Below, piece by piece: positions 1-38,038 of a stretch of DNA of 38,038 nucleotides. The position numbers were made by a program, and so were the translations under genes. The notes below the pieces were generated by a model that saw nothing but the letters and a program-made list of their open reading frames with translations, did no database searches and was not told the DNA's origin. This stretch comes from an uncultured Methanosarcinales archaeon (lineage in GTDB: Archaea; Nanobdellota; Nanobdellia; Woesearchaeales; CAZYIM01). The DNA lies in contig CAZYIM010000030.1 of NCBI GenBank assembly GCA_964647565.1, forward strand, positions 1 to 38,038, given 5' to 3'. Within the stretch, counting starts at the first letter, position 1; the number at the start of each line of letters is the position of its first letter.

Positions 1-30
1 AATGGTATCTAACACATTTTCATATATCAT
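1..30 (-). CDS. N-terminus (partial, runs off the window) of a probable cysteine synthase / cystathionine beta-synthase family PLP enzyme
   Basis: ATG at 30 reads MIYENVLDTI..., matching the typical CysK/CysM/CBS start (MIYxxxxxxIGxTP). GGAGG SD at 38-42. Only 10 codons are visible. Confidence 0.65.
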   Translation of the reverse strand, partial: MIYENVLDTI

Positions 31-132
31 TTTTCTTCCTCCAAGTTTTTACGAAGGGTTCTAGAAATTTGTAACTCAGAACCTTCGAATTTTTTTAGAA
101 AAAAATAATATGAGTGGGCCTATGAAAAAGAT

Positions 133-168
133 CTAACAGCAACAGTAATAGCAAATTAGGCCTGTCAT
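133..168 (-). promoter_or_regulatory. Poly-cysteine leader peptide uORF (MTGLICYYCCC*), candidate attenuator
   Basis: ATG ACA GGC CTA ATT TGC TAT TAC TGT TGC TGT TAG on the minus strand. TATA-like TTTATAAA at 191-198 lies 23-30 nt upstream of the ATG. A T7 tract (99-105) and a hairpin (52-87) follow before the downstream SD. Confidence 0.7.
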
Positions 169-214
169 AACCAATAGTAACTCAAACTTATTTATAAATA
201 TTTTCTTTAAATGA

Positions 215-1219
215 CTATTTTTTTTTCAGAACAACGTACAGATCTCCTCTTCTGTTTGGTTGGTCATAGAAAGGGATACCCAACCCTGCCAATCTTAATC
301 TAGCACCAACTTCTGAATTTTTAGGTATAGAAATATTAACTTTCCGCCCATCAGGAATACGCAACTTCTTGGTTGCACCTTTCTTAAGCTCTTTTTCAGA
401 TATAGACAAAAGAGTATAAAGATCATCACCTTTTCTTTCAAAATCTGGGTCTGGACAAGCGTTCATCTTCACATAAAGATTACCTGCTTTTCCTCCTTTG
501 ACATAATGTCCCCAACCCGAAATTCTCAGAACCTGGCCATTCACAACACCAGGTTTCAGTTTAACGTTCAAAGTCTTCTTGACTTTTTTGCTACCATAAC
601 CTTCACAACTGGGACAGGGATCCTTTCCCATCCCATGACAAGGATCACAAACCATTTCCTGAATTATAGCAAAGCCCTGAGCTGTACGGGAATAAGTCCG
701 AAACGCACCTTGCCCGTGACATGGCACACAATCATCCTGAGTATGACCTACGCCCTCGCAATCACCACATTTGGCCCATCTGTTAACACGAACTTTTTTC
801 TCTGTTCCTTTGATAATATCCTCAAGAGTGATCTGTATATGCCCTGTAATATCTCCACCGAGAGCAGCTCTCCGTGATTTCTGTTTGCGACCAAAGAACA
901 CGTCAAATATATCAAAGCCTCCAACGCCCACAGAACTCCAGTCAGTTCTTGACTTCATATCGCGAAATATATCCTCCTGAGAGAATCTGCTCCTGAAACC
1001 ATCTGCACCAAAACTATCATACTGTGCTCTCTTTTTTGAATCAGACAACACCCCATATGCCTCAGAGACCTCTTTGAACTTCTCTTCAGCCACCTTGTCT
1101 CCAGGATTCTTGTCTGGATGATACTTCATAGCAAGCTTACGGTACTTCTTCTTGATATCAGCGTCAGACGCACCTTTATCTACATCCAAAATTGCATAAT
1201 AATCCTTGCCACCCTGCAT
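215..1219 (-). CDS. dnaJ: Chaperone DnaJ (J domain, CxxCxGxG zinc finger, C-terminal domain)
   Basis: DYYAILDV...[10 protein letters not shown] domain with HPD motif, four CxxCxGxG repeats, GDLYV C-terminal motif. Confidence 0.95.
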
Positions 1220-1405
1220 AAAACACAGAAATACGATCTAGTTTATATTTTTTTATGGTTTTGCTCAGCCTATTAGACCACCCTCGCCTCCTCAGCGGAG
1301 TGTTTATTGTGCTTTTTGGTTGTGCTTTATTTCTTCTGGAAAAAGCACGATTGGAAAAAGTTTTTAAACAATTAATGGTTGCGAATTACCAGCTGAGGTG
1401 GAACT

Positions 1406-1918
1406 ATGGATGATCTTGATGTATTGAAATTGATTATGAAGCAGGAGATAGTTGCTGAGAAGAGATATGAACAGCATGCAGAGATGATATGCGACCCAGA
1501 AGTCAAGGCCCTATTAGAGGAGCTTAGGGATGTTGAAGGAGATCACAAGGTTTCCTGTCTTGAAGCTATCCATAATATTGATCCTGACTATCATATTGAC
1601 ATGAGCTTTATTGATACAGAGGGATTCTGCTTCAAGGTAAGTTGCCAGGATGAAAAGGAGAAGATAATTGAGATCCTGACAGTCAATCTTGAAGAGGAAA
1701 GAGGCGCTCTCCGATCTTACGAAGGTTTCTCTAATGAGACTGAGAATCCAGAAGTTGCATTATTACTGAAAGAATTCATAGATGATGAGCAAGAGCACAT
1801 CATGAAACTTCAAAACATCCTAGAAAACCTGGGCGGGGATGATATAATTCCTGAAGGCGATGCAGATTCAGGCCATTATAATACTGACGAAGGTGCAGTT
1901 GATGACGATGAAGCTTAG
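1406..1918 (+). CDS. Ferritin-like / rubrerythrin-family di-iron protein with acidic tail
   Basis: Two E-x6-Y...E-x2-H repeats (EIVAEKRY...EGDH; EERGALRSY...EQEH). GAGGTG SD upstream. Confidence 0.8.
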   Translation: MDDLDVLKLIMKQEIVAEKRYEQHAEMICDPEVKALLEELRDVEGDHKVSCLEAIHNIDPDYHIDMSFIDTEGFCFKVSCQDEKEKIIEILTVNLEEERGALRSYEGFSNETENPEVALLLKEFIDDEQEHIMKLQNILENLGGDDIIPEGDADSGHYNTDEGAVDDDEA

Positions 1919-2345
1919 TGTAAAGGATATAATTGGGAAGGCTGTTATAGCTGAAGAAGAGGCTTATGAATTCTATACAGAGGCAGCAAAAAGAATTAAA
2001 TCTCCTAGTGCTGTCAATATGTTCGAGACTCTAGCTAAGGAAGAGCTTCGACACAAGGAATCACTAAAAAAACTTGATATTACTGTGCTAGACACCAAAA
2101 CTCTCAAACCCAACCAACAGATCAAGGTCTGTGAAAAGGTGTTATTAACTCCAGTCTCAGAACTAAAGGAAATCCAGGATGTATTTATCCTGGCCATCAA
2201 GAGAGAGCAGGAAGCTCATGATACCTATGCAGAACTGGCCAAAGTGTTCAAGCCAAGCACAGAAAAAGAGCTTTTCCTAGAGCTAGCCAAGATGGAAAAA
2301 GGCCATAAACGAGTACTAGAAAAAGAATACGACAGCTGCTTCTAG
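1908..2345 (+). CDS. Ferritin-like / rubrerythrin-family protein
   Basis: EEEAYEFY...EELRH and EQEAHDTY...EKGH motifs. Start moved to ATG 1908 (MKLSVKDII), overlapping the upstream gene. Confidence 0.85.
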   Translation: MKLSVKDIIGKAVIAEEEAYEFYTEAAKRIKSPSAVNMFETLAKEELRHKESLKKLDITVLDTKTLKPNQQIKVCEKVLLTPVSELKEIQDVFILAIKREQEAHDTYAELAKVFKPSTEKELFLELAKMEKGHKRVLEKEYDSCF

Positions 2346-3016
2346 TTTTTCTTGCAGACAAAGAATGCATGATCCTTTTCAAAAGGTGAGAGCTCTCTGT
2401 AATCTACGATAGTTATATGCTTTTCAAGCTCTGCTCTAACCTGCTTGAAGATCTCTTTAGGGTGCTTAGCCACATCTATACTTCTTGCTTTTAAGGCTAG
2501 GAGTCCAAAACCCCCTGTTTTCAGGAATTTGTCACAGTTCTTCAGAAAGATTCCCACTTGATCCCTTTGTGCAATATCTTGATAAACGACATCTACCTCA
2601 TTAACCTGTTGCTCATATTCTTCTGGATGATTAGCATCAGCGAGTATTGGAGCCATATTCTCCCTGGCCTCACAGAGGAATATCAGATCCCTCACAACAA
2701 CTGGTGCAAAGTCCATTGCAAAGACAAAGCCGTTCTTGCCGACCATATCTGAAACAAAAGAGGGTGTATAACCATGTGATGCACCCAGATAGAGGATAAT
2801 AGATTCTTCTTTTATTCCAATCTGGGAAATATCCTTTACTATTGCAGCCGCAAGCTTGCTGCGAGTTGGATCCCATTCTCGGAATTCAGTTCCTTTTTCC
2901 TTGAATAGTCTCTCTTCAAAAAATGATTTTCCAGGGGTCAAATTCTTAGTCAAGAGAATCTTTTTCTTGCCAACTCTTTCTTCAAACAGGTTAGGAAACT
3001 TCTTGACAGGATTCAT
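2342..3016 (-). CDS. flpA: Fibrillarin-like rRNA/tRNA 2'-O-methyltransferase
   Basis: REWDPTRSKLAAAI, LYLGASHGYTPSFVSD, DVVYQDIAQRDQ, KARSID motifs. Confidence 0.95.
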   Translation of the reverse strand: MNPVKKFPNLFEERVGKKKILLTKNLTPGKSFFEERLFKEKGTEFREWDPTRSKLAAAIVKDISQIGIKEESIILYLGASHGYTPSFVSDMVGKNGFVFAMDFAPVVVRDLIFLCEARENMAPILADANHPEEYEQQVNEVDVVYQDIAQRDQVGIFLKNCDKFLKTGGFGLLALKARSIDVAKHPKEIFKQVRAELEKHITIVDYRELSPFEKDHAFFVCKKN

Positions 3017-3744
3017 TTGAACTTAGCCTCCAATTCCTGCTTCAGCTTGTCGCCGATAAACTCTCCCTTGAAATAGTCAACCTTGGCTGCAATCGATATC
3101 TTGTCTGCCAATGCTCTCGAAGCCTTGCCTTTTTCATTCTTTTTGACCACTGCAATCAGATGATGGTTCACAATATGTCCATGTTTAGGTGCTTTTGCAC
3201 CTGTACGAACATGCCTAAACAGTGCTTTTTCAGCACCAAGGAGCTGTATTGTTGAACTTGACATAGAAGATAAGCGTTTTAAAGACCCTGCCTCATTAAG
3301 CAGCTTAGCCCCAATCAAAGCACCTGCAAGAGCCAAGACATTAGGACAATAGCCTTTCATGGTCTTTTCAAGGTATTTTTCAAGAGAATCTCTTAGTTTA
3401 TACAATTCACCTGCCTTTGTGGCAAGCTCTTTCATTGGCTCCAGATCCTCTTTCAACTCCTTACCCATTGAATCCTTTATCTTGAGCTCTGCCATCAACG
3501 TTTTCTTGTCTTTTTCAAGCACAAGCCTTACAAAGGCTTCATTGTCAGCTATGCTCTTGTACAATTCAGGAAAATAGAGTGCATACCAATCCCTAAGCCT
3601 CTTTGCCAGAGCATTGCACACTTTATTTAGTTCTTCTACGGTTGTAATAGCATGACAGATATAATTATCTTCAGTCACAGATTCCTTTATCTTCTGCTTA
3701 GCCAGCTTGATGCTCTCTTCTCTTATCTTTTTAAAGTCAGGCAT
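3013..3744 (-). CDS. nop5: Nop5/Nop56-family C/D box RNP subunit (short form: coiled coil plus Nop domain)
   Basis: RLRDWYALYFPEL, STIQLLGAEKALFRH...PKHG, RALADKISIAAKVDYF. ATGA overlap with flpA. Confidence 0.92.
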   Translation of the reverse strand: MPDFKKIREESIKLAKQKIKESVTEDNYICHAITTVEELNKVCNALAKRLRDWYALYFPELYKSIADNEAFVRLVLEKDKKTLMAELKIKDSMGKELKEDLEPMKELATKAGELYKLRDSLEKYLEKTMKGYCPNVLALAGALIGAKLLNEAGSLKRLSSMSSSTIQLLGAEKALFRHVRTGAKAPKHGHIVNHHLIAVVKKNEKGKASRALADKISIAAKVDYFKGEFIGDKLKQELEAKFK

Positions 3745-3953
3745 GGTGCTGGGAGATGGGTTTTCATTTATAAAGTTAGCTCTTTAATAATTTTTTACAA
3801 CTTTTTTATATTAAAAAAAAAAACCGAAAGTCTGTCAAATGGCATAGCCATTTTCCCCAACTTCCAATTTTTATCACTTTTCAGTGATAAAAATCGAAAG
3901 CTTTATAAACTAAAAACACCATAAATAGAGTATAAATCGCGAATTAGATTAAA

Positions 3954-6098
3954 ATGGGGCCAGAAAACAAAAGGATACCGAAAATAAAGGCAAATAGCTA
4001 TAAAGAGATTCTTAAGTATTTTGAAATCTACAAGCTATATGAGAATTTTGCTGCCAAGTCCATGTTCTATACATTCTCAGATAAATTGCATTTCTATAAT
4101 CCGAGAGACAGCATACTAGAGATGATTGTTGACAGGAAACAGCATCCACGACTGTTCAAGAAGGCTCTTGAGCTTAAAAAATATGTCAATCTTTCAGATC
4201 TGGTTAAGGAACCGCAGAAAGAAAAAGAAAGAAAGTTCTACTATAATATCAGCAGACCCGACCTTCAGTTAAAGCTAGGCTTTGGTAAAGCCATATACGA
4301 TTTCTTTCCCAAGATGGACCGTTTCAAATTCGAGAATTATTTCCTTAAAAAAGATACTACCTGTTTGGATGCATTGCATAGGCTAAGGCCTCAGCATTCT
4401 GATCCTGAAAAAAGCAAGGAGATCTTAAAACAAGTCATAGATCTCTTCCCAGCCCAATTCAGTATGGGTTCCGAGTATCTGGATAAGATCATTGCCAACA
4501 GCATGTTAAAGACAGAGGTCATGAAACAGAAAGAGTTGCCTGTAAAACGAAAGGGCATCCTCAGGCTAGATGTTAACAGGAAAAAAAGAAAACAGGCAAG
4601 AAAAAGAGCAAAACAAGGACAATTCATCTCAAAACAGCAATATATTGATCAGGGATTCACTCATGATTACAAGTTCATATGCGAGGTTGTGGACAATGAC
4701 AACCGAAAATTCAGGTATTTCATGAAAAACGTACAAGGTTTCTCTAAGCCACATTATGAAAAAGCAGTTACCAAATTAGTAAGCAAAGTTATCAAAAAAT
4801 ATAACTTCACACATGTATCAGTCCCACAATTCAGGGCTTCTGCATATACCCTACCAGGCATTAAAAAAGTGCTGCACAAGATGAATAGGCATAATGCCAT
4901 CCAAGTCATGCTACAGGATTCTAACAAGGTCTATAACCTGCCCGCCCAGTATCTCAATGCAGACGGCAAGCTTAATATCCAAGGCATTTCAAAACTTGAG
5001 GAGATGTGCACGCCAGACAGGAACTTCCTGGTGTTCGAGCTCATGACAAATGGTGAGCTGCTTACTAACAGACTGGACAGGCAAAGACACGCGCCAAATA
5101 GGAGATTTGAGATATTCAAGAACCTTAATGATGTTGTTATAGACATGCAGTATGTTCTTTATGCAGAAGTCAAAAAACAGGCACCATCACTTCCAGAAGC
5201 AGACTATAAAATAGATTTAAAACGCTCAGTAGGAAAAGGAATGGCTGACAGAAAATTCTTTAGATTGTTCAACAAGCTGTTTGGCAATAAACTTAATGAA
5301 TACTACAACAGGAAAGATGGTTGGGGTAAAGGCAACTCCATCAATAAGGCATTCTGCCATAATGACCTAAACCCTGGTAACCTCAATGTCTCAGATTATC
5401 ATAACAGTCATAAATTTGAGATTGCAGACTGGGAAGCCGCAGGATATGGTCTTGGATTTAATGACCTGGTCAAATATGCATACAGCAGCAAAAGCCTGCT
5501 AAGAGGTAAGAGACAAGAAGTCATTGATGACTTTATTGTCAAGCGCTTCAAAGACATTGCATATGAAAAGCTTTCCAAGATCAAGAAAAAGCACAAGAAA
5601 GCTAAGAAAATGGAGACTCGTGCTAGGAAAAAATTCAAGAAAGCAAAAACCCTAGATGAAAAAAGAAAGGTCAATAGGCAAATCAAGAAGTGGAGCGAAA
5701 TCAAGGAATTCTATGACTTGAATGAAGCCAAGATAGAAAATTTCAACACAGAGAATATCCAGTATCATGTAGGCCAGGTTCTAGGCAAGAGATATGAGAA
5801 CAAATACGGAAGAGCATATGTTGGTGAAGCCAGAGATCTTGTCAAGATGACTATGATCTACAGCAAGATAAGATCAGCGGGAATAACTTATCATGCCGCT
5901 GAGAAAAACAATCTCTTTGGAGCTGGCAACTCTGAATTGCAATCTATAAGGAAAAATCTGAAAAGCGCATATACTATGACTAATTATTTCTTGAACAAGG
6001 CAGAGACAGAAAAAAACAAGAGAGAACATAAAAGATTAAGAGAATTCCAAAAAGAGATCAAAAACCTTTCTGTAGCATATACAGCCAAAAGATTGTAA
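3954..6098 (+). CDS. Large basic protein with an APH/choline-kinase-like phosphotransferase domain
   Basis: Brenner-type motif FCHNDLNPGNL (5358-5381) followed by IADWEAAGYG and DL. Very Lys/Arg-rich. N-terminal half not recognised. Confidence 0.65.
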   Translation: MGPENKRIPKIKANSYKEILKYFEIYKLYENFAAKSMFYTFSDKLHFYNPRDSILEMIVDRKQHPRLFKKALELKKYVNLSDLVKEPQKEKERKFYYNISRPDLQLKLGFGKAIYDFFPKMDRFKFENYFLKKDTTCLDALHRLRPQHSDPEKSKEILKQVIDLFPAQFSMGSEYLDKIIANSMLKTEVMKQKELPVKRKGILRLDVNRKKRKQARKRAKQGQFISKQQYIDQGFTHDYKFICEVVDNDNRKFRYFMKNVQGFSKPHYEKAVTKLVSKVIKKYNFTHVSVPQFRASAYTLPGIKKVLHKMNRHNAIQVMLQDSNKVYNLPAQYLNADGKLNIQGISKLEEMCTPDRNFLVFELMTNGELLTNRLDRQRHAPNRRFEIFKNLNDVVIDMQYVLYAEVKKQAPSLPEADYKIDLKRSVGKGMADRKFFRLFNKLFGNKLNEYYNRKDGWGKGNSINKAFCHNDLNPGNLNVSDYHNSHKFEIADWEAAGYGLGFNDLVKYAYSSKSLLRGKRQEVIDDFIVKRFKDIAYEKLSKIKKKHKKAKKMETRARKKFKKAKTLDEKRKVNRQIKKWSEIKEFYDLNEAKIENFNTENIQYHVGQVLGKRYENKYGRAYVGEARDLVKMTMIYSKIRSAGITYHAAEKNNLFGAGNSELQSIRKNLKSAYTMTNYFLNKAETEKNKREHKRLREFQKEIKNLSVAYTAKRL

Positions 6099-6099
6099 C

Positions 6100-7008
6100 C
6101 TATTTCTCCTTTAGCTTCAGGTAAAAAGTAGGACCTATCATCTCATTGACTGAAGAGATTATGTTATCTATCTCCATCAGGAGGCGGGTATTGATAACCT
6201 TCTTGGATTCTACCAACTTATCTATGTCCTGACCTATCTTGACCCTCTTGTTATAAAAATTCAGGAACTTGGAAAGGTTAAAACTGTAAAACAACTCATA
6301 ATACTCTCTTACACAGCTGTTGGTAGCCTTTAAAACCTCCATAATAGAGTCATTTCCAGTCTTATTCTTCTCAATGACCTTGCTTAAGTTCTTATAGTGT
6401 CTGCCGAGCTTGTGCAGCTTGAACAGGATCGCATACATCAATGGCTTGGAGGATTCCTCCTCTACGTTCTCCTGGAGCATGATACGTCTGCAATATGCAA
6501 GAAACTTGGCCAAAGTCTCGTAGTTAGAGAGGACACTGTTCACGCCGGGCCCTTTCTTTAAGATCAACTGAACACATTCTTCACCCATGTCCAAGACCAG
6601 AAGAAAGCTCTTCCGTATCATGTTATCGTATTCACCTATCTCTGTCTCTGCAAGCTTTTTTACTGTCACCATATCTGATTTCTGCTCGACAATTTCAAGA
6701 CCTACAAAACGGTTCAATGCGTTCTTTACAGATTCAAATTCTTCTTGAGTCTTGTATTTGAAGTCTACCCGGTCATATCCTTTAAGGAAAAGAGCTCCGA
6801 GAATATGCGTTGTTAGGGCGGAGATGCCAGTTATATCAAAGGAAATTGATCTGGATTCTTTCTTGATCTCGGTCTGTATCAGAAGCCCGTCAGGGCTCTC
6901 AATGAGATCGATTTCATCACCCTTTACAATCTTTTTTGCCTTCACCCATTTGCTGGGCAGTGAGACAACCAAGGTTGTTGGTCCGTGTTGCATGATCTTA
7001 CGTTTCAT
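6100..7008 (-). CDS. AbrB/MazE/SpoVT-domain plus PhoU-like transcriptional regulator
   Basis: MKRKIMQHGPTTLVVSLPSKWVK...KGDEI AbrB N-terminus, LKGYD and GLEIVEQ motifs typical of archaeal PhoU-type regulators. Confidence 0.85.
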   Translation of the reverse strand: MKRKIMQHGPTTLVVSLPSKWVKAKKIVKGDEIDLIESPDGLLIQTEIKKESRSISFDITGISALTTHILGALFLKGYDRVDFKYKTQEEFESVKNALNRFVGLEIVEQKSDMVTVKKLAETEIGEYDNMIRKSFLLVLDMGEECVQLILKKGPGVNSVLSNYETLAKFLAYCRRIMLQENVEEESSKPLMYAILFKLHKLGRHYKNLSKVIEKNKTGNDSIMEVLKATNSCVREYYELFYSFNLSKFLNFYNKRVKIGQDIDKLVESKKVINTRLLMEIDNIISSVNEMIGPTFYLKLKEK

Positions 7009-7221
7009 TGGAAATCACCAAGATTTTCAATGTCCCAGAATTTTTTTAAAATTCTCAGGACATAAGATAAACATATTAAGTTCTCATATAAATATCTTTC
7101 GGAAATATAGTTATATAATTATCCATATATATAGTGTATGGAGAAAATACTTATATCTCAGGATACTACTTATTAGTGAAATTAAATAAACATACAAAAC
7201 AACCCAAAGGAGGACAAAAAA

Positions 7222-7974
7222 ATGAAAAAAACCACAATCGGGCTCTTGACAGCACTTCTGCTTGCAGGAGGCGTAGGAGCAAAATCAGGAATAGAACAAG
7301 CAGTGGCCCAAGAAGCACAAAAACCGAAGCAAGAACAACAGGTACGATATGGTGAAGAAGTTAATCATTCAGGCATCATGCTAGGATATGGTTTAGATCT
7401 AAGAAACACATACGAAGAAGAGAAGGACAAAAACGGCAAAAAAACAGGCAGGGCATGGGTAAGCACAAACTGGATGAGGTTTGACCACAAAGGAACATAC
7501 GATACCCTTTGGAACTTTTTCAAGGGTTTGTCAAAAGACGATGAACTGAACTTTAAGCAGAACAAAAGGGCTGATGGATTCAATGTTGGTTGGGAATATA
7601 ACACCAGCAAAGAAGACTCAACCTTCAAATTCGATGTCAAAGAACCCTTTGCATCGCCTGAGAAAGTCAATTGGAGAAAAGATGTCCTTGATGGAAAAAA
7701 GGTAGACATTTTGAGACTCGAAGGCATGAAGCTCTACAACAGCGGACACGACTATAACCTTGCAAATGTAGATTTCATATCAGAGGATGAAGGAAAGTCA
7801 TGGAACAGAGTGATCTGTGAATACAAGCCCATCGGACGCCACTTCGGCTCAAGCGGATTCCTGGACTTGCTCAAGAAAAGTAATGGAATGCTATACCCTA
7901 AAAAGTACTGGGCGGTTGAAAGCCAACATAACGTCCATGGAATCGACAAATACTTCCAGAGGTTCGGGAAATAA
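7222..7974 (+). CDS. Secreted hypothetical protein
   Basis: Signal peptide MKKTTIGLLTALLLAGGVG, AGGAGG SD, 250-aa ORF, T-rich tract after the stop. Confidence 0.8.
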   Translation: MKKTTIGLLTALLLAGGVGAKSGIEQAVAQEAQKPKQEQQVRYGEEVNHSGIMLGYGLDLRNTYEEEKDKNGKKTGRAWVSTNWMRFDHKGTYDTLWNFFKGLSKDDELNFKQNKRADGFNVGWEYNTSKEDSTFKFDVKEPFASPEKVNWRKDVLDGKKVDILRLEGMKLYNSGHDYNLANVDFISEDEGKSWNRVICEYKPIGRHFGSSGFLDLLKKSNGMLYPKKYWAVESQHNVHGIDKYFQRFGK

Positions 7975-7996
7975 ATTTTTTTTATTTTCATTTTTC
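7975..7996 (+). terminator. Oligo-T archaeal-type terminator candidate
   Basis: Long T runs immediately after the TAA of the 250-aa gene. Confidence 0.4.
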
Positions 7997-8091
7997 CCCC
8001 CTCAAACCAACATAAAAATAATACTTGCTTTGGAAAAAAGAGGTGATTTTTTCTTGGGTAGAAAAAACAATAAAACAAAGGTGAATAAAAA

Positions 8092-8733
8092 ATGAAAAAT
8101 GGAATGAAAAACATAATGAAGATCGGCCTATTGGGCACATTACTGGCTCTTGGAGGCGGTCTCGAAAGCAAGCTTCAAGCCCAGGACAAACCAAAAACAA
8201 GTCAGGGAAATACCGCAGAACAAAGGATGTCTAATTACTATGGTGTGTATCCCAGAAACACAAATATGGCTGCACCCATCTACAAAGAGCACACTGCACT
8301 GAAAGAATACAACAAGGTGTGGGAACAATACAAGAACGTGCCAAAAGACGGGGATTACCTGCTGGAAAGAGGAAAAAAGATCGATGGAAATTGGTATGAT
8401 ATATACAAGAATATTGGCCCGGGCAAGAATCGTGGAAAGAGAATCCGGATACTACGAAGCTCAACCTGTCCAAGGACAATTAGATGGACCAAGGTTAATA
8501 TTGACGGAAAGGAAAAGGATAGTCTCAGTCTGTATCAAATCTCCACAGGATGGGGTACCCATCTTGATTTGGGTTTCGTAAAAAAAGGCAGTTCATATGA
8601 ACGGTTGATAGCCGCATCAACCATGACAACCAAAGTAGAAGGTACTCAAGCCCATGGCGTGAGTCAGGTATGGACATTTTCAAAGGAAGGGAACAGTCTG
8701 AAGACAACAGATACACACTATCAGCAGTTTTAA
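8092..8733 (+). CDS. Secreted hypothetical protein
   Basis: Signal peptide ...IGLLGTLLALGGGLESKLQAQ, AAGGTGA SD. Confidence 0.8.
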   Translation: MKNGMKNIMKIGLLGTLLALGGGLESKLQAQDKPKTSQGNTAEQRMSNYYGVYPRNTNMAAPIYKEHTALKEYNKVWEQYKNVPKDGDYLLERGKKIDGNWYDIYKNIGPGKNRGKRIRILRSSTCPRTIRWTKVNIDGKEKDSLSLYQISTGWGTHLDLGFVKKGSSYERLIAASTMTTKVEGTQAHGVSQVWTFSKEGNSLKTTDTHYQQF

Positions 8734-8778
8734 TCTGTTTTTCGATTCGAATTAAAAAATTATTGAAGGTGAAATAAA

Positions 8779-9693
8779 ATGAAAGGAAAAAATCTTTTGA
8801 TAGGAACAATAGCAACAGTGCTTACACTAGGAAGCGCTTTTGGCAACGGATTGGAAAGCAAAGTCTACTCACAAAATAATGTAACCCCTAAAGCAAAACA
8901 AGAACAACAACAGAAGGCAAAAGATATGAGCCTCCTACAAGCGATACGAGACGTAGAGAAATCAAGAAAAGGCGATAAGATAGATCAGAAACAGATTATG
9001 CAATATCTGCAAGACATAGAGAGCTCAGGCAAACTTGGAAAAGTAGGAAAAGAAATAGTCAGAGCAGCAAATGATATGTTAACAAAAAAAGGTCTGTCGA
9101 AAAGCTATATGAACTATAAGTCGTTCACTAACAAAGAAAATGTCTTATCGATTGGAAGGAAATGGAATGATCCAAATCACCCCCGGATCAAATGGGGAGA
9201 TACAAAAAAATACGAAATCGAAACAATAGAAGGTGGGAGTCCAGGAGTAAATTACTATGTTTACGAAAAAGTGAACCCCTTATTAGAGTTAGTTAAAGGA
9301 AAAGATTATTTCAAGCATGGCCAAATGTCTCAGAAGGAATGGAATCATCCAGACGAGGCTAAGCGACTTAACTCGCACAAATTCTACGGGGATATCGTAA
9401 AGATACACCAGCCTGATAAATATAGTCTAAGAATTTCATACCAAAAAGATCAGGAAAGATTTGATCTCAAACATTTGGGAGATAACTGGCTACACGGTGG
9501 CAGACTGGATCCAGTACATGTACTTTGTATAGATCTAACCCCCCAAGGATACACGGTATATGAAGAAACATTCGAACGTGGTATAAACGCAACAAGGGCA
9601 GATATCTACGATGGCGGAAAGAACCCAAAAGAGACTGAAGTCAAGAAAAGCACATTCAAAGACATATCTAACAAAGCATTAGATGAGATCTAA
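8779..9693 (+). CDS. Secreted hypothetical protein
   Basis: Signal peptide MKGKNLLIGTIATVLTLGSAFGNGLESKVYSQ, AAGGTGA SD. Confidence 0.8.
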   Translation: MKGKNLLIGTIATVLTLGSAFGNGLESKVYSQNNVTPKAKQEQQQKAKDMSLLQAIRDVEKSRKGDKIDQKQIMQYLQDIESSGKLGKVGKEIVRAANDMLTKKGLSKSYMNYKSFTNKENVLSIGRKWNDPNHPRIKWGDTKKYEIETIEGGSPGVNYYVYEKVNPLLELVKGKDYFKHGQMSQKEWNHPDEAKRLNSHKFYGDIVKIHQPDKYSLRISYQKDQERFDLKHLGDNWLHGGRLDPVHVLCIDLTPQGYTVYEETFERGINATRADIYDGGKNPKETEVKKSTFKDISNKALDEI

Positions 9694-9778
9694 ACATGTG
9701 CAGGAAATTTGGCCCAACGCTAAGACAAATTTTTATTTTTTTATCTTTAAAATCATAAACAAAATTAGGTGATAAAAA

Positions 9779-10255
9779 ATGAAAAAGACACTAACCATTG
9801 CTGCTATCCTGGCTGCTTTGACAGTAGGAGCAGCAGCACAAGACAAACCATCAACTCAAAATATGGCAAAGCAGACAAAGGCAGCTATTAGCGCTTATCA
9901 AAAGGCTGACAGTCTCAAGGACAGAGACAAGGCAATAGCTCATCTGAAAAAATCTATTAATATCTATCTCAGTAAAAAGCTCGACCAATCACAACTGAAG
10001 AAAGCAGGATTCAAAGATGGTATAATAGTGGATGACATGTATTGGAAACTTGGAGGCCTATTAGAACAGAAAGCCAACGAGATGGCAAGAAAAGACAGTT
10101 ACTCAGATAAGCAGATGTTCCAAGCATATAATGATGCGATGATCGCCTATGCAAACATAGGGCGATTCCTGCCTGGTTCAGGAAAAAATAACGCCGCAAG
10201 CACAAAATTGGATAAGGTGCTTATTCCACAAGCTATGAAATACGTAAAGAACTAA
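9779..10255 (+). CDS. Secreted helical (TPR-like) protein
   Basis: Signal peptide MKKTLTIAAILAALTVGAAAQ, AGGTGA SD, helical pattern (KAIAHLKKSI; DDMYWKLGGLLE) resembling the next gene. Confidence 0.7.
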   Translation: MKKTLTIAAILAALTVGAAAQDKPSTQNMAKQTKAAISAYQKADSLKDRDKAIAHLKKSINIYLSKKLDQSQLKKAGFKDGIIVDDMYWKLGGLLEQKANEMARKDSYSDKQMFQAYNDAMIAYANIGRFLPGSGKNNAASTKLDKVLIPQAMKYVKN

Positions 10256-10268
10256 AAGGTGAGAAAAT

Positions 10269-10904
10269 ATGAAAAAATTAACCATCCCAATTATTGCAGC
10301 GATCTTGTTAACAGGCACCACTGTAAATGCACAGATCAACGTAAGGAAGATGTTAGGAAAGGCAACACACGTTGAACAGATAGATGAAAAAGCACAGGCT
10401 CAGTTCAAGATGGCCAAGCAGTTTGAGAAACAGTCAGAAAAGTTCGAGGGAAGGGACAGAAACTCTTTCATCAACCAGGCTGTCAGGGCTTATGATGTAG
10501 TGATTGCAGACCCAGATGCCAACTACACTTTAAAGGCGCTCTCACACTGGAAGATTGCCAATTTGCAGTATTCAGTCGATAACTTCAGTGGAGCCAGAAA
10601 GACCCTGAAGAAGATTCTCAACAACTACACAGAACTTTTGGACAGCGGACTTGCCAGGAAAGAGGGTATTACAGACAAGCAGTTAGGTGATGACGCATAC
10701 TATCTAGCGGGTCAGATCGCAGAGAAGCAGGCTCTACTCTCTAACAGCCCAAGAAGCACCAGATATAATATCCTGAAAAGGGCAAAGAAGAACTATGAGT
10801 TAGTATCTGAACAGTTCCCAAAAACACAAAGGGTTGGAGATGCAAAAAAGAACCTTAAGAATATGAAGGCTGAGTTCCAATTGCTTCAGAAGTATGTAAA
10901 GTAA
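10269..10904 (+). CDS. Secreted tetratricopeptide-repeat protein (BamD/CpoB-like repeats)
   Basis: Signal peptide ending VNAQ. ALSHWKIA...ARKTLKKILNNY, DDAYYLAGQI and AKKNYELVSEQFPKT TPR patterns. Confidence 0.75.
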   Translation: MKKLTIPIIAAILLTGTTVNAQINVRKMLGKATHVEQIDEKAQAQFKMAKQFEKQSEKFEGRDRNSFINQAVRAYDVVIADPDANYTLKALSHWKIANLQYSVDNFSGARKTLKKILNNYTELLDSGLARKEGITDKQLGDDAYYLAGQIAEKQALLSNSPRSTRYNILKRAKKNYELVSEQFPKTQRVGDAKKNLKNMKAEFQLLQKYVK

Positions 10905-10909
10905 TTTTC

Positions 10910-11557
10910 TTATTTGCTTTTTGTCAATCCATAGACCACATTGTATGCATTCATTAGATCCTTCTCTTTAAACACAATTACTATCTCAGGAATGCAGCTC
11001 ATGATTTCCATTATGCTTACATTATGGATCGTTAACTCATTTGTAAGCACTGCTATAATGCCAGGAGTTTCCCAGGCACGTTCATCAAGATGCAAATTGA
11101 TTTCTGCAAGACCTTTGTCAATTTGATTTATCTTATGCGGGGCAAGTATCTCTTTAGCTTTTTTCAGATTCTTCTCATCGAGGATAATTTTTATGGCTTC
11201 ATTAGCCTGTGCTATTCTGAGAACTTCATTCTTATTGAAATTGACTAGAGAAAAAAGCTTAGGTAGACGTTTGCCTATCTCTGTGTCCTTCTCCACAGTC
11301 AAAGATGCAATATGATTCTTAGATGACATCTTAGCAAAACCAATCACATCCAGTGCCTTTGAGAACGCTCCTCTAGGCATGTCTGTCTCATAGCGCCTAA
11401 TAGCACTGATAAGAGCATTAGGAGGTGCATCCAGGCGAGCTTTTTTCTGTATATAGATGGCTAACGCCCGTTTATTTACAATACCTCTTTCAAGGCCTTT
11501 CCTCAGGATCGGATCAATATCAAGATACTTCCAAACCTCTTTGGTAATATTTGCCAT
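10910..11557 (-). CDS. Archaeal ACT-domain-containing putative regulator
   Basis: LERGIVNKRALA...ALISAIRRY N-terminus and ETPGIIAVLTNELTIHNVSIMEIMSC ACT-like C-terminus. Start taken at ATG 11557. Confidence 0.75.
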   Translation of the reverse strand: MANITKEVWKYLDIDPILRKGLERGIVNKRALAIYIQKKARLDAPPNALISAIRRYETDMPRGAFSKALDVIGFAKMSSKNHIASLTVEKDTEIGKRLPKLFSLVNFNKNEVLRIAQANEAIKIILDEKNLKKAKEILAPHKINQIDKGLAEINLHLDERAWETPGIIAVLTNELTIHNVSIMEIMSCIPEIVIVFKEKDLMNAYNVVYGLTKSK

Positions 11558-11643
11558 AAATAGCAAAAATCAAACAAATTATAAAAATGTTTGCTTTTTT
11601 TGTCACAAGCTTTATAAAAAATATCTGGTTTCAATAACGCACT

Positions 11644-11785
11644 TTAGGGATTAACCTATTAATGGACTAGGATAAATGGCAAAACCAATCAGAACCCAAA
11701 GTCTGTCTCTCGTCCTAGTCCTAACTATCTAAAACGCTTTCCACTTTTCTGGAAAGCTACTCAAGATGTATAGGTTAATCCCTAA
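11644..11785 (+). ncRNA. Candidate structured RNA / cis-regulatory leader (three-way junction)
   Basis: Perfect 16-bp inverted repeat 11644-11659/11770-11785 encloses a 10-bp helix (11664-11673/11712-11721) and an 8-bp hairpin (11736-11757). TATA-like TTTATAAA at about 11611-11618. Confidence 0.55.
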
Positions 11786-11827
11786 CCCACCATTTAACCA
11801 TTAATAGAATCACAACGGAGGAAGAAA

Positions 11828-12034
11828 ATGAATGAAATGTACGGAGTCTATCCAGCGAATTTTGGAATGATGCATGAGGGATTATATACCTTTAACCATC
11901 CAGACAGCGGCGATATTGGTGAGATTGTAATAGATATGGCAAAAAAGGCACAACCTGCACAAACACGAAATAATCAGGCCACCCGGTTTGCTACATCATT
12001 ATACCACTACATAATCCATCTAAAAAGACATTGA
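11828..12034 (+). CDS. Small hypothetical protein (68 aa)
   Basis: Strong GGAGG SD upstream of the ATG, no recognisable motif. Confidence 0.5.
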   Translation: MNEMYGVYPANFGMMHEGLYTFNHPDSGDIGEIVIDMAKKAQPAQTRNNQATRFATSLYHYIIHLKRH

Positions 12035-12096
12035 TCCGCCTGCACACCTTCAATTAATCCGAAAATCTTTAAAACCCCCACTATTTCTATTAGCGT

Positions 12097-13200
12097 ATGT
12101 CAGATATAAGTGCAAAAGAAAGATTCAAGCTCAAACAATTTGTAAAGGAGCTCAAGCAATATAGAGGACGCCATACCGAACTCATAACAGTTTATGTGCC
12201 AGCAGGATATGAAATCAGCAAGATAATAAACCACATCTTTCAGGAGCAAGGAACTGCATCCAATATCAAAAGTAAAAGCACAAGGGACAATGTCATTACA
12301 GGCCTTGAGAAAATGATGCAGCATCTTAAGCTTTTTCCAAAAACGCCTGCAAATGGGCTTGCAGTTTTCTCAGGAAATGTGGCAGAGAGAGAAGGCCAAC
12401 AAGATTTCAAGGTCTGGTCAATGGAACCACCCATACCTATCAACCAAAGATTGTACAGATGCGACAAAGAGTTTGTGCTCGACATTCTAGAAGAGATGGT
12501 GGCTGAGAAATCAATCTATGGATTAGTAGTGATGGACAAAAGAGAAGGTAATGTAGCCCTGCTCAAAGGAAAGACCATAATACCCTTAACCTCCAAGACA
12601 TCCGCAGTCCCAGGCAAGACGCGAGCAGGAGGACAATCGTCAGCTCGCTACGAGCGTCTGAGAGATGGTGCTGCAAAAGACTTCATGAAAAAAATCGCAA
12701 GTTGTATGAAAGATGAATTCCTAGAAAACAAGGACCTGAAAGGTATAATAGTTGGGGGGCCTGGACACACAAAGAATGAATTTGTCGAAGGAAATTTTAT
12801 CACAGACCAGATCAAGAAAAAAATCATCGGAATAAAAGACCTAAGCTACACTGGAGAATTTGGGCTACAAGAGCTTCTAGAGAAAAGCGAAGATGTATTA
12901 GCAGAAGAAGATGTGATTGAAGAAAAGAAGCTTATGCAAAAATTCTTCGGCTATCTGGCCAAGTCACCAGGTAAGGTTAACTATGGAAAAGACGCAGTTC
13001 TCGCAGACATAAAATTAGGGGCTGTAGATACTATCCTCCTCTCGGAAGCACTGGACGAGGCAGATATTGAGCTGTTTGAAACTGAAGTAAAACCTTTCGG
13101 TACAAAGATAGAGATTATATCAACAGAAACCAGAGAAGGAGTCCAACTAAGGGACATAGGCAAGGTAGCAGCCATCCTCAGATATGAAGTACATAGGTAG
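12097..13200 (+). CDS. prf1: Archaeal peptide chain release factor 1 (aRF1)
   Basis: RGRHTELITVYVP, TASNIKS, YRCD, GGQSSARYER, AAILRY motifs. Confidence 0.97.
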   Translation: MSDISAKERFKLKQFVKELKQYRGRHTELITVYVPAGYEISKIINHIFQEQGTASNIKSKSTRDNVITGLEKMMQHLKLFPKTPANGLAVFSGNVAEREGQQDFKVWSMEPPIPINQRLYRCDKEFVLDILEEMVAEKSIYGLVVMDKREGNVALLKGKTIIPLTSKTSAVPGKTRAGGQSSARYERLRDGAAKDFMKKIASCMKDEFLENKDLKGIIVGGPGHTKNEFVEGNFITDQIKKKIIGIKDLSYTGEFGLQELLEKSEDVLAEEDVIEEKKLMQKFFGYLAKSPGKVNYGKDAVLADIKLGAVDTILLSEALDEADIELFETEVKPFGTKIEIISTETREGVQLRDIGKVAAILRYEVHR

Positions 13201-13249
13201 TTATAGAAAGGTTTTTATTCCAGACATCCTCTCACATAAGGTGATTATC

Positions 13250-13696
13250 ATGAAATCAATCAAAACAGCTCTTTTTACTCTCTTATTGAGTAGCACTTTT
13301 ATTATGTACGGATGTAATAAAAGAAACCAGGAACCTTTTATTGTAAGTGCAGAAATCGGCCCTCATTGTGAAACTGTAGAAGAAGCGAAGTTTTATCATG
13401 AATGGGTTTCAGAATATATAAATAACCTACCAGACACTCTTAAGGATAAGATCGAGATCACTAATTATGATCCTAATGTTAAGAAGAAGGATAATACGGG
13501 CACTTATTGGAATCTAGATATGGAACTCAGGTCATATACTGTTAAGAACGACACCATAGTTGATTTGATCACTCCCGAAACATATGGCAAGCTTCACGCC
13601 AATCTCAACATGGGTTTTATAATTATTAAGGAAGATCTAAAAAAAGGACATTCAAGAGGGGAGATATTAGAGAAACTCGCTTCCCTCGACTACTGA
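13250..13696 (+). CDS. Hypothetical exported / lipoprotein-like protein
   Basis: AGGTGA SD before ATG 13250. MKSIKTALFTLLLSSTFIMYGC signal with a lipobox-like GC. Confidence 0.65.
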   Translation: MKSIKTALFTLLLSSTFIMYGCNKRNQEPFIVSAEIGPHCETVEEAKFYHEWVSEYINNLPDTLKDKIEITNYDPNVKKKDNTGTYWNLDMELRSYTVKNDTIVDLITPETYGKLHANLNMGFIIIKEDLKKGHSRGEILEKLASLDY

Positions 13697-13749
13697 GTTC
13701 TTGCTTGATAACAAAACTTAAAAATGACTCTTTTTTCTAGTCTAATCAA

Positions 13750-13905
13750 GGGCCAGTGGCCTAGTCTGGCAAAGCTTTGCGTTAATAAACGCAGGTTTTT
13801 GGCAAATAAGGCGACAGCCTCCTAACTATTAGGTGGAGAGCTGTAGATCGGGGGTTCGAACTGATAAATGCTTACGCATTTATTGCGACATTCCCCTCTG
13901 GCCCG
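13750..13905 (+). tRNA. tRNA-Arg(CCT) with three introns (D loop 13770-13805, anticodon loop 13825-13838, T loop 13861-13891)
   Basis: Acceptor GGGCCAG/CTGGCCC+G, D stem GCCT/AGGC, anticodon arm ACAGC-CT-CCT-AA-GCTGT after splicing, T arm GGGGG-TTCGAAT-CCCCT. BHB-like folds at all three junctions. Confidence 0.85.
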
Positions 13906-13952
13906 CTTTTTTTCTCGATAAATTTTTATATAATTCAATTTATTTTGTTTAT

Positions 13953-14987
13953 ATGAAGAAAAGCTGGCTGGTTGGAATTGCAGTCATAATAGGAATACTA
14001 GGTCTTGCAATTATTCTCTCAAAAGTACCTTTACTCGACGTGATCCTGTCCTATAGACATGCCAGTCTGAAGTACATAATTGGCTTCATCTTAATGTCTG
14101 TAGTTATGCATAGCGCCGTGACCTATAGATGGCACATAATCAATAGGAGCATGAATATCAGGATATCATTCTTTAGGACAGTTCTATATAGACTGGCAGG
14201 CTGGGGAGTCAGTTTTTTCACACCCGCTGCAAAACTTGGTGGCGAACCTCTCAGAGCTGCTTTGCTCAAGAAACATGATGTTGATTTTCCAAAAGCACTC
14301 TCATCAGTGGTTATCGATAAAAGCATTGATGTCTCTTCTGCCATCCTGTTTTTTGCAATTGGCGCAGTCATCTTAATAGCAAATGCGGCTTTACCAGATA
14401 ATGCAAGGTTCATGCTGATCTTGATCGCTATGTTTGCATTCCTGGCGGTAGGATATTTCTATTATAACACTCTCAAAGGCAACAATATCCTGGGTAAGTT
14501 AATAAGATTCTTACGGCTCGACAGGATTAAGAAAATCAGGCAATCTGAGAGAAAACTTGAAAAATTCGAACAGAATGTAATCAGTTTTTACAAGCATGAC
14601 AAGAAAACCTTCTTAGGGGCTATTCTGGTCACTGCCTTGTCCTGGGCGGGTATGTTCTTTGAATACAAGTTTGCACTTTTGCTCATAGGCTTTGATGCTA
14701 CACCCTTACAGATATTCATGGTCTTCTCTTTTGTTGGTGCAGCTTATGTCTTCCCTATACCTATGGCAGTTGGCTCTTTAGAAGCCGGTCAGGTTTCAGT
14801 CTTTGCCATCCTGGGCATGAAATCTGCAGTCGGAGTGGCTCTTTCTTTATTGATACGAACAAGAGACACATTGATCGCACTTTCGGGTTTGGTGCTTTTA
14901 AGCTATTTTGGCCTCAATGTCCCAAATGTTTTTAAGAAATTGTTTAAAAGTCAGAATCAAGATGATAAAAACAATTCATCTAAGTGA
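13953..14987 (+). CDS. Flippase-like membrane protein (UPF0104 / lysylphosphatidylglycerol synthase TM family)
   Basis: YRW...FFTPAAKLGGEPLRA, SSVVIDK, PIPMAVGSLEAG motifs and multiple TM helices. Start moved to ATG 13953 because the longer ORF overlaps the tRNA. Confidence 0.88.
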   Translation: MKKSWLVGIAVIIGILGLAIILSKVPLLDVILSYRHASLKYIIGFILMSVVMHSAVTYRWHIINRSMNIRISFFRTVLYRLAGWGVSFFTPAAKLGGEPLRAALLKKHDVDFPKALSSVVIDKSIDVSSAILFFAIGAVILIANAALPDNARFMLILIAMFAFLAVGYFYYNTLKGNNILGKLIRFLRLDRIKKIRQSERKLEKFEQNVISFYKHDKKTFLGAILVTALSWAGMFFEYKFALLLIGFDATPLQIFMVFSFVGAAYVFPIPMAVGSLEAGQVSVFAILGMKSAVGVALSLLIRTRDTLIALSGLVLLSYFGLNVPNVFKKLFKSQNQDDKNNSSK

Positions 14988-16050
14988 AGCAACCAGATTT
15001 TTTAGCCGCTCTCTAAAAAAAGGATATCATGAATATACAGGCAACGCTGAAAATATATGCAGACAGATTGTCAAGAACTGCTATAATACTAAAAAGAATT
15101 ATTTTATGGTCAGCGCAGGCCACTTCAGTGAGTTCTATAGCAGGGATTTTGGGTGGTGTACGGCGCCTTTGATTAGACTCGGATATGAAACTGAGGTCAG
15201 GAATAGTCTCGAATATGCCCTACAGATTTTCAGCAAACATAAAAGAATCACTACTACAATAAATCCTGACGGGATCCCTTTTGATTTTCCTAAACCAGGT
15301 CCAGATTCCTTGGCATATACTATTCATTCTTTAAGACTTTTGGGTAATAATAATTTAATTGAGAAATATTTTGAATTGCTGAATGAACAGATATTGCATT
15401 ACTTTAACCTGGTTTTTGACAGAGAACAAGGTCTGGCAAATTCACACCATTTTTCATCAATGAAAGACCACGCCATTAGAAGATCCTCCTGCTATGATAA
15501 TACCCTGCTGGCTATGTTAAAAAAAGACCTTAGAGATCTTCCCTTGGTCAATCCATTTGAAGAATTTGATCTGAATCGCACCATCAAAAAAAAATTCTGG
15601 GCAGGAAGATACTTCCTTGATGATCTTTCAGGCTCAGATTATGTTGCAGGTGATGCAAATGTATTCCCATATTGGACAGGTGTATATTCTTCTAAAGAGA
15701 TGCTAAAGGCTTCAATCGACTCGATTAGAAAAGAGGGATTGGATAAACCCTTCCCTATTAAATATACTTCAGCAAGACACAAAGGGATGAAGTTCAGTAT
15801 TGGCAATTTATTTGCACCAAACTATGAAGTCAACAGTATCTGGATGCATATGGGGCCTTTATACGTCAGACTGGTCAAGAAAATCAATAAGAAACTGTTT
15901 GAGCAGTATCTTAAAAAATATACTCAACTTATAGAGACACATAAAAACTTCTTAGAGGTTTTCAGTTTTGACGGCCAACCTTTCAAAACTACCTTTTACA
16001 AGACAGATGAATCAATGCTCTGGGCTAGTCTGTACCTTGATCTTTTCTAA
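14962..16050 (+). CDS. Six-hairpin glycosidase-like protein (amylo-alpha-1,6-glucosidase/GH15-like)
   Basis: SAGHFSEFYSRDFGW, CYDN, IKKKFW, NYEVNSIWMHMG motifs consistent with an (alpha/alpha)6 glycosidase. Confidence 0.6.
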   Translation: MIKTIHLSEATRFFSRSLKKGYHEYTGNAENICRQIVKNCYNTKKNYFMVSAGHFSEFYSRDFGWCTAPLIRLGYETEVRNSLEYALQIFSKHKRITTTINPDGIPFDFPKPGPDSLAYTIHSLRLLGNNNLIEKYFELLNEQILHYFNLVFDREQGLANSHHFSSMKDHAIRRSSCYDNTLLAMLKKDLRDLPLVNPFEEFDLNRTIKKKFWAGRYFLDDLSGSDYVAGDANVFPYWTGVYSSKEMLKASIDSIRKEGLDKPFPIKYTSARHKGMKFSIGNLFAPNYEVNSIWMHMGPLYVRLVKKINKKLFEQYLKKYTQLIETHKNFLEVFSFDGQPFKTTFYKTDESMLWASLYLDLF

Positions 16051-16813
16051 ACTTAGATCTCATCGTATAAAAACCCAGATTCAGCAAATATTTAAGTTTT
16101 ATTTCCGAGCCATATATCCTACAATCTCCTTTTCTCATCTGATCAAGAAATTCTTCAGCAGTGTCTGCTTGGGCAGCAGTTATCACTTTGCCCAGCATCT
16201 TGGTTGTGTGAGCATCGCTGCCACCAACCATCAATTTCTTATTACAAAATGCCCAGCCAACAGCCTCTAAATTCTGTTTTCGAGGCAGAGTTGAATTTAC
16301 CACCTCTAACCCATCAACATGCTTTAAGTAGGAGGGATATTTTTTCAAGATCCTATATGCTCGTTTAGGACCTGGAGTAAAGGGATGTGCCAAGAATAAT
16401 AATGAATTGTATCTTTTAGCTGCATCACAAATTTCTTCCTCATCCAGGATTAACTTCTGCATGGTTAGCTTTCTGATTTTTTTTCTGAATCTGACAACAT
16501 ATCTCTGATAAAACTCTTTTAATTCCTCCAGATCATAGAAGTAAATAAGAAAATCTTTCCGTTTCTTAGAAGTCACTTCAATACCGGGAATATTCAATAG
16601 ATCCTTGTAGTTATTCATCTCAACAGATGCTTTTATCTTATTATGATCCACAATAGAGAAACCTATGCCCGTAAGCTTACTCCATCTAGTAACATTAAGA
16701 AGAGTGAGTTCAGAATCTGCAGATTGGACTGTATGTACATGCATATCAACAGCAGCAAATCCTTCTTTCTTCAAAGCAGATACATTGGGTCTTTCAAAAA
16801 AAATCTCCGCCAT
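16025..16813 (-). CDS. PHP-domain metal-dependent phosphoesterase
   Basis: DMHVHT, IVDHN, IPGIEVT, LAHPF, GLEVVN, GGSDAH motifs. Confidence 0.9.
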   Translation of the reverse strand: MAEIFFERPNVSALKKEGFAAVDMHVHTVQSADSELTLLNVTRWSKLTGIGFSIVDHNKIKASVEMNNYKDLLNIPGIEVTSKKRKDFLIYFYDLEELKEFYQRYVVRFRKKIRKLTMQKLILDEEEICDAAKRYNSLLFLAHPFTPGPKRAYRILKKYPSYLKHVDGLEVVNSTLPRKQNLEAVGWAFCNKKLMVGGSDAHTTKMLGKVITAAQADTAEEFLDQMRKGDCRIYGSEIKLKYLLNLGFYTMRSKFRKDQGTD

Positions 16814-16897
16814 GTTAAATAAATCGTAGGCAAGATATATAAATTTTCTTAATCAATGAGTTAATCCAAAATAATTTAAAGAAGATAATATTAAGAT

Positions 16898-18571
16898 ATG
16901 CTAATGTCCCTACTTAACATAAAAAGAGATATAAAAGACCTGAGGAGATTAGATGAAATCATCCTAGTATTTTTTGAAGAGGGATTTGGTTTTTTTCTGG
17001 ACAAAATCAATCTTTTACATAGGGTGCCTGCTATTAAGAAGTTCAAACTCAGTTTCAAGAAAAAACCTGAGCTGAGCATACCTGAACGATTAAAAAATGC
17101 CCTTGAACGTCTAGGCCCCACCTTTGTAAAACTGGGCCAGATCCTAAGTGTAAGACCTGATCTGGTTCCCCACGAATTCATTGCGGAATTAGAAAAGCTT
17201 CAAGATGAAGTCCCGCCATTCCCATATGAACTGGCCAAAAAAATAGTCGAGACAGAGCTTCAAAAACCGCTTAAAACTGTTTTCAAGAGCTTTGAGAAGA
17301 AGCCTATTGCTTCTGCATCAATTGCACAGGTGCACAAAGCAGTACTTAAGAACGGCCAACAAGTGGCTGTCAAAGTACAACGGGAAGGTGTGAAGGAGAA
17401 AATTGACAGGGATCTTGATATACTTTTCTTATTGGCCCACGCAATTGAGAAAAATTTTCCTGAAACCAGGAACTACAGACCACTAGATATAATGAAAGAA
17501 TTTGCATCGTGGACCCGAAAAGAGCTGGATTTTACAGTTGAGGGAAAAAACGCAGACATAATTCGTAAGAACTGCAAAAAAGACAAAGATGTAAAGATAC
17601 CTGAAATCCACTGGAAGTTCACAACTAAAAAAGTGCTGACTCTTGAATTTATTGACGGTTTGAAGTTCAATGATATTGAAGGCGTCACAAAAGCGAAACT
17701 GAATCGAAGAAAGCTTGCAGTAACTGGTTTTAATACTTTCATGAAACAAGCACTTATAGATGGATTTTTCCACGCAGATCCCCATCCTGGCAACATCCTC
17801 TGCCTGAAGCATAATATGATTGCTTACTTGGATTTTGGGATTGTAGGCAGATTCAATGCAGAGTTGCGGGATGGAGTTGCAGGATGCTTTGAAAATGTCA
17901 TCAAACGAAAAGCAGATAAAGTCACAGATCTCTTTGTTGGCTTCTCAGCAGTTCCAGATTACGCGGATGTAGAAGGATTCAGGTATGAGGTTAGAGAGAT
18001 TGTTGACGGCCTCTATGATTCTACTCTCAAGGAGAAGAGCATAGTAAAAAGCATCTATAAGGTCATAACTTCTGCAGCAAGACATGGCATCATCATTCCA
18101 CCAGACATATCTCTTTTTGGAAAGGCGCTTTTGACTGCCGAAGGCGTCGGCTATCTCATGTACCCTGATTTTAACCTCACCCAGGATGCCCAACCATTCA
18201 TGGAAAAACTATTAGTCGAAAGATACAGCCTTAAGAATGTCTCATCAAAAGTGCTAAAGAAGATTGGAGAATACAAGGATTTCTATGAAGAACTCCCAGA
18301 CCATGTCCAGAAGATCATGAAAAAGCTTGAGACTGGCAACATAGAATTCTCTCTCGACAAAAGAGAGGTTAAAGAATTTGCAAAACATCTGGATAAGGGA
18401 ACAGATGAAAAAACAATAGGTTTGATTATTGCAGCCCTGATAATTGCTTCTGCGATCATATTCTATGCTGAAGGCCGGACTCAAATCTTGGGCATGTCCA
18501 TAGGTATGATCATGCTCTTGGCCGCAGCATTATTGACTCTTTGGATGACATATTTGATAATAAAGAAATAA
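16898..18571 (+). CDS. AarF/ABC1/UbiB-family atypical kinase
   Basis: LGPTFVKLGQILSVRPDL, PIASASIAQVHKA, VAVKVQR, FFHADPHPGN, DFG motifs and two C-terminal TM helices. Confidence 0.95.
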   Translation: MLMSLLNIKRDIKDLRRLDEIILVFFEEGFGFFLDKINLLHRVPAIKKFKLSFKKKPELSIPERLKNALERLGPTFVKLGQILSVRPDLVPHEFIAELEKLQDEVPPFPYELAKKIVETELQKPLKTVFKSFEKKPIASASIAQVHKAVLKNGQQVAVKVQREGVKEKIDRDLDILFLLAHAIEKNFPETRNYRPLDIMKEFASWTRKELDFTVEGKNADIIRKNCKKDKDVKIPEIHWKFTTKKVLTLEFIDGLKFNDIEGVTKAKLNRRKLAVTGFNTFMKQALIDGFFHADPHPGNILCLKHNMIAYLDFGIVGRFNAELRDGVAGCFENVIKRKADKVTDLFVGFSAVPDYADVEGFRYEVREIVDGLYDSTLKEKSIVKSIYKVITSAARHGIIIPPDISLFGKALLTAEGVGYLMYPDFNLTQDAQPFMEKLLVERYSLKNVSSKVLKKIGEYKDFYEELPDHVQKIMKKLETGNIEFSLDKREVKEFAKHLDKGTDEKTIGLIIAALIIASAIIFYAEGRTQILGMSIGMIMLLAAALLTLWMTYLIIKK

Positions 18572-18619
18572 CGAAAGTTTTTTATAGACCTTTTTATAAA
18601 TTTAAACAGGTGGAAAAAA

Positions 18620-18931
18620 ATGGATTTACTCAAGAAAACTCTACAACTCGGATTTGGAATCACTGCGCTTACAAAGGAAAAGGCTGAGAAATTTGTCAAG
18701 GAAGCGAAGAAGCATTATAACCTGAATGAAAAAGAGGGTAAGAAACTGGTTGCTGATCTGCTGAAGCAGTCTGATAAGACTCAAAAAGAAATTGCAGGCA
18801 TTGTCAAGAAACATGTCGATCTCGCAGTCAATGCAACTGGCCTGGCAACCAAGAAAGACCTTGCAAACCTGGAAAAGAAGCTGGTAGGAAAGAAGAAACC
18901 AACCAAGAAAAAGGCCAAAAAGAAGAAATAG
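18620..18931 (+). CDS. Phasin-family (PhaF-like) protein with Lys-rich tail
   Basis: MDLLKKTLQLGFGITALTKEKAEKFV...EGKKLV...LATKKDLANLEKK pattern, adjacent to the UbiB kinase. Confidence 0.75.
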   Translation: MDLLKKTLQLGFGITALTKEKAEKFVKEAKKHYNLNEKEGKKLVADLLKQSDKTQKEIAGIVKKHVDLAVNATGLATKKDLANLEKKLVGKKKPTKKKAKKKK

Positions 18932-18932
18932 A

Positions 18933-20360
18933 TTATTTCTTATACTTCCGCAGTATTTCCATAGCTTTCTTGCCATCGACTGAACCCTTGAACTTACCCA
19001 TAATCATACCCATCAATGCACCTATTGGAGCGTTTGGATTCTTATCAATAATAGCTTGGATATCTTTCTCGACATCTGCATCATTAGCAAGTTCATACTT
19101 GGACAGGTCAAGACGTTTGCCCCCTGCAACATCAACAAGGAGTTTCATAATCGAATCTTTAGAAATTTGTCCTTTATCAAGACCAGAAAAAGTTTTTTCC
19201 AGGTGTTCATCTTTAATTTTCAATGGATCTAATCCTTTATAGTTCCTTAGTAGTTCTGGAATGTAAGAAACCAATATCTCTGCAATGAATGCAGCTTTGA
19301 CATTCTTGAATTTTTTCGAGAAGGCACTAAAAAGTTCTAATTTACCAGACTTAGTCAGTTTCTTGGCAAGATCATTGCTCAAGCCAAGCTTCTTGATATC
19401 CTCAACTTCTTCTGAAAGCAGTTTAGGAATCTCAATATTCTTCTTATCAGGAACAATCCTCGGAATATCTGTCTCAGGATACATCCTGGAAGCTCCAGGC
19501 ATAGGTCTCATGAACGTTGTTGAAAAATCAGCTTCAGCCTTTCTCACATGAGATTTCTCATTCTTCTTCCCCTTTAAATTCTTCAATTGTCTTTCAAGCT
19601 CATTATTTATCACTTTAGGAATGCTTCGCAAATCCTGAAATCCCTTGATCTCAACTCTTGCACTGCCCTTAATGGAAAGGTTTACATCTTGCCTAATAGT
19701 ACCTATACCCCTCATGCATTTGCCAGTACTTCGAAGCACCATACCAATATGTTCAGCGACTTTCTTGCATTCTTCGGGTGAAGAAATATCTGGATCTGTG
19801 GCAATCTCCAACAAAGGTATTCCCAGTCTGGAAAGATTATATACTACACGATCCTTATGTTTTTCTTCTGCAGGCGCAGCCTCCTCTTCGAGAAAAATGC
19901 CGGCAATACCAATCTTCTTGCCATCAACCTCAATATGTCCATTCCTTCCAACCAATACTGTCCTTTGGAAACCAGATACATTGCTTCCATCAGTAACTGT
20001 CTTCCTCATAACATGCAACTCATCCACTATTTCTGCATTAAGGAGCTTACAAACTTGCAGTGCTGCATAAAGCGCCTCTTGATTGATTGGGTGTGGTGGT
20101 TCTTCATCAAGCTCAACACAACAGACAAGATCATAGAATCCCTGGTACTCATAATAAAGTTCCTTGGATTGCTCATGCTTAGCAGCCTGATCAACTCTGC
20201 CAGTCTCCCCAGCCAAAGCCCTCAATCTTCTAGTGATAGTAAAATCTGGCTTGGTCTTGCGCCGTATCTCAGTAGGACATTCGCAAAAGAGTTTTCTGCC
20301 GGCCAACTGTTGATGAATCTCAATACCACATTTGAAACCGAGTTTCTTATAATCTAACAT
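18933..20360 (-). CDS. gatE: Glu-tRNA(Gln) amidotransferase subunit E (short form)
   Basis: KCGIEIHQQL, DEEPPH, DGSNVSGFQRT, RLGIPLLEIAT, RGIGTIRQDVNLSI, RPMPGASRMYPETDIP motifs. Confidence 0.92.
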   Translation of the reverse strand: MLDYKKLGFKCGIEIHQQLAGRKLFCECPTEIRRKTKPDFTITRRLRALAGETGRVDQAAKHEQSKELYYEYQGFYDLVCCVELDEEPPHPINQEALYAALQVCKLLNAEIVDELHVMRKTVTDGSNVSGFQRTVLVGRNGHIEVDGKKIGIAGIFLEEEAAPAEEKHKDRVVYNLSRLGIPLLEIATDPDISSPEECKKVAEHIGMVLRSTGKCMRGIGTIRQDVNLSIKGSARVEIKGFQDLRSIPKVINNELERQLKNLKGKKNEKSHVRKAEADFSTTFMRPMPGASRMYPETDIPRIVPDKKNIEIPKLLSEEVEDIKKLGLSNDLAKKLTKSGKLELFSAFSKKFKNVKAAFIAEILVSYIPELLRNYKGLDPLKIKDEHLEKTFSGLDKGQISKDSIMKLLVDVAGGKRLDLSKYELANDADVEKDIQAIIDKNPNAPIGALMGMIMGKFKGSVDGKKAMEILRKYKK

Positions 20361-20530
20361 AAAAATAGAGAGTTGGAGAGCATTTATTAATTTTTTGTAA
20401 AGTCAAAAAAATTCATAGATGGAGTTCATAGGTAAATTTTTTTTGATGCCAAAAAGGTTACTGTTTTTTCCAGGTAGCATTTCTCAGAAAAAAAACAAAC
20501 TTTATATAACGTCGGCGTTCTCTTGAAATC

Positions 20531-21553
20531 ATGGCCATTCCCGAAAAAGAACTTAGTAGATTCAGAAAAGCTCTCAAGAAGAGCCAGAAACCTATTTTCT
20601 TCTTTGATAATGACCCTGACGGCCTGTGCTCATTCCTACTATTATATAGGTATATCCAAAGGGGGCGAGGTATTCCGGTAAAGACCACTCCGGGTCTGCA
20701 GCCAGTTCTGTTAAGAAAAGTAGAGGAACATTGTCCAGATGCAGTATTCATCCTAGATGTTGCCATAGTAGATCAAGCATTTTTAGATGGAATCGAAGTA
20801 CCAGTCTATTGGTTGGACCATCACAAGTTCGAAAAACAACAAATAGAGAACTATTTCAATCCATTGATAGGCAATAAGAAGGATGAAAGACCTACAAGTC
20901 TCTGGGCATACAAGATTGTCAAGCAAGACCTCTGGATTGCGATGACAGGTATGGTTGGAGATTGGTTCCTGCCAAAATTCAAAGATAAATTTGTTGAACA
21001 ATACCCCCATCTCCTTAAACCTGATGTTGATACTCCTGAAAAGGCCCTGTTTGAAAGCAGGATAGGCCAGCTTTCAAGGATATTCTCATTCAATCTCCAG
21101 GGTAAACATTCTGATGTGATGGCTGCAATCAAGATCATGACCCGTATTGAAGATCCTGAAGAGATTATGAAAAAGAAAACAGCCAAAGGAAGGTTTGTAT
21201 ATCGGCGTTATGAGAGAATAGATAATATCTACCAACAACTTCTTAATTCTGTAGACACTTCTGATGAAAAGATGATAGTACACATATATGAGGAACTGGG
21301 AGTGTCTCTGACAGCAGAGATTAGTAACGAGCTTCTATATAGATTTCCAAAAAGAGTCAATGTTATTGCCCGGGAGCGTAATAACGAGATGAAATGCTCA
21401 CTTAGAGGCAAACAGGTGAACCTGCTCAAGATAATAAAAAAAGCCTTAACAGGTGTTGAAGGCTATGGTGGCGGCCATGTACACGCCTGCGGAGCCTGCA
21501 TCAAGAAAACAGATTTCAAAAAGTTCTTAAAAAATATCAGAAAACAGCTTTAA
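20531..21553 (+). CDS. DHH/DHHA1-family phosphoesterase (RecJ/NrnA-like)
   Basis: DNDPDG, ILD, LDHH, CSLRG and GGGHVHACG motifs. Confidence 0.9.
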   Translation: MAIPEKELSRFRKALKKSQKPIFFFDNDPDGLCSFLLLYRYIQRGRGIPVKTTPGLQPVLLRKVEEHCPDAVFILDVAIVDQAFLDGIEVPVYWLDHHKFEKQQIENYFNPLIGNKKDERPTSLWAYKIVKQDLWIAMTGMVGDWFLPKFKDKFVEQYPHLLKPDVDTPEKALFESRIGQLSRIFSFNLQGKHSDVMAAIKIMTRIEDPEEIMKKKTAKGRFVYRRYERIDNIYQQLLNSVDTSDEKMIVHIYEELGVSLTAEISNELLYRFPKRVNVIARERNNEMKCSLRGKQVNLLKIIKKALTGVEGYGGGHVHACGACIKKTDFKKFLKNIRKQL

Positions 21554-23013
21554 ACTTTCTTAACAATTCCATGATTCGCATTGACTTCTATCATATCTCC
21601 ATCCTTGAGAGCTTTCGTAGCAATCTTGGTGCCTATGACACAGGGAATTCCAAGTTCCCTTGCAACAATGGCAGCATGAGAGGTTATGCCACCCTCATCA
21701 GTCACGATTGCTAAAGCCTTTTTTAGTATTGGCATAAATTCAGGTCTAGTCATGCTCGTTATAAGTATATCATCCTGCTGCATCTTGCCAAATTCCTCTG
21801 GAGAATTGATGATTCTTGCCTTACCCACGACTCTACCAAGATTGGCAACCATGCCATGCAGGTCTCCGAATACTGCTCTCGAATCAAAGGTTTCAAACTC
21901 ATTCAAAAAAACTTTCGCATCTTCAAAATTAAGAACGCCTGGTTTATCAGGACCAAAAAAAGCAACAGTAAGCTGTAATCTTTTTGACAAAACACTAGAA
22001 TCTATAGTGCCTCCATCTAAAAGGTTTTGTAGTTCAAAGCCTGTTGAATATTCAAGCAGCTTCAGTGGCACATCAAATCTTCTGGACGCATCTTCCAGAA
22101 ATAGGGAAATATAATGATGTGCAAGAATATTAGCTTCTTTCCTTTTGTCCTGCCAATATGTATACTCTTCAATAAGAGTCACCAATAACCGTAATCTTTT
22201 GTTGAATTTCAATTCATCAATCAGTTTTTGTTTCTGGATTTGCGCAGCTTTTAGGTTCTTGAAATAATTGGAAATGAACTTTTCAACAGCTCGGGGTGAA
22301 GCTGCATGCTCACCCATCCTGTCAAGAAAATATGTTTCATCAAGTATTATTGCACGGGAATAGTTATTCTGGATCCAGTGCCATTTTTTCTGGTGTTTCT
22401 TGATTTCTGCAGTAACGTCCATACCATCAATGAAATTTCTAGCTATCAAGCATAATTCATATTTCTCTCTACATAGAAAAGATTCAGCCACAGGATTCGT
22501 CAGGACAGACATTATCTTAAAAAAGTCAGTATCTCTTTTAAATTTCTTAAGATGAAGAGTCAGCTCTTTTCTCATCTCAGTTTCTAAAAAATAACCCATC
22601 ATATCTGCAATCATAGGTAATGCATATTCCCGAATATATGCCAACGAGAACTTTTTATATAATTCGCTAAATTCCTGATCAGAAAGTTCTGAATAGTTAG
22701 TATCATCCATTTCAGCACAGACATCATAAAACTCCTTCGCTATAGGCCTCCATTTAGCAATCAGATTTTTTGTATAATCAGGATCTTTGGACTCTGCTTC
22801 CAAAACCAACCTGCCGATCCTGAACATATCATTCTCATCATAACCATATTGGAAAAAATTCTTTCTGCAAATAGTGATTACTGTGTTAATGCAAAAATCA
22901 TTCTGCCGAGCAAGTTCTACAGTTGCAAGATGGTTAACATACCAGATATAATGATACTTGCCAGGACCCTCTTGGATCCAAGGCTTTATCCCCTTTAAAT
23001 ATTTCAGGTTCAT
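21550..23013 (-). CDS. PEP-utilizer mobile (phospho-His swivel) domain protein with N-terminal helical domain
   Basis: C-terminal GKARII...DILITSMTRPE...VTDEGGITSHAAIVARELGIPCVIGT...DGDMIEVNA. No ATP-grasp or TIM-barrel motifs seen. Confidence 0.88.
   Translation of the reverse strand: MNLKYLKGIKPWIQEGPGKYHYIWYVNHLATVELARQNDFCINTVITICRKNFFQYGYDENDMFRIGRLVLEAESKDPDYTKNLIAKWRPIAKEFYDVCAEMDDTNYSELSDQEFSELYKKFSLAYIREYALPMIADMMGYFLETEMRKELTLHLKKFKRDTDFFKIMSVLTNPVAESFLCREKYELCLIARNFIDGMDVTAEIKKHQKKWHWIQNNYSRAIILDETYFLDRMGEHAASPRAVEKFISNYFKNLKAAQIQKQKLIDELKFNKRLRLLVTLIEEYTYWQDKRKEANILAHHYISLFLEDASRRFDVPLKLLEYSTGFELQNLLDGGTIDSSVLSKRLQLTVAFFGPDKPGVLNFEDAKVFLNEFETFDSRAVFGDLHGMVANLGRVVGKARIINSPEEFGKMQQDDILITSMTRPEFMPILKKALAIVTDEGGITSHAAIVARELGIPCVIGTKIATKALKDGDMIEVNANHGIVKKV
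21590..21651. repeat. 62-bp exact direct repeat, copy 1 (copy 2 at 23050-23111)
   Basis: atcatatctccatccttgagagctttcgtagcaatcttggtgcctatgacacagggaattcc is present identically at both positions. Confidence 0.9.
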
Positions 23014-25997
23014 ACTTTCTTCACCAACCCATTATCTGCATCCACCTCAATCATATCTCCATCCTTGAGAGCTTTCGTAGCAATCTTGGTGCCTATGACA
23101 CAGGGAATTCCCAACTCTCTGCTTACAATAGCTGCATGGCAGGTAATGCCTCCTACATTGGTCACTATGGCTGCGGCTTTCTTGATAGCTGGCATAAGAT
23201 CTGGCATAGTCGCTTCTGAGACCAAGATATCACCTTTATTGATCTTGGTCATCTCTTCAGGCCTGTTGATTATAGCAACTCTGCCCTTTGCCTGTCCAAC
23301 AGAAGCGCACATGCCTTTCAACTCATCAATTTCTTTTATCTCGACTTCCCTGATATTAAGGCTTTCATAGTATTTCTTTGCCTCTTCACCCCAAAGATAT
23401 TTCATGGGTTTGTTCGATTCAAAGTGCATAACAGTATAGTTGACTCTTTGCCTTAAGTCTTCAAGATCTGCCTTTTTAGTCATGATAATCTGGCGAGTTT
23501 CTTCAGGCAGGGTATATCTTAAAAAATTCATAGGCACCCTTGCCCTCTTGCTAATCTCTTTTAGTATCTTGAACCTTGCCACATTACCAAAGAACATAGA
23601 ATCCTTCCTATAACCTTTTAGAAAGCAGATATCTGCAAAGGACTTCAATAATTTCAGGTCGCTATTATCAAGCTTCAGCATCTTAGCCAGTTTCTTCTTG
23701 TCTGCAATTATCTGACTAGGCTTCTCTAATATCTCTTGTTTTAATTTTTGAGCATCAAACTCTGTTGCCACCATCTCTTTAAGCTTGTCTTCAAAGTGAT
23801 CCTGCCTCCAACCATGTCCTGCAAAACCAAAGGATAACCAGAACCATTTCTGTGTGTGCTGCTCTATCATCTGCAACACTTGTTCAGCTTCAGCACCACT
23901 TGCTTTTGCCTCTTTGACAATGTCAAGGAATGCAATCTCTTCTTTTTGTCCAAAGCTTAAATCAGAAGCGAGTGTTAATTTCTGAAGGGTCTCTTGAGGA
24001 CTCAGGTCTAAGCCTCTCTTTTTTATTCTTTTATCGATCAGCTCAAACAGGTGATTATAAAATATGCCATCATAATCAAGTATGTTCCCAAACCAACCCG
24101 ATTCATGCATCCTACGATGAAGTTCATTGTACTCATCATACAGATCTGCCAACTCTTCATCATTTAATTTAGAAATATCCATCTTGAGAAGCTTATCTGC
24201 ATAACGAAAAATCGCGCTGCTCTTGTTCCTGTTGTCTTTGTTGGCAAACATTGGCCAATTGGGATCTGCAACTGCTTTTTTTAGCATGAACTGCCCTAAG
24301 GCCATAATATCTGAAGCATAAAAAAGATCAGCTTTATCTCCTGTAAAAACACCCATCAATCTTGCTGTGGGATATCCTTTCATGCCCAGATCCTTGACAA
24401 AGTATCTGTCTAATAGGTCTTCTTCAAGAGACCATGCATAGCTTATTGTGTCTAACGGACTTATTCCGAATATTTGTTCAAACATAAAAAATTCTTCTTG
24501 TTTCATTCTCATCACATTTCCTTTATCTGCAAACACTTCCACTTGTTCTCCATCCTTGAGTATCTTAGTTGCAAATCTAGTACCAATCACACACGGCACT
24601 CCCAATTCTCTGCTCACAATTGCTGCGTGGCAGGTAACTCCACCTTCGTCAGTGATTATGGCTGAAGCCATCTTCATCAACGGCACCATGTTGGGATTGG
24701 TGGCATATGTAACCAAAATATCTCCCTGATTGAACTTGGAATAATCCTCCTTACCCCTGATTATTTTCACTGCACCTTTGACTCGCCCCTTGCAAGCACA
24801 TTGACCTTTGAGATCTTTGAGATCCTTAGGAATCTGCCTGTGTTTGATGCCCTTGATGAACTCAACACACTCTTGGCCTGTAATCAATCTGGCTTGGCCT
24901 TTTTCAACAACATAGAAGCAGTTTTTCATCCTATCTCGAATTGTTTCCCGAGAGAGTTTTTTACCACCACGCAGCATAGATGTTATCTCATCTATCAACA
25001 GATAGTGACCCTGGCTTGCCGGATAACCAAGTCGCTTCCCAACCTCTTTAAGTAGGCAAGTATCATATACATAGAAGCTATGACATTCAATGTCTTTTCT
25101 AAAGGCTTTCCTGAAACCAAACTCCTGCAACCGTTTGAACATCTGCTTATGCTTCTTGCTAACCTTATGTTTTTTGAAGTCTTTTTTCTGACTTGTTGCA
25201 AGTTGGTTTCGTTGATCAAGAACCCTTTTCAACTCATCTTCAGGATCTTTTTTAAGCCAGTTGACAATATTTTCAGTAAAGTGATCTATTCTGAGAAGTG
25301 GCCCATCAAAACCAAAGTTAACCCAGCAATATTTTGCTTCATGTTTTTCTAGCTTAGTTTTGAAATCAGGAGGCAGTTCATCATATTTTCCTGCAAACAG
25401 CAAATCTCTTACGATTGTATTATTCTTAGCCTCAATCGTCAATCTCAACAGATCTTCTTTCTCCCTGGCTGTAAAGGTTCTTTTGTCTGATGTTGAAAGG
25501 AACTGAAAAAGTTGTTCCGAATTTTCAATCTTTAACTTCCTAAGATGATCTTGTAAATGGTTGGTCCAAAGAGGAGTTCCGTATTCAGTGAATGAAAACG
25601 GTACGCCCCATGTACTCATCTCATAAAAATATGTATAGAACTGCTCAAACAGCTGGGCAAGCTGTTCATCGTCCAACTGCCCAAGATCAGTCCCAACTAT
25701 CGCCTTGTTGAACTCATGGAATTTGAAAAATATCTTATCAAGTCTCTTAAGCATGTTTTTTGAAAATGCTTTATCAGTATTTAGTTTCTTGAATATGTAG
25801 TTGGTAAACTTCTTGTAAGAATCAAGATCATAGGCTTGCCTTAGAAAACCGTTTTCCATGCCTACTGCCTGGAAATCAACGCCTATTCCAAATTCTTTCA
25901 TAAAACCCGTATAATCTGCATCAAAGTGAAATGCATAAGGACAGAGATTAGCTCCGTAGTTTTCATTCAACAAATGCCAATCGACCTTTTTAACCAT
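23010..25997 (-). CDS. Tandem two-module PEP-utilizer swivel-domain protein
   Basis: Two units of about 497 aa, each ending in GGxTCHAAIVSRELG. The second unit begins at Met498 (ATG 24506). AGGAG SD. Confidence 0.88.
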   Translation of the reverse strand: MVKKVDWHLLNENYGANLCPYAFHFDADYTGFMKEFGIGVDFQAVGMENGFLRQAYDLDSYKKFTNYIFKKLNTDKAFSKNMLKRLDKIFFKFHEFNKAIVGTDLGQLDDEQLAQLFEQFYTYFYEMSTWGVPFSFTEYGTPLWTNHLQDHLRKLKIENSEQLFQFLSTSDKRTFTAREKEDLLRLTIEAKNNTIVRDLLFAGKYDELPPDFKTKLEKHEAKYCWVNFGFDGPLLRIDHFTENIVNWLKKDPEDELKRVLDQRNQLATSQKKDFKKHKVSKKHKQMFKRLQEFGFRKAFRKDIECHSFYVYDTCLLKEVGKRLGYPASQGHYLLIDEITSMLRGGKKLSRETIRDRMKNCFYVVEKGQARLITGQECVEFIKGIKHRQIPKDLKDLKGQCACKGRVKGAVKIIRGKEDYSKFNQGDILVTYATNPNMVPLMKMASAIITDEGGVTCHAAIVSRELGVPCVIGTRFATKILKDGEQVEVFADKGNVMRMKQEEFFMFEQIFGISPLDTISYAWSLEEDLLDRYFVKDLGMKGYPTARLMGVFTGDKADLFYASDIMALGQFMLKKAVADPNWPMFANKDNRNKSSAIFRYADKLLKMDISKLNDEELADLYDEYNELHRRMHESGWFGNILDYDGIFYNHLFELIDKRIKKRGLDLSPQETLQKLTLASDLSFGQKEEIAFLDIVKEAKASGAEAEQVLQMIEQHTQKWFWLSFGFAGHGWRQDHFEDKLKEMVATEFDAQKLKQEILEKPSQIIADKKKLAKMLKLDNSDLKLLKSFADICFLKGYRKDSMFFGNVARFKILKEISKRARVPMNFLRYTLPEETRQIIMTKKADLEDLRQRVNYTVMHFESNKPMKYLWGEEAKKYYESLNIREVEIKEIDELKGMCASVGQAKGRVAIINRPEEMTKINKGDILVSEATMPDLMPAIKKAAAIVTNVGGITCHAAIVSRELGIPCVIGTKIATKALKDGDMIEVDADNGLVKKV

Positions 25998-26006
25998 CTT
26001 TATCTC

Positions 26007-26153
26007 CTATGCAGGATCGTAGATACCCCACATCCAATCCTCCATATCGGTCTCAGCATCTTTTTCAGCCTTGATTCTTTGCCGTTCAAACTGCTCTTCA
26101 TCATCTTTTTTCTTTAAAAACCAGAGCCATTTTTCTGGTGTAATAATTCTCAT
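26007..26153 (-). CDS. 48-aa small protein (MRIITPEKWLWFLKKKDDEEQFERQRIKAEKDAETDMEDWMWGIYDPA), absent from the ORF track
   Basis: AGAGGTGA SD, ATGA overlap with the upstream stop, and its TAG overlaps the SD of the next gene. It fills the operon gap exactly. Confidence 0.75.
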   Translation of the reverse strand: MRIITPEKWLWFLKKKDDEEQFERQRIKAEKDAETDMEDWMWGIYDPA

Positions 26154-27694
26154 GAACAATCACCTCTTTCTTCAATGAGTCTGACAACTCCGTTATCAGC
26201 ATCAACTTCTACAACGTCTCCATCCCGAAAGATTTTGGTGGCCATCCTGGTTCCTATTACACAAGGCTTGCCCAATTCTCTGCTTACAATGGCTGCATGG
26301 CATGTTATGCCACCCATGTCCGTCACTATGGCAGAAGCCTTCTGCATGGCCACCACTATCTCCGGTTCTGTCATATAAGAGACAAGAATATTACCGTCTT
26401 CCATCTTAGGAAGATCCTTTGGACTGTTGATGATCTTGACAATACCTTTGGCATAACCGTTTCTGGCGCAGTTGCCCTTGAGCTCACGAATATCGCTGTC
26501 GACAGCCTCTTCGGGCTCATATCGAAGGCTCTTGACAAAGCGCTTGGCTTGATCACCACAGAATATCTTTGATTTTCCATTTTCAATATAATGAAAACTG
26601 TGTTTCCATCTTTCTTCGAGTTCTTTTTTGTTGACTCTTTTTCCATTAAGTGCAGGCCCGATCTCCCAGGGCAACATTTTTCTTAACAACCTGATGTTGA
26701 TACCCAACCGTGATGAGATCTCCTGGAAGAGAGGCTCGACACAATAATAAGAATAAAACATGGCTTCCTTGCTAAAGCTCTTGACATAGATGGTATCTTC
26801 TGCCAGGTTACAAAGCTGCAATAATCCAGCACCAGGTTCTATAGCTGCAATAAGTTCCTCTTTTTTTCTTCTAAGTTCTCCTGGCTCAGTTGTAATCTTA
26901 TATAATTCCTGCTCAAGATAGCATCTCCCCTTTTTAAGAAGCTCTTGCATAGCCTCGAGGAAATGTAGATCACTTAAGGCAGGACCACCAACTCCATATG
27001 GAAGCCATCTATAGTTTTCAGCATGTTGCTTTAGCTTATCTTTGATAACTGTCTCTGTCAGCTCTTTTTCTGATATCAATTCCAATGCAATTCGCAAGAA
27101 ATCCTCTTTTTCCTTGGCTGACTGGTTCTTTTCAACAGGTGTTGAAAGAACTGCAAAGACATTGTCTGCAATCAGATCCAATTGTTTCTTCTTAATACGA
27201 TCATCTAATTTTTTTAGAATATGATTTGTGTAAAGCTCACCAGAGGTCTCTATCAGCCACATGGGTCCACGTCTGATGTGGCTTTGGTTGCGAACATCTT
27301 CGAACTGATTATAGAGTTGTGCTAATTCTTGGTTACTACAGGTTTTAAGATCCTTTTTAAGAAGGTCTTCACTGCAATCTACAAGCTGTTTTGATAGATC
27401 TACGACTTCTTGATTGACTTTTTTTAGCTGTTCAGGATCATCAAGCAGAATTTTTAAGCAATTTTTAGCATTTGCCACCCATTCTTTCTTCTCAAAGACA
27501 TATTTTGCTCCGTCTTTAATGTATTCTGCACCCCCTTGTTTCATATTAGGAAAACCTATCTGTTCAAATTCAGTGGTTAGGCTATGGATAGGTGAAGCTG
27601 CAAATAGATAATGAGAACTTTCTGACTTTTCAACGACGAACCAGGATTCTTTAATCTTTGTCACCTCCAACAAGTTGTATCTTGACAGTGACAA
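26150..27694 (-). CDS. PEP-utilizer swivel-domain protein with N-terminal helical domain (start codon uncertain)
   Basis: VTDMGGITCHAAIVSRELGKPCVIGT motif. No ATG near the 5' end. A perfect GGAGGTGA SD (27661-27668) precedes an in-frame ATT at 27655. Confidence 0.85.
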   Translation of the reverse strand: MSLSRYNLLEVTKIKESWFVVEKSESSHYLFAASPIHSLTTEFEQIGFPNMKQGGAEYIKDGAKYVFEKKEWVANAKNCLKILLDDPEQLKKVNQEVVDLSKQLVDCSEDLLKKDLKTCSNQELAQLYNQFEDVRNQSHIRRGPMWLIETSGELYTNHILKKLDDRIKKKQLDLIADNVFAVLSTPVEKNQSAKEKEDFLRIALELISEKELTETVIKDKLKQHAENYRWLPYGVGGPALSDLHFLEAMQELLKKGRCYLEQELYKITTEPGELRRKKEELIAAIEPGAGLLQLCNLAEDTIYVKSFSKEAMFYSYYCVEPLFQEISSRLGINIRLLRKMLPWEIGPALNGKRVNKKELEERWKHSFHYIENGKSKIFCGDQAKRFVKSLRYEPEEAVDSDIRELKGNCARNGYAKGIVKIINSPKDLPKMEDGNILVSYMTEPEIVVAMQKASAIVTDMGGITCHAAIVSRELGKPCVIGTRMATKIFRDGDVVEVDADNGVVRLIEERGDCS

Positions 27695-27802
27695 ACAATT
27701 ATTGTTGAAGAAATATATATTTTATGCTAATATATTATATATGCATATGTATATATAGATAAATAGAAAAATTTATATATAAAAACATCTTATCGACGAG
27801 AT

Positions 27803-28705
27803 ATGCGAAGAAAAGTAGTCAAACTGGGTCCTGCAACCCTAGTTGTGAGCTTACCAAGCAAATGGACCAAGAAATTTTCAATCAACGCAGGTGATGAGCT
27901 TGAGATGGAAGAGCACAACAAGAATTTAATAATAAGCACAGAAAAAGGCATCAACATAGAAAAAGAAGCTATCGATATATCTAACTGGGATCATCTTACA
28001 TAAAGGATTGTGGCCGCCAAATACCTGAAAGGTTGTGATGAAATCGAAGTGAAGATCAATAGTCTCGCAAAATCCAGAAAGATCCAGGCACGAGTTGACG
28101 ACATGATAGGTGTGGAGATCATAGAGCAGAGCAAAGATAAATTATTGCTTAAGGACATGGGAGGTGGTGGTGAAGATAACTTCGACAGCATCCTTAAGAG
28201 AGTGATTTTCCTATTGCATACATTGGCTGAAGAAAGCCACAAGGCAATCAAGGCAAAAGATACAGACCTGGAATATCTAAAAGATGTTGAGTTAAACATC
28301 AATAAGTTCACAGAGTACTGCATACGGCTGTTGAACAAACAGAACTACCCTGATACCCGAAAGACAGCTGTGCTTTACTGCACAGTCTTCCTGCTCGAGC
28401 AGCTAGGCGATGAGTATAAGAAGCTGGTCTCTTACATAAATGATAATAAGATTAAACTGAACAACAACTTGATTGAGCTTTATGATGTAATATTCAAATA
28501 TCATCTACAGATGGAGCAGATGTTCCTCAAATTCAGCTATGAAAAGGCCATAGAGCTCTCTAAAGAAAGGGATAATATAATTGAAAAGATAGAACACCTT
28601 CTCAAGACAAGCAAATCTAATACTTATATAATCATACTCAAGAACTATGAGAACATCACTGAGACCATAATCAAGATAATGAACGAGTTGATGAATCTTA
28701 ACTAG
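27803..28705 (+). pseudogene. AbrB plus PhoU-like regulator interrupted by an in-frame TAA (28001-28003)
   Basis: ORFs 27803-28003 and 28010-28705 are in the same frame. The read-through product (about 300 aa) is colinear with the paralog at 6100-7008 (TLVVSLPSKW...LKGxD...GxEIxEQ). Confidence 0.8.
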
Positions 28706-30777
28706 AAGTCTTTTGGAGGGATTTTTAAATAGATATTTTGCATTCCGCCATCAGTTGAATAAGCCATTTCAGTCATAGCAGTATATGCTAATTTTTTGAC
28801 ATCTTCTCGCACATAGACAAACTGTTTCTTATCCCAACCAGAGCCATATGGCCAGCTTTTGCTCTTATCACCAATCATCGGCGCATAAAATTCAATTAGA
28901 GCATCTTTTTCATTGCCATGCTTGTTTATCAGGTTTGAAAGCCTCTTTGCACCCAGTTCGAGGTTTTCAATAGGATCAACAACAGGATTAGAATAATCTG
29001 CTGCAATAAACGGATCAAGAATATTAACGTCTTCTACTCTAATAAATTCAGAATTCAAACTTGATTGGATGCCACCATAATACCTGTTTACCTTGAGCAT
29101 AGTCCTAATCAATTTAGGTCTTAGATTGTATTCTACAGCGACTTTATCAATGATAGAAGAGTTCTGATGCATCCTTGTGGTCAATTTCCCATCTATTAAG
29201 CTGGTCATGACTCGCTCAAACCCATTCTCAAAAAGGCTTTGGTACATATTTCTAACTCTATAATAACTATTCTCCAACATCTCAGCCTTCTTTTCATTGG
29301 ATGCTTTAACAGTCTTGGATATTGAATATCCAAAGCCAATGACAAGGGATATGCCTAATAGACATGCAGCAGCTAACTTAGTCCATCTTTTATATTTCGA
29401 AAATTGGTTCCGTTTCTTTATATTTTTAAGGCTTTTCTCAGGATCGATTACAACCATACCTGTTAAAGGAACTGAGGATAATGAATTCTCCTGTGTCATA
29501 TTCACGTTGGGATTGAAGAATTTCTTTAGATGTGCATATGCATCATCTGAAACAACAGGCACCTTCTTGTCATCTGGAACTCGATCCAGATCCTCGTCAA
29601 TAGTATATAGATTTCCATAGAATAAATTTTGTGCAATAGGAGGTCGTTTAAGCAATCTTTGTAAAAATGTCTCTGCTTTACGAAAATCCTTATCCAAGAT
29701 TCCCAGTTTAATTGCCCGTTTAGTCCTTCTTATGCCTGTATTGTACCAGACAGTCGCCATATTCTTTAATTTTGTACTAAGTTCAGGTGATTTTTCATCA
29801 AGAGATGCCAGGAAATACCTTCTTGCCGAGACCAGATCGCTCTTGATCTGATTCTTCATGTATCTACTCAGCGAAGCCTTCATGTCACCTTCATTCTTGA
29901 ACATTTTAAACGCCGCATATCTAGCCAATTTCTCCTCGAGTTCAAGACTAATGTCTGACTTCCTTAAAAGTGAGCCGATGTCAAATTCAGGAAATCCATT
30001 TCTGGCCGCCTTAGGCCAATCCAAATGCACGTTCTTACCATTCAAGATTGTGTTCCTCGGATGAAAATCACCATGAATAACCCACTTTTTGGCCTTTTCT
30101 AAGTCTGACCCAAATATTTCTCCAAAGGAAACATTAAGCACCCCACAATAATTATCCATATATAGATTCTGAATATAATGTTGAAAAGATTGCAATGAAT
30201 CTGGAAACTTCAGTTTTTTCTTGACTTCTGGTTTGTTAAGATGACCAAAGAATGTAACATAATCATCTGTTACACCCTTCAAGATGGTTTCTTTTTGGCT
30301 AGCAGTCTTACCTTCTAGGGATTCTGCAACAGTCATACCGTCTTCATAAGGCGTGACCATGATCCTGGTTGATCGGTTCCAGAACTCAGGTTTAGGTACT
30401 TTACCCTCAAATTTAGTTCCTTTGATAGCATTATATACCCTTCTCTGGTTCTTGATGGCTGCAGCGAAGTTCTCTTTTTTTGAAAACTTCTTAACAGCGT
30501 TTCGGATAGTGACAGTATCAGTTATACTTAGGATAGTCTCAAGCACATAACCGTCAGGTTCAACAGTATTAAGCGTTATATCATCCAGAATCCGAACCTT
30601 TGGCTCAATCACCTCTATACCCATAGAATTAACCAGATCTGAAATCTTTTTCATCTTCTGGTCTGTTATCTTCTTCTCAGCGACTAAATTATCTAAAGCA
30701 GGGAATATGACCTTATCCATATAGGCATAATAGTCATTACCGAGCAATGTTTTTATCGATAGTGATGCTTGTACCAT
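28702..30777 (-). CDS. APH-like kinase / single TM helix / degenerate lytic transglycosylase (SLT)-like domain protein
   Basis: IHGDFHPRN (30052-30078) and HLDW...FDIG kinase motifs. TM helix LAAACLLGISLVIGFGYSI. C-terminal IDKVAVEYNLRPKLIRTMLKVN...DPIENLELGAKRLSNLINKHGNEKDALIEFYA SLT pattern. Confidence 0.72.
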   Translation of the reverse strand: MVQASLSIKTLLGNDYYAYMDKVIFPALDNLVAEKKITDQKMKKISDLVNSMGIEVIEPKVRILDDITLNTVEPDGYVLETILSITDTVTIRNAVKKFSKKENFAAAIKNQRRVYNAIKGTKFEGKVPKPEFWNRSTRIMVTPYEDGMTVAESLEGKTASQKETILKGVTDDYVTFFGHLNKPEVKKKLKFPDSLQSFQHYIQNLYMDNYCGVLNVSFGEIFGSDLEKAKKWVIHGDFHPRNTILNGKNVHLDWPKAARNGFPEFDIGSLLRKSDISLELEEKLARYAAFKMFKNEGDMKASLSRYMKNQIKSDLVSARRYFLASLDEKSPELSTKLKNMATVWYNTGIRRTKRAIKLGILDKDFRKAETFLQRLLKRPPIAQNLFYGNLYTIDEDLDRVPDDKKVPVVSDDAYAHLKKFFNPNVNMTQENSLSSVPLTGMVVIDPEKSLKNIKKRNQFSKYKRWTKLAAACLLGISLVIGFGYSISKTVKASNEKKAEMLENSYYRVRNMYQSLFENGFERVMTSLIDGKLTTRMHQNSSIIDKVAVEYNLRPKLIRTMLKVNRYYGGIQSSLNSEFIRVEDVNILDPFIAADYSNPVVDPIENLELGAKRLSNLINKHGNEKDALIEFYAPMIGDKSKSWPYGSGWDKKQFVYVREDVKKLAYTAMTEMAYSTDGGMQNIYLKIPPKDF

Positions 30778-30910
30778 TTTTCTCTCTTAGAAACTTGTTT
30801 ACAGAGTATTCAAATACATGGCTCTTGTTCCTGAAGAAGCCTTCTTCCAACATCTCCTCTATACGCTGAACCATGCGTTCATCAACAGATATGCTTAACT
30901 TAACCTTCAT
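30737..30910 (-). CDS. Ribbon-helix-helix (CopG/Arc/MetJ) DNA-binding protein, 57 aa, absent from the ORF track
   Basis: MKVKLSISVDERMVQRIEEMLEEGFFRNKSHVFEYSVNKFL shows the alternating beta-strand, helix, and F/Y-x-N-K/R-S turn of RHH proteins. TTTATAAA TATA at about 30934-30941. Confidence 0.8.
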   Translation of the reverse strand: MKVKLSISVDERMVQRIEEMLEEGFFRNKSHVFEYSVNKFLREKNGTSITIDKNIAR

Positions 30911-31073
30911 ACTGAGTAGTATGAATTCTCACCTTTATAAATGTTTCGATTATTTTCGCCACTTTAAAGTAATTTCGTAATTGATTTTCTCGACTATAGA
31001 AAACATAGACAACCAATATAAAACCCTAAAAAAACACAACATTTGTATATTTTAATAACTTCCCAGTAGTTAC

Positions 31074-31158
31074 GGTCGGAAGCATGAGGTGGCTTCAGAG
31101 TTCTTTCACAATCTAACACCTCACTAACACACCCCTCTAGGCCCTTCGTGCTTTGACC
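31074..31158 (+). ncRNA. Candidate structured RNA (long closing stem enclosing a 10-aa mini-ORF)
   Basis: GGTCGGAAGCATGAGG pairs with CTTCGTGCTTTGACC (about 15 bp, several G-U pairs, one bulge). GC-rich island in an AT-rich spacer, followed by a T tract. Confidence 0.4.
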
Positions 31159-31232
31159 TTTTATTCTTGAAATTATAATCGAATATTTTAAAAACTAAAA
31201 ACGCTCTTTAAGAAAAATTAAGAGGTGATATT

Positions 31233-31415
31233 ATGAAAAAAAGAGAAAAAGAGGCAATAGTCAAGCTGCTCGGCGGGCTTGGATTAATAGTATTGTTGAT
31301 CGGTCTATTCACGGGCTTATATGAATTTCTACACGGCCTTATTGCTGCAATTGCAATCTGGATAGTGTCAGGCGTGGTTGCTAAATACCTCGGCGTAGAA
31401 GAAAAGAAGAAATAA
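31233..31415 (+). CDS. Small two-TM membrane protein
   Basis: AGAGGTGA SD and two hydrophobic helices. Confidence 0.75.
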   Translation: MKKREKEAIVKLLGGLGLIVLLIGLFTGLYEFLHGLIAAIAIWIVSGVVAKYLGVEEKKK

Positions 31416-31457
31416 CTAGTCAGAAAACATTATAAAAGGAGTATTATTGCTTAGAAT

Positions 31458-31598
31458 ATGATGTATCCATTCAAGTTACCAGACTATAAAGGGGAAAACA
31501 TCGTCAACCTGATGAGTTCTATCTCCCGCTGTTTTGGAAAACACGGCGGAGTCAGCAATGACGAGATGATAGTGCCGCTTATTCTAATAGAATGCTGA
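31458..31598 (+). pseudogene. Internally deleted remnant of an alkaline phosphatase / nucleotide pyrophosphatase-family gene (46 aa)
   Basis: MMYPFKLPDYKGENIVNLMSSISRCFG is joined directly to KHGGVSNDEMIVPLILIEC. These resemble the N- and C-terminal motifs of that family. Confidence 0.65.
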
Positions 31599-31607
31599 GA
31601 TCTAATT

Positions 31608-31637
31608 AAAATCTTAGAATTTCAATCCAGGCACACC
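31608..31637. repeat. 30-bp exact duplicate of the srp54 3' end (other copy at 32231-32260)
   Basis: aaaatcttagaatttcaatccaggcacacc at both sites. Confidence 0.88.
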
Positions 31638-31724
31638 ATCAAAGATCAGTTTCAATAAGGACTTAACCACTAAACAATAATGAAAACAATATGTTTATAT
31701 ATTATTTAATATTCTCAATTTAAC

Positions 31725-32231
31725 ATGAGTCAATTAATCGAGAAATTAAAATACAATACACAAAAAATCAGACAATATTGCAGTAATGTAAGAAAAAGCT
31801 TCAGATGTGATGAGCAGGAATATGCAACTCTTACAGAAGCAGAAAAACTGCCAAAAGAGATAAGCGATCTAGTAAAAGGAGCTCTAACTTATGAATTCCA
31901 TTTTAAACCGATTGATGTACCTCTAAATTACATCAAAGGTGTAGGAATGAGTATTATTGCTACAAAAGAAGAAGGCAAATCCATAACAAGATTACAGAAA
32001 GCACCTAAAGCTGTGTTGGATACAGTAGTATTTTTTGGAACCAGTAGTGTGGTGTTTGGATCAGAGTACTTAAAAAAAGAATATGGAATAAATCTTGATC
32101 CGTTGGCAATCCCTATTGTTCTGACATATTTTGGCTCAATAATTGACCTCTCCTTTACACTTTCAGAGGGCAGTTCATTGATTGGACAATTTAGAAACCC
32201 TATTCCTACTAAAGATATTCTTAATCATTAA
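31725..32231 (+). CDS. Hypothetical protein with C-terminal hydrophobic segments
   Basis: 168-aa ORF, AT-rich, TATA-like tttatata upstream, flanked by the 30-bp direct repeats. Confidence 0.6.
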   Translation: MSQLIEKLKYNTQKIRQYCSNVRKSFRCDEQEYATLTEAEKLPKEISDLVKGALTYEFHFKPIDVPLNYIKGVGMSIIATKEEGKSITRLQKAPKAVLDTVVFFGTSSVVFGSEYLKKEYGINLDPLAIPIVLTYFGSIIDLSFTLSEGSSLIGQFRNPIPTKDILNH

Positions 32232-32236
32232 AAATC

Positions 32237-33589
32237 TTAGAATTTCAATCCAGGCACACCGCCCTTGAACTTCTTCATCATCTTACCGATGTTCTTTTCA
32301 GAGCCGCCCATAGTCTTGATCAGTTTCTTGGCTTGCTTGTACTGCTTTATCAGTGAACGGACATCAGCAGCAGTTGCACCAGATCCCTTAGCAATCCTCT
32401 CAACCCGAGACCCAGTTATGACTTCAGGATCTTCTAACTCTTCCTGGGTCATGGAATCCATAACAAATCTCCAGATCTTAAGCTTCTCTTCCTGAACATT
32501 GAGAGTGTCTTTAGGGATGTTCATTGAGCTCAATCCAGGTATCATCTCCATTAATTTAGAAATGGAGCCCATTTTTTTCACAGCTTTCATCTGTTCATAG
32601 AGATCAATAAGGTTAAATTCACCTTTCAGCAACCTCTTACCCAGATCCTGGGCCTCATCCTCTGACATGGCACCTTTGGCCTTCTCAAGCAGGGCCTCGA
32701 TATCACCCATACCCAACAGCCTTCCAACAAATCCTTCAGGTTTAAATTCCTCAAGATCCTGGATCTTTTCTCCAACACCAATAAACTTGACCGGAGCCTT
32801 GGTCACTGAACATGCAATGAGTGCACCACCACCTTTTGCAGTCCCATCCAATCTGGTAATCACAACACCCGTAACATCACAGGTTTCGTTAAAGGCCTGT
32901 GCTTGTTTCTCAGCTCCCTGGCCGATCTCAGCACTAAGCACAAGCAAGGTTTCATCAGCCTTAACAATCTTGTTAATTTTGTTAAGTTCATCAATAAGCT
33001 CGTCAGAGAGTGCATCTCTTCCCGCAGTATCTACAATCACTACATCAAACTTCTTGAGTTCATCTTGATATTTTTTGTATATCTTGACAGGATCCTTCTC
33101 TTTTTTCTCTCCAAAAAACTGCACTTTGGATCTTTTAGCCAATTGTTCCAGCTGATCATATGCAGCAGGTCTCCAGGTATCTGTCTGCACCACAGCAACT
33201 TTAAGGGTTCTCTTGGTAAAGAAACTGGCCAGCTTGCCTGCCGTAGTGGTCTTTCCATTTCCAAACAGACCCACTAGCATTATAGTAAAGGGTTGTTTCT
33301 TGATCTGGATCTTTGAGCCAGGCCCACCCAAGAATTCGACCAGTTCATCATAGACAATCTTTATTAGATGCTCTTTCTTGGTCACTCCCGCAGGCTCTTT
33401 CTCATTTAATGCTCGTTCCTTTATCTTCTTGGTAAGATCAAATACCAGCTTCACATTAACATCTGACTGCAGAAGAGCCCTCTGGATGTCTTTAACAAGC
33501 TCATTGACTAGTTTTTCGTCTACAAAAACCGCACCAGTTATCTTCTTAAGGGTATTCTTCAAAGAGTCCCCCAATTTATCTAAAACCAT
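32237..33589 (-). CDS. srp54: Signal recognition particle 54 kDa protein
   Basis: DIQRALLQSDVNV, GLFGNGKTTT, DTWRPAAYDQL, DTAGR, TRLDGTAKGGGAL, Met-rich M domain with SRVERIAKGSG. Confidence 0.97.
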   Translation of the reverse strand: MVLDKLGDSLKNTLKKITGAVFVDEKLVNELVKDIQRALLQSDVNVKLVFDLTKKIKERALNEKEPAGVTKKEHLIKIVYDELVEFLGGPGSKIQIKKQPFTIMLVGLFGNGKTTTAGKLASFFTKRTLKVAVVQTDTWRPAAYDQLEQLAKRSKVQFFGEKKEKDPVKIYKKYQDELKKFDVVIVDTAGRDALSDELIDELNKINKIVKADETLLVLSAEIGQGAEKQAQAFNETCDVTGVVITRLDGTAKGGGALIACSVTKAPVKFIGVGEKIQDLEEFKPEGFVGRLLGMGDIEALLEKAKGAMSEDEAQDLGKRLLKGEFNLIDLYEQMKAVKKMGSISKLMEMIPGLSSMNIPKDTLNVQEEKLKIWRFVMDSMTQEELEDPEVITGSRVERIAKGSGATAADVRSLIKQYKQAKKLIKTMGGSEKNIGKMMKKFKGGVPGLKF

Positions 33590-33627
33590 TGTGCTAAAGA
33601 ATTAAACTCTCTTTTTAAATATTTAGG

Positions 33628-33656
33628 AAAAAAAAGAAAAAAAGAAAAAAAAGAAA
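33628..33656 (-). terminator. Tandem oligo-T tracts (three runs of 7-8 T), archaeal terminator candidate
   Basis: Plus strand aaaaaaaagaaaaaaagaaaaaaaagaaa directly after the stop of the minus-strand ORF ending at 33657. Confidence 0.5.
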
Positions 33657-34525
33657 TCAGAAAGTTAAATTGCTTACTACAGAGACCGTTGCAGTCATAT
33701 CTTTCTCAAGAAGGCCAAAACCCCCTCCAACTGTGATCCTTCCACCAATCTGCATCTTCTCTCCTACGTCAGTAAGTATCTCAAAGAATCCTTTATAGAG
33801 TCCAATATGAGTTTTATTTCCTTCTAGACTGCCTGGAACATAGATGGCATCTGCACCAACATTCAACTCTAAACTTGTATCATTGGCAATATTAAATAAA
33901 GATCTTACGCTCCCTGCAACTAGATCAGCATCAAATGGTGTTCTTCCTTCAATTGTTGCCAATTCATGATCTCCATCACGATTCATTATATCAACCAAAG
34001 CCGTAATGTAGTTATCTCCAAAAGCTATTCCGCCACCTATACCCCCATAAGTCTTTACATCCCAGATGCCATTGACAGGGTATGTGGTATTAAGCGGTGC
34101 ATGAACAACAAATGCAGGCACCAACTTACCAGGTTCGTGATCCGGAACAAGCCTTATAGCCAGTTTATAGCTCATGTCTCTCTTCATACCTTCAGAACTT
34201 GTATTCATGTTTCTTGTTTCTGGTTCTGCTTCGTATGAAACAACACCTGCAGGATGTGATTCTAATGTTCCGGATGGACCCCTCACAGAGACATCCAGAG
34301 TGTTAGCATAAAACGGAATCTTAGGTATTGGCTCACTACCAGTTAGTCCATCTTTGACACCAAAGTCAACGGATAGGATGCTCCCTTTACGAGAAAACCT
34401 CCGCCATCATATTTACGCCTTAATTCTGCAAGTTCTGGATCTACTGCAGATTGTCCAAAAACAGATGTATACCCTAATGTTAAAAAGGGTGCTAACCTAA
34501 TAATATTTTTTAAGATTTTATTCAT
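33657..34525 (-). pseudogene. Secreted beta-rich protein split by a -1 frameshift (pseudogene or programmed shift)
   Basis: The 60-aa ORF with SD and signal peptide overlaps the open -1 frame that continues into the 209-aa ORF. The joined product is about 290 aa and ends in SNLTF. Confidence 0.6.
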
Positions 34526-34723
34526 TTATATCGACCTCCCGTTGTGGATTACCACTCGATAATGGTTATAATTATAAAAATATTTCGATTCTAACTATTT
34601 TTTACTTAGAATTGAAGAGGGAAACATTGTGAAGTGACCACGTTTCGATTATCCTGGTCAAAACAACTTAAAAGCCAGATTAATCACAATCTTTATAAAA
34701 TCCCAAAAAGTTCAAACCCTTAT

Positions 34724-34857
34724 GCGCCGGTGGTCTAACGGCTACGAAAGATCCTGAGGGATCTACGCTGTAAATGACTGCGGCCTTCCATAACTTTTTT
34801 GAAGGGAGCCGCCTATCTGGGTTCGAAATAACACACACGAAAGTCCCGGCCGGCGCA
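34724..34857 (+). tRNA. tRNA-Gly(TCC) with three introns (D loop 34744-34773, anticodon loop 34791-34806, T loop 34828-34843)
   Basis: Acceptor GCGCCGG/CCGGCGC+A, anticodon arm GCGGC-CT-TCC-AA-GCCGC, T arm CTGGG-TTCGAAT-CCCGG. BHB central helices ACGG/CTGT, CTTC/GAAG and TTCG/CGAA. TATA at about 34692-34699. Confidence 0.9.
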
Positions 34858-34966
34858 TATTTTCTAATAACTCCATCTCAAAAAACTTTATATATAAGTT
34901 CCACGTAAGTAAAGAGGCCGAGGTGAGTAATACTTTTTATACTAATAGATTGAGTTGTGAAATAAA

Positions 34967-35890
34967 ATGAAAATAAGCATCATAGGGGCAGGACATGTAG
35001 GTACAGTTACCTCACTAAGGATTTGTGAAAAAGAACTCGCTAATGACGTAGTTCTTGTAGATATCGTCGAGGATATGCCGCAGGGCAAAGCCTTAGATAT
35101 CCAAGAGGCAATGCCTCTTTGTAATTCAAATACCAGGATCAGAGGTACTAATGTTTTTTCTAAAATAGAGAACTCAGATATTGTTGTTGTAACTGCAGGC
35201 ATCCCCAGAAGGCCAGGAACCACCAGAGAGGGTCTTCTTCAAGTTAACTCAAATATAATACGCTCGGTTGCCCAGGAAATTAAGCAACACGCTCCCAATT
35301 CAGTTGTAATTGTTGTAACCAACCCCCTAGATATAATGGCTCATCTAATGCTTAAGGAAACTGGTTTTGACAAGAAGCGAGTAATTGGAATGGCAGGGGT
35401 ACTTGACACTACAAGATTCAGGGCATTTATTGCCCTAGAAACAGGTGAGAAAACAGAGAATATCAAAACCCTCGTCATAGGGAATCATGGAGACTCCATG
35501 GTGCCAGTCTTATCTCAAACAACCATAAATGACAAGCCGATCAAAGAAGTTATCGAGGAATCTAAAGTCAAAGAACTGGTTGAAAGGACTCGGACTGCAG
35601 GGGGCGAAATTGTCAGTTATCTTAAAACAGGTTCTGCTTATTACGCTCCAGCTTATTCTATTGTTGAGATGATTGAATCCATGATAAAAGAAAATAGAAA
35701 AGTCCTGCCCTGCTCAATCTATCTTGAGGGAGAATATGGATATGACGGAATTTTTCTTGGTTTGCCAATAAGATTAGGAAAAAATGGTGTTGTAGATGTC
35801 GTGGATATAGAGCTTGATAAAGATGAAAAACTACTTCTTGAAAAAAGCGCAAGCAACATAAAAGAATATATCACTAAAATCATCCAATAA
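34967..35890 (+). CDS. mdh: Malate dehydrogenase (LDH-like MDH)
   Basis: GAGHVG Rossmann motif, TAGIPRRPGTTR with the MDH-type Arg, VTNPLD, LDTTRF, GNHGD, GSAYYAPA. Confidence 0.9.
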   Translation: MKISIIGAGHVGTVTSLRICEKELANDVVLVDIVEDMPQGKALDIQEAMPLCNSNTRIRGTNVFSKIENSDIVVVTAGIPRRPGTTREGLLQVNSNIIRSVAQEIKQHAPNSVVIVVTNPLDIMAHLMLKETGFDKKRVIGMAGVLDTTRFRAFIALETGEKTENIKTLVIGNHGDSMVPVLSQTTINDKPIKEVIEESKVKELVERTRTAGGEIVSYLKTGSAYYAPAYSIVEMIESMIKENRKVLPCSIYLEGEYGYDGIFLGLPIRLGKNGVVDVVDIELDKDEKLLLEKSASNIKEYITKIIQ

Positions 35891-35972
35891 AAAACCTCAC
35901 CTTAAAGAGAGGAATTAAATCAGCATTAGACAATAAAAAAATTAATAAACATCCCCCAACTAAGGGTCTATT

Positions 35973-36620
35973 ATGAAAAGAAACTCTATCCTAATAGTTT
36001 GTGCACATCCTGACGATCATATCTTTGGTCCGGGTGGAACACTAGTAAAATATGCCCAGCAAGGCAAAGACATCTACACTGTCGTATTCTCATATGGCGA
36101 GCTAAGCCACCCCCATATAAAAAAGGAGTTTATAATCAAGGATAGGGTTAAAGAAGTTCAGAAAGCAGATGCTGTTTTAGGTGCCAAGGGCGTGTTTTTC
36201 ATGGGCTTGACTGAAGAACAGACAGCCAAGGCCCGAGACGATAAAAAACTTCAAAAAAGGCTTAAAAGAATAATCCTAAAATATAAACCTGAGAAGATCT
36301 TTACTCATTCCCCGAATGATCCGCACCCGATCCACAAAGTCACTGCAAGCCAGCTGTTGAATGCATATGATTCGATGAATTTCAAATGTGAAGTCTATTC
36401 TTTTGATGTCTGGAATCCCTTCAACACCCATAAACACAAGAAACCCCGATTAGTTGTTGACATTTCAGACACTTTCAAGATAAAACTCAAGGCCTTGAAA
36501 ATTTTCAAGACCCAATGGGTAACAATGGTCAGCCTATTATGGTCTGTCTATTTCAAGGCTTTTATCAACGGCCTTAAGAATGATGTAAGATTTGCAGAGG
36601 TCTTTTACAGGATAAGATGA
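35973..36620 (+). CDS. PIG-L family deacetylase
   Basis: AHPDDHIFGPGGT, RVKE, THSPNDPHPIH, KLKAL motifs. Confidence 0.88.
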   Translation: MKRNSILIVCAHPDDHIFGPGGTLVKYAQQGKDIYTVVFSYGELSHPHIKKEFIIKDRVKEVQKADAVLGAKGVFFMGLTEEQTAKARDDKKLQKRLKRIILKYKPEKIFTHSPNDPHPIHKVTASQLLNAYDSMNFKCEVYSFDVWNPFNTHKHKKPRLVVDISDTFKIKLKALKIFKTQWVTMVSLLWSVYFKAFINGLKNDVRFAEVFYRIR

Positions 36621-37753
36621 CTGAAAAACCTGAGAAAAAAAAGAAGCTGCTTATTGCTACAGATAATTTTTTGCCCAGATGGGACGGCATAACTCGATTT
36701 CTATCTGAAATAATACCGCGACTTAAGAAATATTATGATATTACTGTATTATGCTCTGATTTTGGACGTATCAGGATCAAGGATGTAAAGATTGTCAAGA
36801 TACCCCAGTCCAAAATTAAGTTCGGGGATATCAGCCCTGCAAAGTTACGGCCAAAAATCGTCAGGGAAGAGATAAAAAAATCTGACCTGGTCTTCACTCA
36901 GACTATAGGTCCTGTCGGTATGCTATCGATCTGGTATGCTAAGATTCATCAAAAACCCGTTGCATCATTTATCCACTCCATTGAATGGGAACTATTCTCA
37001 AAAGCGTATGGGGGTCTTTTCAAGAACATCATTAAAAATGGTACGCTTCTGCTTAACTATATCATCTACAATAAGAGTAACCTATTGATCACCCCTTCTG
37101 AAAGTGTAAGCGAACTATTGACCTGGCACGATATCAAAACAAGGAAGAGGGTTGTGCATCTTGGTGTTGACAGCGATAAGTTTTCTCCTGCCAGCAAGCT
37201 CGAAGCTAGGAAAAAAATCGGCTTAGAGAAAGATGTGCTGGTTATAGGAAATCATGGAAGACTTGGCAGAGAAAAGGACATGATAACTTTACTCAGAGCT
37301 TTTTTAAGGGTAAAAAAGAAAATCCCGACTGCTAAACTGTTAATCGTCGGTGAAGGTGTTGAAAGTATAAAGAAAACCTTAGCTTCCAAAGAAGGCGTCA
37401 TATTGCCTGGCGTCCAGAATGATGTGCTACCATATATTAGATCCATGGACATCTATGTGTTAAGCTCTCTGACAGAGACTACATCTCTTGCAACCCTGGA
37501 AGCTATGTCCTGCGGCATACCCATCATAAGCACTAAAGTAGGATTTATCAAGGATTACATAACTGATTGTGAAAATGGTATGTACTTTGAAAAGAAGGAT
37601 TCATATGGTCTTGCAAAGAAGATCCTGTTTCTCACAGGGCATGAGGAATTAAGAAAAAAGATGAAAATCAATGCAAGAAAATCAGTTATTGAAGAATTCA
37701 ACTGGAACAAGACAGTAGAAGGTATTGTTTCTGCATTGAACGAGTTAATCTAG
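36617..37753 (+). CDS. Glycosyltransferase family 4
   Basis: TDNFLPRWDG, GVD, GRLGREKD, ETTSLATLEAMSCGIPII motifs. ATGA overlap with the PIG-L gene. Confidence 0.92.
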   Translation: MTEKPEKKKKLLIATDNFLPRWDGITRFLSEIIPRLKKYYDITVLCSDFGRIRIKDVKIVKIPQSKIKFGDISPAKLRPKIVREEIKKSDLVFTQTIGPVGMLSIWYAKIHQKPVASFIHSIEWELFSKAYGGLFKNIIKNGTLLLNYIIYNKSNLLITPSESVSELLTWHDIKTRKRVVHLGVDSDKFSPASKLEARKKIGLEKDVLVIGNHGRLGREKDMITLLRAFLRVKKKIPTAKLLIVGEGVESIKKTLASKEGVILPGVQNDVLPYIRSMDIYVLSSLTETTSLATLEAMSCGIPIISTKVGFIKDYITDCENGMYFEKKDSYGLAKKILFLTGHEELRKKMKINARKSVIEEFNWNKTVEGIVSALNELI

Positions 37754-38020
37754 TTATTTTCTATCTGCATTTAGGGCGCCAGCAACCCAGTGATATTTCT
37801 TGTCAAAAATCCGCAGGATACCGCTTGTAGAAACCTCAAAAGCTTTTTTGTTGCCAAGAAATCCGAAACTAAAATGCCACAACAAAGGGACTTGGTTTCG
37901 CTCATGTACCATATAAATGGTATCTCCAAGGAAATTCCGCTCAAATAGAGCTAAGTCATATTTATGGCTGCGTTCCTCTATCAACTCCACAATATCAGTC
38001 TTGGTTATAGGTTGCGCCAC
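37754..38020 (-). CDS. Hypothetical protein (start uncertain, may extend beyond the window)
   Basis: 88-aa ORF converging on the GT4 gene, no motif recognised. Confidence 0.45.
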   Translation of the reverse strand: MAQPITKTDIVELIEERSHKYDLALFERNFLGDTIYMVHERNQVPLLWHFSFGFLGNKKAFEVSTSGILRIFDKKYHWVAGALNADRK

Positions 38021-38038
38021 AGAATAGATATATACTTC

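Follow-up and report, generated by a model that had tools for sequence, protein, structure and literature searches.

Organization of the locus

The DNA analysed here, referred to below as the window, is a stretch of 38 038 nucleotides that forms the entire contig C30 (G000:C30:1-38038) of genome G000, which comprises 2.68 Mb in 86 contigs. At one end of it, read on the minus strand, dnaJ is followed by an archaeal promoter, a mini-ORF that ends in Cys codons, a pyrimidine-rich tract with two T-runs, a hairpin and the first codons of cysK, which are cut by the contig end (table 1). This arrangement had been interpreted in a preliminary description as a candidate cysteine-sensing attenuator, and all coordinates given there were found to be correct base for base, from the promoter box and the ATG at 168 to the T7 run, the hairpin, the GGAGG sequence and the MIYENVLDTI start.

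The stop codon of dnaJ and the TATA box are separated by 17 nt that contain no T-run, and the first T of the box lies 30 nt ahead of the A of the mini-ORF ATG. The Cys codons of the mini-ORF are located at 153-151, 144-142, 141-139 and 138-136, so that four fall among the last six codons and three abut the stop. Cys accounts for 1.34% of residues in the ORFs of at least 200 aa in this genome, in agreement with the Cys-poor proteome described earlier. The motif ATCTTTTTCATAGG, which begins directly after the stop, could be reached by a ribosome that stalls at the final codons of the mini-ORF.

The possible stem around the mini-ORF is formed by AUGA (168-165) with UCAU (115-112) and by GGCCUA (162-157) with UAGGCC (122-117). 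The second of these pairings had been proposed before and is present at the positions named; the hairpin that it forms does not exceed shuffled sequences (z −0.46) and does not belong to the conserved part of the element. Further downstream, the long-range helix hides the cysK Shine–Dalgarno (SD) sequence and start codon and closes over the 87-52 hairpin; the fold of 112-19 has a free energy of −22.6 kcal mol−1 (z −3.9, with 0 of 200 shuffles as good). Comparison of window positions 1-400 with Rfam 15 gave five matches, none at the gathering threshold (best 18.6 bits against 78; E at least 4), and no terminator was found in the leader by a scan for the bacterial type.

Table 1. Features of the cysK leader region in the window.
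Feature	Position	Strand	Basis or remark
dnaJ, 334 aa, upstream neighbour	215..1219	-	ORF list; Pfam DnaJ, DnaJ_CXXCXGXG, DnaJ_C
Archaeal TATA box TTTATAAA	191..198	-	Sequence; preceded by an A-rich BRE-like stretch
Mini-ORF MTGLICYYCCC with stop TAG, predicted leaderless	133..168	-	ATG 168-166, TAG 135-133
Possible stem enclosing the whole mini-ORF, Cys codons in the loop	112..168	-	MFE and centroid folds
Pyrimidine-rich post-stop motif ATCTTTTTCATAGG	119..132	-	Local form of the family consensus (A)ATTCTTTCATTG
T5 run ahead of T7, candidate oligo-T termination/pause site	125..129	-	Sequence
T7 run, candidate archaeal oligo-T termination/pause site	99..105	-	Sequence
Long-range helix AUAUUAUUUUUUUCUAA (111-95) / UUGGAGGAAGAAAAAUGAUAU (44-22)	22..111	-	Fold of 112-19
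Stable hairpin between T tract and SD	52..87	-	−12.4 kcal mol−1, z −3.2, 0/200 shuffles as good
Shine–Dalgarno GGAGG, 7 nt ahead of cysK ATG	38..42	-	Sequence
cysK, first 10 codons MIYENVLDTI, cut by contig end	1..30	-	ATG at 30-28

Elsewhere in the window, two acidic plus-strand ORFs overlap at their ends (1406-1918 and 1860-2345), and a minus-strand ORF (3016-2342) resembles fibrillarin by eye.

Identity of the downstream gene

A single match to Pfam PALP was found in the genome. It lies in a gene that starts at base 2 of contig C26 (G000:C26:2-883) and enters the profile at position 7; the gene is without about 11 residues and its open frame starts KTPIVRLNKLV. A CysK homologue from a Woesearchaeota genome (locus L115) begins MIYENILQTIGDTPLVRINK, and because this start matches, the ends of C30 and C26 fit together as one cysK if two bases are missing. 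The gene would thus continue from base 1 of the window into C26, a join that we infer from the fit of the two ends. No contig bridges C30 and C26, and the contigs obtained from the four public DNA runs that contain the stretch, at a depth of about 2, stop at positions 27, 123 and 190, with none extending past base 1. No RNA run was found to contain the stretch.

The gene on C26 was assigned to NCBIfam TIGR01139, an equivalog family for cysK, with 455.6 bits (cutoff 351), and the earlier expectation of a cysteine synthase was borne out in this way once the matching contig end had been located. The next two genes, one with hexapeptide repeats and one for a class-I tRNA synthetase, were identified as cysE (TIGR01172, 214.4 bits, cutoff 210.7) and cysS (TIGR00435, 353.3 bits, cutoff 340). 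The assignment of the host to the DPANN archaea was supported by same-order genomes named Candidatus Woesearchaeota, Nanoarchaeota or Nanoarchaeia archaeon.

The genome has a completeness of 87% and is the largest among the listed genomes of its order (others 0.6-2.3 Mb). Several of its small contigs have 43-50% G+C compared with about 38% elsewhere, and only 18 tRNAs, with no tRNA-Cys, were called in it by ARAGORN.

Conservation of the Cys-ended mini-ORF

Of the 401 genomes sampled from the same order, 76 were found to have cysK; G131, G207 and G209, which are unpublished, are counted among these and were used for the cysK tally only. Seventy-four loci could be oriented and 73 had a usable start. 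Mini-ORFs were scored as ATG frames of at most 60 codons with at least three Cys among the last six residues, located within 1200 nt upstream of cysK. By this definition a mini-ORF was present on the same strand upstream of cysK in 44 of the 73 loci, and the remaining 29 loci had no such ORF within 1200 nt. The opposite strand had one in 4 of 73 loci, and downstream of the gene neither strand had any (0 of 73). Cys-rich ORFs ahead of orthologues, with variation between TGT and TGC, had been predicted for an attenuator. Neither of two findings that had been named as arguing against one, a downstream gene unrelated to sulfur and a lack of such ORFs at orthologous loci, was obtained.

The 44 loci and the window together made up a family set of 45. 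As read off the list, 43 of these mini-ORFs end in Cys directly ahead of the stop. Their length varies from 7 to 29 codons, their N-terminal parts are unrelated, Cys is encoded by TGT (142 codons) as well as TGC (43 codons), and all three stop codons occur. The feature that has been kept is therefore 'Cys codons, then stop' and not an RNA word.

When all 2.68 Mb of the genome were searched loosely for short frames that open with ATG and have three or more Cys in their final six codons, 61 candidates were obtained, so that the ORF in the window, taken alone, is not beyond chance; it is the place and the conservation of the mini-ORF that lift it above chance. On this comparative evidence the mini-ORF is real and conserved as a class across the order. 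In other orders of the class, a Cys-rich ORF of the putatively leaderless type was found at one (L131) of the four cysK loci sampled, a number too small for a judgement.

Two relatives, L073 and L076, have a second Cys-containing mini-ORF (MPACCCNKQGNT and MPACCCNMQGNT, respectively), which is located 340-365 nt ahead of cysK and farther upstream than the main leader. Their main leaders encode MISDNTACCC and MIPDNTACCC.

Promoter spacing

The archaeal TATA consensus is TTTAWATA, and matches at seven of eight positions or better were counted as TATA boxes. Such a box precedes 41 of the 45 mini-ORFs, and in 31 of these 41 its first T is located at −31 or −30, as in the window; for comparison, a box anywhere in the scanned range was found for 324 of 5520 ATG triplets (5.9%) in the same loci. 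No SD sequence was found ahead of the family mini-ORF ATGs. A spacing of 30 or 31 nt places the predicted transcription start at the ATG or a few bases from it, so that the ORF would be leaderless.

The post-stop tract

The family consensus for the sequence after the stop is (A)ATTCTTTCATTG, which can likewise be given as (A)ATTCTTTCATTGTTTTAG. In 27 of the 45 loci the core CAT[TAC][GA] is found in the first 19 nt past the stop, compared with 803 of 8710 random 19-nt windows (9.2%), and its CAT is mostly located 5-10 nt after the stop. The 30 nt that follow the stop contain 45% T and 10% G, compared with 28% and 20% in random windows. In the first 35 nt past the stop, 27 of 45 loci have a run of at least four T, compared with 22% of random windows; the other 18 have none in this interval. 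In some members, such as L102-L104, no run of this length occurs between the stop and an embedded tRNA, and oligo-T termination therefore cannot be the whole story.

No local structure was detected after the stop (mean z 0.08 for the post-stop 55 nt, n = 33; mean z 0.14 for the element, n = 45), and mutually exclusive terminator and antiterminator hairpins were not found as a family-wide feature. Pairing across the Cys codons, between the codons that precede the Cys run and the post-stop 35 nt, showed a weak excess, with −5.65 kcal mol−1 compared with −4.97 kcal mol−1 after permutation (44 of 5000 permutations as good). Pairing of the mini-ORF AUG with the conserved CAU was rejected: its extension was 0.84 bp, compared with 0.93 bp for shuffled partners (1509 of 2000 as good).

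In L038, L008, L062 and L068 the motif, in the form TTCTTTCATTG, has an exact complement, CAATGAAAGAA, just 3′ of an embedded tRNA-Cys. The resulting helix around the tRNA has 10-22 bp and −15 to −20 kcal mol−1, and the complement contains the ATG of a second small ORF (MKE.., MKG.., MKD..).

Genes that follow the leader

The pattern of a Cys run, a stop and the motif was searched in the 401 genomes, which gave 24 matches in 23 genomes, whereas the reversed pattern gave none. Two of the matches, L086 and L095, were chance occurrences in coding DNA, and six bacterial matches in contig records were without an ATG frame and were likewise dismissed as chance. The leader precedes cysE in L092, L097 and L098, tRNA-Cys and then cysE in L101, and tRNA-Cys, cysE and cysS in L103 and L104. 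It precedes cysK in L093, a cysK remnant in L107 and unknown ORFs in L091 and L102, while in L089 the contig ends just past the motif. In L099 it is followed by a LAGLIDADG ORF and then by tRNA-Cys and cysS.

ARAGORN called a tRNA-Cys(GCA) in the interval that separates the mini-ORF from the following gene at 13 loci (8 of 24 and 5 of 14 intervals). In 12 of them it starts 19-112 nt after the stop, mostly at 19-34 nt, and in the thirteenth, L099, it lies past the intervening ORF. A tRNA at a distance of 19-34 nt is too close to have its own promoter, and these relatives have no room for a second TATA-like box between the stop and the tRNA. Since a tRNA cannot be controlled through an SD sequence, the tRNA-bearing leaders point to control of termination. 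The leader is not a general feature of tRNA-Cys genes, an idea that was ruled out by its presence at only 3 of 28 sampled tRNA-Cys(GCA) loci; in those three, cysK or cysE comes next. The leader thus goes with cys genes and not with the tRNA as such.

Several of these loci have further peculiarities. L008 and L009 look by eye like intron-bearing tRNA-Cys genes; L008 seems to have two non-canonical insertions, and the tRNA of L009 was miscalled as tRNA-Lys, with an incomplete second copy of its 3′ half coming after it. A 30-nt intron was called by ARAGORN in the tRNA-Cys of L074. In L072 and L063 cysK begins 8-15 nt past the tRNA-Cys 3′ end without an SD sequence, so that tRNA processing would leave a nearly leaderless cysK messenger. 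The ORF between the leader and tRNA-Cys-cysS in L099 (G377:C1) is endonuclease-like by Pfam, and this locus lies about 35 kb from the cysK of that genome. In L107 (G196:C97) an intact leader, MKIKQYCCCC, stands before an apparently collapsed cysK, the remnant of which is a 40-aa frame that joins N- and C-terminal cysK-like pieces.

A sister family with Phe and Tyr codons

A second type of mini-ORF was found before genes of another pathway. At G000:C7:6771-6854 (+), equivalent to L135:171-254, a frame predicted to be leaderless ends in ...ICFCFYC, 112 nt before a DAHP-synthase-like gene, next to which lies a gene that resembles chorismate mutase by eye. With upstream frames scored for at least four Phe, Tyr or Trp among the last eight residues (related loci L137-L164), such mini-ORFs were found before DAHP-synthase-like genes at 11 of 25 orthologous loci, compared with 2 of 25 on the opposite strand; example endings are ...YFRYFYFYFA and ...VNWFFYF. 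Most of the listed mini-ORFs have a TATA box at −29 to −35, and a GC-rich hairpin starts 0-3 nt after the stop in this family. The design is the same and the codons switch with the pathway, which is the signature of amino-acid-sensing leaders.

Interpretation of the cysK leader

Taken together with the identity of cysK and the recurrence of Cys-ended, apparently leaderless mini-ORFs across the order, these results support the attenuator proposed in the preliminary description. The element is most likely a cysteine-sensing leader peptide, an archaeal form of the bacterial kind. More specifically, we consider it probable that the 11-codon frame in the window is the Cys-tRNA(Cys)-sensing leader peptide of a cysK-cysE-cysS messenger and that it acts by shielding a site of premature termination.

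In the mechanism that we propose, transcription would start at the ATG or a few bases off, which would put the mini-ORF at the very 5′ end of the cysK-cysE-cysS messenger. Because the Cys run before the stop is the only conserved coding content, the speed with which a ribosome clears the frame is expected to report the supply of Cys-tRNA(Cys). When Cys-tRNA(Cys) is short, the ribosome would wait on the last codons, where it may cover nearly all of the short 5′ RNA together with the first dozen post-stop bases, in which the motif begins. If left bare, the U-rich tract, with the motif (A)ATTCTTTCATTG and oligo-T, could serve as a premature end site, at which oligo-U termination, the factor aCPSF1 (FttA) or a combination of the two might act. 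Stalling of the ribosome would block this ending, and the polymerase would then read into cysK, cysE and cysS and, in relatives, into tRNA-Cys. In this window, the helix that hides the SD sequence and AUG may add translational control.

Control of premature termination is favoured by a post-stop tract that is U-rich, G-poor and unstructured and carries a conserved motif; such a tract suggestively resembles a loading or termination site on single-stranded RNA more than it does a hairpin switch. Transcription and translation are coupled in archaea, and aCPSF1/FttA is an archaeal cleavage and termination factor with a role in termination. Its family, TIGR03675, is encoded in the genome (856 bits). 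The T tracts of the window could alternatively terminate dnaJ, which itself has no T-run before the TATA box.

An improbable alternative is translational attenuation of the mycobacterial type, in which the leader hides the cysK SD sequence and start, a stalled ribosome opens them, and transcription is not controlled. This mode has been proven for Ms5788A (10.1101/834739). With a z of −3.9, the helix of 111-95 with 44-22 over the SD sequence and AUG makes a translational component quite possible in the window, and in the close relatives L026, L031, L035 and L042 the best partner of the post-stop sequence covers the SD sequence or AUG (−15.5, −25.7, −18.3 and −13.1 kcal mol−1, respectively). The 5′ arm of the window helix, however, starts about 12 nt farther downstream than a ribosome at the stop codon would reach, and the helix stacks on the mini-ORF stem and does not compete with it, so that no switch is evident in the window. 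Corresponding pairings also failed across the family. Hiding of the cysK start region by the post-stop 28 nt, assessed in the 25 of 45 loci that are without a tRNA and have 45-260 nt to cysK, gave −7.81 kcal mol−1 compared with −7.54 kcal mol−1 after permutation (1300 of 5000 as good; median rank 0.31 against random windows). Pairing of the Cys tract with the SD region gave −6.26 compared with −6.52 kcal mol−1 (3904 of 5000 as good; median rank 0.375), and pairing of the post-stop motif with any downstream site had a median rank of 0.58. At the level of single loci, pairing of the motif with downstream sequence ranked at 0.05 or better in 3 of 43 loci against random windows and in 8 of 43 against shuffles, and real long helices from the motif are confined to some loci. 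The conserved CATTG core was explained by none of the four pairing ideas tested across the family. Finally, an SD route is closed to the 12 relatives in which a tRNA comes directly after the leader, which argues against this route as the shared mode.

It is highly improbable that the frame encodes a functional Cys-rich micropeptide, such as a metal-binding peptide or the precursor of a modified one, that is only co-expressed with cysK. Cys-rich small peptides exist and the ORF is conserved in its promoter-proximal place, but its length (7-29 aa) and sequence are unconserved save for the terminal Cys run, its associates are cysK, cysE, cysS and tRNA-Cys, no modifying enzyme lies nearby, and the sister family has Phe/Tyr in place of Cys precisely where the downstream pathway is a different one. 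Least credible is a chance frame without any sensing, in which the TATA box simply drives cysK and the T tracts terminate dnaJ, which has no T-run of its own before the box; the 61 loose candidates in the genome would allow it, but the counts of 44 of 73 loci against 4 and 0 in the controls, the fixed spacing of TATA box and ATG and the lack of any reversed-pattern match in 401 genomes do not.

Beyond the cysK leader with its proposed shielding of premature termination, a wider scheme can be put forward tentatively. Woesearchaeota-type archaea might possess an amino-acid 'ribulon', in which the sensing codons of a leaderless mini-ORF abut the stop and a bare U-rich tract follows, aCPSF1/FttA ends those transcripts that are free of ribosomes, and the mini-ORF doubles in many members as the 5′ leader of pre-tRNA-Cys. 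If true, this would be an archaeal counterpart of Rho-dependent attenuation, and the synthesis of a tRNA, of the synthetase that charges it and of the amino acid that it carries would be set by the efficiency with which this same tRNA serves to decode its own leader.

Relation to known systems

The classical leader-peptide attenuators of bacteria are represented by trpL, hisL, pheL, thrL and leuL. As in these, the short ORF of the archaeal element is enriched in codons for the product of the pathway, conservation is limited to these codons, and parallel families occur for different amino acids, here Cys and Phe/Tyr. It differs from them in that no terminator/antiterminator pair was detected (mean z about 0), the sensing codons abut the stop, the ORF is predicted to be leaderless, and the polymerase and termination machinery are archaeal. 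T-box riboswitches read the charging of a tRNA, not the free amino acid, and bind the tRNA directly, without an ORF. Reading of tRNA charging and joint control of an aminoacyl-tRNA synthetase and biosynthesis genes are predicted here as well; unlike a T-box, the leader described here has an ORF and matches no Rfam family at threshold. To our knowledge, ribosome-mediated attenuation has never been demonstrated in archaea, the link of a leader peptide to a tRNA gene is without precedent, and switches of this type have so far been published only for bacteria. A full-text search of the literature found no archaeal leader-peptide attenuator.

The closest parallels are found in actinobacteria. Mycobacterial poly-Cys leaderless ORFs, comprising Ms5788A and five further loci that form a 'Cys ribulon', act by unmasking an SD sequence, as proven by Canestrari et al. 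(10.1101/834739). The resemblance extends to a short ORF that opens the transcript without a leader and has Cys codons in succession at its 3′ end, a position before cysteine-metabolism operons, several loci per lineage and sensing by ribosome pausing on Cys codons; for the archaeal element, the lack of a leader and the mode of sensing are predictions. Here, by contrast, the promoter is of the archaeal TATA type and there is no homology. The mycobacterial Cys tract pairs with the downstream SD sequence for translational control, a pairing that is unsupported here, whereas the archaeal leaders have an unstructured U-rich post-stop tract with its own conserved motif and can include cysS and tRNA-Cys in the unit.

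In the predicted actinobacterial Cys leaders of Seliverstov et al. (2005, PMC1262725), Cys runs likewise lie near the stop, no conserved terminator hairpin is present and Rho was proposed to act. The logic of factor-dependent termination on ribosome-free RNA is the one favoured here, with aCPSF1/FttA in place of Rho. Those leaders are bacterial and in part have a 5′ UTR, and no link between them and a tRNA gene is reported; aCPSF1/FttA bears no relation to Rho.

Dozens of natural variants of this very small and sharply bounded element, in which a promoter is followed by 7-29 codons and a 25-nt tract, are available in the family. Transfer to a tractable archaeon would permit work on the control of termination by ribosomes, on aCPSF1/FttA as an analogue of Rho and on leaderless sensing. 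Those DPANN archaea that have retained cysteine synthesis are predicted to regulate it, and mini-genes that are unannotated and overlooked by gene callers are flagged by the present lists.

The element was also present in the records CAZSRD010000020.1, CAZHVK010000003.1 and CAZOOV010000004.1, at least two of which come from genomes of the window's order. The title 'uncultured Methanosarcinales archaeon' that these three records bear is probably not their lineage.

Follow-up and report, generated by a model that had tools for sequence, protein, structure and literature searches.

Positions 11644 to 11785 of the window, by which we mean the whole 38,038-nt stretch of DNA that was analysed, hold a sequence with perfect inverted repeats at its ends and two further hairpins between them. 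The sequence-only reading of this locus described the element as a three-way-junction RNA that encloses an 18-aa mini-ORF, and it offered as explanations a branched-chain amino-acid leader peptide, a type I toxin-like mRNA, a novel ncRNA or a MITE. The question that the locus raises is whether the element acts as RNA or as DNA or is the relic of an insertion, and, if it is transcribed, to which message it belongs. The genome is that of an uncultivated marine archaeon and is represented by an assembly of 86 contigs (2.68 Mb, 87% complete).

Results

The element folds into a three-way junction

The element is 142 nt long (11644-11785) and is built of three helices, P1, P2 and P3, arranged as a three-way junction. 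All of the helices proposed from the sequence alone were found there, as follows.

11644-11659, + strand: 5' arm of P1, 16 nt, perfect complement of 11770-11785, mean pair probability 0.95
11770-11785, + strand: 3' arm of P1, pairs with 11644-11659
11664-11673, + strand: 5' arm of P2, 10 nt, contains AGGA, mean pair probability 0.99 on the + strand
11712-11721, + strand: 3' arm of P2, pairs with 11664-11673 through nine Watson-Crick pairs and one G-U pair
11736-11757, + strand: P3 hairpin, 8-bp stem (11736-11743/11750-11757) with a 6-nt loop, mean pair probability 0.975

P1 consists of 16 perfect pairs and ends where the next pair outward would be T-C. The G-U pair, the tenth of P2, had been said to favour the + strand, and it does form on that strand only, with a probability of 0.92 as compared with 0.0 on the - strand. 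The + strand RNA folds at -52.0 kcal/mol, against a mean of -24.3 kcal/mol for shuffled sequences (z -7.93), and the - strand RNA folds at -55.9 kcal/mol (z -7.30); for neither strand did any of 200 shuffles fold as well. The pairs of P1 to P3 retained probabilities of 0.95-0.99 when the element was placed within a 400-nt transcript. P3 read on the - strand scores as terminator-like, but just four T residues stand behind it.

The arms themselves are also in excess of expectation. Perfect inverted repeats with arms of at least 16 nt and a spacer of 30-400 nt occur 10 times in the 2.68-Mb genome, whereas about 0.53 would be expected from base composition, and two separate inner stems as large as those of the element arose in one of 20,000 shuffles of the P1 spacer. 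The fold is beyond chance by every test that we applied, and the feature is real. The composition of the stems, in which 33 of the 34 pairs are Watson-Crick, would be equally natural for a young DNA palindrome and for a selected RNA.

A strong promoter points at the base of the stem

Promoter geometry was derived from ORFs rather than from a tRNA-based consensus, because ARAGORN reported only eight tRNAs. The positions of TATA hexamers and of Shine-Dalgarno (SD) sequences were surveyed in 1698 ORFs of at least 200 aa. The TATA-like hexamers have their first position at -31 to -28 relative to the ATG, most often at -30 (161 ORFs) and -29 (137 ORFs), which indicates that mRNAs are leaderless and that transcription begins about 30 nt past the start of the hexamer. 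The start of the SD 5-mer peaks at -11, within a range from -14 to -9. A 26-nt promoter matrix was then trained on 325 leaderless promoters of the genome, whose median score was 12.1 bits. It recognised the following box upstream of P1.

11607-11619, + strand: BRE/TATA promoter box, hexamer TTTATA at 11611-11616, 13.0 bits, predicted start at about 11641

The TATA box that had been noticed in front of the element is therefore present, and by the matrix it is a strong one, since a score of 13.0 bits is reached by 1e-4 of random genome positions. BRE fixes the direction of transcription, and the box scored 13.0 bits on the + strand and 9.7 bits when read on the - strand. Counting 30 nt from the start of the hexamer, transcription is predicted to start at about 11641, some 3 nt before P1. 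Stable RNA genes of the same genome served as controls. Boxes of 16.7 bits at -28 and of 14.3 bits at -23 precede the 5S gene and the SRP RNA gene, respectively, and the promoters of the element, 5S and SRP RNA share the core CTTTATAAA; no such box was found near the RNase P RNA gene.

Of the genome's 46 long inverted repeats, two have a strong promoter directed at the base of the stem, one being the element and the other a short palindrome with a 32-nt spacer on contig C26, so that the element is the sole multi-helix case in this set.

The predicted transcript leads into a 68-aa ORF

Three features follow the element on the same strand.

11786-11827, + strand: linker, 42 nt, unstructured, with GGAGG at 11817-11821, starting at -11 from the ATG
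11828-12034, + strand: orphan ORF of 68 aa, likely to be the leader's cargo, with coding-like codon usage
12097-13200, + strand: aRF1 (peptide chain release factor), Pfam eRF1_1/2/3, ATG at 12097

The 68-aa ORF looks coding. Its codon-usage margin is 0.199, where real genes have a median of 0.19 and spurious ORFs reach 0.007 at their 95th percentile, and its GGAGG lies at the modal position of the genome, -11. No promoter of its own was found (the best + strand box scored 2.5 bits), and apart from the box that belongs to aRF1, the matrix detected no promoter of at least 5 bits on either strand between 11630 and 12110. Word-based searches returned no homolog of the ORF, near or longer; it is an orphan whose expression is putative. 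Three HMMER matches proved to be an artefact in which a single 22-residue repeat was counted several times, and a proposed relationship with the secreted protein encoded at 8092-8733 was discarded, as merely 8 of 14 residues match.

Transcription terminators of this genome take the form of oligo-T runs, exemplified by T8 after 5S and T5 at the end of the SRP RNA. No run of five or more T residues was found on the + strand between 11641 and the end of aRF1; the first T5 lies 11 nt past the aRF1 stop codon. We read the structured RNA as a leader because the promoter at the base of the stem is strong and points the right way and because no oligo-T terminator was found behind it. We give roughly an even chance to the proposal that the element is the 5'-terminal structured leader of the mRNA for the 68-aa ORF and not a stand-alone sRNA. 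Such a leader may stabilise or mark the message, a proposal that we hold with less assurance than the transcribed leader itself.

Several observations count against the leader reading. The - strand folds as well as the + strand, at the -55.9 kcal/mol given above. The region from the SD to the AUG is predicted to be unpaired with a probability of 0.58 when the element is present and of 0.581 when it is removed; the element thus makes no contact with the ribosome-binding site, control by SD sequestration is unlikely, and no regulatory logic is visible. The true MITEs of this genome share the shape of a closing stem with inner hairpins. The nearly complete Watson-Crick pairing noted above and the orphan state of the 68-aa ORF weigh in the same direction. 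Finally, the collections that we searched contain no recognisable homolog, and hence they give no sign of selection on the fold.

The 18-aa mini-ORF and a stand-alone RNA

One alternative hypothesis is that the RNA is built around the mini-ORF, either as a stand-alone small RNA, as a type I toxin mRNA or as a leader-peptide attenuator.

11676-11732, + strand: 18-aa mini-ORF, translation confirmed, judged to be no gene

The translation agrees with the one first given. What speaks for this hypothesis is the mere presence of an 18-aa ORF with a hydrophobic stretch at its end and the location of its AGGA and Leu/Val codons inside P2. However, an ATG ORF of at least 18 codons appeared in 546 of 5000 dinucleotide shuffles of the element (11%), the AGGA starts at -7 and so falls outside the SD peak of the genome (-14 to -9), and codon usage favours no coding frame. 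The mini-ORF is not supported as a gene, and from these sequence properties we take it to be untranslated.

The same properties undo the proposal of a branched-chain amino-acid leader peptide, which fails additionally because the locus has no terminator/antiterminator pair and because an orphan small ORF and aRF1, rather than an amino-acid biosynthetic operon, lie downstream. The comparison with a type I toxin mRNA did not hold up either. The peptide has 18 residues, about 10 of them hydrophobic, its codon usage does not resemble that of a coding sequence, and the genome-derived matrix found no - strand promoter of at least 5 bits within 11630-12110, so that a type I system would lack its antisense partner here. 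The idea of a novel ncRNA survived in one half: a structured + strand RNA is supported in silico and, like a stand-alone archaeal sRNA, it has its own promoter, but no oligo-T terminator follows the element, which points to a leader instead of a free RNA. Taken together, we regard an sRNA, toxin mRNA or attenuator as barely credible at this locus.

Neighbouring genes and the hypothesis of a regulatory leader

The arrangement described earlier, with an ACT-domain gene diverging on the - strand and a small ORF and prf1 (aRF1) downstream, was confirmed.

10910-11557, - strand: ACT-domain gene, divergent, five-helix N-domain followed by tandem ACT domains, leaderless

The ACT gene has its own box for a leaderless start (11580-11585 on the - strand, 13.1 bits, -28 from the ATG) and therefore does not need the box at 11611. 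Similarly, aRF1 has a 13.0-bit box at 12068 with a predicted start at 12098. Both genes are predicted to be leaderless, each from its own promoter, and aRF1 is probably reached in addition by read-through from the upstream promoter.

The ACT protein matches Pfam ACT_7 and the NCBIfam aspartate-kinase C-terminus, both below cut-off; its AlphaFold model (pLDDT 89) has a Foldseek match to aspartokinase regulatory domains (E 2e-8). The N-domain consists of five helices and has no assigned nucleic-acid-binding fold. The protein belongs to a multi-paralog family present in 188 of 401 genomes of the order, a tally that includes six flagged as unpublished.

A metagenome scan yielded 24 loci with relatives of aRF1 (35-77% identity). 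In six of the closest (L031, L032, L034, L035, L036 and L046), aRF1 is directly divergent from a three-gene operon; the spacer is 48-143 nt in the five loci where it was measured, and the ORF calls overlap in L031. The two genes of the operon nearest to aRF1 correspond to those at 3013-3744 (Nop5-type) and 2342-3016 (fibrillarin) of the window. Because these adjoin aRF1 in the closest relatives, about 8.3 kb (3745-12096) are extra in this genome. The block encodes two proteins of unknown family (714 aa and 250 aa), one of 302 aa whose N-terminus is weakly AbrB/MazE-like, and four predicted secreted proteins; the element lies in it too, between the ACT-domain gene and the 68-aa ORF. The ACT gene, the small ORF and three other neighbours stand beside aRF1 in none of the 24 related loci. 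Neither a virus nor a defence island accounts for the block, since 10 of its proteins gave no PHROGs match and five gave no PADLOC match.

This neighbourhood bears on another hypothesis, namely that the element is a purpose-built leader regulator, riboswitch-like or bound by a protein such as the ACT protein, that tunes the small ORF and read-through into aRF1. A long P1 at the start site closing a three-way junction is typical of many cis-regulatory RNAs, and here such a P1 lies directly at the predicted start site, behind a strong dedicated promoter and opposite a gene for ligand-sensing tandem ACT domains. The hypothesis would also require some means of acting on expression, yet no expression platform was found: the element neither pairs with the SD and AUG nor alters their accessibility, and no oligo-T terminator is available. 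Moreover, no inverted repeat comparable to the element lies near the gene in 29 scanned loci of ACT homologs, and the custom covariance model built on P1-P3, which was run on 28 of them, gave a best E of 0.12. Together with the lack of any Rfam match and of conserved junctions and loops, both presented below, and with the missing nucleic-acid-binding fold of the ACT protein, this makes a purpose-built regulator unlikely.

The element has no detectable relatives

By BLAST and by the covariance model the element is single-copy in its own assembly, and no partial copies were found at contig ends; the concern that it might be one of many dispersed copies was not borne out. No Rfam family was recognised either. 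There was no match at the gathering score in the window or region, and with E values up to 10 across 4227 families the best overlapping matches reached 17.7 and 15.5 bits, as compared with cut-offs of 75 and 50. Eleven other hairpin-closed elements of the genome likewise had no Rfam match. The element is not a divergent 5S, SRP or RNase P RNA, as all three were found on other contigs.

Searches beyond this genome gave the same outcome. BLAST against 40 relatives of the same order returned fragments of at most 34 nt, and the covariance model run against 150 other genomes of the order gave three matches at chance level (E 0.08-0.59), which were rejected as homologs because they fold differently (z -0.9 to -1.7). 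The 24 metagenome loci with aRF1 hold no homolog of the element, by the covariance model included. The pattern of both arms at a spacing of 95-125 nt had no match in 185,579 species genomes, the 16-mer arm had 10 chance matches in viral contigs, all without the partner arm, and the element was not found among phage and plasmid records. Because no homolog was found, there is no conservation of junctions or loops to set beside the fold. In contigs from four marine DNA runs (two studies) the sequence is identical to the window, at a depth of 2-5. Of the eight runs found to contain the stretch, none is listed as RNA. Among the available species genomes, this one is the sole representative of its family. 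As judged from these collections, the element is an orphan that is seen in the genome of one population only, and appears to be young and lineage-specific.

The same marine contigs are informative about a role of the element as DNA. One could envision an inverton, a pair of operators brought together by looping, or a cruciform that acts on the divergent promoters, given that perfect 16-bp inverted repeats surround 110 bp next to two such promoters and that each strand folds as DNA at -28.0 kcal/mol. The contigs of the four runs contain the locus in one orientation, with no variant, empty site or inverted form at their depth of just 2-5, and a Pfam scan of 17 ORFs of the window revealed no recombinase domain. 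A flip would also switch nothing obvious, because the inner 110 bp contain no promoter of at least 5 bits on either strand, and the inner hairpins would be left unexplained. We think that a DNA-level site is very unlikely.

A possible MITE-like origin

MITEs are defined, in the review PMC10969869, as sequences shorter than 500 bp whose terminal inverted repeats measure about 4-30 bp, and flanking duplications in young copies, a multicopy state and stable folds of the transcripts are given there as further marks. For one family, copy numbers are 1-22 per genome, and there are families that have only a single copy in certain strains (PMC10969869). The proposal that the element is a MITE was right about size, terminal repeats and fold: a 142-bp intergenic sequence with 16-bp perfect arms and a stable transcript fold (-52.0 kcal/mol, z -7.9) agrees with this description. 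The proposal does not extend to copy number or ancestry, as the assembly (86 contigs, 87% complete) contains one copy of the element, and neither a parent IS nor a sister copy was found; a duplication of at least 3 bp is absent as well.

The genome does contain look-alikes that we count as proven mobile. A 189-nt MITE is present on contigs C40 and C8 in copies that are 96% identical, with inner hairpins, perfect arms of 17 bp and 13 bp and perfect 9-bp duplications. On C25 there is a 121-nt MITE whose 16-bp arms enclose two inner hairpins; its duplication matches at 8 of 9 positions. Partial copies of both the 189-nt and the C25 MITE occur at contig ends. The only IS found in the assembly is an 890-bp element on C3 (36514-37403), which encodes a DDE_Tnp_1 transposase and is flanked by a perfect 9-bp duplication; its ends resemble those of the C25 element and are unrelated to the ends of the element studied here. 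No IS carrying the latter ends was found, a 13-mer of the ends being exact only in the two arms of the element, and a single match with one mismatch is within chance. No IS630-type or ISL3-type transposase was detected in the 87% complete assembly.

The absence of a target-site duplication, noted from the sequence alone, is correct for duplications of at least 3 bp. It need not hold for shorter ones, because the ends read T-TA-GGG...CCC-TA-A and could hide a palindromic TA within P1, although a TA at this place is expected by chance with a frequency of 1/16.

These observations suggest another explanation for the element, that it is a solo MITE or foldback relic, inserted fortuitously at a TA just behind the small ORF's start site and now carried as a functionless passenger in the transcript. 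Near-perfect stems and the lack of homologs would suit a recent insertion, removal of the element leaves an ordinary leader of 47 nt, and the ends permit a hidden TA duplication. A solitary copy has parallels in the strains with one copy mentioned above, and the genome contains mobile elements of similar look in the C40/C8 and C25 MITEs and the IS on C3. Unlike those MITE families, however, the element has left no partial copies at contig ends, and its two-arm pattern, at a spacing of 95-125 nt, is missing from all of the 185,579 species genomes. No IS630-type transposase was found in what is an 87% complete assembly, nor was an IS with the same ends. The stem base also lies within about 3 nt of the predicted start; no duplication-bearing element shows such a coincidence, and the three with 9-bp duplications score -8.2, -7.6 and -2.6 bits for a stem-base promoter. 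We regard a functionless relic as possible, though on balance improbable. A mobile origin as such is plausible, and origin and present role are separate questions.

Discussion

One possible course of events that would accommodate these results is the following. A foldback or MITE-like sequence may have inserted at a TA just behind the start of what was formerly a leader of about 47 nt. The strong BRE/TATA promoter with its hexamer at 11611 would now start + strand transcription about 3 nt before P1, and the nascent RNA would fold at once into P1, P2 and P3 with about -52 kcal/mol. As no oligo-T terminator follows, the transcript would continue through the open 42-nt linker with its Shine-Dalgarno sequence into the 68-aa ORF, and probably extends into aRF1. 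The element would not gate the ribosome-binding site, and the mini-ORF would stay untranslated. Its likely effect would be exerted in cis at the RNA level: a stem flush with the 5' end might shield the message from decay or processing that depends on that end, or might serve as a handle for a binding protein. Bacterial mRNAs are classically protected against 5'-end-dependent decay by a strong helix at the very 5' end, and archaea possess 5'-to-3' exonucleases of the beta-CASP type.

A more elaborate scenario is that the three-way junction, flush with the 5' end, is a newly arisen and lineage-specific cis-regulatory RNA, recognised by a ligand or by the tandem-ACT protein, that ties both the level of an orphan small protein and read-through into aRF1 to the supply state of amino acids. 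We consider this unlikely. If it were true, it would let us see how an archaeal lineage with small genomes can turn a palindromic insertion into a regulatory leader by domestication.

Archaea whose mRNAs are mostly leaderless seldom have long structured 5' leaders, and almost nothing is known of control at the RNA level in the uncultivated archaeal orders with small genomes. If the element affects the fate of the mRNA, it would provide a clear natural example of a structured leader of very recent origin that sits precisely at a transcription start and may derive from a mobile palindrome. If it is a mere passenger, it shows that an insertion is tolerated between a promoter and a ribosome-binding site. 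The general significance is limited for now, since the element is an orphan in one metagenome-assembled genome.

How does the element compare with systems already described? In Haloferax volcanii, according to a dRNA-seq study (PMC4983044), there are genes with both a leaderless transcript and one whose 5' UTR is very long, at times with a gene for a small protein within it, and only 97 leaders exceed 150 nt. The situation of aRF1, which has its own leaderless promoter and probable read-through from upstream by way of the small ORF, resembles these dual transcripts, those of Haloferax having been measured and that of aRF1 being predicted from its sequence.

Riboswitch aptamers for purines and TPP offer a second comparison. 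As in these, P1 of the element closes a junction with two further helices and stands at the very start of the leader. Unlike them, the element has no Rfam match, conserved junction, expression platform or homologs.

The leaders of ompA, ermC and aprE are closer in layout. They carry 5'-terminal stabilising stem-loops that act in cis without a ligand, and their effect has been proven in bacteria by measurements of half-life. In these leaders, as here, a helix a few nucleotides from the 5' end (a predicted end, in the present case) precedes an open linker that carries the ribosome-binding site. The bacterial stem-loops are simple hairpins, whereas the element is a 142-nt three-way junction, is archaeal and is known through its sequence.

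The last comparison is with prokaryotic MITEs that are co-transcribed into mRNAs. Neisseria Correia elements are an example. Others, named in the review PMC10969869, are ERIC, QMITE2 of Coxiella and SM1-SM4 of Sulfolobus, and the review also states that MITEs can occupy 5' leaders and alter the fate of the mRNA. The element differs from such MITEs in being single-copy, with no duplication of at least 3 bp and no parent IS or sister copy found, and from the duplication-bearing elements of its own genome in that a predicted transcription start falls at the base of its stem. It resembles the co-transcribed MITEs in its size below 500 bp, its terminal inverted repeats, its intergenic location and the very stable fold of its transcript. 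We take the element to be a structured leader or a MITE-like palindrome, so far unique as an individual sequence.

An additional block beside the aRF1 gene

In the source genome, a segment of about 8.3 kb (window 3745-12096) separates the nop5-fibrillarin operon from the aRF1 gene, which encodes a peptide chain release factor (12097-13200, + strand). The block is missing in six close relatives, in which the operon and aRF1 are directly divergent; in the five relatives where the spacer between them was measured, it spans 48-143 nt. The contents of the block are as follows.

3745-12096: unknown proteins of 714, 302 and 250 aa, and four predicted secreted proteins
10910-11557, - strand: gene of the ACT-domain protein
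11644-11785, + strand: the hairpin-closed element, a predicted three-way-junction RNA
11828-12034, + strand: the orphan 68-aa ORF

An integrase signal was not found in the block, and its proteins gave no matches to PHROGs (10 proteins searched) or PADLOC (5 proteins searched).

The family of the ACT-domain protein is present in 188 of the 401 genomes of the order, with 1-5 matches per genome among those listed. Because the predicted structure combines a five-helix N-terminal domain without an assigned fold with an aspartokinase-like tandem-ACT module, we can only infer that the protein acts as a regulator.

Direct repeats and tRNA genes

Within window 21545-26372, a 207-nt segment occurs four times in direct orientation at intervals of 1.46-1.67 kb, with 61-76% identity to the reference copy; this probably reflects paralogous genes arranged in tandem. 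Elsewhere, a 30-nt sequence at 31608-31637 recurs without mismatch and in direct orientation at 32231-32260, 623 nt further on. ARAGORN in plain mode reported only 8 tRNA genes in the whole genome, with the anticodon undetermined in several; the tRNAs may be intron-bearing, split or poorly assembled.

Mobile elements and inverted repeats of the source genome

Two elements, of 189 nt (contigs C40 and C8) and 121 nt (C25), are true MITEs. They are listed with an IS of the same genome; locus coordinates are local.

L059:301-489 (C40:2679-2867): 189-nt MITE, perfect 9-bp target duplication
L064:301-489 (C8:38019-38207): 189-nt MITE, perfect 9-bp target duplication
L058:301-421 (C25:26036-26156): 121-nt MITE, 16-bp arms, duplication matching at 8 of 9 positions
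L109:1131-2020 (C3:36514-37403): 890-bp IS, 14-bp terminal repeats, perfect 9-bp duplication, DDE_Tnp_1 transposase

Incomplete copies also occur: one of the 189-nt MITE, at a contig end, in addition to its two full copies, and two of the 121-nt MITE, located at contig ends or close to them. The terminal repeats of the IS are similar to the ends of the C25 MITE, and its transposase is the sole one of its kind found in the assembly. The boundaries of the IS are provisional, since the longest ORF call extends beyond the right terminal repeat.

A further family, with closing ends of 14-17 nt containing AAGCATTCA, gave 15 BLAST segments on 10 contigs (L055:301-438, L056:301-445, L057:305-428, and sites on C2, C3, C11, C22, C24, C32, C44 and C61). 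Its inner motifs are conserved, and its inner hairpins are variable and differ in length. No Rfam match was obtained, no clear duplication was found at the copies, and the promoters are weak or inconsistent. The copies may represent MITEs or, alternatively, a family of RNAs.

A 208-nt element with perfect 27-bp arms (C79:1247-1454) resides on a contig of 4.7 kb; no duplication, promoter or further copy of it was found. At C10:48830-49050, perfect 22-bp inverted repeats surround an AT-rich core of TA repeats. The arms are similar to archaeal origin-recognition boxes, and the site may therefore be the chromosomal replication origin.
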